From: Egibacteraceae bacterium
GTDB lineage: Bacteria > Actinomycetota > Nitriliruptoria > Euzebyales > Egibacteraceae
DNA length: 32,000 nt
Reading direction: 5' to 3'
Assembly (NCBI GenBank): GCA_050743125.1
Contig: JBOGEB010000013.1
Coordinates: 11,287 to 43,286, forward strand
The notes under the pieces were generated by a model. That model had not been told where the DNA came from, did not search any database, and saw only the letters and a list, made by a program, of their open reading frames with translations. Below, piece after piece: positions 1 to 32,000 of this stretch (within the stretch, counting starts at the first letter, position 1; each line of letters opens with the position of its first letter). The position numbers were made by a program, and so were the translations under genes.

Positions 1-618
1 CCGACGAGCTTGAGCTCGGCCGGTCGTGGGTCGGCCTGGCCCGCAGCCTCTACGAGGTGACGGACGTGTCGCCCGGGGAGGGTGTACGCCTTTGTGACCT
101 GCGCACCGGCGAGCCACTGGATGTGACCGAGCGGCTCGGCAGCCAGGATCTCGTCCCCGGCACGCTGCTGTACGCGCGGGTTGCGCCCGACGGGCGCAGC
201 CACCAGCTGCTCGGCGGCACCATCACGATCAAGGTCACGCTGCGCGACCGGCTGATGGCCTTTCTTGACACCAAGCCCGGTCCTGAGGAGGTCGCCGCCT
301 GGTTCGCGGCCACCAAGGCACCGCCCACCCTGGCCGCCCAGGAGGGGGAAGCGACCGTGCTCTGCGAGGCGCGTTATCTGGTGGCCGACCACGAGGAGGC
401 ACAGGCAGCGCTCGCGGAGGTGCTCGAGGTCGTCGATGACCGCTTCGTGGAGCACGTCGAGGTCGACGGCCAGACCCTCGTGCGGGGACAGGTGCGCTGG
501 GACGACCTCAGCCGAGCGCTTCGCCCGCCTCTGCGAGATCGTGACCGATGCGGTGCCGGGAGCAACGCCCCTCGCGGAGCGCTACACGCCGGCGGCACGG
601 CTGCTGGCGCCACCGTAG
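1..618 (+). pseudogene. hypothetical protein gene, 5'-partial (open to left edge), apparent frameshift near 505-512
   Basis: The frame of ORF 57..986 is open back to base 3 (DELELGRSWVGLARSLYEV...). Protein-like, high-GC3 coding runs to ...VRGQVRWDDL, then continues in the +1 frame as SAERFARLCEIVTDAVPGATPLAERYTPAARLLAPP with TAG at 616-618. The original frame becomes R/G/A-rich read-through that overlaps the next gene. Confidence 0.4.
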
Positions 619-730
619 CCTGGAAAATGGAGCCGAATGGGCACCAGCGGTTGCTCCCAGCGGCTTTGGGGTATTCGATAATCGCGATCTTTCATCGTGC
701 CCGGGGCAGCAGAAACCGGAAGGCATACGC

Positions 731-964
731 ATGTGGGTCCTCCTTTCAACCAGGCTGCGCCGCTGGCTGCTGGTCGCGGTCGGTATCCCTGCGCTTGCGT
801 GGCTGTTGGAGCGTGTCAGCGATCGGCTGGAGGCCCGCCAGGGACGCCAGACTGGAATCAGTCGCAATCTGCGGCGAGCGGGCGGGTGGCTGCATCGCAA
901 CGAGCGCCGCGGACGGTCTGCTCGCCGCCCTAACCCCAACGAGCCGGCCGGCTCAGCGAACTGA
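731..964 (+). CDS. small putative membrane protein (77 aa)
   Basis: ATG at 731 is preceded by GGAAGG (717-722). One hydrophobic helix (LLVAVGIPALAWLL) is followed by a basic tail. It is an internal start of ORF 548..964. No family recognised. Confidence 0.4.
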   Translation: MWVLLSTRLRRWLLVAVGIPALAWLLERVSDRLEARQGRQTGISRNLRRAGGWLHRNERRGRSARRPNPNEPAGSAN

Positions 965-1148
965 GCAACCGCCGATCACAAGGTGACCGCAGGCAGGTTT
1001 CAGTGTCGGGACCCGGATTGATCGTCCAAGCCAACGGTTCGGAACTCGGAAGCGGTGGGCGGCTCTCTAGGAGTTCGACGCCTGAGAAGGGTGACATGCT
1101 CCCAGCTCGTTAGCTACCGGTTGGCGCGAGCACACAGAGGTCTCTAGG

Positions 1149-1658
1149 TTGAGGCTCGTGAGCGATCGTGACCTCGTGGTGAAACCAGCCGACCGCGCGC
1201 TACAGATGGCCGAGAATCTGGTGTATGCCGGCGCTGGGGTGCTGCTCCTTGGTGGCGCTGTCATCGTCCTCGGCATCGCCGCCTATCACCTGATCGTAGA
1301 CACCGCTACGGGGAGCGGGCAGGCGGTCGAGGGCGCGCTTGAGGGGCTCCTGCTCGTGTTCATCCTGCTCGAGCTCCTGGCCGGGGTGCGGGCCACGATG
1401 ACGACACATGAGCTGGTCGCCGAGCCTTTCCTCATCGTCGGCATCATCGCCTCGATCAAAGAGATCGTGGTTGTGACGCTGCAAACAAAGAAGAGCCGGG
1501 GCGTGAACGACGCCGCTTTCACCGACGGCATGACCGAGATCGCGGTCCTGGCAGGGGTCATCCTCCTCTTGGCGCTCGCCACCTTTCTTGTGCGGAGGAA
1601 GGAGCGCGAACCGCAAGAACAGAGCCGCCGCTCAGACGAGAAGGGGAGCGACCGCTAG
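1149..1658 (+). CDS. PsiE-like (phosphate-starvation-inducible E family) integral membrane protein
   Basis: 169-aa ORF with 4 hydrophobic segments. The LLLVFILLELLAGVR ... EPFLIVGIIASIKEIVV pattern is reminiscent of the PsiE family. The listed start is TTG at 1149; an alternative ATG lies at 1206. Confidence 0.5.
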   Translation: MRLVSDRDLVVKPADRALQMAENLVYAGAGVLLLGGAVIVLGIAAYHLIVDTATGSGQAVEGALEGLLLVFILLELLAGVRATMTTHELVAEPFLIVGIIASIKEIVVVTLQTKKSRGVNDAAFTDGMTEIAVLAGVILLLALATFLVRRKEREPQEQSRRSDEKGSDR

Positions 1659-1659
1659 C

Positions 1660-1821
1660 TCAGCGGATCGCGACCAGCGCCTCGTAGAGGGAGATGAAGA
1701 CGAAGAGGGCGAGCCCGAGCCCGATCAGGTTGATCTTGCCCGCAAAGCGGGAACCGAAAGCGGCCACGATGAAGCAGATGAACGCGGCGAGCAGGAGCAG
1801 GAATACAAAGATCGGCGACAT
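1660..1821 (-). CDS. small hydrophobic protein (53 aa, two predicted TM helices)
   Basis: Internal ATG (1821..1819) of ORF 1660..2001, preceded on the minus strand by GAGGAGG with correct spacing. Sequence is MSPIFVFLLLLAAFICFIVAAFGSRFAGKINLIGLGLALFVFISLYEALVAIR. It converges on the PsiE-like gene with a 1-nt gap. Confidence 0.5.
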   Translation of the reverse strand: MSPIFVFLLLLAAFICFIVAAFGSRFAGKINLIGLGLALFVFISLYEALVAIR

Positions 1822-2107
1822 GCGAACTGCCTCCTCATTGTCCGAATGGATGCACCCATACCCATAAGAATAGGCCGCTCGGACGACGGTTTCCGCGTCG
1901 GCCCGCTGAGCGCAGGGCCAGAGGGGACATGCCTCCTCGGACAGCCGGTGCCACCTGTGCGCGGAGTGACGAGAGCGACACGACACGGAACGGGCGGGCA
2001 CGCCAGCTCGCGGTCGACGCCCTTGCGGCTATCCCGCTCCTTGTAGCATCCGGTGCCGTCACGCACGCTGCCGGCCCAGGCGATGGCGTGTGACCTAGGG
2101 AGGGGCG

Positions 2108-3490
2108 ATGGCCGAGATCGAGCGGGTCGTGGAGGCAGTCGAGACGAGCCGGCTCGAGCTGGTTCGGTTCCTGTGGGTCGACCACGGCGGTGTCATCCGT
2201 GGCAAGGCGACGTCACGCGCGCGGCTGGCTGAGCGCATGCGGGCCGGCATCGGGCTGGCGGTGGCGATGCAAGCGATGAGCGCGCTCGACGAGCTGACCC
2301 CGGTGCCCGCTCTGGGACCGGTCGGGGAGGTCCGGCTCGTACCCGACCCGGCCTCGTTCGTCGCCTTGCCGTACGCCCCGGGAGCCGGGGCGATGATCGC
2401 CGACCTGGTCTGCCTGGACGGCCAGGCGTGGGCTGCGTGCCCACGGACGTTCCTGAAACAGGCCATCGCCGACCTCGCCACCGAGGGCTTCGCGCTCGTC
2501 GCCGCGTTCGAGCCGGAGTTCACGCTGGGCCGGCGCGTGCCGGTGGACGGCGAGCCTGACCGGTTGGAGCCGATCGACGACAGCCTGTGCTTCTCGACCA
2601 CCGGCTTCGGCGCCGCCCACGACTACACGATCGAGCTGACCCGAGCGCTTGAAGCGCAAGGCCTGGACGTCGAGCAGTACTACCCCGAGCTCGGCCATGG
2701 ACAGCAGGAGCTGTCGATCCGCCACGCTCCCGCCTTGCGGGCGGCGGATCGCCAGGTCATCTACCGCGAGACCGTGCGCGGCGTCGCGTGGCGTCAGGGG
2801 CTGTGGGCGAGCCTGGCGCCCAAGCCCATCCCGGACCAGGCCGGCAACGGCGCTCACCTCCACGCGTCGCTGTGGGAGCTGGGCGCGGACGGGCAGCCCG
2901 GCGCGCGCAACGTCTTCTTCGACCCAGGAGGTCGCTACGGCCTGTCCGAGGTCGCTTACCACTTCATTGCCGGGGTGCTCGATCACCTGCCGGGGCTCGT
3001 CGCGCTGACCTGTGCCAGCGTGAACAGCTACCGGCGCCTGCAGCCGCAGTCGTGGAGCAGCGCGTTCGCGTGCTACGGGATGGACAACCGCGAGGCGGCG
3101 GTGCGCATCGCCTCGCCGCTGCGGGGGGACGAGGAGGCATCGACGAACCTGGAGCTCAAGTGCGCCGACTCGACCGGCAACCCCTACTTGGCGCTCGGCG
3201 GATTGATCTACGCCGGGCTCGACGGGATCCGCCGCCAGCTCGACCCCGGCGAGCCCACCGACGTCGACCCCGCGACGCTGCCGGAGGACGAGCGGAGCAG
3301 GCGCGGCATCCACCGGTTTCCCGGCTCGCTGAGGACCGCGCTGGACGCGCTGGTCGGCGACGAGCTGCTCATGAGTGCGCTCGGGCCCCTGCGGAGCGCC
3401 GCCTACCTGGCCGTCAAACGCTCCGAGGTGACCGCCTTCGCCGGCCACGACGCCGCCTTCGAGTGCTTCCACCACTTCACGAAGTTCTAA
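2108..3490 (+). CDS. glutamine synthetase family protein (GlnA paralog, probable gamma-glutamyl-amine ligase type)
   Basis: 460 aa with GS signatures: FLWVDHGGVIRGK, EPEFTL, YYPELGHGQQELSIRH, NGAHLHASLW, NSYRRLQP, MDNREAAVRI, NLELKCADSTGNPYLALG. SD-like GGGAGGGG lies upstream of the ATG. Confidence 0.9.
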   Translation: MAEIERVVEAVETSRLELVRFLWVDHGGVIRGKATSRARLAERMRAGIGLAVAMQAMSALDELTPVPALGPVGEVRLVPDPASFVALPYAPGAGAMIADLVCLDGQAWAACPRTFLKQAIADLATEGFALVAAFEPEFTLGRRVPVDGEPDRLEPIDDSLCFSTTGFGAAHDYTIELTRALEAQGLDVEQYYPELGHGQQELSIRHAPALRAADRQVIYRETVRGVAWRQGLWASLAPKPIPDQAGNGAHLHASLWELGADGQPGARNVFFDPGGRYGLSEVAYHFIAGVLDHLPGLVALTCASVNSYRRLQPQSWSSAFACYGMDNREAAVRIASPLRGDEEASTNLELKCADSTGNPYLALGGLIYAGLDGIRRQLDPGEPTDVDPATLPEDERSRRGIHRFPGSLRTALDALVGDELLMSALGPLRSAAYLAVKRSEVTAFAGHDAAFECFHHFTKF

Positions 3491-3492
3491 CC

Positions 3493-4623
3493 GTGCCGGT
3501 GGCGGCGGACCTCGAGGCGCTGGAGTTCGTCGACCACCACTGTCACCGCCTGCAAGGGAGCTGGACCAGCGCGAGCGGGGATCCGCCCGGCTGGCGGCGC
3601 TGCTTCACCGAGGCCACCGACGACGTGACGCTCACCCGCCACGTGCCCGCGCTGCTGGGATACCGGCGCTTCCTCCGCGCCATGGCGGAGCGGCTGGGGC
3701 TTGAGCCGGTTGGTGGGCACCTGGAGCGCCGGGTGCTCGCCCGCCGCGACGAGCTGGCGGCCGCCGACCCCGCTGGCTACCTGCGCGAGCTGCTCGACGA
3801 CGCCGGGGTGACGGCGCTGCTCGTCGACACCGGCTTCGGCGGCCCGGACACGCTGGGCGTCGAGGATTTCGCGGGGATCGCCGGCCGGCCCGTCCGCGAG
3901 GTCGTGCGGGTCGAGTCGGTCGCCGAGAAGCTGCTGGCCGCTGCCGGGCCGGCCACCCGGGGACTGGACCGTTTCGCGGACGCGCTCGAGCGCCGGCTTG
4001 TCCAGGCGCTGAACGGTGGGGCGGTCGCGTTGAAGTCGGTCGCCGCCTACCGCGCCGGCCTCGCGCTGCCCCGGCCGCGGGCAGCCGACGCGCGGCAGGC
4101 GTTCGACGACCTGGACCACGCCCGTCAGGCCCGCCGCCTCGCCGACCCGACGCTCGTCGCGTTCCTGCTGTGGCGGGCGGCCGAACTCGCCGCCGAGCGC
4201 GGTGTGCCGCTGCAGATCCACACCGGGTTCGGCGACACCGACCTCGACCTGACGCTCGCCGACCCCGCCCTGCTCCGACCGCTGCTGCGCGACCCCCGCA
4301 CGCAAGGCTGCCCGGTGGTGCTCTTGCACTGCTACCCGTTCGTACCCCAGGCCGCCTACTTGGCCAGCGTCTACCCGCAGGTGTGGATGGACTTGTCCCT
4401 GGCGATCCCACTCGCCGAGCCCCTCGCGGCCGGGCTGGTTGGTGAGGCGCTCGGCCTGTGCCCGGTCACGAAGCTGCTCGCCGGGACCGACGGCCACTCC
4501 TACCCCGAGATGCACTGGTGGGGCGCGCGCACCTGGCGCCGCGCGCTCGCCCAGATCCCGGACGCGGCCGAGGCCGCCGACCGGATCCTGGCCGCCAACG
4601 CGTGGGAGCTTTACCGGCTCTGA
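3493..4623 (+). CDS. amidohydrolase-2 family metal-dependent hydrolase, paired with the GS-like gene
   Basis: GTG at 3493 is 2 nt after the GS stop and in frame with ORF 2788..4623. Motifs: VDHHCH (HxH), LQIHTGFGD, VVLLHCYP, LLAGTDGHSYPE. A GS-paralog plus amidohydrolase pairing is known in actinobacteria, e.g. the glnA3 neighbourhood in mycobacteria (from memory). Confidence 0.8.
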   Translation: MPVAADLEALEFVDHHCHRLQGSWTSASGDPPGWRRCFTEATDDVTLTRHVPALLGYRRFLRAMAERLGLEPVGGHLERRVLARRDELAAADPAGYLRELLDDAGVTALLVDTGFGGPDTLGVEDFAGIAGRPVREVVRVESVAEKLLAAAGPATRGLDRFADALERRLVQALNGGAVALKSVAAYRAGLALPRPRAADARQAFDDLDHARQARRLADPTLVAFLLWRAAELAAERGVPLQIHTGFGDTDLDLTLADPALLRPLLRDPRTQGCPVVLLHCYPFVPQAAYLASVYPQVWMDLSLAIPLAEPLAAGLVGEALGLCPVTKLLAGTDGHSYPEMHWWGARTWRRALAQIPDAAEAADRILAANAWELYRL

Positions 4624-4733
4624 CGGGGGATCCCGAACGCGGTGCTGCGGGATCCACTTGAACCGCACGCTCCCGTGGTCCGTCCACGCACTTTCGGTGT
4701 GAACAACGCGCGTAGGCCGCGCAGTCGGTCTTC

Positions 4734-5777
4734 TCAGATACGGCGACCGCTCTGGTGACGGCCGCCGTACCGCGGGCCTCGGAGGCGGATGCCGTTCGCC
4801 CGGCGCGCGCGCATAAAAACGGCCCCGCCGATACCCGCCAGGGTGAGTATGAGGCCGGGCAGCCAAGGGTTGAACAGGCCCGGCGAGCCGGTGGGCTCCG
4901 TTGCGACGATCGGTGACCGCGCCTCCGGCAGGGGCTCGATCAGGTCCACGGTGGCTGGACCTGATCCGACGGCACCGCTGGCGTGCCCACCCCCTGGCGG
5001 GTCCGGCGGTGCAGACGGGACTGGCGCCCCCGGAGCCTGAGTAGTGGGTCGGGGCGCCGACGGACCTATGGATCTCGGCTTCGCCGCGGGCGCCGCAGGA
5101 GCGATCAACGGAGGCGGCGGTTCTTGTGGCGGCATGGGGATGGGCTTTTCGGTGACGACGTCGGAGTGGTTCGGGCGCGGGCGCGGCCTGGGGTGCGCGT
5201 TCCGTTCCGGACGCGGGTGCAGTCTCGGGCGCGAGTCCGGTTCTGGTCGCGGATGCGGTTTCGGGGCGCGTTCCGATCTCGGGTGCGGGCGCGGGTGCGA
5301 ATCCGGTTCCGGTTGCGGGTTCGGGCGCGAGTCCCGTTCCGGGCGCAAGCCCGGGTCCGGGTCCGGGCGCAAGTTCCGCTCCGGGCGCGATTCCGGTCTC
5401 GGATCTGGGCTCGGGCTCGGGTCCGGAACCAAGCGCGGGCCCGGGTTTGCGTCTGGAACCGGGTGCGGACGCGATCTCGGGCGCGAGTCCTGTTCCTGCT
5501 CCGGGCGCGGACTTGAGTCCGGGCTCGGGTCTGGGCTCGGGTCTGGGCTCGGGTCTGGACTTGAGTCCGGTTCCAGGCTCGGGTCCGAGCGCGAATTCGG
5601 CCTCGGGTCCAGCCAGCAGTACCAGTGGATCGGGTTCGGGCACGACACCTGGTGCTGGATCCCCAGCTCGCCCGCTGTCACGGCAGTCGGCAGGCCGACC
5701 GAGCCGAGCGCCGCCAAGCCCAAGCCGATCCCGACCGCCGCCTTGGAGGGACCGCCCTTGCAACGGAACACCATCAT
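4734..5777 (-). CDS. secreted, C-terminally membrane-anchored proline-rich repetitive protein
   Basis: Start MMVFRCKGG (ATG at 5777) is preceded by GGAAGG. Signal-peptide-like AAVGIGLGLAALGSVGLPTAVTA. About 200 aa of P/D/S/R/E repeats (PDPSPDPSPDPSP, PRPEPDS...). C-terminal TM LPGLILTLAGIGGAVF is followed by RARR. All six frames are open here, so the frame choice rests on the signal and anchor logic. Confidence 0.55.
   Translation of the reverse strand: MMVFRCKGGPSKAAVGIGLGLAALGSVGLPTAVTAGELGIQHQVSCPNPIHWYCWLDPRPNSRSDPSLEPDSSPDPSPDPSPDPSPDSSPRPEQEQDSRPRSRPHPVPDANPGPRLVPDPSPSPDPRPESRPERNLRPDPDPGLRPERDSRPNPQPEPDSHPRPHPRSERAPKPHPRPEPDSRPRLHPRPERNAHPRPRPRPNHSDVVTEKPIPMPPQEPPPPLIAPAAPAAKPRSIGPSAPRPTTQAPGAPVPSAPPDPPGGGHASGAVGSGPATVDLIEPLPEARSPIVATEPTGSPGLFNPWLPGLILTLAGIGGAVFMRARRANGIRLRGPRYGGRHQSGRRI
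5509..5570. repeat. short tandem repeat inside the Pro-rich gene (12-bp unit GGGCTCGGGTCT x3, flanked by GGACTTGAGTCCGG x2)
   Basis: Direct reading of 5509-5570. It encodes the PDPS repeats on the minus strand. Confidence 0.7.
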
Positions 5778-6881
5778 CCTGACCTTCCTGCCATCCGCCA
5801 GTGACTGCTGGTCCGTTTCTCGACCGCCCGATCGCAATCGGGGGCGTCCCCCCGCCCTCACGTTACGACGTTTCCCACAAAATTTCCCGTTGGGCAGGGT
5901 ACGGCTGACCCCGCCGACCCGGTCCACGTCGAGGGGTGCCAAGCGTCTGCCGGCCCAGCGGTCCGCATCGGCCGAGGCAGGGAAGAACTCAACTCGGTAG
6001 GCAGCCGGCAGCGGCTCGCCAGGCGTTCAGCGTGCCGCTCGGCCCGCTGAGACCGGGCAGTGTGGGCTCGGAGGCGGTGATCGCGACGAACCGCCGCATT
6101 GGCTGCAGGGGCTCGGGCTGCTGCCCGCCACGCTTGCGCTGCCCCGCCAGCCCGCCGTTGACTTCCACGAGCAGACCATCACGCTGGTCACACGGTACGC
6201 GACGACCGCCCGGCGGAGCAGTTGGCCGACGCCCGCGCCCACCTCAACGTCCTGGGAGCCGCGCTGCGTGGGCCGAGACAGTTCGGGCAGCGCCGCGGCC
6301 TGCAGGTCGATGCGGCGGAGACCGCTTGCCTGGCCGCCTGCTCGGCCCGCTCCTGCGGATGTCTGGGCGAGACCACCGCGTTCTTCTCGCTCGCGCGGAG
6401 CCTCGCCGATCAGTCGCAGGTGGCGGGGGTGCGCGGCTGCGCGCTGGCGGTCTACTCGGTGCTGCATGCCCGATCATCGGGGACAACGACCCGTTGGCTG
6501 GGCTTCATCGCGAGCACCAGACCCGCAGCGCGCCTTCGCGCTGCCCGACGACGATGGTGATGAGGGGTTCCTCTCCAGCCGTCGGTTCCTCGTCAGCCTC
6601 GCCACGATGGGCGAGGCACAGCTTGACGCCTGGGTGAGCCGTGGCCTCATCCTGCTCGGCATGCGGTGGCAGGCCACGATCCGGAGCCGGCCTGTGTCCA
6701 GGCGCACCACGCGCTCGAGGTGGTGGCGCTGACCCGAGTCCACCACGCCCGCAACGAGATGCGCGGGCAACTGGACCGACACGTCCTGAGTCCGGGAGCT
6801 CACAAGCGCCACGCCTCGTCACCTGAGCCGGCGCGGTGCGGTTCGTCCGCCGGTCTCGGTAGGGAGCTGGAGAATGAAAGA

Positions 6882-7562
6882 ATGAGAGGAATCACTCAGG
6901 CGTTCGGTGCGCGGTTCGACCTCGACGATCTGCTGATCGTGGGCATCGCGTTGACCCTTGCGCTCACCGGCATCTCGTCACTGTTGAGCCCGCTGGGCAA
7001 CATCGCCGTCTCGGCGGTGGTCGTGCTCGCGTGGCTTGCGCTAGCCCGCAGACGCGCGCGGAGACGCCGCGGCCACTGGCGCGAGGCGGACTTCCAGAGC
7101 CCTCGTCGGGGTATCCTCTTCACAGTCGGGCTGGGTGGGGTCAAGGACGGGACCATCGCGGACCTCGTCGTCGATCGCCTGCGTCCCGAGTTCGTCGGCT
7201 TCCTGCTCACAGGCGAGGTCGAGAACCTCGAGCAGATCGAGGAGTTCAAGCGCCGGAAGGGTGTGGTCGTTCACTGCGAGCGGATCGACCCGGGTGACTT
7301 CGAGGGCTGCCGCCGGGCGACGGCCAGGGCACTCGAGTGGCTGCTCGACCAGGAGCTGGAGCGCGACGACCTCGTCGTCGACCTCACCGGGGGCTTGAAG
7401 AACGTCAGCCTCGCGGCCTTCCTCGCCGCCGAGGACTACCAAGTCGAGACGCAATACATTCAGTCCGACTACACCCAAGCCGCCAAACTCGTGCCGGGGA
7501 CACAGCAGCAGGTGCTGCTCACGACGTATCGCGGTGCGCCCGCCTCCACAGCCGCCGGCTGA
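6882..7562 (+). CDS. membrane-anchored CARF-domain protein (2 TM helices + CARF; Cam1-like putative cyclic-oligoadenylate-responsive effector)
   Basis: ATG at 6882 sits in a locally AT-rich initiation region with GGAG 9 nt upstream. TM1 is LLIVGIALTLALTGISSLL and TM2 is IAVSAVVVLAWLALA, followed by RRRARRRR. The Rossmann-like domain has GILFTVGLGG after strand 1 and DLTGGLK, which matches the CARF signature [DN]x[ST]xxx[RK]. It lies directly upstream of the type III cas genes. Confidence 0.6.
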   Translation: MRGITQAFGARFDLDDLLIVGIALTLALTGISSLLSPLGNIAVSAVVVLAWLALARRRARRRRGHWREADFQSPRRGILFTVGLGGVKDGTIADLVVDRLRPEFVGFLLTGEVENLEQIEEFKRRKGVVVHCERIDPGDFEGCRRATARALEWLLDQELERDDLVVDLTGGLKNVSLAAFLAAEDYQVETQYIQSDYTQAAKLVPGTQQQVLLTTYRGAPASTAAG

Positions 7563-7629
7563 CCCCAGACTCGACTCCACGCAGTTCGGCTCAGCTCCGT
7601 GGCGACCACGCCACTTGGATCCGTGCCTG

Positions 7630-7884
7630 CTACAGGTGTTGACTGTCCCCCTCGGGCGCGCGTCTCGACCCACGCTCCTCGATGAGTTCCCGCTGGACAC
7701 GCACCAGCGCTGAGTCCAGCTGGGGCAGGTGTTCGTCGACCGTATTGGCGATAATGTCAGGGTCCCGATCCCAGTACTCGTGGACCACCACGTTGCGAAA
7801 TCCCACAATCCTCCGCCACGGGATCTCTGGAGCGCGGCGGATGACGTCCTCCGAAAGGTGCTTGGCTGCCTCACCAATGCCTGT
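7630..7884 (-). pseudogene. HepT (DUF86/HEPN) toxin gene fragment, 5'-truncated, no start codon
   Basis: Manual minus-strand translation gives TGIGEAAKHLSEDVIRRAPEIPWRRIVGFRNVVVHEYWDRDPDIIANTVDEHLPQLDSALVRVQRELIEERG...QHL*. It contains the HEPN Rx4H motif (RNVVVH) and the IGEAAK box typical of HepT. The frame is closed upstream by TGA (7887..7885). The N-terminal ~45-50 aa and the cognate MNT gene are absent. It is missing from the ORF track. Confidence 0.65.
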
Positions 7885-7893
7885 TCAAGCATT

Positions 7894-9003
7894 CCCGGCG
7901 GCGTCCTCGCGATCGACGGCGACGAGGCTGATCGCCTCGCCGAGCGCCTGAAGGGCCTGCTCGCCGGCACGGTCCTGTTGGGCCGGTCCCGCCGGGCCGG
8001 GTACGGCGGGGACCCGGCGATCGAGTGGGACGCGCTGGGCGACCGCGAGGTCGAGGGGCCACAGGTGGTCCCGCTCGACCGGGATCTCCAGGCGGGCGGG
8101 ACCGTCCGGCTGCTGCTCACCTCGCCGTACCTCGGCCGTCATGCCGACACCGGTCAGCCCGACCCCACCTACCTGACGACCGAGATCGAGCGGCGCCTCG
8201 GCGCGGTCACCGTCGTGCGGCGGCGCTGGGCGTTCACCGAGGCCGGCGGCTACAACCGCGCTTGGGGGCTGCCGCTGCCCCAGCGCGCCGCCCTGGCCGC
8301 CGGATCAGTGCTGCTCCTGCGGGCGGACCACACCGTGCCTGCGGAACCGCTGCAGGACGTCGAGCACAGCGGGCTCGGCGACCGGCGGGTCGACGGCTTC
8401 GGCCGCTGCGTCTTCCTCCAGGCGCCGACCAAGACCGTCACCCTGCACGCCACCCCGAAGGCTCCACCGGCGCCGGCGCCCAACGGCCAGAGCCCGCCGA
8501 CGCTCGTGCGCACGATCGAGCGGCGGATCGCCGAGGCGCGGGTCCGTGACGAGATCGAAGACGTCGCCGCCACGATCGCCCACAGCGCGACAGGGATCCC
8601 GACGTCCAGCCTGATCGGGCGGCTGCGTGTGCCGTTGCGCGGCGACCCAGCGGCCGGGCTCGCCGAGCTCGCCGTATGGGTGGGGTCCAACGACACGACC
8701 GCGCGGCTGCGCCGACCGGCGCTCGACCAGCTCCACCGCTGCCGGCTGACAGAGCCCGACGAGGGGCCGACGACGACCCTTCTCACGTGGCTGCGAGACC
8801 TCTCCCACGACGGCGGGAAGCGACTCAACCGCCTCCTCCGGCTCGACGTCGTCGCCCACAACGCGGCGATCGGAGCAGAGGCCGCGCTCCGCGCAGACGT
8901 GGGGAAGAGCGCCACCGCGCACCGGGCGCTCCTGGTCGATGCGGTCCTGGCCGCGCTCCGCCTCCGGCTGAAGACCACGAGCCAGGAGGGCGTCGATGAC
9001 TGA
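7894..9003 (+). pseudogene. Cas5(Csx10)-Cas11 fusion-like type III subunit, N-terminally truncated
   Basis: The C-terminal ~370 aa of ORF 7729..9003 carries two RAMP glycine-rich loops (LLGRSRRAGYGG; GLGDRRVDGFGRCVF) plus GGYNRAWGLPLP, then a ~170-aa helical Cas11-like tail. The first G-loop lies ~30 aa from the junction, so most of the first RRM is missing. The ORF's first ~55 codons (7729-7893) are antisense to the HepT fragment and are not genuine coding. Confidence 0.6.
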
Positions 9004-10420
9004 CCTCGCCGACACCGGCGGTGCCCGCCGCCTCCGGGCACGTTGGGTGCTCGCCGCTGACCTCGTCCTCCGCACCGCCGCGCACCTCGGCGGGCAGGAC
9101 GAGGGAGCGGCCGACCTCAACGTGATCCGTGACCGGGTGGGCGGCGGGCCGCTCCTGCCAGGGACGTCGCTCGCGGGAGCGCTCCGCGGCCACCTGTGCG
9201 ACCGGCTGGGTGGGTACGCCAGCGCGGAGGCTGACCCGCGTATCGCGACGCTGTTCGGCGCCCGCCGCGCGGAGGACGGCGGCTCGCAGAGCCCGCTGGT
9301 CGTGTTCGACAGCCTCGGCCGCCTGCCTGCGGCTGGCACAGAGATCCGTGACGGGGTGAGCATCGACCACGGCACCGGCACCGCCGCCGAGAACAAGAAG
9401 TTCGACCTCGAGATCCTGCCCGCGGGAACGCGGTTCCCCGCCAGGATCGAGCTGCTGATCGACAACGGCGTCGATGAGCACGAGCTGGTCTCGCTGCTGC
9501 TCGCGGCCCTGCAGGGTCTGGCCGGCGGGGAGATCGCGCTCGGCGCGCGCCGCTCACGGGGACTCGGGCGCGTGGAGACCCGCGTATGGCGGGCCCACCG
9601 ATACGACCTCTCCTCGGCGGACGGGTGGCTGGCCTGGCTGTGCGCCGACCCCGCCGCGCCGATCCCCGACGACGTCGCCGGGCACGAGGATCCCGCTTCA
9701 GCGTGCGACACGGCGTGGCCGGCCCTGCGGCGGAGATCGACGCCGGACCAGCGCGAGCGCGTCACGGTCGTCGCGCGGCTGGAGGTGCAGGGCGCCGTCT
9801 TGGTCCGCAGCCCGGCGGACTCGGCCGACGCACCGGACGTCGCGCACCTCCGCTCGGGCGGCGTGGGTGTCCTGCCCGGCACGAGCCTTGCCGGCGTCCT
9901 GCGGGCTCGGGCGCTGCGGATCCTCGATCTCCTCGGCGCTGACGGACGCCGCGACGGGCTCGTCGACGGGCTGTTCGGGTGGACGCCCCAGGGTCGGGCC
10001 GAGCCGGGAGGCCGGTCGTCGCGCCTGCGGATCGCCGAGAGCGTGATCGACGGCGGCGACCCCGTCCGCCAGACCCGCATCCGCGTCGACCGCGCGACGC
10101 AGGGCGTTGCGCGAGGCGCGCTGTTCGAGGAGGAGCCGCACGCCGGCGGCGAGCTGGACGTGCGCATGGAGCTCCGGAGCCCGAGAGACGGCGAGACCGG
10201 TCTGGTCCTGCTGCTGCTCAAGGATCTCCTCACCGGCGACCTCCCGGTCGGGGGGAGCGCGGCGGTCGGTCGTGGCGTCGTACGCGGGTCGGCGGTCGTG
10301 ACGTTCCCGGACGGCAGCACCGCCCGCCTGGAGCCCCCCGAGGCCGAGCAGCGCGCTCGGCTCGACGCGGAGATCCGCATGCTCGCGGCGGTGGCCGCGC
10401 GACAGGAGGCTGCCCGGTGA
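8996..10420 (+). CDS. cas7: double Cas7 (Csm3/Cmr4-like x2) RAMP backbone subunit
   Basis: 474 aa with two repeats of the Cas7 signature (ADLNVIRDRVGGGPLLPGTSLAGALRGHL; DAPDVAHLRSGGVGVLPGTSLAGVLRARA) and G-rich loops (GARRSRGLGRV; GGSAAVGRGVV). Candidate catalytic Asp residues are retained in both halves. The ATG overlaps the upstream stop by 8 nt. Confidence 0.8.
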   Translation: MTDLADTGGARRLRARWVLAADLVLRTAAHLGGQDEGAADLNVIRDRVGGGPLLPGTSLAGALRGHLCDRLGGYASAEADPRIATLFGARRAEDGGSQSPLVVFDSLGRLPAAGTEIRDGVSIDHGTGTAAENKKFDLEILPAGTRFPARIELLIDNGVDEHELVSLLLAALQGLAGGEIALGARRSRGLGRVETRVWRAHRYDLSSADGWLAWLCADPAAPIPDDVAGHEDPASACDTAWPALRRRSTPDQRERVTVVARLEVQGAVLVRSPADSADAPDVAHLRSGGVGVLPGTSLAGVLRARALRILDLLGADGRRDGLVDGLFGWTPQGRAEPGGRSSRLRIAESVIDGGDPVRQTRIRVDRATQGVARGALFEEEPHAGGELDVRMELRSPRDGETGLVLLLLKDLLTGDLPVGGSAAVGRGVVRGSAVVTFPDGSTARLEPPEAEQRARLDAEIRMLAAVAARQEAAR

Positions 10421-11013
10421 TCACGCTCGAGCGCTGCACTCTGAGCCCGCTGTCACCCGAAGACTGCGGACAGCTTCTCGACTGGGTGCTCGGCGAGGGT
10501 CCGCCGCCGGACGATGCCGGCAATCCCCGCTGGCTGCTCGCCCACTGCGACGACGGGGTCGTCTGGGGCCACCGCCGGACGCCGGACGGCTCGTGGGCGC
10601 TGTCGTCGGCTGCGTTCCCGGCCGTCTCGCCGCCGCTGCGGGCCGGCACGCTCCAAGAGCTGCGCGTGTTCGGCTTCGACGAGGAGCGGCTGGTCTGGCG
10701 GGCCGACGGCGGGCTCGCCGGTCGCCGGCTCCGGGACGCGCCCAACGGGCGAGGCGAGGGGACCGAGCACGTGGAGGACGTCCGCATCGTCCGTGGCGAG
10801 CACGTCCCGGAGGAGCCCCGAAGCGGTTTCACGCTGGTCACCGACAGCGCCGGCTCACGGCACGCTGTGCCAACGGCGTGCGCAGAGGCGGAATTCAAGA
10901 ACGGTCAGCGGGTGCGGCTGGTGCTGCGCCACTACCTGGAGCAGGACTCGAAGACCGGGGCGGTGCGCATCGCCGCCACCCGTCTCGTCGACCTCGAGCT
11001 GGAGCGTGGATGA
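10417..11013 (+). CDS. csx19: Csx19-like (TIGR03984-type) small type III-D subunit
   Basis: GTG at 10417 overlaps the upstream TGA (GTGA), with AGGAGG 7 nt upstream. 198 aa. Its position between the double Cas7 and the large Cas7-insertion gene matches the III-D variant gene order. Family assignment is by recall plus synteny, not by alignment. Confidence 0.55.
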   Translation: MITLERCTLSPLSPEDCGQLLDWVLGEGPPPDDAGNPRWLLAHCDDGVVWGHRRTPDGSWALSSAAFPAVSPPLRAGTLQELRVFGFDEERLVWRADGGLAGRRLRDAPNGRGEGTEHVEDVRIVRGEHVPEEPRSGFTLVTDSAGSRHAVPTACAEAEFKNGQRVRLVLRHYLEQDSKTGAVRIAATRLVDLELERG

Positions 11014-11014
11014 C

Positions 11015-13216
11015 ATGGAGCACCTCCCCCACCACGTCAACCCGCCCGACGGCCGCACGGCGACGGCGCCGTACAACTTCGTGCCGCTCCCCCAGCAGGT
11101 GCTGCTCGCCGAGAGGGTGGTGACCGGCGAGCCGTGGAAGGCGCACGACCGCTGGCTGCCCGGCACCCACAGCGGGTGGATCGACCTCCAGATCGAGACG
11201 CTGACCCCGCTGTTCGTCCGCGGACCGGTCCTGCGCCAGGAAGGCGGGTGGGACAAGCGCGAGGCCCGCCTGCGCCCCGAGCCGTGGACGACGGCCGACG
11301 GCCGGCCGGCCATCCCCGGCTCGAGCCTGCGCGGGATGCTCCGCACCCTCGTCGAGATCCTCGCGTTCGCAACGATCACCCCGGTCAGCGACGCCAAGCC
11401 GTTCTTCCGCACGGTGTCCGCCGACCGGCTCGGCATCGCCTACCGCAACCGGGTCCTCCAGAACGGCAAGAGCAAGCCGGAGGGCGGGTTCCTCCGGCGC
11501 CGAGGAGAGGGTTGGGTAGTGGAGCCCGCAATGGTCCTGCGCGTGCCCCACCGCAAGCATGCCCAGGGCTTCGGTTACCGCCAGCACCCGAGCTACCACC
11601 CCGACTGGGCGCTCCAGCACCAGCAGTGCTGGGTGCAGCGCGACGGCGAGCGGGTGACAGCGATCGAGATCGGCGCGAAGAGGCCGAAGGGCGACGGTTG
11701 GGCCGAGGGCACGCTCGTGCTGACCGGCAGCGCGCCCAACAAGGAGGCCGAGTTCGTGTTCCTCGCGAACCGCGCCGCCAAGCCCGCCGAGGTCCCGGAC
11801 GAGGTCTGGGAGCGGTTCCACGACGACGACCAGATCAGCCAATGGCAGGAGAAGGGCTTCCCAGAGCACGAACCGGCAGGTGGCCGGCGCCGGGCCGCCG
11901 GCCACCTGCGCGACGGCGAGCCGGTGTTCTTCCTGCGGGAGAGCGCTGACCAAGTGCGGTTCCTCGGCCGCGCGCAGATGTTCCGGTTCCCGTACGACCG
12001 CAGCATGGCCGACCTCGTTCCCCCGGCGCTGCGCGGTGCCGAACTCGACGTCGCGGAGGCCGTGTTCGGCCGGGTGCGCAAGGACCGGAACGACCCGCTC
12101 CCGACCGTGAAGGGGCGCGTGTTCGTCGAGGACGCGGTCGGGGTCAGCCATCGGAGGGGGTGGTTCGAGCCTGATCTGGTCCCGCAGATCCTCTCGTCTC
12201 CCAAGCCGACGACGTTCCCTCACTACCTGACACAGGACGGCCGTCAGCCCAAGGAGGCGCTCACGACCTACCTCGCGGGCGACGAGACCACGATCCGCGG
12301 CCACAAGCTCTACTGGCACCGCTGGGGCGAGGACGAGCTGGCCGACGTCTGTGACCGGTCCCAGAGCCCCCGCAGCAGCCAGCACACGGTCATCCGACCG
12401 GTGCGGGCCGGGGTCACGTTCGAGGGACGGGTCCGCTTCGAGAACTTGAGCGACGTCGAGCTGGGCGCGCTCCTCGCGGCGCTGAGGCTCCCGTCCGGCT
12501 GCGCGCACAAGCTCGGCATGGCCAAGCCGCTCGGCCTGGGCAGCGTCAGGATCACCCCCGCGCTCCACCTCGTCGACCGCGCCGCGCGCTACCGCTCGTG
12601 GAGCGACACGGGGCAACGGCCTGACCAGGACGCGGCAGTAGAGGCGCATTGTGTGGACGCATTCGTGGCCGCAGTGCTCGCGCACGCCGGCACGAGCCAG
12701 GAGGCGACGCTGGAGGAGCAAGAGGGCCTCCGGAGGGTTGCCCGGCTCGACGCGCTCTTCACGATGCTGTCCTGGGAGGAACACCCGCCGCGGGAGGCGA
12801 CCGCGTACATGCCCCTGGCCGGCTTCAAGGACCGGAAGGTCCTCCCGACCCCGCACCGCGTAAGCGACCCCAAGCGGGACGAGCCGGACTGGCCCGGGCC
12901 CGCGCCGACGGCGGCGCCCGAGGAGCCCGACCCCGACCGTCCGCCGGCCGCTGCGACTGCCGTCGGCAGCGTCGTTCAGGGAACCGCGCTGGAGGCCAAG
13001 ACGAACAAGGGCGGCTGGGTGTTCGCCTTGCCCGACGGCCAGGAGGGCATCTTCGCCCCGGGCTGCCCTCAACCGTCTGATCTCGCGCCAGGGCGCCAGT
13101 ACAACTTTGTGCGGAAGACCGATCCACCGCGCAGCGAGCGGGCACAGCTGTGGTGGGTCGATCCCGACGCTCCTCCACCAGCGCCAAGGGCCCGGCCCGA
13201 CCGCCGTCGGCGCTAG
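11015..13216 (+). CDS. cas7: large RAMP protein, Cas7 with insertion (TIGR03986-like), with extra C-terminal domain
   Basis: 733 aa. Motifs: APYNFVPLP, GWIDLQIETLTPLFVRGP, RPAIPGSSLRGMLRTLVEILAF, LYWHRWG, and C-terminal G-loop KLGMAKPLGLGSVRIT. A large insertion separates the motifs. The ATG is 2 nt after the upstream stop. Confidence 0.8.
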   Translation: MEHLPHHVNPPDGRTATAPYNFVPLPQQVLLAERVVTGEPWKAHDRWLPGTHSGWIDLQIETLTPLFVRGPVLRQEGGWDKREARLRPEPWTTADGRPAIPGSSLRGMLRTLVEILAFATITPVSDAKPFFRTVSADRLGIAYRNRVLQNGKSKPEGGFLRRRGEGWVVEPAMVLRVPHRKHAQGFGYRQHPSYHPDWALQHQQCWVQRDGERVTAIEIGAKRPKGDGWAEGTLVLTGSAPNKEAEFVFLANRAAKPAEVPDEVWERFHDDDQISQWQEKGFPEHEPAGGRRRAAGHLRDGEPVFFLRESADQVRFLGRAQMFRFPYDRSMADLVPPALRGAELDVAEAVFGRVRKDRNDPLPTVKGRVFVEDAVGVSHRRGWFEPDLVPQILSSPKPTTFPHYLTQDGRQPKEALTTYLAGDETTIRGHKLYWHRWGEDELADVCDRSQSPRSSQHTVIRPVRAGVTFEGRVRFENLSDVELGALLAALRLPSGCAHKLGMAKPLGLGSVRITPALHLVDRAARYRSWSDTGQRPDQDAAVEAHCVDAFVAAVLAHAGTSQEATLEEQEGLRRVARLDALFTMLSWEEHPPREATAYMPLAGFKDRKVLPTPHRVSDPKRDEPDWPGPAPTAAPEEPDPDRPPAAATAVGSVVQGTALEAKTNKGGWVFALPDGQEGIFAPGCPQPSDLAPGRQYNFVRKTDPPRSERAQLWWVDPDAPPPAPRARPDRRRR

Positions 13217-13223
13217 AAGCCCG

Positions 13224-13628
13224 ATGCGTACCGCCAGGTCGCCGCTGGTCTGCAACTTCTCGCACCCGCTGACCCATGCGCACGTCGAGCAGTTGGAGGC
13301 GTTGCTCGGCGTCCCGGTGGACGCGGTGATCGAGCGACCGACCGTCTTCGACCCTGGGACGCCGTTCGCCGAGCAGGCCAGGCGGCTGGTCGACGCCGTC
13401 GGGCTGAGCGTGGCCGAGTGGCAGACCCGCCCGATCGTCGTGCACCTGCCGGGACACAGCGTGATCGCCGCCCTGGTCCTGGCCGAGCTGCACGGGCGCA
13501 CCGGTGGGTTCCCTGCGGTGCTGCGGCTCCGGCGTCTGGAGCCGCTCAACGAGTTCACCGTCGCGGAGCTGATCGACCTGCAGGCCGTGCGCGAGGCCGG
13601 CAGGGGAACCCGCATGGAGAGGAGGTGA
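13224..13628 (+). CDS. small CRISPR-associated accessory protein (possibly Csx15-like; uncertain)
   Basis: 134 aa, MRTARSPLVCNFSHPLTHAHVEQLEALLG... It is packed tightly between the effector genes and cas6 (8 nt after the upstream stop, 3 nt before the cas6 ATG). Alpha/beta-like pattern. The family name is from weak recall only. Confidence 0.4.
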   Translation: MRTARSPLVCNFSHPLTHAHVEQLEALLGVPVDAVIERPTVFDPGTPFAEQARRLVDAVGLSVAEWQTRPIVVHLPGHSVIAALVLAELHGRTGGFPAVLRLRRLEPLNEFTVAELIDLQAVREAGRGTRMERR

Positions 13629-13631
13629 GCG

Positions 13632-14390
13632 ATGCCGGTCGCCTACACGCTCCTGCTCCGAACCGGAGCCGCGGCGCCGGAGCCGACGCATGAGGATCTG
13701 CACCGGCTCGCGTGCCGGCTGGTGGAGCCGCCGGGCAACCCGGCGCATCAGGATCAGCGCAAGCCGTTCACGCTGTGGCCGCTGCAGGTGGCGCCGGAGC
13801 GGGGAGACGAGTGCCAGCTGCGGCTGAACTGGCTGCCGGTCGACGACGGCCTCGGCAGCCACCTGCGGCTGGCGCTGGGCCGGCGGCTGTGGCTGGGGAC
13901 CGCGGAGGTCGTCCCGCTCGACGTCGACCGACAGGGCACGAGCTACCAGACACTGCGTGACCTCCCACCGCTGTGGCAAGCCGACCTGCGGTTCCTCTCC
14001 CCCACCTATTTCTCGCGCAGCGGGAGGGACTACCTGCTGCCCGACCCGGCGCTGATCGTGCGCAGCCTCGTCGTCCGCTGGAACGAGCAGGTCGAGGAGC
14101 GCCCCGCGCTGGCGATCGACGGGGACGTGGCGCGCGAGCTCGGCCGGCGGGTGATCCTCAAGGCCCACGAGCTGTACACCGTGCGGGTGACGGGCGCGGA
14201 CGGACGGCCGCGGACCGGGTTCAAGGGGCAGGCGCGGCTGGGTCTGCGGACCGCCGAGCGACGCTCGGCCGAGGGCGTCGCCTGCGCGCGGCTGCTCGCC
14301 ACGCTGTGCGCCTTCGTGCCCTACTGCGGGTTGGGGGCGCAGACGACGCACGGCCTCGGCGCCGTCGCGGTCTACTCGGCGGATGGGTGA
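13632..14390 (+). CDS. cas6: Cas6 CRISPR RNA endoribonuclease
   Basis: 252 aa. Strong SD (GGAGAGGAGG). C-terminal Cas6 glycine-rich signature YCGLGAQTTHGLGAV. Double-RRM size, and position immediately upstream of the adaptation genes. Confidence 0.8.
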   Translation: MPVAYTLLLRTGAAAPEPTHEDLHRLACRLVEPPGNPAHQDQRKPFTLWPLQVAPERGDECQLRLNWLPVDDGLGSHLRLALGRRLWLGTAEVVPLDVDRQGTSYQTLRDLPPLWQADLRFLSPTYFSRSGRDYLLPDPALIVRSLVVRWNEQVEERPALAIDGDVARELGRRVILKAHELYTVRVTGADGRPRTGFKGQARLGLRTAERRSAEGVACARLLATLCAFVPYCGLGAQTTHGLGAVAVYSADG

Positions 14391-16254
14391 GCTGCTCGAC
14401 CGGGCGGCGCGCCAGCAGGCGCTGCTGGACGCCTAGCACGACCTGCGCGCCGAGGCCCGGCAGGAGGGGCGGCTCGACGCGCACTTCGCGGCGTTCGAGC
14501 ACCAAGCGGCACAGCGGCTGGCCACGATCTCGAGCAGGCTGCGCGAGGGCGCCTGGCAGCCGTCGCCGGTGCGCCGGGTGGCCATCGCGAAGCCGGCGGG
14601 CGGCCAGCGGGTCCTCGGCGTGCCAGTCCTGGAGGACCGCGTGGTCGAGCGCGCCCTGCTCCGTGTCATCGACACGGTGATCGACCCCGAGCTGCTGCCT
14701 TGGTCGTTCGGCTACCGCCGAGGCCTGGGGGTGCAGGATGCGCTGCGCTGCCTGACCGAGGCGCGGGACGAGGGCGCGCCCTGGGTCGCCCGCGGCGACT
14801 TCACCCGCTGCTTCGACGAGGTCCCGCGCGCCCGGCTGCTGGACCGGCTCGCGAAGGTCGTCCCGGACGCCGAGCTGGTCGACCTCGTCCGGGCGCTCGT
14901 GCACCGGCCGGTCGAGGGCGGACCGCGGCACAGCGAGAAGGGGCTGCACCAGGGGTCCGCGATCTCGCCCGTCCTCACGAACCTCTACCTCGACCAGTTC
15001 GACCGGACGATGCTCGACGGCGGCTGGCAGGTGATCCGCTACGGCGACGACTACGCCATCCCGGTCGCCGACCGTGTGGCCGGCGACGCGGCGGTCGGGG
15101 CCGCGCAGCGGGCCGCGGCCGGCCTCGGCCTGGAGCTGAGCCCACAGAAGTGCAGCGTCCGCTCGTTCGACGAGGGCGTGCCCTTCCTCGGCCAGGTCGT
15201 CACCAGCGGCACAGGGCTGCGGACCGAGCAGCGCAGCCATCCGCACGCCACGACCGTGTTCGTGGCCGAGGAGCCGAACGGGCTGCTGCGCAGCCGCGGC
15301 TCCCGTCTGCGGTTGGAGCGCGGCGGCGAGCTGGTGTTCAGCGTCGCCTTCCCGCGCGTCCGCCAGGTCGTGGTGTTCGGGCGGGTCGGGATGACCACTC
15401 CGTTCCTCCAGCAGGTCCTGGTCCGCGGCATCGACGTGGTGCTGCTCAGCGACCACGGCAGGTACATCGGCCGGCTGCAGGGCGCGACGGCGACGAACCC
15501 GTTCGTCCGGCAGCGCCAGTACGAGGCCGAGCGCACGAGCGCGCGCCGGATGGACCTGGCGCAGCGGGTCGTCCGTGGGAAGATCGTCAACCTGCGGGTC
15601 GGGCTGCTGCGAGCGCGCCGACGCGTGGAGCAGCCGTCGTTCACGCGCCGCATCGACCGAATGGGCGAGCTGCTCGAGTCCGTGCCCGGCGCGAGGAGCC
15701 TGGCGTCGCTGATGGGCGTCGAGGGCGCGGCGACGCGCGACTACTTCGCCGGGCTCACCCAGCTCATCGCTGCTGAGTGGGGGTTCACGCACCGACGGCG
15801 CCGGCCACCGTCCGACCCCTTCAACTCCCTGCTCAGCCTCGGCTACACGCTGCTGTTCCAAGAGACGATCGCCGCGTTGGAGGTCGCCGGCCTCGACCCG
15901 TACGTCGGCTTCCTGCACGAGGCGCGGGTCGGCCGGCCGGGCCTGGCGCTCGACCTGATCGAGGAGTTCCGGCCCGTGATCTTCGACTCGGTCGCGCTGC
16001 GGGCGGTGAACACCGGGATGCTGCGCCAAGAGCACTTCACGTGCGACCCCGGCCCACCCGTGTCGTGCCTGCTGACCAACGAGGGGCGGAAGCTCTACCT
16101 GGCCGCCTACGAACGGCGCATGCTCACGCTGATGAGCCATCCCGGCACGCACCGCCGGGTCTCCTATCGTGTGGCGCTCAGCCTGCAGGCCCGCGCGCTC
16201 GCCGACGAGCTGCTCGGCCAAGCCGCCCGCTACGAGCCGCTGGTGTGGAAGTGA
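14383..16254 (+). CDS. cas1: reverse transcriptase-Cas1 fusion, interrupted by in-frame TAG at 14434-14436 (longest clean ORF 14569..16254)
   Basis: ATG at 14383 overlaps the cas6 stop (ATGGGTGA). N-terminus is MGELLDRAARQQALLDA*HDLRAEA.... RT motifs: KPAGGQRVLGVPVLEDRVVERALL, GDFTRCFDEV, GLHQGSAISPVLTNLYL, RYGDDYAI (YxDD), FLGQVV. The Cas1 part carries GVEGAATRDYF, NSLLSLGYTLL, GFLHEARVGRPGLALDLIEEFRP. Confidence 0.85.
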
Positions 16255-16529
16255 TCTACCTCGTCGCCTACGACATCGCCGACGACCGCCGCCGCGAGGA
16301 GATCGCCGCCATCCTCTCCACCTACGGCGCCCGGGTGCAGCTGAGCGTCTTCGAGTGCGAGCTGGCCGACCCCGCCACCGTGGCAACGGTCACGGGCTTG
16401 CTCACCCGCACGATCGAGCCCGCCGAGGACCAGATCCGCCTGTACCCCCTGCCCGCCGGCTCCGTCCGCGGAACCGAGATCATCGGCAACCGCCGCCTCG
16501 AGGAGCGCGCCGACTTCTGGATCGTATGA
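16251..16529 (+). CDS. cas2: Cas2
   Basis: The GTG start overlaps the RT-Cas1 stop (GTGA). 92 aa: VIYLVAYDIADDRRREEIAAILSTYGARVQLSVFECEL...IRLYPL, typical Cas2. Confidence 0.85.
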   Translation: MIYLVAYDIADDRRREEIAAILSTYGARVQLSVFECELADPATVATVTGLLTRTIEPAEDQIRLYPLPAGSVRGTEIIGNRRLEERADFWIV

Positions 16530-16758
16530 CGGCCCCCGGGTCCCTGCGGCTGTCGGATTCACCCCCTTTCGACCGACCGTTGCAGCCCCTCACGCCACGA
16601 CGCCAAACCGGCCCGGTGCGCGCTACGCCATTTCCGCTGGTCAGCGCCCTGCCCGCCCCACACCCGTCCTTCCCTCGGCCCCTCTCCACCCCCCGCCCGC
16701 CCCGGTCCGCGCAACGCCGCGTATACTCCCAGGTCAGCGGCCCCTTTCTGCGGGAAGG

Positions 16759-16869
16759 GTTCCCCCTTAACGCCCGGTGCTCAGGGCATAGAAACGCCGC
16801 CTTCAACATGTGGAGTTGAGGAAAGCGATACCGTTCCGCCTTAGGCCTCGATGTTTCATGTGATTATGC
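16759..16869 (+). CRISPR. vestigial CRISPR array: one 37-nt repeat, one 37-nt spacer, one degenerate terminal repeat
   Basis: R1 (16759-16795) is GTTCCCCCTTAACGCCCGGTGCTCAGGGCATAGAAAC, with a GCCC/GGGC hairpin followed by an 8-nt ATAGAAAC tail. R2 starts exactly 74 nt later (16833) as GTTCCGCCTTAGGCCTCGATGTTTCAT...; 10 of the first 11 nt are identical, then it degenerates. The spacer (16796-16832) is ~54% GC versus ~70% locally. The array begins 230 nt downstream of cas2 on the same strand. There are only two copies, so this is tentative. Confidence 0.4.
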
Positions 16870-16919
16870 GGGGCGGGTCTGAGGGGCCTGTGGGGCTGTC
16901 GATGAGAGCGCAGGAGACG

Positions 16920-16942
16920 AAAAAACCGGCCGTGGCCGGGTT
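16920..16942 (-). terminator. weak intrinsic-terminator-like hairpin with T6 tail (minus strand)
   Basis: The minus strand reads AACCCGGCCACGGCCGGTTTTTT. A T6 run is rare at this GC content. It lies ~110 nt downstream of the transposase-fragment stop. The stem is short (4-6 bp). Confidence 0.3.
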
Positions 16943-17054
16943 GAGGCAGCAGTCGACGGATGTTCGGATGGTGTTGGGGCAGGCTGAGGCAGCGGCAGGG
17001 CCGCTGGCAGATGTTGTGAGAGGATTGTCGGACGGCGAGGGGAGATCAGGCCCG

Positions 17055-17509
17055 TCAGGTGGCCGGTAGGGGCAGTGCGTCCAACCGTTCGAACGCCGCT
17101 GCCAGCTGGGCCGCCCACGGCCAGTCATGCTGGATTCTCAGCTTCAGCCGCCGGCCCGAGCGGACGATCCGCGCTGGGGCGTGCAGCACCTTGCAGCGCA
17201 GGGTGGCGGGCTCGGCCAGCCGCAGCCGACCGTCGAACGTCAACACCTGCGTCCACACCATGAGCTCCTGAGCCGTCATCACCGGCTGCAGCCAGACGGC
17301 GTCGCGTTCGAACGTCTCGCACGGCAGGTTGCGCGCCCCGGTGTCACAAGGCGTGCGCGGATGCGGTCCTCGACGTGCGCGAGGCCGCGATGGCGCACGT
17401 CCCGGCCGGCGAGATCCGCGTCGGGCTGGTCGGTGAGGAAGGCGGTGAACCGTTTCCCGTCGACGTCGAACAGGGTCTGCTGCGCCCCGGGATGCAGCGC
17501 CGTGAAGCC
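17055..17509 (-). mobile_element. IS1380-family transposase gene fragment (C-terminal ~150 aa only, frameshifted)
   Basis: Two minus frames together read HPGAQQTLFDVDGKRFTAFLTDQPDADLAGRDVRHRGLAHVEDRIR / DTGARNLPCETFERDAVWLQPVMTAQELMVWTQVLTFDGRLRLAEPATLRCKVLHAPARIVRSGRRLKLRIQHDWPWAAQLAAAFERL. This matches the conserved IS1380 C-terminus as I recall it. The N-terminal ~300 aa are absent. Confidence 0.7.
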
Positions 17510-18100
17510 GCGCGACGATCTCGCGGAACCGGTCCAGGACACGGCCGCAGCCCAGATCTTTGGTGTTGGCCACGATGGCCTCGAAACGCAGGACGTGCTC
17601 GCCTTTGGTGTACGCCTTGGAGGGTCAGGTTGCCGAAGCGGGACCTTGAACACCGTCAGGTCGTAACAAGGTGTGGCGACCACGGCCTCGACGCGCCAGG
17701 TGCTCGTGCGGTTGCGGTGAGGACGGCTCTTGGCGCCGAACAGGGTCCGTATCTTCGCCCACGTCCAGCCTGGAGCGGGTGCGGTCTACCAGCTGCCCGA
17801 AGACCCGCTGGATCTGGGCGCCGGAGGAGAACAGCAGATTGCGGCTGTATTCGGCCTGATAAACCGAGTAGGAGCAGCGAAAGCCGCTGCGCTGCTGATC
17901 TGCCAGGTCCAAACCGAAGCACAGACACGCCGAGTAGATCCGGGCGCTCGCAGACCTGGCTTGCCCGCCCTACTGTCGCCTGCTGCGACAAGGTGTCTGC
18001 GATCTAAAGCCAGGCCTGCGGGGTCGGCTGTACGAGTGAAGCAGTTGCCTTCTTTGACGAAGCCGATCCCCGCCTTGCGCGCTGTTAGCCGCCAGGGTTT
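17505..18100 (-). pseudogene. second degraded transposase-like/conserved actinobacterial ORF, spread over three frames
   Basis: Minus-strand pieces in successive frames read GIGFVKEGNCFTRTADPAGL..., YSVYQAEYSRNLLFSSGAQIQRVFGQLVDRTRSRLDV, IRTLFGAKSRP, YDLTVFKV, RFGNLTL and KAYTKGEHVLRFEAIVANTKDLGCGRVLDRFREIVARL. The series ends abruptly where the IS1380 fragment begins (~17505-17512). I did not recognise the family with confidence. Confidence 0.5.
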
Positions 18101-18421
18101 TTGACCTTGGTGTGGGCCGATTCGGCCGGGGTTGTTGTCCTCTACGCAGGGTGACGGACGGTTTGCTGTCGGGCGCGGGGACGGAAAGGATGTCGCGGTC
18201 CTGACATGAGTCGGCCCTCGCGACGCCTGTCAGCGTCCGAGGGCCTTGGGCTGATCGTGGCAGCCGTTGCTGATCGTATTCGCTGTCGAGGTTGGGGTCA
18301 GCGATGACGTTGTGAGACGGCGGCCGGTCCGCGGTCGAAGAGCTGCCGATCGCTCGGGACCTCATCCACAGATCGACTGGGATACTTGCGCCCACACCAC
18401 CCGATCAGGCATACTACGAAC

Positions 18422-19777
18422 ATGTGTTTGATCGATGGGCAGACAGCGGTAGACGCGCTGGCGTCGGCCTGCGACGCGCTGGCCGCCCGCGACCTGGACA
18501 CGTTAGGCGAGGCCCGGTTGCGCGCCGACGTGGAGGCGTTGACACGGGTCGCCGCGCGGGTGGCCGCCGAGCGGCTGCGGTGTGTGGCCGCGGTCGCGCG
18601 TCGCGCGCCGGACGCGGCAGCCGGCGCGGAGCAGGCGCAGCAGCTGCTGCGCACCGCGGGGCGGCTGTCCGGCGGGCAGGCCGCCAGCCAGACACGGCTG
18701 GCCACCGCGCTGGCCGACCCAGGGTTGCAGGTCACGGCGGCGGCGTTGGCGGCGGGGCGGATCAGCCCCGGCCAGGCCGACGCGCTCGCCCAAGCGGCGC
18801 GCACCCACCCGCAGCTTGTCGCCGCAGCGCAAGACGAGCTGGTCGCCCAGGCATCTGAGTGCGACGACCGGGCGTTTCGGGAGGCGCTGGCCGACCGTCG
18901 TCACGCCGCGGATCCTGGTCCGGAGGAGGAGCGGGCGTGCCGCCAGTACGCCGCCCGCCGGTTCGCTCTGTGCCCGCTGCCCGACGGGATGCGCCAGACC
19001 GACGGGCTGCTGGACCCGTCCGGCGCCGCGCTGCTGGCCACCGCGTTGGACGCGTTGGCCGGTCCTGACCCGGCCACGGTGCCCGAGGAGCTGCGGCGCA
19101 CCCGTGAGCAGCGGATGGCCGACGCACTGGTCGAGCTGGCCCGCCGCGCGTTGGCCCGCAACGACGAGCTGCCCAGCGTTGCGGGCCTGCAGCCTAGGGC
19201 GACGGTGTTCGTCACGCCGGAGACGCTCGCTGAGGAGCCCGACGCCCCGGCAGCACGGTTGGACTGGGCGGGGGTGATCTGCGGCGCGACCGCCAGACGG
19301 ATCGCGTGCGACGCCGACGTGGTCCGCCGCCAGGTCACCCGTGACGGGCGGACGGTGTGGGTGGACGCGCGCCGGCATCCCAGCCCCGCGCAACGCCTAG
19401 CGGTGATCGAGCGTGACCGCACCTGCCGGTTCGTCTACCCGGACGGCACCCGGTGTCAGCGGCCGTGGCAGTGGTGCGACTGCCATCACGTCGAGCATCA
19501 CGGCGACGGCGGGCCCACGCTGATCCCCAACCTCGCGTTGCTGTGCACAGCTCACCATCACGCGGTGCACGAGGGCGGCTGGTGGGTGACCGGCAACGCC
19601 GACGCGACGCTGACCTTTCACCCGCCGTTGGGCTGGCCCCACCACCAGCCGCGACCGCGTCCCGCGCGGCCGGCTCCACGGACCGTGCCGCCAGCCAGAC
19701 CGCCCGCCACCCACCATCCCGGCAGCAACCGTGGCCCCCGCGACCCCGACCCTCCGCAACTCGTCCTGATCGAATGA
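18422..19777 (+). CDS. DUF222 / HNH endonuclease domain protein (13E12-repeat-type)
   Basis: The N-terminal DUF222-like region (ALDALASACDALAARDLDTLGEARLRADVEAL...) and the C-terminal HNH (CRFVYPDGTRCQRPWQWCDCHHVEHHGDGGPTLIPNLALLCTAHHHAVHEGGW) are typical of the actinobacterial DUF222-HNH family. The ATG at 18422 is preferred over the upstream alternative start at 18386. Confidence 0.85.
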   Translation: MCLIDGQTAVDALASACDALAARDLDTLGEARLRADVEALTRVAARVAAERLRCVAAVARRAPDAAAGAEQAQQLLRTAGRLSGGQAASQTRLATALADPGLQVTAAALAAGRISPGQADALAQAARTHPQLVAAAQDELVAQASECDDRAFREALADRRHAADPGPEEERACRQYAARRFALCPLPDGMRQTDGLLDPSGAALLATALDALAGPDPATVPEELRRTREQRMADALVELARRALARNDELPSVAGLQPRATVFVTPETLAEEPDAPAARLDWAGVICGATARRIACDADVVRRQVTRDGRTVWVDARRHPSPAQRLAVIERDRTCRFVYPDGTRCQRPWQWCDCHHVEHHGDGGPTLIPNLALLCTAHHHAVHEGGWWVTGNADATLTFHPPLGWPHHQPRPRPARPAPRTVPPARPPATHHPGSNRGPRDPDPPQLVLIE

Positions 19778-19935
19778 CGTGGAAATGACGTCGGACAGTC
19801 AGACCATACCCGCCAGATGGAGAGCGGGCGGCGCAAGGCGGTTGTCAGGCTCACGGCATGAGAGCCCGACGCCGCAGAAGCCGCTGCGCAGAGCTGCGTT
19901 ACGCTGGCCGCGAGCCGCAGGAGGGGGGCCAAAGC

Positions 19936-20310
19936 ATGGATCACGCGGTCAGGGTCGTCACGGAGCTGTATCTGCGTCGCAGATCGGCCGGGCTCACGCG
20001 CAAGGAACTCCTGAGGGAAGTCGATGATGGCTGCGAGCAGCCGATGGGCGTGACCCAGGAGGCGCTCTACCACTGGGAGATCCGCGAATGCGAGCCCCGC
20101 CCCTACCACGCGAAGCCGCTGACGGCCTTCTTCGATGACGTCACGTCGATCGCCGAGCTCGGGCTGGGTCACACGCCCAGAACCGCCTTCCATTGGACCT
20201 GGGCCACCGATGAGGAGATCGAGGCGGAGGTGGGGCGACGCAGGGCCGCGCAGACGCTCGCCAGTGAGGAGATCCAGATGGACCGAAGGACCGTAGTGCA
20301 ACCGCGCTGA
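19936..20310 (+). CDS. XRE-type helix-turn-helix protein (probable N-terminal half of a frameshifted HTH-TPR regulator)
   Basis: ATG at 19936 is preceded by AGGAGG. The HTH-like segment is RSAGLTRKELLREV...GVTQEALYHWEIRE. The ORF ends MDRRTVVQPR*, where full-length relatives continue with a RRxF/V...GAGAAL segment. Confidence 0.6.
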   Translation: MDHAVRVVTELYLRRRSAGLTRKELLREVDDGCEQPMGVTQEALYHWEIRECEPRPYHAKPLTAFFDDVTSIAELGLGHTPRTAFHWTWATDEEIEAEVGRRRAAQTLASEEIQMDRRTVVQPR

Positions 20311-20327
20311 TCGGGGCGGGGGCCGCG

Positions 20328-21302
20328 TTGCTGCCAGTCGGGTCGCTGACCGCGATGGCGCAGCTGCTGGGAGGACGCCCCACCATCGGGTTGGGCGATG
20401 TGCAGTCCTCCAAGGACGTCGCCACCCACCTCGCTGCCGAGTACCTCGCGAACCCGAGCAACGAGACGGTCCGCGCCGCCCTCGCGCACGCGCGCACGCT
20501 GGCCGATCGGCTGAAGCGGGCGTCGATGACCGATGCGGTGCGTACCGGGTTGGCCGCGGTCGCCTCCGACGCCGCCTCACTCGCCGGCGTCACGCGCCAG
20601 AGCGCCGGGCGAGTCACCGAGGCCGGGTTGTGGTTCGACGATGCGATCGACCTTGCCCGCGAGGCCGGCGACCGCCGCCTCGAGGCGCTCGCGATCGCGC
20701 ACACCGCGTGGACGGTCTCCGAGAGCACGATGCTCGGGTACGGCGACCGCTCCCCGTCGCTCGTGGCCTTGCAGGGCGCTGCTGCGCTCGACCGGCATCT
20801 GCCACCAGCCGCTCGTGCGTGGGTGAGCGGCCTGCTCGCCCTCGACCTGGCTGCCATCAATGACGATGCCGGTTCAGGCCAAGCGCTGGAACGCACGCTC
20901 GCCGCTGCGGCACGTGTCGGCCGCAGCGGGCCCGGCTGGGGCTGGTGCTCCGAGCATGGAGAGCTGTCCGGCTGGGACGGCGCGCGGGCCGCCGTGTACA
21001 CCGGGCTGCGACCGCTCTATCTGGGCCGTCACCGGGACGCGGCGCTGCTGTTGGACAGCGCGCTGGACGGGACCGTCGTGCCGGCCCGCCGCGCCACGCT
21101 GCATGTGGACCTCACGCGCGTCGGCGTCGGGCTCGACGAGCCTGAGCGCGCTCGCGCCCAGGCGCTCGCCGCTCTCGATGAGGCGGACAAGCACGAGCTT
21201 GAGGTCATCCGGGATGAGCTGCGCCTGGTGCGCGCGAGCTTCCCGCCCGAGTGGCCCGACTGGGTCTCAGAGGAGCTGGACGAGCGGCTCGCGCTGGCCT
21301 GA
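20328..21302 (+). CDS. helical-repeat (TPR-like) domain protein, probable C-terminal half of the same regulator
   Basis: The frame is open from 20268 and reads TALIGAGAALLPVGSLTAMAQLL before the listed TTG start. No SD is present. The helical repeats are typical of the C-terminal domain of actinobacterial XRE-family regulators. Confidence 0.55.
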   Translation: MLPVGSLTAMAQLLGGRPTIGLGDVQSSKDVATHLAAEYLANPSNETVRAALAHARTLADRLKRASMTDAVRTGLAAVASDAASLAGVTRQSAGRVTEAGLWFDDAIDLAREAGDRRLEALAIAHTAWTVSESTMLGYGDRSPSLVALQGAAALDRHLPPAARAWVSGLLALDLAAINDDAGSGQALERTLAAAARVGRSGPGWGWCSEHGELSGWDGARAAVYTGLRPLYLGRHRDAALLLDSALDGTVVPARRATLHVDLTRVGVGLDEPERARAQALAALDEADKHELEVIRDELRLVRASFPPEWPDWVSEELDERLALA

Positions 21303-21321
21303 GAGCCTTCACGACCGCCGA

Positions 21322-21347
21322 GAGCCCCCGCCGCCACAGCGGGGCTC
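21322..21347 (+). terminator. GC-rich hairpin downstream of the regulator gene (possible terminator, no U tract)
   Basis: GAGCCCCCG-ccgccaca-GCGGGGCTC, 20 nt after the stop at 21302. Confidence 0.3.
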
Positions 21348-21433
21348 ATTCCTGTAATCCTGGCTGAACTCTTTAACGCTTCATCTGCTGCTGGCCCTAT
21401 CTGCCCCAGTCGCCGGGCTGGCAGCCTGCGGGT

Positions 21434-21688
21434 ATGGATGATGCAGATGTGGGCAGGCCGGCGGTGGTCCGGGTGGAGCGTGCGGATCCGCTGGTGGTCT
21501 CGTGCTCGGCGTGCGGGTGGATGCCCACGCCGTGGCAGCCGGACGACCCAGGGGCGCTCCTCCACGCGGTGGTCGACCATTGGGTAGAGGTCCACTGGCA
21601 GGGGCCCAACCGAGATGAGGGCAGCCGGCGAAGGTTGACAGGCGGCAGCGGTGACGTCGTTGAAGGTCGGCGGTCGGGGCGGGCGTAG
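21434..21688 (+). CDS. small hypothetical protein (84 aa)
   Basis: High GC3 and a non-repetitive sequence (PLVVSCSACGWMPTPWQPDDPGALLHAVVDHWVEVHWQGP). Weak RBS. No family recognised. Confidence 0.35.
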   Translation: MDDADVGRPAVVRVERADPLVVSCSACGWMPTPWQPDDPGALLHAVVDHWVEVHWQGPNRDEGSRRRLTGGSGDVVEGRRSGRA

Positions 21689-21751
21689 AGGCCCGGCGCG
21701 TCGCCCCCGAGCGTGCCGGGTGGTCCCTGCCCCTTCCGCCCCAACTGCGGG

Positions 21752-22324
21752 TCATTCCAGCAGCTTGGCGGCGTCAATGATCTCGTGGGCGACCTGGGCC
21801 ATGGTCTGGTTGCGGGACCGGGCGCGGCGCTGAATCCGGATGAACGCCTCCGACTCGGTCAGCCCCGCCCGGTCCATCAGGATCCCCTTCGCGCGCTCGA
21901 CGAGCTTACGGACCTCCAAGGCGTCGGCGAGCCGGTCGACCTCGGCGCGCAACGCCTGAAACTCGGTGTAGCGGGCGACCGCGAACCGCAACGCCGAGTC
22001 GACCTGCCCCGCGTCGACCGGCTTGACCAGGTAGGCGGCCACGCCAGCGTCGATCGCCCGAGCGACCAGGTCCGGGTCGTCGTAAGCGGTGATGGCCACG
22101 ATCGCCACGCCTCGGCTGTCGGTGATCCGCCGCGCGGCCTCCAAACCGTCCATACCCGGCATGACCAGATCCATCACGACGGCGTCAGGCTGGGCGCGCT
22201 CGGCGACCGCGACCGCCGCCTCGCCGTCGCCGACGCGCCCCACCACCTGGTGCCCTAACGCCACGAGCTTCGCCTCCAACCCCAAGGCGATGACCGGGTC
22301 GTCCTCAGCGATCAGCACGCGCAC
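21752..22324 (-). CDS. response regulator with ANTAR RNA-binding output domain (PdtaR/AmiR-like)
   Basis: The REC domain is VRVLIAEDDP...DAVVMDLVMPGMDGLEAARRI...AYLVKP. The C-terminal ANTAR is LEVRKLVERAKGILMDRAGLTESEAFIRIQRRARSRNQTMAQVAHEII. The GTG start overlaps the kinase 3' end by 20 nt. Confidence 0.9.
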   Translation of the reverse strand: MRVLIAEDDPVIALGLEAKLVALGHQVVGRVGDGEAAVAVAERAQPDAVVMDLVMPGMDGLEAARRITDSRGVAIVAITAYDDPDLVARAIDAGVAAYLVKPVDAGQVDSALRFAVARYTEFQALRAEVDRLADALEVRKLVERAKGILMDRAGLTESEAFIRIQRRARSRNQTMAQVAHEIIDAAKLLE

Positions 22325-23522
22325 GCGTCGTCTCCTCGCTGTCTATGGGGACGTTGACCTGCACCTGCCAGCCGCCGCCATACACGCCCATAGTGACCTG
22401 GCCGCCCATGCCGTCCTCGACCAGCCGATGGATCAACGCGAACCCCAGGCCGTGCTCAGCGCCCTGCGGCCCTGTGCCCTCGTCGGCGACGCGCAGCTCG
22501 AGCAGGCCGTCGTCCCGGGCGAACTCCACGGTGACCGCGCCCCGCCCGTAGCGCAGCGCGTTGGTCACCAGCTCGTTGACGACCAGCGCCGTCCACGTCG
22601 CGCGCTCGCCCTCCAGCTCGGTGTCGTCACCCCGGACGGTGACCGTGCGTCCGCCTCCCAGCCGGTCGGCCAGCAGCGTCGCGATGCGCGTGATGACCGG
22701 CCGCAAGCTGACCCGCCCCACGGCGCGGTGGGCGAGCGACTGGTGGACCGCGGCCACGCTCTGGATCCGGCTGAGCGTCTCGTCGACCACGACGCCGAGC
22801 TGGCTGTCGGCCTTGCCCGCCTCCATCGTGAGCAGGTCGGCGACGAGTTGGAGGTTGTTCTTGATCCGGTGGTGGGCCTCGTCGGCGAGGATGCGCTCCA
22901 TACGCGCCTCATGCTCCGCCCGAGCGCGCGACACGGCGGTGTCGGTGACGATCTGCGCGAGCACCGTAGCGACGCCGGAGGCGCCGACGAGCACGCCCAG
23001 CCGCACCACCAGCACAGCCATGGGCGGGCGGGGACCAGCCACCAAGACCGCGAGCAGATAGCCGCCCAGCGCCAACGCGTACAACGCCACCTGACGGCGA
23101 CGGCCCTCGGTCGTCGCGACGAACGGCAGCACCAGGAAATACAGCAGGTAGAAGTCGGAGGTCCAGCCACCCTCGAGAAAGGTGAGCGCGGCGACGAGCA
23201 GGACGAGCGCGGTGCCCCACGCGGTCAGGATCGCCTCGCCGGGTCGGCGCCCGACGAGACGCTCCCATGGCAGCAGGGCGAGCACGCCGTTCGCGACCGC
23301 GGCGGCCCCGGCGAGGACCCACACAGCCGTCTGGGAGACGGCTTGACGCGGCGGCGGGTGCGGCAGCACCGACCCGGCGAAGACGACCGCCACGGAGGCC
23401 CAGCCGAGCAGGATCGCGAGCCGCACCATGCGCAGGCGAAAGGTCTGGAGTGGGGCGGCGTCATGCGTTAGAGTCATTGCCACAGACTCATTGTCCACCG
23501 ACTCGCGACGGTCGGCGGACAC
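22305..23522 (-). CDS. membrane sensor histidine kinase, HisKA_2 type
   Basis: About 6 N-terminal TM helices. H-box ADEAHHRIKNNLQLVADLL, and HATPase region LVVNELVTNALRYG...DEGTG...GLGFALI. The listed start is GTG at 23522; an alternative ATG lies at 23477. Confidence 0.85.
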   Translation of the reverse strand: MSADRRESVDNESVAMTLTHDAAPLQTFRLRMVRLAILLGWASVAVVFAGSVLPHPPPRQAVSQTAVWVLAGAAAVANGVLALLPWERLVGRRPGEAILTAWGTALVLLVAALTFLEGGWTSDFYLLYFLVLPFVATTEGRRRQVALYALALGGYLLAVLVAGPRPPMAVLVVRLGVLVGASGVATVLAQIVTDTAVSRARAEHEARMERILADEAHHRIKNNLQLVADLLTMEAGKADSQLGVVVDETLSRIQSVAAVHQSLAHRAVGRVSLRPVITRIATLLADRLGGGRTVTVRGDDTELEGERATWTALVVNELVTNALRYGRGAVTVEFARDDGLLELRVADEGTGPQGAEHGLGFALIHRLVEDGMGGQVTMGVYGGGWQVQVNVPIDSEETTRARADR

Positions 23523-23530
23523 CGGCCACG

Positions 23531-23570
23531 AGGCCGATCACCCGCCGACGGTGATCGGCCTTTCTGCGTT
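23531..23570 (+). terminator. intrinsic-terminator-like hairpin in the divergent kinase/sigma intergenic region
   Basis: AGGCCGATCAC-ccgccgacg-GTGATCGGCCT (11-bp stem) followed by TTTCTGCGTT. No co-oriented gene ends upstream of it, so its role is unclear. Confidence 0.35.
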
Positions 23571-23617
23571 GCGAGGCCCCTTGCGAGAGGCCCAAAGATG
23601 TGGGGTGGACAGCGCAC

Positions 23618-24676
23618 ATGGCGAACAGCTTGACGGATGGCAGGCCTTTCCTCGGCGCTCGATCAGGTGCACGACGGCGGCGCGTTCGACGGGACGGCGC
23701 TTCGCTCGATCGCTACTTCGACCAGATCGGCGTCGTCGACCTGCTCGACGCCGCCGAGGAGGTCCGGCTCGCCCAGGCGATCGAGGCAGGACGGGCGAGC
23801 GCCCAGCGTATCGGCACGGCGCCCACGCTGGCGGCGGCGGAGCAGGCTCGACTCCAAGAGATCGCCGTAGCTGGCGCTGCGGCGAGGGAGCATCTCATCA
23901 CCGCCAACCTGCGGCTTGTCGTCCACGTCGCGACGCGGCAGCCCGGCGCGTCGGGCATCGCTCTCGCCGACGTCATCCAAGACGGCAACCTCGGGCTGAT
24001 CGAAGCCGTCGACCGGTTCGACTGGCGGCGCGGCTACCGGTTCTCGACCTACGCGGCCTGGTGGATCCGTCAGTCCATCCAGCGGGGCACGATCAGCACC
24101 GCGAACCGTTCGATCCGGCTCCCGTATCCGTTGCACGACGCGGTCCTGCGGATCGCGGCCGCGCGGGAGCGGCTCCAGGCCACGACCGGATGTGAGCCCT
24201 CTCCTCGCGAGCTGGCGCTGGCGACGAGGCTCAACCTCCGTCTGGTCGAGCGCGCGCTCCAGGTCCCGCCTGACGCCCTGTCGTTGCACCGGCCGCTTGG
24301 TGGCTGCGGCGAAGCCCCCGACCTCGGTGAGCTCGTCACCTCCTGTGAGGACTCCCCCGCCGACGAGGTGACCGAGCGTCTCTACTCCGCCACGGTGCGG
24401 CGGGCGGCCGCCGCCCAACTCGACGACCGCAGCTGGCAGGTGCTGTGCCTGAGGTTTGGGCTGGACGGCGGCGATCCGATGACCTACGACGCGATTGGCG
24501 CGGAGGTTGGGTTGTCCAGGGAGTCGATCAGGCTGATCCTCAAGGGCGCGCTGGCAGTCCTGCGCGCCGAGTTCGCCGAGGGGGAGACCGGTGAGGACTG
24601 CCACCTACGGCTGCCGCGCCGACGCCAGCTCCCACCGGCCCCCAACGACCAAGCCGTGTCCGCCGCGGGTGAGTGA
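23618..24676 (+). CDS. RNA polymerase sigma-70 family factor (RpoD-like, regions 2-4 present)
   Basis: YFDQIGVVDLLDAAEEVRLAQAIEAG (region 1.2), ITANLRLVVHVA...DVIQDGNLGLIEAVDRFDWRRGYRFSTYAAWWIRQSIQRG (region 2), region 3, and LRFGLDGGDPMTYDAIGAEVGLSRESIRLILKGALAVLR (region 4). An alternative GTG start lies at 23600. Confidence 0.85.
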   Translation: MANSLTDGRPFLGARSGARRRRVRRDGASLDRYFDQIGVVDLLDAAEEVRLAQAIEAGRASAQRIGTAPTLAAAEQARLQEIAVAGAAAREHLITANLRLVVHVATRQPGASGIALADVIQDGNLGLIEAVDRFDWRRGYRFSTYAAWWIRQSIQRGTISTANRSIRLPYPLHDAVLRIAAARERLQATTGCEPSPRELALATRLNLRLVERALQVPPDALSLHRPLGGCGEAPDLGELVTSCEDSPADEVTERLYSATVRRAAAAQLDDRSWQVLCLRFGLDGGDPMTYDAIGAEVGLSRESIRLILKGALAVLRAEFAEGETGEDCHLRLPRRRQLPPAPNDQAVSAAGE

Positions 24677-24682
24677 ACTGCG

Positions 24683-24730
24683 CTTGTGGCCAGGATTCGT
24701 CACGCATGCGTGACGAATCCTGGCCACAAG
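24683..24730. repeat. perfect 48-bp palindrome in the convergent sigma/murC intergenic region
   Basis: CTTGTGGCCAGGATTCGTCACGCA|TGCGTGACGAATCCTGGCCACAAG. The two 24-nt halves are exact reverse complements. It starts 7 nt after the sigma gene stop. Confidence 0.9.
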
Positions 24731-24752
24731 GACGTCCGGAACGGAGACCGTA

Positions 24753-24779
24753 CACGGAGCACTGACTCAGTGCTCCGTG
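24753..24779. repeat. 27-bp palindrome overlapping the murC stop codon (possible murC terminator hairpin)
   Basis: CACGGAGCACTGA-c-TCAGTGCTCCGTG. The arms are perfect 13-mers. The murC stop (TGA on the minus strand) lies inside it. Confidence 0.8.
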
Positions 24780-26191
24780 GCGCAGGGGCGGGCCGCGATG
24801 CGTTCCACGATTTTCGGGCCCAGCAGGGTCACGTCCCCGGCGCCCATCGTCAGCACCAGGTCCCCCCGCTGCGCCAGGCTCGCGACCACGTCCGGAACGG
24901 CGGTCCAGCAGGGCTCGGTGCGCACCACACCGCCGTGCTCGAGCACGGCCTGGGCGACAATCTGGGAGGTCACACCCGGGATGGGCTCCTCGTGGCTGGC
25001 GTAGACCTCCATGAGGACGACCAGGTCGGCAGACGCGAGCACCCGGCCGGCCTCCGCGCCGAGCGCGCGGGTACGGCTGAACCGGTGCGGCTGGAAGACG
25101 ACCACAACCCGGCCGCGGCCGTCGAGGACCGCTCGTGCGGTCTCCAGGTCGGCCGTGATCTCGGTGGGGTGGTGAGCGTAGCTGTCCACCACGGTCACGC
25201 CTCCGGCCTCACCCTTGACGGTGAACCGGCGGCGCACTCCCTGGTAGCGTCCCAGCGCCTCGGCCATCCGCCGTGGATCCGCGCCGAGCGCCATGCCCAC
25301 CGCGAGCGCCCCGACGGCGTTGTGGGCCATGTGCCTTCCCGGTACGCCCACCCAGACCGCGATCTCGCCCACCTCAGAGATCCGCACGGCGGCCGTGCTG
25401 ACGAACCCGTGAGTCTCGATCTTGACGATGCGCACCTCGGCGGAGTCGGACTCGCCGTAGGTCACCACGCGCAGGCCCGGAGCGGAGGAGGCCAGGCGAT
25501 CGCAGAGCTGCCGGCTCCCCGGGTCGTCGGCCGAGGCCACCAGCGTTCCGCCCGGCTGGATGCGGTGCGCGAAGGTCTCGTAGGCGCTGAGATGCTCGTC
25601 CGCACAGGTGTAGTGATCGTGGTGATCCTCCTCCACGTTCAGCACAGTCGCTGCGAGCGGTCGGTAGTAGTGGAAGCTGCGGTCGCTCTCGTCCGCCTCG
25701 GCGACGAAGATGTCGCCGCTGCCGTGGTGAGCATTGCTGGTGGGCTCGTCCAGGTCCGCTCCGATCGCGTACGACGGGTCAAGGCCCAGTCCCTGGAAGG
25801 CCGCTACGAGCATGGCGGTGGTGCTGGACTTGCCGTGCGTGCCCGCGACCGCCACCGACCGGTAGCCGTCCATGAGCACGGCCAGGGCCTGCGCCCGGTG
25901 CGCCACGGGAATGCCCCTCACGCGGGCTGCCCGCAGCTCAGGGTTCGACTCCGGGATCGCCTGGGAGACCACGACGCAGCTCGCGTCGGTCACCCGCTCC
26001 GCGGCGTGACCGACGTGCACCTCGCAGCCAAGCCGCCGCAGCGCCTCCAGCACCCCAGAGTCCGTCACGTCGCTGCCTGCCACCCGGCAGCCCCGGACCG
26101 CGCAGATCTTCGCGACCGCGGACATCCCGATCCCCCCGATCCCCACGAAGTAGGGTCGGCGCAGGTCCAGCGGCGGCGCGACGCCGGCCAT
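24767..26191 (-). CDS. murC: UDP-N-acetylmuramate--L-alanine ligase
   Basis: YFVGIGGIGMSAVAKI...VAGSD, AVAGTHGKSSTTAML, FVAEADESDRSF, and Mur ligase middle and C-terminal domains. The ATG at 26191 (GGGAG 8 nt upstream) is preferred over the TTG at 26197. Confidence 0.9.
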   Translation of the reverse strand: MAGVAPPLDLRRPYFVGIGGIGMSAVAKICAVRGCRVAGSDVTDSGVLEALRRLGCEVHVGHAAERVTDASCVVVSQAIPESNPELRAARVRGIPVAHRAQALAVLMDGYRSVAVAGTHGKSSTTAMLVAAFQGLGLDPSYAIGADLDEPTSNAHHGSGDIFVAEADESDRSFHYYRPLAATVLNVEEDHHDHYTCADEHLSAYETFAHRIQPGGTLVASADDPGSRQLCDRLASSAPGLRVVTYGESDSAEVRIVKIETHGFVSTAAVRISEVGEIAVWVGVPGRHMAHNAVGALAVGMALGADPRRMAEALGRYQGVRRRFTVKGEAGGVTVVDSYAHHPTEITADLETARAVLDGRGRVVVVFQPHRFSRTRALGAEAGRVLASADLVVLMEVYASHEEPIPGVTSQIVAQAVLEHGGVVRTEPCWTAVPDVVASLAQRGDLVLTMGAGDVTLLGPKIVERIAARPCATEH

Positions 26192-26448
26192 GAACAACTC
26201 CCGACTCGAAGCGGCCCCGGATCACGTGTTGTGACCAAGATCACGAGGCCAGCGAAGACATCGATGCAGGATATCTCGGGCGCCTGATCGGGAATCGCGA
26301 GGGCACTGTTCGGGTGCCGGCGTTCGCGGAGGATCTGCGAGCGCCGGACCGCAAGGTCAGCGAGCTCAGCGCGGTCCTGTGTGCAATGCGCCTCCAAAGC
26401 GCGGGTCGTTCCGGCCGATCAGCCCCTGGCTGCCGCGACGGCCGCTCC

Positions 26449-27657
26449 TCAGGGAGCGGTCGACGGCGTGAGCCCAGGGGCGGCCAGGGCGGTGAGCACG
26501 CTGGTGGTGCGCTGCAGGGATTCATGCAGTTGGGCGCGGAGCCCACTGCCAAGGTTGGGGTCGTCGAGGGCGAGGGCCACCGGCACGATCCTGAAGTCGC
26601 TGCGGTCGACCCGGGTGGGGGTGAAGGTCAGCGCCTCAACGGCGAAGGTGCCTCGCTGTGCGTCCTCGGTCACCCGCGCCTCGACGATGACGCCGTCTTG
26701 GGCGGCGGCGGCGCAGCAGGCGGCCGACTGGTTCGACAGGAAGTTGCCGAGCCCGTAGACCACGTACTCTGCGCCGATCCGCTCCACCGGCTGCACCACG
26801 TGCGCGTGGTGGCCGACGATCAAGTCGATGTCGGGCGACGGCAGAAGCTGGTGGGCCAACGCCGACTGCTCGGCGGTGGGCGTCCAGCGGTACTCCACTC
26901 CCCAGTGCAGGCTCACGACCACGAACTCGGCTCCGGCGGCTCGGGCGGCGTGCGCGTCGGCGAGGATACGGTTGGCGTCGATGAGGTTCGCCAGCCACGG
27001 TTGGCGCGCAGGCAACGGGAGGCCGTTGAGGCCGAAGGTGTAACTGAGGTGACCTACCGTCACCCCCTTGACCTGGTACAGCCGGGGGGTTGCCCCCTCC
27101 TCCGCGGTGCGGGCGGTGCCGGAGTGGCCGATACGCGCGCGGTCGAGTTGCTCGAGGGTGGCCGCCACCCCGTCGGCGCGGGCGTCGAGGGCGTGGTTGG
27201 ACGCGGTCGAGCAGCCGTCATAGCCCGCGTCGGCAAGCGCAGTCGCTAGCTGGAACGGGACGTTGAACAGGGGGTAGCCGCTCAGGTCCGAGTTGTCGCG
27301 CGAGAGCGGGGTCTCGAGATGGCAGACGGCCAGGTCGGCGGCCGAGAGGATCGGGCGCACGGCGGCGAACATCGGGCTGTAGTCGTACCCGCCGCCCGCG
27401 CGGGCGCCGTTGGCGGCCGCTTGGCGGGTCACCCCCGAGTGCGACAGCACGTCGCCGGTGAAGGCCAGCGTGAAGGTCCTCGGCTCCGGCTCCGGGGTTG
27501 GTGCCGCCGTGGGAGATGCGCCCGTGGCGCCCTCGCCCTTTCCGACGTCGACCGGGCCAGTCACGGCGTACGCGGCAGTCGCAGCCAGAAGCGCGAACCC
27601 CACAACAGCAACGATCCCCCGCCCCGTTCCCCCCATCCCCAACCACCATACCCGCAT
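26449..27657 (-). CDS. CapA-family (PGA_cap) metallophosphoesterase-like exported protein
   Basis: ATG at 27657 (MRVWWLGMGG...) followed by a signal/TM segment. Motifs: FTGDVLSH, AVCHLETPL, CSTASNHALD, VVSLHWGVEY, DLIVGHHAHVVQP, YGLGNFLSNQ. Confidence 0.85.
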   Translation of the reverse strand: MRVWWLGMGGTGRGIVAVVGFALLAATAAYAVTGPVDVGKGEGATGASPTAAPTPEPEPRTFTLAFTGDVLSHSGVTRQAAANGARAGGGYDYSPMFAAVRPILSAADLAVCHLETPLSRDNSDLSGYPLFNVPFQLATALADAGYDGCSTASNHALDARADGVAATLEQLDRARIGHSGTARTAEEGATPRLYQVKGVTVGHLSYTFGLNGLPLPARQPWLANLIDANRILADAHAARAAGAEFVVVSLHWGVEYRWTPTAEQSALAHQLLPSPDIDLIVGHHAHVVQPVERIGAEYVVYGLGNFLSNQSAACCAAAAQDGVIVEARVTEDAQRGTFAVEALTFTPTRVDRSDFRIVPVALALDDPNLGSGLRAQLHESLQRTTSVLTALAAPGLTPSTAP

Positions 27658-27684
27658 GCGCTCGAGGCGGGGGCAGCTCGTCCG

Positions 27685-27727
27685 CAACTCGGAGTTAGGG
27701 ACGTATGTGCCCCGAACTCCGAGTGGG
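27685..27727. repeat. 43-bp imperfect-palindromic element, copy A
   Basis: CAACTCGGAGTTAGGGACGTATGTGCCCCGAACTCCGAGTGGG. The internal inverted repeat is ACTCGGAGTT/AACTCCGAGT. It shares 35/43 ungapped identities with copy B, 1041 bp downstream in the same orientation. Confidence 0.8.
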
Positions 27728-27776
27728 GTTGTCCACAGACTCCGCTTTGACGTCCAAAACCCGCATTCCACGCGAG

Positions 27777-28739
27777 ATGCTGGTGTGCATGTCGCAGCTG
27801 CCGCGGGAAGTCCGTCAGCTCATGGGCGCACAGTGGGGTCTCGTCACCCGGACACAGCTCCTTGGCCGGGGATGGGGAGTGGACGCTGTCAGAGGCTGGG
27901 TCCGGGGAGACCGGCTCGAGCGGGTGCATCGAGGGGTCTACCGGGCGCCCGGAAGCGCGCAGCCGCCAGAGCAGCCGGTGCTCGCGGCCGTGCTCCGTGC
28001 CGGTCCAGGGGCTCGGGCCGGGGGCCGGACGTCCTGCGCGCTCCACCAGCTGGAGGGCTTCGTCCTGCGAGGACCGCCCGAGGTTGTCGTGCCGTCCGCT
28101 CGCGCCGTGACCGGGGTTTCGTTCCTTGTCAAGGCCACCCTCGTCGAGGCGCCGGAGCAGACGACGGTCCGCGGGGTGCCCGCCCTGTCGGCGGCCCGGG
28201 CGCTGATCGAGGTCGCCTCGGCCATCGACGAGCGGATGTTGCGGGTGGCGATCGACAGCGCCCGGGGCCAGCGGCTGCTGTCGGTACGCTGGCTGCAGCG
28301 GCGCGCCGACGCGCTTGAGACACATCATGGTGCGCGGATCGTGGCGCGGGTGCTGAGCAGCGGGGTGATGAGGCCCGAGTCCGAGGGTGAGCGCACCCTC
28401 GCCGGGGTCGTGAAGGGCATCGAGCCCGAGCCCGAGTGGGGGATCAGCGACCTTGTTCCCGGCCGTCGGCTCGACCTGGGCTGGCGGCTTGCGCTGTTCG
28501 GCCTCGAGTACGACGGGCGCGACCATCACGTCTTGCCGACCGACCGTGACGCCGACGGAGTACGCGACCTGGAGTCGCTGGTTTCGGGCGTTGTGATTCT
28601 CCGCGTCACCGCCGGGATGATCCGCGAGCAGCCGGAACGGACCCGTGCGCTGATCGAGGCGATCCTGCGCCGACGCCTCGGTGAGATGGCCACGCTCCGC
28701 GACGCCGGTCTGCTCCACGTGTCCCCAACCCGGAGTTAG
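27777..28739 (+). CDS. DUF559/Vsr-like endonuclease-fold protein with AbiEi-like N-terminal domain
   Basis: The N-terminus (GLVTRTQLLGRGWGVDAVRGWVRGDRLERVHRGVYRAPG) and C-terminus (PEPEWGISDLVPGRRLDLGWRLALFGLEYDGRDHH...D..RD..L...G..ILR) are typical of this widespread actinobacterial family. The start is ATG at 27777 or 27789. Confidence 0.7.
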   Translation: MLVCMSQLPREVRQLMGAQWGLVTRTQLLGRGWGVDAVRGWVRGDRLERVHRGVYRAPGSAQPPEQPVLAAVLRAGPGARAGGRTSCALHQLEGFVLRGPPEVVVPSARAVTGVSFLVKATLVEAPEQTTVRGVPALSAARALIEVASAIDERMLRVAIDSARGQRLLSVRWLQRRADALETHHGARIVARVLSSGVMRPESEGERTLAGVVKGIEPEPEWGISDLVPGRRLDLGWRLALFGLEYDGRDHHVLPTDRDADGVRDLESLVSGVVILRVTAGMIREQPERTRALIEAILRRRLGEMATLRDAGLLHVSPTRS

Positions 28740-28768
28740 GGGCATATGTGGCGCTAACTCCAAGTTGG
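28726..28768. repeat. 43-bp imperfect-palindromic element, copy B (overlaps the stop codon of the DUF559 gene)
   Basis: CAACCCGGAGTTAGGGGCATATGTGGCGCTAACTCCAAGTTGG. See copy A. Confidence 0.8.
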
Positions 28769-28865
28769 TGGCGGGTGCCCACGGTAGCTCTCACGCCGGG
28801 CAGCGGGTAGGTTGCGGGCCAATTGAGCTCACGGCTCACAGAACCGACAGCAAAGGAGCCCGATC

Positions 28866-29303
28866 ATGGCAACGCAGCGCAAGGCGTCCGCGATCTGGGA
28901 GGGCGGCCTGACGGGTGGCAAGGGGTCGGTGACCCTGGAGTCGTCAGGAATGGGTTCGTTCGACGTGTCCTGGCCCGCCCGGGCCGAGGCGCCCGGTGGC
29001 CTGACGAGCCCCGAGGAGCTCGTGGCGGCGGCCCACGCCTCCTGCTACGCGATGGCCCTGTCGCACGCGATCGGTGAGGCGGGCGGCACGCCGACGCGCC
29101 TGGACACCTCGGCGACGGTCACGTTCGGCAAGGTCGAGGGCGGGTTCGCCGTCACGAGGATTGAGCTGGCCGTCCGTGGCCAGGTCAAAGACATGGACGA
29201 GCAGGGCTTCCTGAAGGCCGCGAACGCCGCCAAGGACGGCTGCCCGATCTCACAGCTGGTCAAGGGCAACACCGAGGTCGCCCTCGACGCCGCCCTCGCC
29301 TAG
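28866..29303 (+). CDS. osmC: OsmC/Ohr family peroxiredoxin-like protein
   Basis: 145 aa, with AGGAG 7 nt upstream. SPEELVAAAHASCYAMAL and DGCPISQ carry the two conserved Cys of the OsmC family. Confidence 0.9.
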   Translation: MATQRKASAIWEGGLTGGKGSVTLESSGMGSFDVSWPARAEAPGGLTSPEELVAAAHASCYAMALSHAIGEAGGTPTRLDTSATVTFGKVEGGFAVTRIELAVRGQVKDMDEQGFLKAANAAKDGCPISQLVKGNTEVALDAALA

Positions 29304-29319
29304 CGCGCGTCCCTGATCC

Positions 29320-31737
29320 ATGAGCCAGCAGTCCCTCTTTGACGGCCAACGCGTCGTCGATATCGACATCGCCGCCAAGATGGAGCAGTCGTTTCTCGAC
29401 TACTCCATGAGCGTCATCGTCGGGCGGGCGTTGCCCGACGTGCGCGACGGACTGAAGCCGGTCCAGCGGCGGATCCTCTACGCGATGGCCGAAGCCGGCC
29501 TGCGTCCTGATCGTCAGCACCGCAAATGCGCGGCGGTGATCGGCGACGTGATGAAGAAGTACCACCCGCACGGGGACGCCTCGATCTACGACGCCCTGGT
29601 GCGGATGGCGCAGGACTTCACGATGCGCGCGCCGCTCGTCGATGGGCACGGCAACTTCGGCTCGGTCGACGGGGACGCCGCGGCCGCGCACCGCTACACC
29701 GAGGCGCGGCTCGCGCCCATCGCCATGGAGCTGCTCCAGGGCATCGACGAGGGCACGGTCGACTTCGTCCCCAACTACGACGGTTACGAGACCGAGCCTG
29801 TCGTGCTGCCGGCGCGCTTCCCGAACCTGCTCGTCAACGGCGCGAGCGGCATCGCCGTGGGGATGGCGACGAACATCCCGCCGCACAACCTCGGCGAGGT
29901 CGTCGATGCGTGCCTGACGCTGATCCGCACGCCCGAGGCGACCGTCGATGAGCTGATGGACGTCCTGCCGGCTCCCGACTTCCCGACGGGGGGGCGGATC
30001 CTGGGCACCGACGGGATCCGGGACGCGTACCTGACCGGGCGGGGCGCGATCACCGTCGAGGCGATCGCGACCACCGAGATGCGCTCCGGCGGCCTGCCCC
30101 GGATCATCGTCACCGAGATCCCCTACCAGGTGAACAAGGCGCTGCTGTTGGAGCGGGTCGCGAACCTCGTGAAGGACCGCAAGGTCGACGAGATCCGCGA
30201 CCTGCGCGACGAGTCCTCACGGGACGGCATGCGCATCGTCATCGAGCTGAAACGCGGCGAGGACCCGTCGTGCGTGCTCGACAAGCTCTACCGCCTGACC
30301 GACCTGCGGATGAACTTCAACGTGAACTTCGTGGCGCTCGCCAGTCCGAGCGCCGGGGCACCACCCCAGCCGCAGACGCTCGGGCTGCGCGAGGCGCTCG
30401 TCGCGTACCTCGACCACCAGCGCGTCGTCGCCACCCGGCGGACCCGGTTCCGGCGCGACAAGGCGGCAGCCCGCGTCCACGTGCTCGAGGGGCTGCTCGT
30501 CGCGCTCGACCACCTCGACGAGGTCATCGCGCTGATCCGCGGCGCCGAGACCGCCGACGCCGCGCGCCGTGAGCTGCAGGCTCGGTACGACCTCGACGAG
30601 GTCCAGGCGACCGCGATCCTCGACCTGCAGCTCCGCCGGCTTGCCGCGCTGGAGCGGCAGCGGCTCGTCGAGGAGCACCGCGACCTGCTCCGGTTGATCG
30701 CCGATCTCGACACGATCCTCGCCGACCCAGCGAAGCTCGACGGGCTGGTCGCCGGCGAGCTGCGCGCGATCAAGGCGGGCCACGCGAACCCCCGGCGCAG
30801 CCGGCTCGACGCCGGGACAGCCGAGGCTGGTGTCCAGGCTCGACCTCTGCTCGACGCCCAGCCGGTCACCGTCTACGTCACGGCCGGCGGTTGGCTCAAG
30901 GCCGTCCCGCAGCAGCCCACCTCGGCTCCGCACACCCAACCTCGTGACCCGGTCGTCGCGGTCGTCCACGCCCGCACCGACGAGACGCTCCTCCTTGTCG
31001 ATGCGGACGGCGGCGGGTACCGCGTGGCGCTTGCGGACGTGGCGGTCACAACGATGCGGCAGCGGGGAGTGGCGCTCGGGGCGTTGCTCGGTGAGGGCTC
31101 CGGTCTCCCGCCGCTGATCGGCGCGATCCGGCTCGAGCCTGGCGTCGAGACCGTGCTCACCGTCTCGGCCCAGGGCCTCGTCAAGCGCACCGAGCGAGCC
31201 GAGTACGAGGGGCGGACACGCGCGATGGTCGCCGCCGGGGTGCGCGAGGGCGACGCGCTCGTCGGCGTGACCGGCTGCAACGAGGGCGACCACGTCCTGA
31301 TCGCGCACGACGGCGGCCAGGCGATCCGCTTCCCTGCCGCCGACATCCGGCCGATGGGCCGGGCGGCCACCGGCGTCGCCGGGATCAAGGTGCCCCCCAG
31401 CGGTCGCGTCGCCGCGGTCACGGTCTGTCCCGGCGGCCTGGATCGAGACGACCAGGGCCCCGACCGTGAGGTCCTCACCCTGTTGCGTAACGGTCGGGCG
31501 GTGCGTGCACCGCTCGCCGAGTTTCCGATCCAGGGCCGCGGCGGCAAGGGCGTTCGGTGCGGTGCGCCGCCGGTCGTGTGGTGCGGCCTTGCGGCCGACC
31601 TCCACGTGTCGATCGGCGAGGAGGCGATGGTTCTTTCTGCGGTTGACGCTCCGGCCGGCAAACGGGCGGGGAGGGCCTCGGCGGTGATCGCGCCGGTCAG
31701 CGGCTCGGTTGTGCCTGAGGTCCGCGGGAGCGGGTAA
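29320..31737 (+). CDS. type IIA DNA topoisomerase subunit A (GyrA/ParC family)
   Basis: FLDYSMSVIVGRALPDVRDGLKPVQRRILYAM, YHPHGD, GNFGSVDGDAAAAHRYTEARL (catalytic Tyr), and a C-terminal beta-pinwheel region. No B subunit lies adjacent in the window, so a ParC-like paralog is as likely as GyrA. Confidence 0.9.
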   Translation: MSQQSLFDGQRVVDIDIAAKMEQSFLDYSMSVIVGRALPDVRDGLKPVQRRILYAMAEAGLRPDRQHRKCAAVIGDVMKKYHPHGDASIYDALVRMAQDFTMRAPLVDGHGNFGSVDGDAAAAHRYTEARLAPIAMELLQGIDEGTVDFVPNYDGYETEPVVLPARFPNLLVNGASGIAVGMATNIPPHNLGEVVDACLTLIRTPEATVDELMDVLPAPDFPTGGRILGTDGIRDAYLTGRGAITVEAIATTEMRSGGLPRIIVTEIPYQVNKALLLERVANLVKDRKVDEIRDLRDESSRDGMRIVIELKRGEDPSCVLDKLYRLTDLRMNFNVNFVALASPSAGAPPQPQTLGLREALVAYLDHQRVVATRRTRFRRDKAAARVHVLEGLLVALDHLDEVIALIRGAETADAARRELQARYDLDEVQATAILDLQLRRLAALERQRLVEEHRDLLRLIADLDTILADPAKLDGLVAGELRAIKAGHANPRRSRLDAGTAEAGVQARPLLDAQPVTVYVTAGGWLKAVPQQPTSAPHTQPRDPVVAVVHARTDETLLLVDADGGGYRVALADVAVTTMRQRGVALGALLGEGSGLPPLIGAIRLEPGVETVLTVSAQGLVKRTERAEYEGRTRAMVAAGVREGDALVGVTGCNEGDHVLIAHDGGQAIRFPAADIRPMGRAATGVAGIKVPPSGRVAAVTVCPGGLDRDDQGPDREVLTLLRNGRAVRAPLAEFPIQGRGGKGVRCGAPPVVWCGLAADLHVSIGEEAMVLSAVDAPAGKRAGRASAVIAPVSGSVVPEVRGSG

Positions 31738-31750
31738 GCGACGCGTCCTT

Positions 31751-31785
31751 GTGCTGGATCCGCGACGTGTGTCGCGATCCAGCAC
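31751..31785 (+). terminator. hairpin terminator candidate downstream of the topoisomerase gene
   Basis: GTGCTGGATCCGCGAC-gtgt-GTCGCGATCCAGCAC (15-bp stem with one bulge) followed by TTCTG, 14 nt after the stop. Confidence 0.5.
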
Positions 31786-31976
31786 TTCTGAGGCAAGGAA
31801 ACCTTGGCGTCCTTATTCGGGCCCGCACACCCTCCTTTTGAACGAGGCTGTGCGCCTCGAAACCCTCCCTTCGGTGGGCGACGACATCGGGCTTGCGCCG
31901 GATGGCAGCGGCGCTCCCGCCCCCTACCGTTCGAGGCGTCGCTGTTGACCGCCGACCGCGACTCGGAGGAGGGAAG

Positions 31977-32000
31977 ATGGACGCTCAGACCAATATCAAG
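31977..32000 (+). CDS. start of an unidentified gene (runs off right edge)
   Basis: ATG at 31977 is preceded by GGAGGAGGGAAG. Only 8 codons (MDAQTNIK) are visible. Confidence 0.3.

Follow-up and report, generated by a model that had tools for sequence, protein, structure and literature searches.

A two-helix Cam1-family CARF protein, probably orphaned by a deletion in a decaying type III-D CRISPR locus

The cam1-like gene described here encodes a membrane effector of the Cam1 / CARF8 'CARF_TM' family, which we consider, at a probability of roughly 60%, to have been orphaned in a decaying type III-D locus by a 4.5-kb deletion, as a product of ordinary decay and not of a new kind of system. This reading rests directly on the family identity of the protein, its conserved motifs, the absence of cas10 from the window (the whole 32-kb stretch of DNA that was analysed) and a synteny gap with truncated flanks. 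It would explain the puzzle of a sensor without a synthase by a mapped deletion and not by a new signalling arrangement. The coordinates of all features are collected in Table 1.

The cam1-like open reading frame runs from ATG 6882 to TGA 7560-7562, and its codon-position GC content (0.70/0.44/0.85) shows the pattern usual for coding DNA at the 71% GC of this genome. A longer, 298-aa ORF starting at GTG 6666 was considered as the gene and dropped, because all full-length close homologues have 226-227 aa and because in L001, a close relative (an Egibacteraceae MAG) whose locus is syntenic on both sides of the gap, a 1-nt indel and stop codons interrupt the frame upstream. A promoter and terminator scan of positions 5700-8000 returned nothing and is uninformative at 71% GC, and the window contained no Rfam match at gathering thresholds. 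Comparison with the L001 orthologue indicates that the gene is under purifying selection, with a dN/dS of 0.22, the lowest value in the locus. It is intact, with all conserved residues kept, in the alleles of the window, L005, P0278, L001 and L003. The alleles that postdate the deletion differ by 7 non-synonymous and 4 synonymous substitutions (omega about 0.6), a count too small for significance.

Sequence, profile and fold searches agreed that the soluble part of the protein is a CARF domain whose nearest relative is that of Cam1, as the original prediction had proposed; the domain was not assigned to a non-CARF Rossmann family. The motifs quoted there were found as described: RRRARRRR (residues 56-63), GILFTVGLGG (77-86) and DLTGGLK (167-173), the last of which fits D-x-T-x-x-x-K. 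A phmmer search of the PDB returned Cam1 (8t64) with an E-value of 5.1e-9 and aligned the segment VDLTGG...SLAAFLAAE. The best eight Foldseek matches in the PDB were all Cam1 structures (8t64-8t66; E 3e-8 to 7e-6, target TM-score 0.64-0.71, probability 1.00), followed by the other CARF proteins Cad1, Csm6 and Can2. Two PADLOC models matched, namely CARF8--CARF_TM (PDLC01946; E 8.1e-19, profile positions 18-188 of 202) and 'CARF, 2 TMs' (PDLC01168; E 6.6e-15, positions 24-189 of 200). Pfam alone gave no significant match for the protein, and the identification came from PDB, NCBIfam and PADLOC. Membership of TIGR02710 was rejected at 46.1 bits versus an NCBIfam cut-off of 83.9, the match covering only positions 6-119 of the 384-position model. 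Membership of the Crn1 ring nucleases was rejected at 15.7 bits versus a cut-off of 125, and Sso2081 structures were matched at an E-value of about 0.3.

A profile search of 1.84 billion representatives retrieved 254 clusters, mostly TM+CARF proteins of 200-250 aa, some of them 40-50% identical to NhCam1, the Cam1 protein of Nitrosococcus halophilus. Every residue invariant in the family is present in the cam1-like protein; among 121 family representatives, D167 is conserved in all 121, T169 in 115 and Y192 in 113. The cA4 contacts T97, Y180, T183 and F185 of NhCam1 correspond to T110, Y192, S195 and Y197, positions that are conserved family-wide. The contacts S75/N76 and K160 are changed, to G83/L84 and to L172 with K173 one position along, and we counted this against the assignment of cA4 as the ligand. 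[quoted passage not shown] The originally predicted likeness to Cam1 therefore stands at the level of the family and needs refining in its membrane part, since the characterised Cam1 proteins have one TM helix and this one has two. The two-helix architecture is not new either, because PADLOC already lists the model 'CARF, 2 TMs'; the protein is a further member of a known effector family.

The ORF, the hydropathy profile and the AF2 model agreed on a 226-aa product with two N-terminal TM helices and a poly-Arg stop-transfer segment, as had been claimed. Residues D13, D15 and D16 precede the first predicted helix, SPLGN separates it from the second, and a segment with a net charge of +7 (residues 56-75) comes after; within it, R58 matches the most frequent residue of its alignment column (78/121 representatives). 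The AF2 model, built on an 8-sequence alignment, had a mean pLDDT of 63.9, with low values of about 40-57 in the TM region. A word-indexed search with a 43-sequence profile returned 9 proteins. The two hydrophobic helices and the poly-Arg linker point to an N-in/C-in topology and to eight rather than four helices per tetramer; in this model the two helices probably cross the membrane as a hairpin whose ends are both cytoplasmic. In NhCam1 the acidic residue D17 lines the pore; here D15 and D16 cap the first helix, and 45 of the 121 representatives are acidic at the D16 column, in a region where the alignment of one-helix with two-helix proteins is unreliable. At least 40 hydrophobic N-terminal residues occur in 86 of 124 full-length representatives. 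In metagenomes, two-helix proteins thus seem to form the larger part of the Cam1-like family, and they must have a topology different from that of NhCam1.

Table 1. Features of the cam1-like gene and of the adjacent type III-D genes (window coordinates)
Feature	Position	Strand	Evidence or remark
Shine-Dalgarno-like GGGAGCTGGAG	6862..6872	+	GGAG ends 9 nt before ATG 6882; sequence reading
cam1-like gene, 226 aa, two TM helices then CARF domain	6882..7562	+	phmmer, Foldseek, PADLOC
Predicted TM helix 1, residues 17-35, LLIVGIALTLALTGISSLL	6930..6986	+	Kyte-Doolittle mean 2.32; AF2 helix 14-32
Predicted TM helix 2, residues 38-55, LGNIAVSAVVVLAWLALA	6993..7046	+	Kyte-Doolittle mean 2.22; AF2 helix 37-61
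RRRARRRR positive-inside/stop-transfer segment, residues 56-63	7047..7070	+	sequence, charge count
CARF domain, residues about 75-218 (D167-x-T169-G-G, T110, Y192, S195, Y197)	7104..7535	+	phmmer, AF2, Foldseek, family alignment
343-bp filler at the deletion scar	7553..7895		blastn: unlike the 4,475 bp at L001 1708-6182
5'-truncated hepT (DUF86 HEPN toxin) fragment adjoining truncated csx10	7630..7884	-	PF01934 E 9.9e-18, positions 37-118 of 120
csx10 (Cas5 III-D) remnant	7896..9003	+	residues 195-558 only of the 559-aa orthologue
Cas7 (III-D, Csx7-like), 474 aa, intact	8996..10420	+	PF03787 E 6.5e-36; PADLOC Cas7_IIId E 4e-111
Csx19, 198 aa	10417..11013	+	TIGR03984 E 7e-26, above cut-off
TIGR03986-family multi-domain Cas7 (III-D), 733 aa	11015..13216	+	TIGR03986 E 2e-117, above cut-off; PADLOC Cas7_IIId E 1e-142
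Csx15, cA4-specific ring nuclease or sponge family	13224..13628	+	NF040560 E 4.5e-39, above cut-off
Cas6	13632..14390	+	PF10040 E 3.9e-16
RT-Cas1 fusion	14569..16254	+	PF01867 E 3.5e-86; PF00078 E 1.2e-24
Cas2	16245..16529	+	PF09827 E 1.6e-17
ORF with a match confined to the C-terminal end of a DDE transposase	17055..17624	-	PF13701 E 7e-13, positions 343-434 of 435

The original prediction had also placed the gene beside a type III locus that lacks cas10 in this window, and annotation, tblastn and HMM searches bore this out. No cas10 was found in the 32-kb window when its large ORFs were annotated with Pfam, NCBIfam and PADLOC, by tblastn with the Cas10 of the relative, or at E <= 10 in the six-frame translation searched with a profile HMM of 120 short Cas10 proteins; the absence of a cyclase applies to this locus, that is, to the 32-kb window. 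The first cas gene downstream is damaged. BLASTP aligned residues 57-423 of the nominal csx10 product with residues 195-558 of the orthologue at 92% identity, and the nominal ORF (7729-9003) begins within antisense hepT sequence. The PADLOC Cas5_IIId profile is covered from position 178 to 455 of 499 in the window, versus 3 to 493 in L001; with Cas10 absent and about 177 N-terminal profile positions of Csx10 missing, this is not a complete III-D locus. TRF and two direct-repeat scans revealed no CRISPR array in the window, including the region after Cas2. The DDE transposase-like ORF sits where an array would be expected. The only tandem repeats in the window lie in a gene for a proline-rich protein (5168-5609).

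Alignment with L001 by blastn located the gap precisely: window positions 5984-7552 correspond to L001 128-1707 and positions 7896-12927 to L001 6183-11226, with nothing in common between these blocks. In L001 the space after cam1 is taken up by the genes of a Card1/Can2-like nuclease, of a short Cas10 with a GGDD motif and of a small Cas7, followed by the 5' third of csx10. The nuclease is of the CARF4-PD-D/ExK type (PADLOC CARF4--CARF_PDDEXK, E 2e-40; best E-value 1.6e-53, to the 'Csx1' signalling model), the Cas10d (PADLOC E 1e-93) carries LLGGDDLTF, and the small Cas7_IIId was matched at E 7e-56. L007, a second and more distant locus with a Cas10 58% identical and a 559-aa Csx10, has the same full gene order as L001, and we therefore regard the window as the deletion derivative; the direction of the event follows by parsimony from these two full-length loci. 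The missing cas10 is thus explained by a deletion of roughly 4.5 kb (4,475 bp) that removed it. Of the possibilities raised in the original prediction, that of an orphaned sensor is supported by the synteny with L001, which shows the loss of cas10, the Card1-like nuclease, the small Cas7 and the start of csx10. A response to a ligand other than cA4 is disfavoured, because the cA4-specific Csx15 has been kept and the ancestral locus had a Can2/Card1-type nuclease.

Related loci differ in their state of preservation. L001 and L011 have a 3' frameshift in cas10 and broken cas6 and RT-cas1 genes. In L003 the downstream csx10 and Cas7 share only about 32% identity with their counterparts in L001 and L007; an independent loss of cas10 is a possible reading of this locus. 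L006 encodes a distant two-TM member of the family next to a complete III-B locus (Cmr2) with Csx3. In the samples ERZ27251177 and SRR7811987, a cam1-like gene of 67% identity is found away from cas10, and a complete card1-cas10-csx10 set without cam1 lies on another contig; these contigs come from shared samples and are not assignable to one organism. A close-alignment search of genome and metagenome contig sets returned no relatives of the locus. Taken together, the loci of the window, L001 and L007 make a natural series on the decay of III-D loci and on the parts that survive it.

According to the proposed explanation, the cam1-like gene would have headed an ancestral type III-D operon, followed by genes for a card1/can2-like nuclease, a short HD-less GGDD Cas10, a small Cas7, Csx10, Cas7, Csx19, the large Cas7, Csx15, Cas6, RT-Cas1 and Cas2. 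The poly-Arg segment would keep the CARF domain, at the C-terminus, on the cytoplasmic side. From the analogy with Cam1 we infer that the ligand is cA4 (cyclic tetra-adenylate), which would be bound by CARF dimers in an oligomer that has already assembled; the TM bundle would then open or rearrange as a pore, depolarising the membrane and arresting the growth of the infected cell. The window lineage would then have lost 4,475 bp, from just past the cam1 stop codon to csx10 codon 194, leaving a scar that contains the hepT fragment. The losses would therefore include the cOA synthase, the other cA4 effector, one Cas7 and the core of Cas5. The orphan gene, itself intact, would at present be silent unless cA4 arrived from elsewhere.

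It is possible, if unlikely, that the effector is still used, being activated in trans by cOA from elsewhere in the genome (a second type III locus or another cyclase that makes cA4), while selection keeps the cam1-like gene and Csx15 and the local effector complex decays. The gene is intact with every conserved residue in all five alleles seen, as continued use predicts, which we counted against the orphan reading, and the long-term dN/dS points in the same direction. The neighbouring cas genes carry different damage in different lineages (the cas10 deletion here, the lesions of L001 and L011) while cam1 is whole, the separation of cam1 from the cas10 module in ERZ27251177 and SRR7811987 would fit activation in trans, and cOA is diffusible, effectors being able to work with heterologous Cas10 complexes (PMC10808066). 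However, the window holds no second cyclase, the relative's Cas10 used as a query found no homologue above 58% identity besides that of L001 itself, the contigs of these samples have the uncertain origin noted above, and the omega after the deletion, non-significant as it is, fits relaxed selection. A wider version, which we hold to be more doubtful, is that the cam1-like protein is a free-standing alarm receiver kept by selection, which answers cA4 made elsewhere (by a further type III system of the cell or by another source) and outlives, and moves independently of, effector complexes. Three related lineages, in which intact cam1-like genes stand beside differently broken III-D loci or apart from cas10, lend it suggestive support. 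If an orphan is indeed used in trans, cOA effectors would be modular receivers independent of an adjacent complex.

The remaining alternatives change what the protein or the locus does. That the protein is a membrane-anchored CARF ring nuclease or sponge, which damps cA4 signalling and is not a toxic effector, appears very improbable: some CARF proteins do combine sensor and ring nuclease roles, and the weak sub-threshold matches to Crn1, Sso2081 and TIGR02710 lean this way, but Cam1 and CARF8 CARF_TM score better by many orders of magnitude in sequence, profile and structure comparisons, and neither the Crn1 nor the TIGR02710 score comes near its cut-off. Moreover, the locus already has a dedicated regulator in Csx15, whose family acts as a cA4-specific ring nuclease or sponge (PMC13148439), and the conserved two-helix membrane domain would be left unexplained in a ring nuclease. 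We give hardly any credence to a Panoptes-type guard, in which a constitutive cyclic nucleotide holds the effector off until a phage sponge depletes the signal and it fires. CARF-TM effectors with such inverted logic exist in type II Panoptes, where the CARF domain extends to about residue 207, the TM part comes after it and the gene lies beside mCpol (PMC13577387); here, in contrast, the TM domain is N-terminal, and neither the window nor L001 has an adjacent mCpol or Cas10-palm gene. An effector active in its apo form would be toxic once the cyclase was lost, yet the gene persists intact, and the context in relatives is a canonical type III-D or III-B locus. Just as implausible is the view that the locus works as a type III variant that naturally lacks Cas10, as III-E does, and that its TM-CARF protein senses a different signal. 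Such subtypes are known (III-E; PMC12669027), most of the remaining cas genes are intact ORFs and the large Cas7 is similar to the III-E gRAMP. However, Csx10 lacks its N-terminal 194 residues and has its nominal start in antisense hepT, one Cas7 is gone, the window has no CRISPR array, the gap coincides exactly with a block conserved in two relatives, and both Csx15 and the Cam1-type pocket point to cA4.

Among known systems, the locus is closest to type III-D with a short HD-less Cas10, which has the signature of Csx10, Csx19 and TIGR03986: Cas5_IIId, two Cas7_IIId, Csx19, Cas6 and RT-Cas1-Cas2 are present, and the full module, with a GGDD Cas10d, is found in L001 and L007. Unlike a complete III-D locus, the window has no cas10, Card1-like effector or CRISPR array and is short of one Cas7 and the N-terminal third of Csx10. 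NhCam1 (PDB 8t64/8t65/8t66; Baca et al. 2024, PMC10808066) is a cA4-binding membrane effector of 206 aa, and the protein described here resembles it in its small size, in the TM part at the N-terminus and the basic linker that follows, and in a canonical CARF domain at the C-terminus, which is about 28-30% identical (E 5e-9) and has the D-x-T-G-G motif and four cA4-contact positions in common. Cam1 homologues are usually found in type III loci together with other CARF effectors (PMC10808066), which is also the setting here, although no cognate Cas10 is left in cis. In NhCam1 and its close clade a single TM helix occurs with a conserved LDQ motif (pore-lining D17) and an RRWLxRNRFP linker, whereas the present protein has two helices and a poly-Arg linker.

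The CARF8 'CARF_TM' and 'CARF, 2 TMs' families of PADLOC-DB v2 are matched almost end to end and have the same layout of two TM helices and a CARF domain. Both families are defined by bioinformatics only, and we know of no two-TM member with a canonical CARF domain that has been experimentally characterised. A Cap1-type reading of the protein was also considered and ranked low. Cap1 of Parafilimonas terrae is a tetramer with two TM helices and a cA4-binding cytoplasmic domain, whose pore is opened by cA4; its CARF-like domain is non-canonical, four of them binding one cA4 via R(X3)QQ(X10)L, and is accompanied by DUF4579 (bioRxiv 10.1101/2025.11.13.688252). The cam1-like protein has no sequence match to Cap1, its CARF domain is canonical and Cam1-like, and on reading its sequence we found no R(X3)QQ(X10)L, the only QQ being at Q208-Q210 with V204/P205 at -4. 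Nevertheless, both proteins place two TM helices before a cytoplasmic domain, and Cap1 can usefully serve as a model for the mechanism of effectors with two TM helices.

The cam1-like gene is an open reading frame of 226 codons, running from ATG to TGA, with GGAG 9 nt upstream of its start codon; its codon-position GC content of 0.70/0.44/0.85 is that of a typical coding sequence (the window is 71% GC). A 298-aa frame opening at GTG 6666 was rejected as the gene start, since the six close full-length homologues found in a collection of 5.8 billion proteins are all 226-227 aa long and, in L001, a contig of the closest cas10-bearing relative, a 1-nt indel and several stops break the frame upstream of the gene. 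The non-coding region 6560-6881, immediately upstream, is about 94-95% identical to L001, and the cam1 coding sequence only 89%; a regulatory element under conservation may lie in this region, or a small ORF, as L001 has a called 53-aa ORF there.

Mean Kyte-Doolittle hydropathy is 2.32 for the first hydrophobic stretch of the protein and 2.22 for the second, and a segment of net charge +7 comes after them. An AlphaFold2 model built from an 8-sequence alignment placed helices at residues 14-32 and 37-61 and, beyond them, strands that alternate with helices (mean pLDDT 63.9, domain core 75-92). The original prediction, two TM helices, a poly-Arg stretch and a Rossmann domain carrying GILFTVGLGG and DLTGGLK, is therefore an accurate description of the protein, as judged by the ORF, the motifs, the hydropathy and the modeled helices.

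Features of the window and of the cam1-like protein, with residue conservation in a 121-sequence family alignment
Feature	Position (strand)	Details
Proline-rich protein gene	4734-5777 (-)	343 aa
cam1-like gene	6882-7562 (+)	226 aa
hepT fragment	7630-7884 (-)	PF01934 E 1e-17, profile 37-118/120
Cas5_IIId/Csx10-like ORF	7729-9003 (+)	424 aa
Cas7_IIId	8996-10420 (+)	
Csx19	10417-11013 (+)	
Large Cas7	11015-13216 (+)	TIGR03986 family
Csx15	13224-13628 (+)	
Cas6	13632-14390 (+)	
RT-Cas1	14569-16254 (+)	
Cas2	16245-16529 (+)	
97-bp stretch	16563-16658 (+)	L001 1981-2075 (-), inverted
DUF222 protein gene	18308-19777 (+)	
AbiEi-antitoxin-like regulator	27699-28739 (+)	
N-terminus	M1-D16	
Hydrophobic stretch 1	17-35	LLIVGIALTLALTGISSLL
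Linker		SPLGN, between the stretches
Hydrophobic stretch 2	38-55	LGNIAVSAVVVLAWLALA
Poly-Arg segment	56-63	RRRARRRR
Rossmann-like domain motif	77-86	GILFTVGLGG
Rossmann-like domain motif	167-173	DLTGGLK
Conserved residue	T110	T or S in 114/121
Conserved residue	D167	121/121
Conserved residue	T169	T in 115, S in 6 of 121
Conserved residue	G171	114/121
Conserved residue	S176	100/121
Conserved residue	Y192	113/121
Conserved aromatic position	197	106/121

A phmmer search of all PDB chains, with the 298-aa ORF as query, returned Cam1 of Nitrosococcus halophilus (NhCam1, PDB 8t64) with E 5.1e-9 over query residues 139-275, i.e. 67-203 of the 226-aa protein; the next match was the Sso2081 ring nuclease, with E about 0.3. 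The suggested Foldseek comparison of the AlphaFold2 model with the PDB did return CARF proteins, with Cam1 chains at ranks 1-8 (E 3e-8 to 7e-6, target-normalized TM-score 0.64-0.71) and Cad1, Csm6 and Can2 below them. Two PADLOC-DB models, CARF8--CARF_TM (E 8.1e-19) and "CARF, 2 TMs" (E 6.6e-15), matched nearly end to end. Pfam gave no significant match, and the CARF matches in NCBIfam were all sub-threshold (46 bits for TIGR02710, cut-off 83.9; 15.7 bits for Crn1, cut-off 125). When 1.84 billion representative proteins were searched with a profile, 254 clusters were recovered, most of 200-250 aa. Some are 40-50% identical to the CARF fragment of NhCam1, and these have a single hydrophobic segment with an LDQ motif ahead of it. 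Of the 124 full-length representatives, 86 have 40 or more hydrophobic residues in the N-terminal part, a composition that indicates two predicted helices, as in the window protein. In both structure and sequence the cam1-like protein qualifies as a member of the family, and it probably works like Cam1.

All strongly conserved positions of the family alignment are retained in the window protein. Of the residues that contact cA4 in NhCam1 (S75, N76, T97, K160, Y180, T183 and F185; Baca et al., PMC10808066), T97, Y180, T183 and F185 align in HMMER with T110, Y192, S195 and Y197, whereas G83/L84 take the place of S75/N76, and L172, next to K173, that of K160. The predicted cA4 pocket thus appears largely, but not fully, conserved. 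The R(X3)QQ(X10)L motif of Cap1 is absent from the window protein.

The absence of cas10 from the window, as originally noted, was upheld by three approaches: no large ORF matched Cas10, tblastn with the Cas10 of the relative found nothing, and an HMM made from 120 short Cas10 sequences gave nothing at E <= 10 in the six-frame translation. The relative accounts for this absence. Its 58-kb contig (Egibacteraceae MAG GCA_050743665.1, L001/L011) carries an 86%-identical orthologue, P0002, and aligns with the window in two blocks, 5984-7552 with L001 128-1707 (91%) and 7896-12927 with L001 6183-11226 (84%), between which no sequence is common to both. The 4,475-bp interval present only in L001 encodes a Can2/Card1-type CARF-PD-D/ExK nuclease of 369 aa (PADLOC CARF4--CARF_PDDEXK, E 2e-40; Pfam Card1_endonuc), a 544-aa HD-less Cas10 (PADLOC Cas10d, E 1e-93; Pfam Palm2 above cut-off; LLGGDDLTF), a 211-aa Cas7_IIId (E 7e-56) and codons 1-194 of a Csx10 of 559 aa. 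Correspondingly, the 424-aa ORF of the window matches only Csx10 residues 195-558 (92% identity) and covers positions 178-455 of the 499-position PADLOC Cas5_IIId profile, as against 3-493 in L001. The same gene order (card1-like, cas10, 212-aa Cas7, 559-aa Csx10, Cas7, Csx19, large Cas7) occurs in L007, a more distant locus with a 58%-identical Cas10, so by parsimony the full arrangement is ancestral and the window is a deletion derivative. The sensor without a synthase was correctly observed, and the puzzle has an ordinary answer.

In place of the interval, the window has 343 bp (7553-7895) with no match in L001. This scar contains the C-terminal two-thirds of a HepT/DUF86 HEPN toxin gene, truncated at its 5' side close to 7896, where csx10 homology restarts, and with no mntA partner in view. 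The fragment points to a toxin-antitoxin cassette that was inserted beside cam1 before the deletion to csx10 codon 194. Two further contigs bear the same scar: L005, from a MAG and 99.5% identical, and L010, an independent contig of 3 kb assembled from a sequencing run. Window 1-17562 differs from L005 at 89 positions, clustered at 500-1000, 5500-7400 (where 7 fall within 40 nt of cam1) and 8551-8595, with 100% identity over 9000-17562; the clusters resemble patches of recombination or a mixture of strains in the MAGs.

The window contains no CRISPR array, and past cas2 a minus-strand ORF matches just the C-terminus of a DDE transposase. Just 3' of cas2, the 97-bp stretch is 83.5% identical to a sequence lying between cam1 and the card1-like gene in L001; it matches nothing in Rfam, has no other copy, and could be a leader remnant or a rearrangement trace. 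Protein identity between the large Cas7 and its counterpart (L001 9290-11578) is only about 60%, against 85-92% for the flanking cas genes; by these identities the locus is mosaic. Upstream of cam1, the 343-aa protein has a signal-like N-terminal segment, a C-terminal hydrophobic anchor and a long proline-rich region with PxPxP-type repeats (e.g. PDPSPDPSPD, PRPHPR); it has no Pfam match, and its gene holds all tandem repeats of the window (5168-5609). The DUF222 gene near the cas genes and, farther along, the AbiEi-antitoxin-like gene are more mobile-element or defence-related neighbours.

Csx15 belongs to a family of cA4-specific ring nucleases or sponges (PMC13148439), cA4 activates both Can2/Card1-type nucleases (PMC11229360) and Cam1 (PMC10808066), and type III-D Cas10, in which the HD domain is rare, is thought to act mainly via cyclic oligoadenylates (PMC11229360). 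From these properties, the ancestral operon was probably a III-D system that signalled through cA4 and had two effectors and one regulator. One effector and the regulator survive in the window; the synthase, the other effector, part of the backbone and the array are gone. P0061, a distant family member with two TM helices, adjoins a complete III-B locus together with Csx3 and thereby shows where the family normally occurs. By homology, the two helices would form a hairpin with both termini cytoplasmic, fixed by the poly-Arg segment; CARF dimers within a pre-formed oligomer would bind cA4, and the resulting rearrangement of the TM bundle would depolarize the membrane and arrest growth. This mechanism was demonstrated for Cam1 (PMC10808066) and shown structurally for the two-TM effector Cap1 (bioRxiv 10.1101/2025.11.13.688252). 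In the present locus no cA4 would be made in cis; as a ligand-activated effector would simply stay off, the gene can persist without cost.

Against L001, dN/dS of the cam1-like gene is 0.22, below that of the csx10 remnant (0.36), Cas7 (0.46) and Csx19 (0.49). Between the window and L005, both deletion-bearing, 7 non-synonymous and 4 synonymous differences give an omega of about 0.6, too few to separate relaxed from maintained selection. The relative itself has apparent lesions: at about 4870-4950 the conserved motif RTPLLDAVELLD of the Cas10 C-terminus falls in another frame, the cas6 gene is interrupted (11989-12750) and RT-cas1 is split over three frames (12863-14545). These may be real independent decay of the locus or MAG assembly errors; a single-run assembly (L002) is identical across the cas10 frameshift region. 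In two other samples (ERZ27251177 and SRR7811987; L003/L004, L007-L009), a cam1-like gene of 67% identity is found apart from any cas10, and another contig carries a complete card1-cas10-csx10-cas7-csx19 III-D module with a lipase-like gene in the place of cam1. On the contig with the cam1-like gene, about 8 kb of unrelated genes (F420/PPOX-like, RHH, DUF222-HNH and an IS110 element) separate it from a short, 292-aa csx10; the related DUF222 gene of L003 also has an HNH domain. A search with the Cas10 of the relative found no close paralogue. The dN/dS values, the lesions in the relative and the separate contigs are compatible with activation in trans but do not prove it.

The two-TM CARF architecture already has a bioinformatic entry ("CARF, 2 TMs" in PADLOC-DB); to our knowledge, it has no experimental characterization. 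The protein described here is a further member of the Cam1 family, found in a degraded type III-D locus, and differs from the characterized Cam1 in its two TM helices, its linker and three of the seven ligand contacts. In the CARF-TM effectors of type II Panoptes the domain order is the opposite and mCpol is adjacent (PMC13577387), and in the Cas10-less III-E systems the subunits are full-length and fused, not truncated (PMC12669027).

Follow-up and report, generated by a model that had tools for sequence, protein, structure and literature searches.

Does a type III CRISPR-Cas locus whose Cas7-type genes are open and translationally coupled, and which has no cas10, represent a Cas10-independent effector on its way to type III-E, or what is left of an ordinary system? 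A first-pass annotation of the 32 kb of DNA analysed here (the window) had left both readings standing. We consider it highly probable (about 0.88) that the locus is the recently inactivated, RT-Cas1-associated remnant of a type III-D system, in the variant that combines a Cas5-Cas11 fusion with Cas7-2x, Csx19 and a Cas7 with insertion. One recent deletion took Cas10 and its neighbours, so we regard the locus as an ordinary gene remnant and not as a new Cas10-free system; it belongs to a known, widespread subtype and opens no new question. Of the earlier interpretation, the placement in the type III-D family with loss of Cas10 and the option of recent inactivation were retained, while the Cas10-independent backbone was not.

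Profile searches confirmed a clipped cas5-cas11, cas7-2x, csx19, cas7 with insertion, csx15, cas6, an RT-cas1 with a TAG stop, and cas2 (Table 1), lending support to the previous Cas7, Csx19 and Cas6 assignments. Together with reading of the sequence they placed genes and lesions where the first-pass annotation had put them, and the start/stop overlaps at 8996, 10417, 11015, 14383 and 16251 all hold. The Cas7-type genes are indeed uninterrupted, and Cas7-2x has the candidate catalytic residues D40, aligned to D33 of Synechocystis and shared by 112 of 120 homologues, and D281, conserved in 120/120. A fused double Cas7 with catalytic Asp residues (two RAMP stretches; match to the Cas7-2x chain PDB 8s9t_D, 9.7e-24), a Csx19 scoring above the TIGR03984 cutoff, and a Cas7 with large insertion (393.9 bits versus a TIGR03986 cutoff of 161.35; PDB match 8s9t_E), all of them marks of type III-D, are thus present. 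Csx19 had no sequence-level PDB match, although the Synechocystis complex contains one, and was assigned on the basis of the TIGR03984 and PADLOC profiles. What had been listed as a small protein upstream of cas6 is Csx15. Cas6 has the length of its counterpart in a 61%-identity relative. Counting against inactivation, about 5.4 kb (cas7-2x, csx19, cas7-insertion, csx15 and cas6) are still open, with the catalytic Asp residues kept.

Table 1. Features of the type III-D remnant and its surroundings (positions in the window; L004, orthologous locus of a related genome)
Feature	Position	Strand	Support or remark
Cam1-like membrane CARF effector gene, 226 aa, intact	6882..7562	+	PADLOC, PDB
HepT (HEPN/DUF86) toxin gene fragment, 5' end missing	7633..7881	-	PF01934
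Right-hand deletion junction	7895..7896	.	homology resumes at 7896 = L004 position 6183
cas5(csx10)-cas11 remnant	7897..9003	+	C-terminal 365 aa, residues 195-559 only
cas7-2x, two fused Cas7 domains, 474 aa, intact	8996..10420	+	PADLOC Cas7_IIId 4.4e-111
csx19, 198 aa, intact	10417..11013	+	TIGR03984 7.3e-26, 90.9 bits vs cutoff 35
cas7 with large insertion, 733 aa, intact	11015..13216	+	TIGR03986 2.1e-117, full profile coverage
csx15, 134 aa	13224..13628	+	NF040560 CAS_Csx15 4.8e-39
cas6, 252 aa, intact	13632..14390	+	PF10040 3.9e-16
RT-cas1 pseudogene	14383..16254	+	PF00078 1.2e-24, PF01867 3.5e-86; TAG at 14434-14436
cas2, 92 aa, intact	16251..16529	+	PF09827 2.6e-18
Leader-like region	16530..16758	+	conserved with L004, collinear blastn block up to 16794
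Single CRISPR repeat, GTTCCCCCTTAACGCCCGGTGCTCAGGGCATAGAAAC	16759..16795	+	unique in window at <=3 mismatches
37-nt spacer-like stretch and possible degenerate terminal repeat	16796-16832 and 16833-16869	+	sequence reading
IS transposase remnant (DDE_Tnp_1_4), frameshifts and stops	17055..17900 (approximate)	-	PF13701 1.5e-12

The complete Cas5 (Csx10) of type III-D is missing. As had been noticed before, cas5-cas11 is clipped: the remnant matches the PADLOC Cas5_IIId profile (4.2e-46) at positions 178-455 of 499 only, the full-length protein of a relative covering positions 3-493, and it is 92% identical to residues 195-558 of protein P0002 (BLASTP). It lacks a native start codon. The open frame extends upstream as far as a GTG at 7729, but the sequence in frame upstream of 7897, previously read as cas sequence, is antisense hepT. 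The last ~135 aa probably correspond to Cas11, judging from the profile and from a partial alignment to 8s9t_A. Bar P0001, a 381-aa call from this lineage, the 69 Cas5-Cas11 homologues comprise 481-587 aa, most of them 520-590 aa, and three of the four shortest (481, 490 and 496 aa) are located on contigs of <3 kb.

An orthologous locus in another Egibacteraceae MAG (GCA_050743665.1, contig JBOGEE010000427.1; L004) shows 85-93% nucleotide identity to the window and shares with it the gene order, flanking genes, leader and repeat, most genes being 85-95% identical. It differs in possessing a Card1/Can2-like gene, cas10, cas7, a full-length cas5-cas11 and an inverted second leader with repeat, in the absence of the hepT fragment and the IS remnant, and in indels of its own in cas6 and RT-cas1. 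Its cas7-insertion and csx15 represent a diverged allele, most of which is only 60-72% identical to the window, compared to 92-96% for the neighbouring genes. Positions 1708-6182 of L004 (~4.5 kb) correspond to merely 343 nt in the window (7553-7895), with both flanks collinear at 85-91% identity (blastn). This L004 stretch, flanked by the CARF gene and, at the point where homology resumes (blastn blocks, BLASTP), by codon 195 of the 559 codons of cas5-cas11, contains a leader with repeat in inverted orientation, the gene of a Card1/Can2-like CARF nuclease (profile CARF-PD-(D/E)xK, 1.6e-53), cas10, cas7 and the 5' end of cas5. The encoded Cas10 is compact (Cas10d profile, 1.1e-93), with a GGDD motif visible in the sequence; the stand-alone Cas7 (211 aa; 7e-56) is, like the nuclease, absent from the window. 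The 343-nt filler harbours the hepT fragment (PF01934, 9.7e-18, profile positions 37-118 of 120, with the motif RNVVVHEYW), which occurs neither in L004 nor in L005. One end of the deletion lay within an adjacent hepT toxin gene and the other at codon 195 of cas5-cas11. Lost with it were cas10, the stand-alone cas7, the Card1/Can2-like gene, the leader with repeat upstream of that gene, 40% of cas5-cas11 (its 5' part) and the upstream region belonging to the operon itself. A sigma-70 promoter and terminator scan round the junction returned nothing, a result that is uninformative for an actinobacterium of 71% G+C.

The reported absence of cas10 holds for the entire 32 kb. No Cas10 was matched among the window proteins in profile searches, tblastn with the relative's Cas10 gave only E >= 0.17, and none of the lost genes left a trace in the window (tblastn, all E > 0.1). 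Thus, the window lacks the signature gene of type III as well as the first Cas7, stand-alone or fused, that precedes Cas5 in type III-D. In contrast, the order cas10-cas7-cas5/11-cas7-2x-csx19-cas7-insertion is found in all five relatives (52-92% protein identity), in four of which a Card1/Can2-type gene is situated immediately upstream of cas10. A fusion of Cas7 with Cas5-Cas11 is not borne out, as the first Cas7 of the relatives is encoded by a separate gene (211-225 aa); the strict triple fusion Cas7-Cas5-Cas11 of type III-Dv does not occur in the relatives, whose cas7 (211 aa) and cas5-cas11 (559 aa) are separate, overlapping genes, and the window has this region deleted. Outside assemblies that share 99.6-100% identity with the window, the Cas10-less, clipped form was not encountered.

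The region 6882-7562, formerly assigned to cas5-cas11, is a separate gene. PADLOC placed its product among the CARF proteins with membrane anchor (CARF8--CARF_TM, 1.8e-18; CARF_2M, 1.5e-14), with two predicted TM helices and a CARF domain, and it matched Cam1 (PDB 8t64) with E=3.2e-9. A hydrophobic N-terminal stretch is visible, and the protein has the predicted TM plus CARF architecture of Cam1-like effectors. The ortholog in L004 shows 88% nucleotide identity and a dN/dS of 0.23.

Damage to the adaptation module and the array is of a different kind. RT-Cas1 and Cas2 are not preserved as open frames throughout: both RT-Cas1 domains are present and cas2 is intact, but codon 18 of RT-cas1 is TAG, as annotated before, where L004 has TGG (Trp). 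The next in-frame ATG, GTG or TTG is a GTG at 14569, and homology to the RT profile starts upstream of it: in the frame that opens at 14437, the match begins with residue 6. The nonsense codon was gained separately from the deletion. Downstream, window positions 16563-16658 match L004 1981-2075 on the minus strand, i.e. the second, inverted leader copy, which sits upstream of the can2-like gene (inverted repeats I1 and I3). The single repeat was recognized only through comparison with L004, which has a homologous lone repeat at ~15046-15082 and whose homology to the window stops at the repeat's 3' end. By our own count, the possible degenerate second repeat agrees with it in 10 of the first 12 positions and in 18/37 overall. 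The spacer-like stretch had no match in the window or in viral contigs, tandem-repeat and generic repeat finders detected no array in the window, and an Rfam scan of the window gave nothing. A lone repeat with a weak degenerate second copy, in place of the several-unit array of type III-D, agrees with the earlier description of the array as vestigial. Also counting against inactivation, the lone repeat and downstream sequence could in principle give a single crRNA. What follows the repeat in L004 is replaced by the IS remnant (six-frame translation; the PF13701 match covers the C-terminal part only), window positions 16795-18299 having no L004 counterpart. The array has shrunk to a single repeat next to a dead IS element.

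Does selection maintain the surviving genes? Relative to L004, dN/dS ranged from 0.36 to 0.52 for the effector genes (0.45-0.52 for the Cas7 genes), and the lowest value, 0.16, belonged to RT-cas1, which is broken in both the window and the L004 lineages. Low dN/dS therefore reflects past, not present, selection, and with a pseudogene giving the lowest value it was rejected as a test of current selection; the comparison of the intact Cas7 genes, proposed as a check by the first-pass annotation, thus revealed no special retention. Two amino-acid relative-rate tests, of little power with 12-23 polarised sites, indicated no branch asymmetry (13 versus 10 and 5 versus 7). A codon test on 40 polarised changes (16 falling on the branch of the window and 24 on that of L004), likewise of little power, yielded N/S ratios of 8/8 and 8/16, respectively (p=0.34). 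Among assemblies of the deletion lineage, the Cas7 genes show 0-1 differences, too few for polymorphism to serve as a further test. We attribute the open frames of cas7-2x, csx19, cas7-insertion, csx15, cas6 and cas2 to the recency of the damage and not to retention.

The remnant might be complemented in trans, with a second type III system supplying Cas10, Cas5 and Cas7, or using the Cas7-family proteins and Cas6 of the remnant. It is common for a genome to carry several type III loci, a III-A-like csm cluster adjoins the III-D locus of one relative (L009), and the window is only 32 kb of a genome; nevertheless, such complementation is improbable. No Cas10 more than 58% identical to that of L004 was found in 5.8e9 proteins except L004's own, so that the assembled data of the lineage hold no cognate Cas10, and subunits of different subtypes are generally not interchangeable, which speaks against cross-subtype exchange. 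The repeat core, moreover, was found in no other array: the GTDB species genomes gave one chance match (Roseivirga), the JGI metagenomes none, and no intact sister array turned up in either collection, a weak point because the source genomes evidently lie outside both.

That Cas7-2x, Csx19, Cas7-insertion and Cas6 are kept by selection as a Cas10-independent backbone that binds or cuts RNA, a step toward III-E, is very improbable. Uninterrupted Cas7-type genes with conserved Asp residues and dN/dS below 1 would fit it, Cas7-11 structures are among the PDB matches of the window Cas7 proteins, and type III-E demonstrates that type III effectors without Cas10 are possible. However, cas10 is kept in 5/5 diverged relatives, the Cas10-less form being confined to near-identical assemblies, and the rate tests, for all their low power, revealed no lineage-specific selection, and the dN/dS of the broken RT-cas1 lies below that of the Cas7 genes. 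Cas5, the subunit that binds the 5' tag of the crRNA in other type III complexes, has lost its N-terminal 194 aa. A Cas7 subunit disappeared in the deletion as well, and in Synechocystis the equivalent Cas7 domain bears one of three active sites (PMC11026444). The remaining CARF effector depends on a cyclic-oligoadenylate signal, for which the locus has no source left. Finally, the III-E gRAMP model NF041225 reached only 80.3 bits over ~100 residues (cutoff 700).

Slightly less probable still is that the surviving Cas6, Cas7-2x, Csx19 and Cas7-insertion, perhaps with the Cas5-Cas11 remnant, load the one crRNA that the lone repeat and the 37 nt after it could yield, and act as a Cas10-free particle that binds or cuts RNA; if true, this would be a pared-down type III backbone existing in nature. 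The least credible explanation of all is an assembly artefact in which a metagenome contig was joined chimerically. The sources are indeed metagenome assemblies, and the differences between near-identical assemblies are oddly concentrated in what is left of cas5, which could reflect strain mixing, but the filler is a coherent gene fragment and recurs identically, with both junctions, in three independent assemblies: the window, L001 (an NCBI MAG contig) and L002 (a Logan assembly of another run).

Recent inactivation, by a single ~4.5-kb deletion, the RT-cas1 nonsense codon and the collapsed array, is therefore the reading of the two that we adopt. With the gene content shown by the relatives and the mechanism deduced from the work on Synechocystis III-Dv (PMC11026444) and on Cam1 and Card1, the intact system would have acquired spacers by RT-Cas1 and Cas2 and cut the repeat by Cas6, the crRNA serving as scaffold for Cas10, Cas7, Cas5-Cas11, Cas7-2x, Csx19 and Cas7-insertion. 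Target RNA would be cut by the Cas7 aspartates, and target binding would trigger the GGDD cyclase of Cas10, which is compact and lacks the HD domain; its cyclic oligoadenylate would activate the Card1/Can2-like nuclease and the Cam1-like membrane effector. The remnant can no longer perform cyclic-oligoadenylate signalling, nor can the window lineage acquire spacers with a full-length RT-Cas1. Assembly of a crRNA-loaded complex is probably no longer possible either; we infer loss of complex function from what has been published on the roles of Cas5 and Cas10 and from the placement of Csx19 between the two (PMC11026444; bioRxiv 10.1101/2022.06.13.496011).

The locus calls for caution, since intact, translationally coupled Cas7 genes without cas10 mimic an intermediate toward III-E, and comparison with a close relative reveals the fresh deletion behind it. 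With its sister, which carries different lesions, it provides a small, well-resolved case of type III loss within a lineage: the signal generator and one CARF nuclease by deletion, RT-cas1 by a nonsense codon, and the array by collapse near an IS element. This pattern fits the idea that costly systems signalling through cyclic oligoadenylate are readily shed.

Among known systems, Cam1 is a cA4-activated, membrane-depolarising CARF effector. The window protein resembles it in its predicted N-terminal TM helices and CARF domain and in its location beside a type III locus, but was placed by PADLOC in a two-TM CARF group, and its presumed activator Cas10 is gone. Type III-E effectors (Cas7-11/gRAMP) are single polypeptides of ~1,600-1,800 aa with their own crRNA processing; they share with the window the absence of Cas10 and the possession of Cas7 domains, one of which has a large insertion with homology to the TIGR03986 domain. 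The window, unlike III-E, has separate genes and no single polypeptide of four Cas7 domains plus Cas11, and its Cas10 was lost through an obvious recent deletion. The closest counterpart is the III-Dv complex of Synechocystis sp. PCC 6803 (PDB 8s9t; PMC11026444), chains of which were the best or among the best PDB matches for three window proteins or the full-length relative. Both have Cas7-2x with a conserved catalytic Asp in each domain, Csx19, a TIGR03986 Cas7 with insertion, a Cas5-Cas11 fusion and, in our case only in the relatives, a compact, HD-less Cas10 of the kind that makes cyclic oligoadenylate. The first Cas7 forms one protein with Cas5-Cas11 in Synechocystis, whereas the relatives encode it as a separate 211-aa gene, and the window has lost Cas10, this Cas7 and the N-terminal part of Cas5; our locus, in turn, is linked to RT-Cas1, Csx15 and the Cam1-like and Card1-like effectors.

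Since the window has a G+C content of 71%, plain ORF lists are full of false frames; its third-position GC frame plot delineated one gene train on the plus strand, from ~6880 to ~16530, with ordinary chromosomal genes as neighbours on both flanks. Searches with Pfam, NCBIfam and PADLOC profiles bore out the cas gene assignments of the first-pass annotation, and the start/stop overlaps listed there, as well as the stop codon in RT-cas1, were all found. Its start coordinate of the locus, 6882, has to be revised, because this ATG belongs to a separate gene for a Cam1-like protein. D40 of the double Cas7 protein (Cas7-2x) aligns to the catalytic D33 of its Synechocystis counterpart (reference residues from PMC11026444), and 112 of the 120 aligned homologues have it; D281 is invariant among them.

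Features of the gene train, the array and the flanks in the window; dN/dS ratios were computed pairwise against contig L004 of a close relative
Feature	Position	Strand	Description	dN/dS
Upstream flank genes			psiE, glutamine synthetase, amidohydrolase	
Cam1-like gene	6882 (ATG)	+	226 aa, two TM helices and CARF domain; PADLOC CARF_TM 1.8e-18; PDB 8t64 3.2e-9	
cas5(csx10)-cas11, C-terminal part	7897-9003	+	PADLOC Cas5_IIId 4.2e-46, only profile positions 178-455 of 499	0.36
Double cas7 (cas7-2x)	8996-10420	+	PADLOC 4.4e-111	0.46
csx19	10417-11013	+	TIGR03984, 90.9 bits (cutoff 35)	0.52
cas7 with insertion	11015-13216	+	TIGR03986, 393.9 bits (cutoff 161)	0.45
csx15	13224-13628	+	4.8e-39	
cas6	13632-14390	+	PF10040 3.9e-16	0.25
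RT-cas1	14383-16254	+	PF00078 1.2e-24, PF01867 3.5e-86; TAG at 14434-14436	0.16
cas2	16251-16529	+	PF09827 2.6e-18	0.15
Leader-like stretch	between cas2 and repeat		follows cas2	
Single CRISPR repeat	16759-16795		GTTCCCCCTTAACGCCCGGTGCTCAGGGCATAGAAAC; unique within window	
Spacer-like stretch	directly 3' of repeat		37 nt	
Weak second repeat	16833-16869		after spacer-like stretch	
DDE_Tnp_1_4 transposase	beyond weak second repeat		broken pieces, on the minus strand	
Downstream flank genes			DUF222 protein, two-component system, sigma factor, Mur ligase, PGA_cap protein	

Sixty-nine homologues were retrieved with the Cas5-Cas11 remnant as query. Apart from a 381-aa call from the window's own lineage, they are 481-587 aa long, mostly 520-590 aa, and of the four shortest, three (481, 490 and 496 aa) are encoded on contigs of <3 kb. 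The closest full-length protein (P0002; 559 aa, 92% identical), whose alignment with the window protein begins only at its residue 195, is encoded on L004 (contig JBOGEE010000427.1 of the Egibacteraceae MAG GCA_050743665.1). There, in this order, the genes for a Cam1-like protein, a CARF-PD-(D/E)xK protein (369 aa, Card1/Can2 type, 1.6e-53), Cas10 (544 aa, Cas10d profile 1.1e-93, GGDD in the sequence), Cas7 (211 aa, 7e-56) and full-length Cas5-Cas11 precede the further genes found in the window; cas10, cas7 and full-length cas5-cas11 together occupy L004 3397-7281. At the nucleotide level, L004 128-1707 matches window 5984-7552, and L004 6183-15082 matches window 7896-16794, so that 343 nt in the window stand in place of 4.5 kb in L004. 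On the minus strand, these 343 nt encode a HepT toxin reduced to its C-terminal two thirds (RNVVVHEYW motif; PF01934 9.7e-18 over profile positions 37-118 of 120), a sequence not found in L004, and tblastn detected no remnant of the lost genes in the 32-kb window. The simplest history is a single deletion reaching from within an inverted hepT gene into cas5.

A Cas7-insertion protein identical to that of the window is also present in the NCBI MAG GCA_975253835.1 and in two Logan assemblies, on contigs 99.6-100% identical to the window. The window lineage is represented in the samples SRR27067745 and SRR27067756. The window, the NCBI MAG contig L001 and the Logan assembly L002 share exactly the same junction, which is therefore no assembly accident. 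Variants among these near-identical assemblies cluster in the upstream intergenic region (5840-6880), in the Cam1-like gene (6886-7539) and in the cas5-cas11 remnant (8038-8595), where 27 sites vary, most of the changes being non-synonymous, with a 6-nt block at 8590-8595 among them; the next 10 kb (8596-18573) show 0-1 differences. Many of these variants agree with neither L004 nor the further relative L007; they may represent recombination patches or strain-mixed assemblies. L001 also shows a 12-nt indel within a block of imperfect tandem repeats (periods of 6-66 nt, 5168-5570), located inside a minus-strand ORF of 343 aa (4743-5774) without a family match.

L004 carries a second, inverted leader with one repeat (1892-2081, compared with 14846-15090) between the Cam1-like and the Card1/Can2-like genes; therefore, two arrays probably flanked the ancestral locus. 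The window lacks this inverted copy, which lies within the deleted stretch. Directly after the IS remnant, the DUF222-family gene (18386-19777) is conserved with L004 (dN/dS 0.24), where, compared with the window, 4-nt and 20-nt insertions are present.

RT-cas1 was damaged independently in both lineages, by the TAG codon in the window and by three 1-nt deletions in L004, and despite these lesions its dN/dS ratio is almost the lowest of the genes compared; the ratios therefore reflect selection before the lesions and cannot demonstrate present retention. With L007 (87% identical) as outgroup, nonsynonymous/synonymous changes in cas5-11 were 8/8 on the window branch versus 8/16 on the L004 branch (Fisher p=0.34), and amino-acid relative-rate tests gave 13 versus 10 changes for Cas7-2x and 5 versus 7 for Cas5-11, with no sign of either prolonged decay or special constraint. 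The deletion is young. Most of cas7-insertion together with csx15 (window 11300-13700) is only 60-72% identical to L004, as opposed to 92-96% in the genes on either side; it seems that recombination replaced this segment in one lineage with a diverged allele. In L004 (11989-14545), cas6 additionally has 12-nt, 1-nt and 50-nt deletions, so that the gene caller splits both cas6 and RT-cas1, which suggests parallel decay in this sister lineage, in a region covered by one assembly only.

All five relatives examined (52-92% Cas7-2x identity) share the order cas10 - cas7 - cas5/11 - cas7-2x - csx19 - cas7-insertion, preceded in four by a Card1/Can2-type gene directly 5' of cas10; the fifth, L008, has a 305-aa gene without a family match on record upstream of cas10. 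The III-D variant subtype is common: Cas7-2x has 1,414 homologues at E <= 1e-20, and for the compact Cas10 there are 638 at E <= 1e-30. In the distant relative L009, a contig of Desulfacinum infernum, a III-A-like csm cluster (Csm2, RAMP, Csm4; 1-3915) lies directly upstream of the III-D locus, and a CARF-adenosine-deaminase-like gene downstream.

The locus belongs to this known, widespread III-D variant and has decayed. The first-pass annotation had described it accurately and had offered two readings, of which the first, recent inactivation, is right, given the deletion relative to L004 and the cas10 kept in the relatives. That another type III system elsewhere in the genome complements the locus in trans is improbable. 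The 90% cluster of the L004 Cas10 holds one sequence only, recorded in NCBI and Logan sources, and the next best Cas10 among 5.8 billion proteins is 58% identical; among assembled sequences there is therefore no relocated cognate cas10 from the window's lineage. The second reading, a Cas10-independent backbone kept by selection en route to type III-E, is less likely still and found no support, given the cas10 gene of every relative examined, the absence of special constraint in the rate tests, and a window devoid of Cas10, the first Cas7, the Cas5 front and the operon's own upstream region.

Cas7-2x, Cas7-insertion and the full-length Cas5-Cas11 relative each find their best solved-structure match, or one of the best, in chains of 8s9t, the Synechocystis III-Dv complex. 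[quoted passage not shown] The window locus keeps the Cam1-like effector without a source of its signal. We infer that it has lost adaptation by full-length RT-Cas1; by analogy with the Synechocystis complex, from which it differs in lacking Cas10, the first Cas7 and the front of Cas5, interference and signalling would be lost as well.

Follow-up and report, generated by a model that had tools for sequence, protein, structure and literature searches.

The HepT and Csx10 remnants at the locus

The window, by which we mean the whole 32,000-nucleotide stretch of Egibacteraceae DNA that was analysed (G+C ~71%), contains a type III-D CRISPR-Cas locus whose genes are listed in Table 1. Between a Cam1-like gene and the surviving cas genes, a HepT stump on the minus strand and a Csx10 stump on the plus strand stand back-to-back at one join. 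An IS1380-type transposase remnant lies downstream of cas2. No CRISPR array was found in the window (TRF and a direct-repeat search) or in its closest intact relative, L001, nor did either yield an Rfam match; a scan of 6500–8300 returned no promoters or terminators. The original prediction was that the join is a deletion scar where cas10 should be, and this reading is supported, with several refinements.

Table 1. Features at and around the join (window coordinates).
Feature	Coordinates	Strand	Description
Cam1-like gene	6882..7562	plus	Intact, 226 aa; N-terminal transmembrane segment and CARF domain
HepT remnant, in-frame part	7630..7879	minus	Codons 51–126 of the full-length toxin, including Rx4H (RNVVVH); stop codon 7630–7632
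HepT remnant, frameshifted part	7880..7901	minus	Codons 36–43 (PPGMLEQA), from alignment to L088 and three-frame translation
Putative deletion junction, CGGCGG	7896..7901		Present in both parental contexts: HepT codons P36–P37, csx10 codons L194–G196
Csx10 (Cas5-Cas11) remnant	7897..9003	plus	Residues 195–559; 92% identical to P0002 residues 195–558
Double Cas7 (cas7-2x type), 474 aa	8996..10420	plus	Intact ORF; Pfam RAMPs 6.5e-36, two stretches; L001 orthologue 90% identical
Csx19, 198 aa	10417..11013	plus	Intact ORF; 85% identical to L001 Csx19 (TIGR03984 8.6e-23)
Cas7 with insertion domain (TIGR03986 RAMP), 733 aa	11015..13216	plus	Intact ORF; E 4e-117; gene call in L085
Csx15	13224–13628	plus	61% identity to the L001 protein matching NF040560 at 9.5e-39
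Cas6	13632–14390	plus	Pfam PF10040, 3.9e-16
RT-Cas1	from 14383	plus	In-frame stop 14434–14436, codon 18 (W in L001); Pfam RVT_1 and Cas1; tblastn
Cas2	16245–16529	plus	After RT-Cas1

On the minus strand, 7633–7884 translates to TGIGEAAKHLSEDVIRRAPEIPWRRIVGFRNVVVHEYWDRDPDIIANTVDEHLPQLDSALVRVQRELIEERGSRRAPEGDSQHL (TGIGEAAKHL...FRNVVVHEYW...SQHL), with an in-frame TGA before it at 7885–7887. That this is the C-terminal fragment of a HepT/DUF86 toxin, as was proposed from its translation, is borne out by a strong match to the Pfam HepT-like profile PF01934 (E 9.9e-18, 64.4 bits against a cut-off of 23.5, profile positions 37–118 of 120), and the catalytic Rx4-6H motif is kept as R-NVVV-H inside FRNVVVHEYW. 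The NCBIfam HepT_toxin match, at 38 bits, falls under that model's 60-bit cut-off because only the C-terminal part of HepT remains. The remnant shares 85–88% identity with full-length HepT genes accompanied by an MNT gene, the closest full-length homologue being P0071 (126 aa, 85% amino acid identity), with an MNT gene directly upstream; within the window there is no MNT gene. The fragment was also correctly described as having no start codon, in that no ATG, GTG or TTG stands ahead of a GTG at 7806, the earliest canonical in-frame start.

Two separate losses account for the shape of the HepT remnant. Codons 1–35 are missing through what we take to be a large deletion, and a further 22 nt (codons 44–50 plus one base), present in the related loci L088 and L004, are missing between 7879 and 7880. 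The bases on the far side of this smaller gap, window 7880–7901 (CCTGTTCAAGCATTCCCGGCGG), are HepT codons 36–43, and the same stretch is found 22 nt further on in L088 and L004. It is this internal deletion that shifts the HepT frame and thereby brings the TGA at 7885–7887 into frame; the stop codon that had been pointed out is thus present, and its origin is a secondary event inside the remnant. Judged by its sequence, the window copy of hepT is a pseudogene, and from what is known of the family the stump, with its first helices and start codon gone, is presumably inert.

The plus-strand open reading frame, 7729–9003, resembles Csx10 only from residue 57 on, at nucleotide 7897. It can be called from a GTG at 7729 (424 aa) or from a GTG at 7858 (381 aa), and both yield an N-terminus that is chimeric and antisense to HepT; the first 56 codons of the longer call lie opposite HepT, as anticipated. 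(The codon at 7729 had been given as ATG; it is GTG in the window and ATG in the sister assembly L085.) GC3 is 0.65 in codons 1–55 of this frame versus 0.92 in the remainder. Profile matches are confined to the downstream portion, with the Csx10 model TIGR02674 (E 3e-17, 62.8 bits, cut-off 177.3) aligned over positions 316–389 of 402 only and Pfam Cmr3 over positions 224–365 of 367 only.

Comparison with the protein family places the break precisely. The 69 Csx10 homologues found, most of them annotated as Csx10, align to no more than the final 87% of the query, and 66 of the 69 are ~480–590 aa long; one near-identical copy has 381 aa. Aligned with the family, the window ORF first agrees with it at GGVLAIDG, corresponding to residue 195 of the homologue P0002 (559 aa), and the first 56 residues of the ORF are unmatched. 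The window ORF and P0001 lack the motifs conserved in the N-terminal half of the RAMP protein (DPNS..PGSA.RGA, VRYLNAYP and HQQRDR), which the remaining aligned homologues keep; the exception is P0030, for which the called product begins ~66 residues in. A search for homologues that include the first 55 residues of the ORF finds only near-identical sister assemblies with the identical scar. The estimate that the RAMP protein is entered ~30 residues ahead of its glycine-rich loop was approximately right: counted from the join, 28 residues precede GRSRRAGYGG.

The best structural match to an AF2 model of P0002 (pLDDT 80) is 8s9t_A (E 1.4e-24), which in the Synechocystis III-Dv complex is the Cas7-Cas5-Cas11 chain; Cmr3 and Csm4 chains come next, and the Csx10 profile also matches 8s9t_A. 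Residues 396–558 of the model, the last 160 or so, are wholly helical. On the strength of the structural match and this predicted helical end, "Cas5-Cas11" is a fair label for the protein. In the same model the break falls within a β-hairpin of the RAMP core, residues 178–201. The reading frame called from the GTG at 7729 is a chimera formed by accident.

Both genes, then, are missing their 5' parts and turn their broken ends toward each other, as the original prediction had it, with HepT short of 35 codons and Csx10 of 194. The supposed ten-base gap between them does not exist, as HepT-derived DNA reaches 7901 and the remnants overlap in the CGGCGG of 7896–7901.

Reality and age of the join

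The junction is base-for-base identical in the window and in two sister assemblies, L003 (SRR27067764) and L085 (GCA_975253835.1), each of which is 99.5% identical to the window (L085 over 17.5 kb, L003 over 11.9 kb) with SNPs and indels elsewhere. Metagenome-assembled genomes are the source of this DNA, and clusters of SNPs between the sister assemblies hint at strain mixing, which together might suggest that assembly had fused two unrelated contigs through a short repeat. However, an identical junction in three assemblies that differ by SNPs excludes misassembly, the 6-nt overlap is far under any assembler's k-mer length, and synteny with L001 at the same chromosomal site holds on either side; we therefore put the probability of an artefact as vanishingly small. 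The sister assemblies are identical over 8596–17562, their differences being confined to clustered patches. Hypermutation of the diversity-generating-retroelement type was considered for the SNP cluster in csx10 and rejected, the substitutions not being adenine-specific. Since the carriers of the scar are so similar (≤0.5% difference), the event that made it must be recent.

Intact relatives of the locus

P0002 was found on L001, an Egibacteraceae MAG contig (GCA_050743665.1), and on L002, a Logan contig. Both have the order Cam1-like (227 aa), p369, a 544-aa Cas10, p211, Csx10 (559 aa), Cas7-2x and Csx19, followed by the TIGR03986 RAMP, Csx15, Cas6, RT-Cas1, Cas2 and DUF222. The blastn alignment of window and L001 resolves into two collinear blocks, window 5984–7552 with L001 128–1707 (91%) and window 7896–16794 with L001 6183–15082 (85%); these blocks, together with the DUF222 flank, which also matches, establish the two sites as orthologous. 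Between the blocks the window lacks L001 1708–6182, or 4,475 bp. When the L001 proteins were used as tblastn queries, p369, Cas10, p211 and residues 1–194 of Csx10 were found nowhere in the 32 kb, and Pfam and NCBIfam scans of the window likewise gave no match to Cas10.

The proteins encoded by the missing interval can be assigned with varying clarity. The 544-aa protein of L001 is a Cas10 (8s9t_C, E 1.3e-20; Pfam palm2, 30.3 bits against a cut-off of 27); p369 is Can2/Card1-like, with matches to DUF1887 structures at E 6e-20, to Can2 at E 6e-4 and, weakly, to Card1 Pfam models; and p211 (211 aa) shows a weak Cas7 match. The predicted loss of cas10 and of the 5' part of csx10 thus stands, and to it are added the genes for the Can2/Card1-like nuclease and for a separate Cas7. 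Among 80 GTDB loci recovered by a Csx10 scan, from many phyla, the order p369-cas10-p211-csx10-cas7x2-csx19-RAMP is held in 54–71, and it matches the III-D1/III-Dv operon of PMC11026444. These 80 loci include no close relative of the window and gave no HepT match with the query used.

HepT and MNT are absent from both L001 and L002, including the interval that separates the Cam1-like gene from the operon. This absence first suggested that the HepT piece might be captured filler DNA, never resident beside the operon and copied from another part of the genome into a double-strand break while the cas10 region was being lost. Actinobacteria have NHEJ, which is able to capture fragments. The idea was dropped after two further contigs were found. 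In L088, a Logan contig reached through its Cam1-like protein, the Cam1-like gene is followed by convergent, full-length hepT and mnt, and window 6896–7879 is collinear with this contig, beginning in the Cam1-like gene and continuing over the intergenic region into HepT, so that the ancestral geometry that had been predicted does exist in a relative; beyond mnt, L088 is rearranged. In L089, a 212-kb JGI contig, a full mnt-hepT pair occupies the orthologous chromosomal site in the same relative orientation as in the window, flanked by homologues of window 6002–6818 on one side and, on the other, by the cas1 3' end, cas2 and a downstream element (window 16148–16793). L089 has lost its effector genes by a different and larger erosion. 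In L004, L088 and L089 alike, the MNT gene is immediately upstream of full-length hepT and overlaps it.

With hepT-mnt in place in L088 and L089, the pair is resident at this site in three lineages, and no breakpoint lies at the left edge of the scar. Collinearity with L088 up to 7879 and the orthologous position of the pair beside cas1' and cas2 in L089 make a filler origin of the HepT piece extremely unlikely. Comparison with related loci had been proposed as a check on the deletion, and it bears the deletion out from both sides: L001/L002 hold the missing cas genes, and L088/L089 hold the full hepT-mnt.

A probable deletion between short repeats

The sequence across the join reads ...CATCCC-CGGCGG-AAACGC in L088, ...GCGGCT-CGGCGG-CGTCCTCG in L001 and ...CATTCC-CGGCGG-CGTCCTCG in the window. 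When joins between the two parental stretches were simulated 200,000 times, a microhomology of at least 6 nt arose by chance with a frequency of ~0.003. The parents used in this comparison, L088 and L001, are proxies of the ancestor, 83–91% identical to the window, and not the true parent. There is one junction only, and no sequence is left over from the missing interval. With the proxies standing in for the parents, the best mechanistic reading is a microhomology-mediated deletion, the likely routes being replication slippage or microhomology-mediated end joining.

The best explanation of the locus, and in our estimation a very probable one, is that a single deletion from hepT codon 36 to csx10 codon 194–196, followed by the 22-nt deletion, took place in an ancestral cam1-hepT-mnt-cas locus. 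In an Egibacteraceae-like actinobacterium, a rightward cam1-like gene would have been met by leftward hepT and mnt, with can2/card1-like, cas10, cas7, csx10, cas7-2x, csx19, cas7-insertion, csx15, cas6, RT-cas1 and cas2 all running rightward beyond them. One deletion of at least ~4.3 kb with both ends in CGGCGG would then have removed the hepT 5' end, mnt, can2/card1-like, cas10, cas7 and the N-terminal RAMP half of csx10. Collinearity with relatives is what points to this large deletion; the later 22-nt deletion that frameshifted the HepT stump is seen directly in the alignment. That MNT, the HepT 5' end, cas10 and the csx10 5' part went together, as was originally proposed, is supported. The word "single" should be understood as the most parsimonious account and not as demonstrated fact, because no single genome with the entire ancestral arrangement was found and the ancestor is pieced together from three proxies (L001, L088 and L089), 77–91% identical to the window.

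The same end state could also have been reached through several successive events. In one such series cas10 and the csx10 5' end would go first, hepT/mnt would be truncated separately and the interval trimmed later. The locus is certainly unstable, as judged by the 22-nt deletion in the HepT stump and by the different erosion of L089 at the same site; L001 lacks hepT-mnt, L088 is rearranged past mnt, and an IS remnant lies downstream. Yet the junction is alone, its 6-nt microhomology is clean, and nothing is left of the missing interval. Moreover, loss of mnt beside an intact hepT should be toxic, which favours one step removing both. We consider a stepwise history unlikely.

A similar argument bears on the position of the left break in the single-deletion account. 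From the biology of type VII toxin-antitoxin systems (PMC13000451, PMC4621449), loss of the MNT antitoxin would be viable only with HepT disabled, which would explain why the break lies inside hepT.

Expected consequences for the remaining genes

Of the genes that survive, the Cam1-like one retains a match to Cam1 in the PDB (8t64_A, E 3.2e-9, residues 67–203) and to the CARF model TIGR02710 (E 1.7e-12), and is 86% identical to its L001 orthologue. With Cas10 gone, no second messenger would be made, to the detriment of both cOA-type receptors; the Can2/Card1-like gene was deleted along with cas10, and the Cam1-like gene would be left as an orphan signal receptor. The truncated Cas5, for its part, would be without the half that grips the 5' handle of the crRNA and touches Cas10 and Csx19, leaving the effector unable to assemble. 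Csx19, which in the III-Dv structure lies between Cas5 and Cas10, is required there for the complex to assemble or to be stable (PMC11026444). The downstream effector ORFs are all still open, which fits a recent event and is by itself no proof of lost function.

Those open frames invite the question of whether the short Csx10 and the remaining genes constitute a working, Cas10-independent type III-D variant, that is, a functional innovation. Cas7-2x, csx19, cas7-insertion, csx15, cas6 and cas2 are open and intact, the arrangement recurs in three assemblies, and the Cas10-less type III-E is thought to derive from III-D (PMC11026444). On the other hand, no comparable truncation is seen in any of the 66 other Csx10 homologues, the cut lies inside a β-hairpin of the RAMP core, and the N-terminus supplied in exchange is antisense HepT with a non-coding GC3. 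RT-Cas1 has an early stop, the window has no CRISPR array, and since the carriers differ by ≤0.5%, their persistence is uninformative about selection. We find such a variant scarcely credible.

A related idea is that the Cas10-less remnant (chimeric Cas5'-Cas11, Cas7-2x, Csx19, Cas7-insertion and Cas6) is still used, either by itself, as a minimal module that binds or cuts RNA, or to supply spare parts to another type III system encoded elsewhere in the genome. If so, the locus would capture in nature a stage on the way from III-D to effectors that, like III-E, work without Cas10. A milder form of the idea would have the MNT-HepT pair as an addiction module that guarded the operon, with the scar as the only viable escape, the toxin being truncated in the same event. 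We hold continued use of the remnant to be very improbable, and the judgment is the same with the guarding variant counted in.

We conclude that the locus represents a recent, ordinary pseudogenisation of a type III-D system and its adjoining toxin-antitoxin pair, neat and not novel. It opens no new mechanism, and its value lies mainly in annotation and interpretation. In public MAG records the two pseudogene stumps are called as a "hypothetical protein" of 424 aa and a "HepT-like ribonuclease domain-containing protein" of 82 aa, and the genome should not be counted as bearing a working type III-D system. As a natural example of defence-island erosion the case is a clean one, combining a probable microhomology deletion, the joint loss of antitoxin and toxin function and a presumably orphaned Cam1-like receptor, at a site that has eroded independently in related lineages.

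Comparison with known systems

The closest described counterpart is the type III-Dv/III-D1 system of Synechocystis sp. PCC 6803 (PDB 8s9t–8s9x; PMC11026444), with which L001 shares the order cas10, cas7, cas5-cas11 (csx10), cas7-2x, csx19, cas7-insertion, cas6 and adaptation genes. Unlike in III-Dv, Cas7 is here a separate 211-aa protein (in L001) and is not fused to Cas5-Cas11, and the locus has RT-Cas1 plus Can2/Card1-like and Cam1-like effectors instead of Csm6/Csx1. Relative to that system, the window is without cas10, cas7, half of cas5 and an array.

Cam1 itself is a membrane-depolarising CARF effector (PDB 8t64). The window gene at 6882–7562 is like it in combining a transmembrane segment with a CARF domain, a likeness drawn here from sequence alone; it differs in having no Cas10 to make its ligand.

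The toxin remnant belongs with the HepT/MntA type VII (HEPN-MNT) toxin-antitoxin systems (PMC4621449, PMC13000451), whose DUF86/HepT signature it shares, including Rx4H and the following Tyr (RNVVVHEY). In contrast to those systems, the window copy is missing 35 codons, is frameshifted by the 22-nt deletion, and has neither a start codon nor an MNT partner.

A last comparison is with the CreTA "guardians" of CRISPR-Cas. In CreTA the toxin-antitoxin pair is made of RNA, and its antitoxin requires Cascade (PMC12737573), whereas MNT-HepT and the type III-D effector are here coupled by physical adjacency only. Even so, the two cases are alike in that a toxin-antitoxin pair adjoins an effector operon, and loss of the operon came with inactivation of the toxin.

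Sequence divergence along the locus

When the window is compared with the orthologous type III-D locus of another Egibacteraceae MAG contig, L001 (GCA_050743665.1), window positions 11400-13500, which hold Csx15 and all but the N-terminal third of the Cas7-insertion RAMP, are only 58-74% identical, and the cas genes that flank this block are about 90-97% identical. The block looks like a module that was swapped by recombination.

Among the assemblies that bear the scar, differences are strongly clustered, falling at window 8038-8595 with respect to L003 (SRR27067764) and at 5500-7400 and 8551-8595 with respect to L085 (GCA_975253835.1). Against L003, 24 of the 55 differences lie inside 560 bp of the csx10 remnant, with codon positions 1 and 2 predominating, and none is seen in the 3.3 kb that follow this cluster. 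Such clustering suggests recombination patches or a mixed-strain consensus; the substitutions within the clusters display no adenine specificity. Separately, the G+C-rich region at window 5168-5609 is tandemly repetitive, its repeat periods ranging from 12 to 66 nt; the sister assemblies predict a minus-strand gene there (about 4734-5777), for whose ~345-aa product no family match was found.

Adaptation genes and operon ends

In the window, codon 18 of RT-Cas1, which encodes Trp in the L001 orthologue, is an in-frame stop (14434-14436), and the callable ORF restarts only at GTG 14569, with ~60 N-terminal residues missing. Because L085 shows zero differences from the window past 8595, this stop is common to both. 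Otherwise an intact reference, L001 itself has cas6 and RT-cas1 in pieces (12389-14170) through 1-nt deletions and one 50-nt deletion; either its adaptation module has decayed independently or the MAG contains indel errors.

No CRISPR array was found after cas2 in either the window locus or the L001 locus. The window segment 16795-18299, which contains an IS1380-family transposase remnant, has no counterpart in L001, where ~640 bp of other sequence is found instead. A conserved element of 100-250 bp stands at either end of the L001 cas operon, and the sole copy remaining in the window is the right-hand one, the left-hand copy being missing because its site lies inside the deleted interval. The element has no match in Rfam, and could be a leader remnant or the end of a mobile element.

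Features at the ends of the cas operon
Feature	Sequence	Coordinates	Strand	Remark
IS1380-family (DDE_Tnp_1_4) transposase remnant	window	17055-18100	minus	frameshifted; 3' of cas2
Conserved element	L001	1907-2075		inverted relative to other L001 copy
Conserved element	L001	14850-15076		inverted relative to other L001 copy
Conserved element	window	16530-16800		

HEPN-MNT modules in related loci

At the orthologous site of the JGI contig L089 (Ga0081538_10000003, 8715-11555), the full mnt-hepT pair is present, the Cam1-like gene is absent, and of the cas genes only cas2 and the 3' end of cas1 are left. This is a larger erosion of the same locus, independent of that in the window. Sequence resembling window 6312-6660 also occurs twice in L089, once on either side of the block. 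In the Logan contig L088, the 5' end of the Cam1-like gene is found a second time, as a partial copy, past mnt (1945-2117), and hepT has a 1-nt frameshift close to codon 88; both may reflect rearrangement or assembly error.

A related type III-D operon in a Thermoleophilia MAG (L028, 11625-12351) carries an MNT (PF01909) and HEPN (PF05168) pair between csx10 and cas7-2x, so that HEPN-MNT modules are recurrent within such loci.

Follow-up and report, generated by a model that had tools for sequence, protein, structure and literature searches.

Positions 16759-16843 of the window (the window being the whole 32,000-nucleotide stretch of DNA that was analysed) are very probably what is left of a type III CRISPR array cut by a mobile element within its second repeat (R2), of which the leading 9-11 nt survive behind one complete repeat (R1) and a 37-nt spacer. 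The original prediction had described a vestigial single-spacer array directly after cas2, and this description was backed by orthologous cas2-linked arrays with R1-like repeats. Under the finder criterion of at least two full direct repeats, the region offers one full repeat and a second copy of 9-11 nt. Since only one repeat is full, the region was classed as the remnant of an array, not as an array by finder criteria.

Results

The cas operon

The remnant belongs to a type III cas operon on the plus strand, which is part of contig C13 of a 4.66-Mb assembly (392 contigs, 69% GC). The effector genes, all on the plus strand, encode a Csx10/Cmr3-like RAMP protein (7729-9003), a Csx7/Cas7-like protein (8996-10420), and a TIGR03986 multi-RAMP protein of 900 aa (10514-13216, E 4e-117), the last of which had secondary similarity to Cas7-11 models of types III-E and III-I. 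No Cas10 was found among the ORFs of the window, and no Cmr2-type Cas10 (TIGR02577) in the assembly.

The cas6 gene (13632..14390, +) encodes 252 aa and was apparently intact, matching Pfam CRISPR_Cas6 (3.9e-16) and TIGR01877. Over residues 1-245, its product shared 52% identity with that of a related locus on a metagenome contig (L048); it contained no stops and was the only PF10040 Cas6 in the assembly. The RT-cas1 fusion (14383..16254, +) contained the RVT_1 and Cas_Cas1 domains and matched group II intron RT and Cas1 models. An in-frame TAG was present at 14434-14436, 17 codons downstream of the ATG, which itself overlaps the stop codon of cas6, and it replaced a Trp conserved in L043 and L006, the two full-length orthologues (LLDA(stop)HDLR versus LIDAWDEIR and LLDAWSTIR). 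The next in-frame start was the GTG at 14569, the use of which would remove the N-terminal extension of the RT. The cas2 gene (16251..16529, +; 92 aa; Pfam CRISPR_Cas2, TIGR01573), whose GTG start overlaps the cas1 stop, was intact, and its product was 52-61% identical to the Cas2 proteins of L006, L043, and L046. Both Cas6 and Cas2 were thus full length relative to their relatives, and the reading frame of RT-Cas1 was interrupted with its domains still present. Judging from the sequence of the gene, the TAG in RT-Cas1 makes the acquisition of new spacers unlikely.

Orthologous loci and the repeat family

With up to three mismatches allowed, R1 was the sole copy in the window, as had been predicted, and also in the whole 4.66-Mb assembly. 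The search of relatives that had been proposed as a check did not find R1 at the same threshold in the 34 other genomes of the family, which are mostly incomplete and too distant for a near-exact pattern. R1 was therefore tested through orthologous loci. An RT-Cas1 protein search over 401 genomes of the phylum returned one full-length orthologue (G373, locus L006; 55% identity). This locus contained at least 14 copies of a 37-nt repeat, the first of them 188 nt past cas2, with a spacing of 70-79 nt. The L006 repeat matched R1 at 25 of the 37 positions without gaps; the two repeats agreed in the block AACGCCCG, in AGGGCAT, which forms the other side of the stem, and in the GAAAC tail, and differed in a 6-nt loop stretch and the 5' decamer.

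The 20-base motif common to R1 and the L006 repeat, AACGCCCG-N6-AGGGCAT-N-GAAAC, was used as the pattern for a metagenome collection. The motif search yielded 17 stretches, 13 of which were arrays (two pairs near-identical) with 37-nt repeats matching R1 at 23-30 of 37 positions. L039, L045, and L050 were set aside as chance or unrelated hits, being single copies of the motif without an array, and that of L039 apparently lies in coding sequence upstream of an ORF. L043 contained Cas6 (50% identity), RT-Cas1 (61%), and Cas2 (60%) followed by the array; L046 contained RT-Cas1 (61%) and Cas2 (61%) followed by a 234-nt leader and the array; in L048 the array followed Cas6 (52%). The repeats of the cas-linked loci L043 and L046 matched R1 at 25-29 of 37 positions, again ungapped. 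The closest repeat, that of L047 (30/37), had the same loop, GGTGCTC, on a contig linked to the family by a homologous leader. Altogether, cas2 was followed by an array in three orthologous loci with RT-Cas1 proteins 55-61% identical to that of the window, the number of repeats ranging from 4 to at least 14. An unrelated repeat in the orthologous arrays had been named as the outcome that would speak against the prediction, and the opposite was found, with ungapped 37-nt repeats sharing 25-29 of 37 positions with R1.

One further member of the family was itself a one-spacer array. On metagenome contig Ga0066678_10042887 (L049, oriented positions 928-1043), a full repeat was followed by a 42-nt spacer and a drifting second copy, and no cas gene was detected on this 2.5-kb contig.

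The leader-proximal repeat

R1 (16759..16795, +) was recognised as a complete 37-nt leader-proximal CRISPR repeat by homology to related arrays, by a covariance model of the family, and by its hairpin. The hairpin has a 4-bp GCCC/GGGC stem, in which G14-C17 pairs with G26-C29, and an 8-nt loop, and is followed by the 8-nt tail AUAGAAAC, so R1 has the form of a Cas6 substrate, namely a hairpin with an 8-nt 3' tail. The letters and coordinates first given for this unit, together with its description as a Cas6-type repeat with a tail ending in GAAAC, were exact, and the orthologous repeats proved homologous. Against shuffled sequences, the stability of the R1 hairpin was not significant (z = -0.35), and for this reason the evidence for the hairpin is its conservation across loci, not its folding energy. 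Among the 13 repeats from other loci, the stem and GAAAC were invariant and the loop was variable; the stem, being constant, leaves no room for covariation.

A covariance model built from these 13 repeats and searched against the window and the genome retrieved R1 only (39.9 bits, E 2.5e-6), a score that is partly circular since most members had been retrieved with an R1-derived motif. The independent case for the homology of R1 is L006, which was found via the RT-Cas1 protein alone. No Rfam family matched within the window. As judged by these comparisons, R1 is a genuine leader-proximal repeat of the type III locus cas6/RT-cas1/cas2, because it occupies the site of the orthologues' first repeat, is preceded by a homologous leader, and is a member of the same 37-nt family as their repeats.

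Leader and spacer

The leader (16530..16758, +) spans 229 nt, compared with 188-234 nt in L006, L043, and L046, and could be aligned with its counterparts in L046 and L047, less strongly with the one in L006. Blocks such as GGTCCGCGCAAC and TCCCAG.TCAG were common to the window, L046, and L047, and the junction with the first repeat (AGG followed by GT) was conserved. The position and orientation of the array were as expected, downstream of cas2, behind the leader, and on the same strand as the cas genes. A consensus scan of 16400-17200 found no sigma-70-like promoter, a result that says little for this phylum.

The single spacer (16796..16832, +) is 37 nt long and gives a period of 74 nt, which falls inside the 70-79 nt range of L006 and equals the modal period of that array. 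The intervening 37 nt had been said to be less GC-rich than the genome, which held true (54% versus 69%). No match of the spacer longer than 13 nt was present elsewhere in the window or the genome. The proposed comparison with phage and plasmid databases gave no significant protospacer match (best E 0.5), and in IMG/VR contigs there was no exact match to the full spacer or to either of its ends of about 20 nt.

The second repeat

The second copy was originally placed at 16833-16869, 74 nt after R1, with 10 of 11 positions matching at its 5' end. This match was exact as given and lay beyond chance. The repeat-derived part (GTTCCGCCT+TA; 16833..16843, +) comprises the first 9-11 nt of a repeat, with one mismatch to R1 at position 6. 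The sequence GTTCCCCCTTA with at most one mismatch occurred at 2.4e-6 per position in the genome, which, for 21 plausible offsets, amounts to a probability of about 5e-5; restricting the count to the 9 nt that cannot derive from the IS raised it to 2e-3. In addition, the 5' end common to R1 and R2, GTTCC.CCTTA, departs from the family consensus GTCGC, and this shared unusual end is as expected if R2 is a copy of the same lineage-specific repeat.

The original prediction took the remainder of this copy for decay of the kind often seen in terminal repeats, and this part did not stand. Compared with R1, R2 matched at 8/9 of positions 1-9, 2/2 of positions 10-11, and 9/26 of positions 12-37; compared with a segment of contig C52, the corresponding values were 2/9, 2/2, and 25/26. 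The sequence from 16842 onward is an IS terminus, which means that the 3' part of R2 was replaced and did not decay. R2 is hence best described as a chimera in which the outer end of an IS5-family element follows the initial 9-11 nt of a repeat. Ordinary arrays of the family do have degenerate terminal repeats, and in L040, L041, L044, and L049, as in R2, the last copy departs from the consensus towards its 3' end. Those copies, however, keep about 24-27 nt (L049 also: about 16 nt) before drifting, whereas R2 switches after 9-11 nt to the IS terminus.

Mobile elements downstream of the remnant

The outer-end remnant of the IS5-family insertion sequence (16842..16883, -), which includes the last codons and the stop of the transposase frame, was 39/42 identical to C52:23376-23417, the only other copy of the 42-nt segment in the genome. 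Its C52 counterpart begins 10 nt downstream of the stop codon of an HpcH-aldolase gene and includes the 3' end of an ORF on the minus strand, the C-terminus of which (RWVVERTLAW...) matched IS5-family and DDE_Tnp_1 models weakly. The NF033580 IS5 score was 27.9 bits against a cut-off of 110 and came from the C-terminal motif only, the DDE_Tnp_1 and DDE_Tnp_1_2 scores were below the gathering scores, and the ORF runs off the contig. The 42-nt segment is accordingly a putative IS5-family terminus, an assignment that rests on one other copy and on transposase matches below curated cut-offs. A search of 142 other genomes of the class did not recover the 23-nt core of this terminus. No inverted copy was present anywhere in the assembly, and neither a second IS end nor a target duplication was seen.

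At the junction, the dinucleotide TA is common to R1, R2, and the C52 flank, and the switch from repeat to IS sequence accordingly falls at position 10-12 of R2. The similarity to C52 stopped after 42 nt. The ORF at 16864-17118 (-) of the window had no protein similarity to the C52 transposase beyond the shared end, which leaves about 42 nt of the IS5-family element.

Further downstream, a C-terminal fragment of an IS1380-family transposase (17055..17573, -) was detected by Pfam DDE_Tnp_1_4 (5.8e-13) and NCBIfam transpos_IS1380 (3e-14), in both cases over the last ~90 profile positions only. Pieces related to this fragment were present on other contigs, and the terminator scan found a terminator-like hairpin at 16926-16939 on the minus strand, the same strand as the fragment. 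At least two mobile-element events are stacked downstream of R2. Transposase debris had been predicted to begin some 190 nt after the array; mobile-element sequence is already present at 16842, inside R2. The suggestion that mobile elements truncated the array gained support as the probable course of events, with an IS5-family end within R2 and IS1380 debris beyond it. Neither the missing part of R2 nor additional repeats could be traced in the assembly.

Other repeats in the genome

A second CRISPR-Cas locus at C7:50008-52045 consists of a Cas1 gene and, after it, an array in which a 31-nt repeat, GTTGCTCATCACCCCGTAGAGGGATTGAAAC, is present at least seven times with a periodicity of 67-69 nt. 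An orphan array lies at about 2139-2615 of C153 (L004) and contains at least five copies of a 37-nt repeat, GTCGCACCGCCCTCCCCGCGAGATAGGGGATTGAAGC, whose 4-bp stem, 8-nt loop, and 8-nt tail follow the plan of the R1 family. No cas genes stand beside it, its neighbours being an EEP-family nuclease and HicA. Since the Cas6 of the window is the only one of its Pfam family in the assembly, it might serve the C153 array in trans.

The genome also contained a dispersed family of near-perfect tandem repeats (unit length 87-95 nt, copy number 2.4-3.4, match 97-100%), several of them at contig ends. They were located at C6:32394-32695, C27:30979-31212, C34:28878-29086, C41:23008-23263, C86:5121-5356, C168:9301-9507, C183:1-206, C206:1-297, and C308:112-365. 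Their units had in common a core such as GTCGAAACTCC..GGGCGGTGTCGC..AGTCGCCGACGA in either orientation, and the three checked in Rfam gave no match. These repeats have no unique spacers and are therefore not CRISPR.

Discussion

Other explanations of the remnant were weighed against truncation by a mobile element. The short array could be an artefact of assembly or of a strain mixture, the organism having a longer array of which the assembler kept the leader, R1, and one spacer before jumping into an IS. The assembly is fragmented into 392 contigs with 5.1% contamination, and the orphan array on C153 contains a 100-N gap with duplicated flanks. We nevertheless consider this very unlikely, given that R2 and the IS terminus have no long exact word in common with other array sequence able to cause a false join, that the only other copy of the terminus, on C52, has a different left flank, and that no other R1-family repeat was found on any contig, contig ends included. 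The TAG in RT-Cas1 is, moreover, an independent sign of decay at the locus. It is extremely unlikely that R1 is a genuine but solitary repeat, with the 5' likeness of R2 due to chance, no spacer, and unrelated DNA after a lone first repeat. A match to the first 9-11 nt of R1 with at most one mismatch at the canonical offset has the low chance given above (2e-3 to 5e-5), the 74-nt period is the modal one of the orthologous array, R2 has the lineage-specific GTTCC.CCTTA of R1 and not the consensus GTCGC, and the 54% GC of the spacer resembles foreign DNA. These points outweigh the facts that just 9 nt of R2 are certainly not IS and that short matches of 10-13 nt occur frequently in this genome of 69% GC.

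The remnant could also be a mini-array retained under selection, with one fixed guide acting as a regulatory crRNA-like RNA or as the guide of a Cas10-less multi-Cas7 effector. The intact Cas6 and Cas2, the effector genes including a TIGR03986 multi-RAMP protein related to Cas7-11, the need of a type III crRNA for a cut in the upstream repeat only, and the second one-spacer array of the R1 family in the metagenome (L049) are consistent with it. Against these stand the lack of a visible self target (no partial spacer match above 13 nt in the window or the genome), a right boundary that is an IS junction and not a conserved degenerate repeat, the lesion in RT-Cas1, and the lack of any orthologue with a conserved one-spacer layout at this position, and we hold such retention to be barely probable. 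A related proposal, that the lone spacer is still expressed, cut by Cas6 at R1, and used as a single fixed guide by the upstream Cas10-less multi-Cas7 (TIGR03986/Csx7/Csx10-like) effector, is most improbable; if it were true, the decayed locus would be a one-guide RNA-targeting or regulatory device and not dead DNA.

Under the preferred reading, a type III array cut by a mobile element, an IS5-family element would have inserted into the second repeat, possibly at TTAA, and a later IS1380 insertion with a deletion would have removed most of that element together with the distal array. With RT-Cas1 broken, the array would no longer be able to grow. Cas6 cleavage of a hairpin repeat leaves an 8-nt tag in type III systems, and the 3' end of a type III-A/B crRNA matures by trimming, without Cas6 cutting a second time. 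Provided that the leader still promotes transcription, Cas6 would be expected to cut R1 between C29 and A30, at the 3' base of the hairpin, and the predicted single crRNA would begin with the 5' tag AUAGAAAC, followed by GCCGCCUUCAAC... Because its 3' end would be set by trimming, an intact R2 would not be strictly needed, and one guide could still be formed. Whether any effector is able to use this lone guide is doubtful.

RT-Cas1-associated type III systems are known, among them the type III-D system of Vibrio vulnificus YJ016 (PMC6821258), and have been surveyed (PMC5513706). As in those systems, the window has an RT-Cas1 and Cas2 module beside a leader and array, a separate Cas6, and a repeat with a small hairpin and a GAAAC end. 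Short arrays occur there too, CRISPR01 of V. vulnificus having two spacers only (PMC6821258). The window differs from them in its one spacer, its cut second repeat, and its premature RT-Cas1 stop, and its repeat belongs to a separate 37-nt family found on metagenome contigs and in one genome of the same phylum, known here from sequence. A direct precedent for the junction is the type III-A locus of M. tuberculosis H37Rv, in which a direct repeat was split by IS6110, leaving a chimeric IS/repeat (PMC7820667). In both actinobacteria, IS insertion into a repeat of a type III array, probable in the case of the window, left a unit that is part repeat and part IS terminus, together with decay of the cas locus. 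In M. tuberculosis, however, IS6110 (an IS3-family element) is intact and accompanied by a 3-bp duplication, and on its far side the second half of the repeat and the remaining array are preserved, whereas in the window the element is putatively of the IS5 family, only about 42 nt of it are left, and the far side of the array is gone.

The locus is an ordinary case of immune-locus decay, nothing new in kind; what it adds is a further example, for which the repeat family and the leader have been newly delimited. CRISPR finders will miss a one-repeat array of this sort, and its second copy would be misread as a decayed repeat and not as a repeat/IS chimera. The 37-nt family is now delimited as a variable 5' decamer, AACGCCCG, a variable 6-nt stretch, AGGGCAT, any one base, and GAAAC, and together with the conserved leader it can serve as a query for related RT-Cas1 arrays in metagenomes. 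Taken with the stop in RT-Cas1, the remnant documents how, in an uncultured bacterium of high GC content, insertion sequences dismantle a type III RT-Cas1 locus in successive steps.
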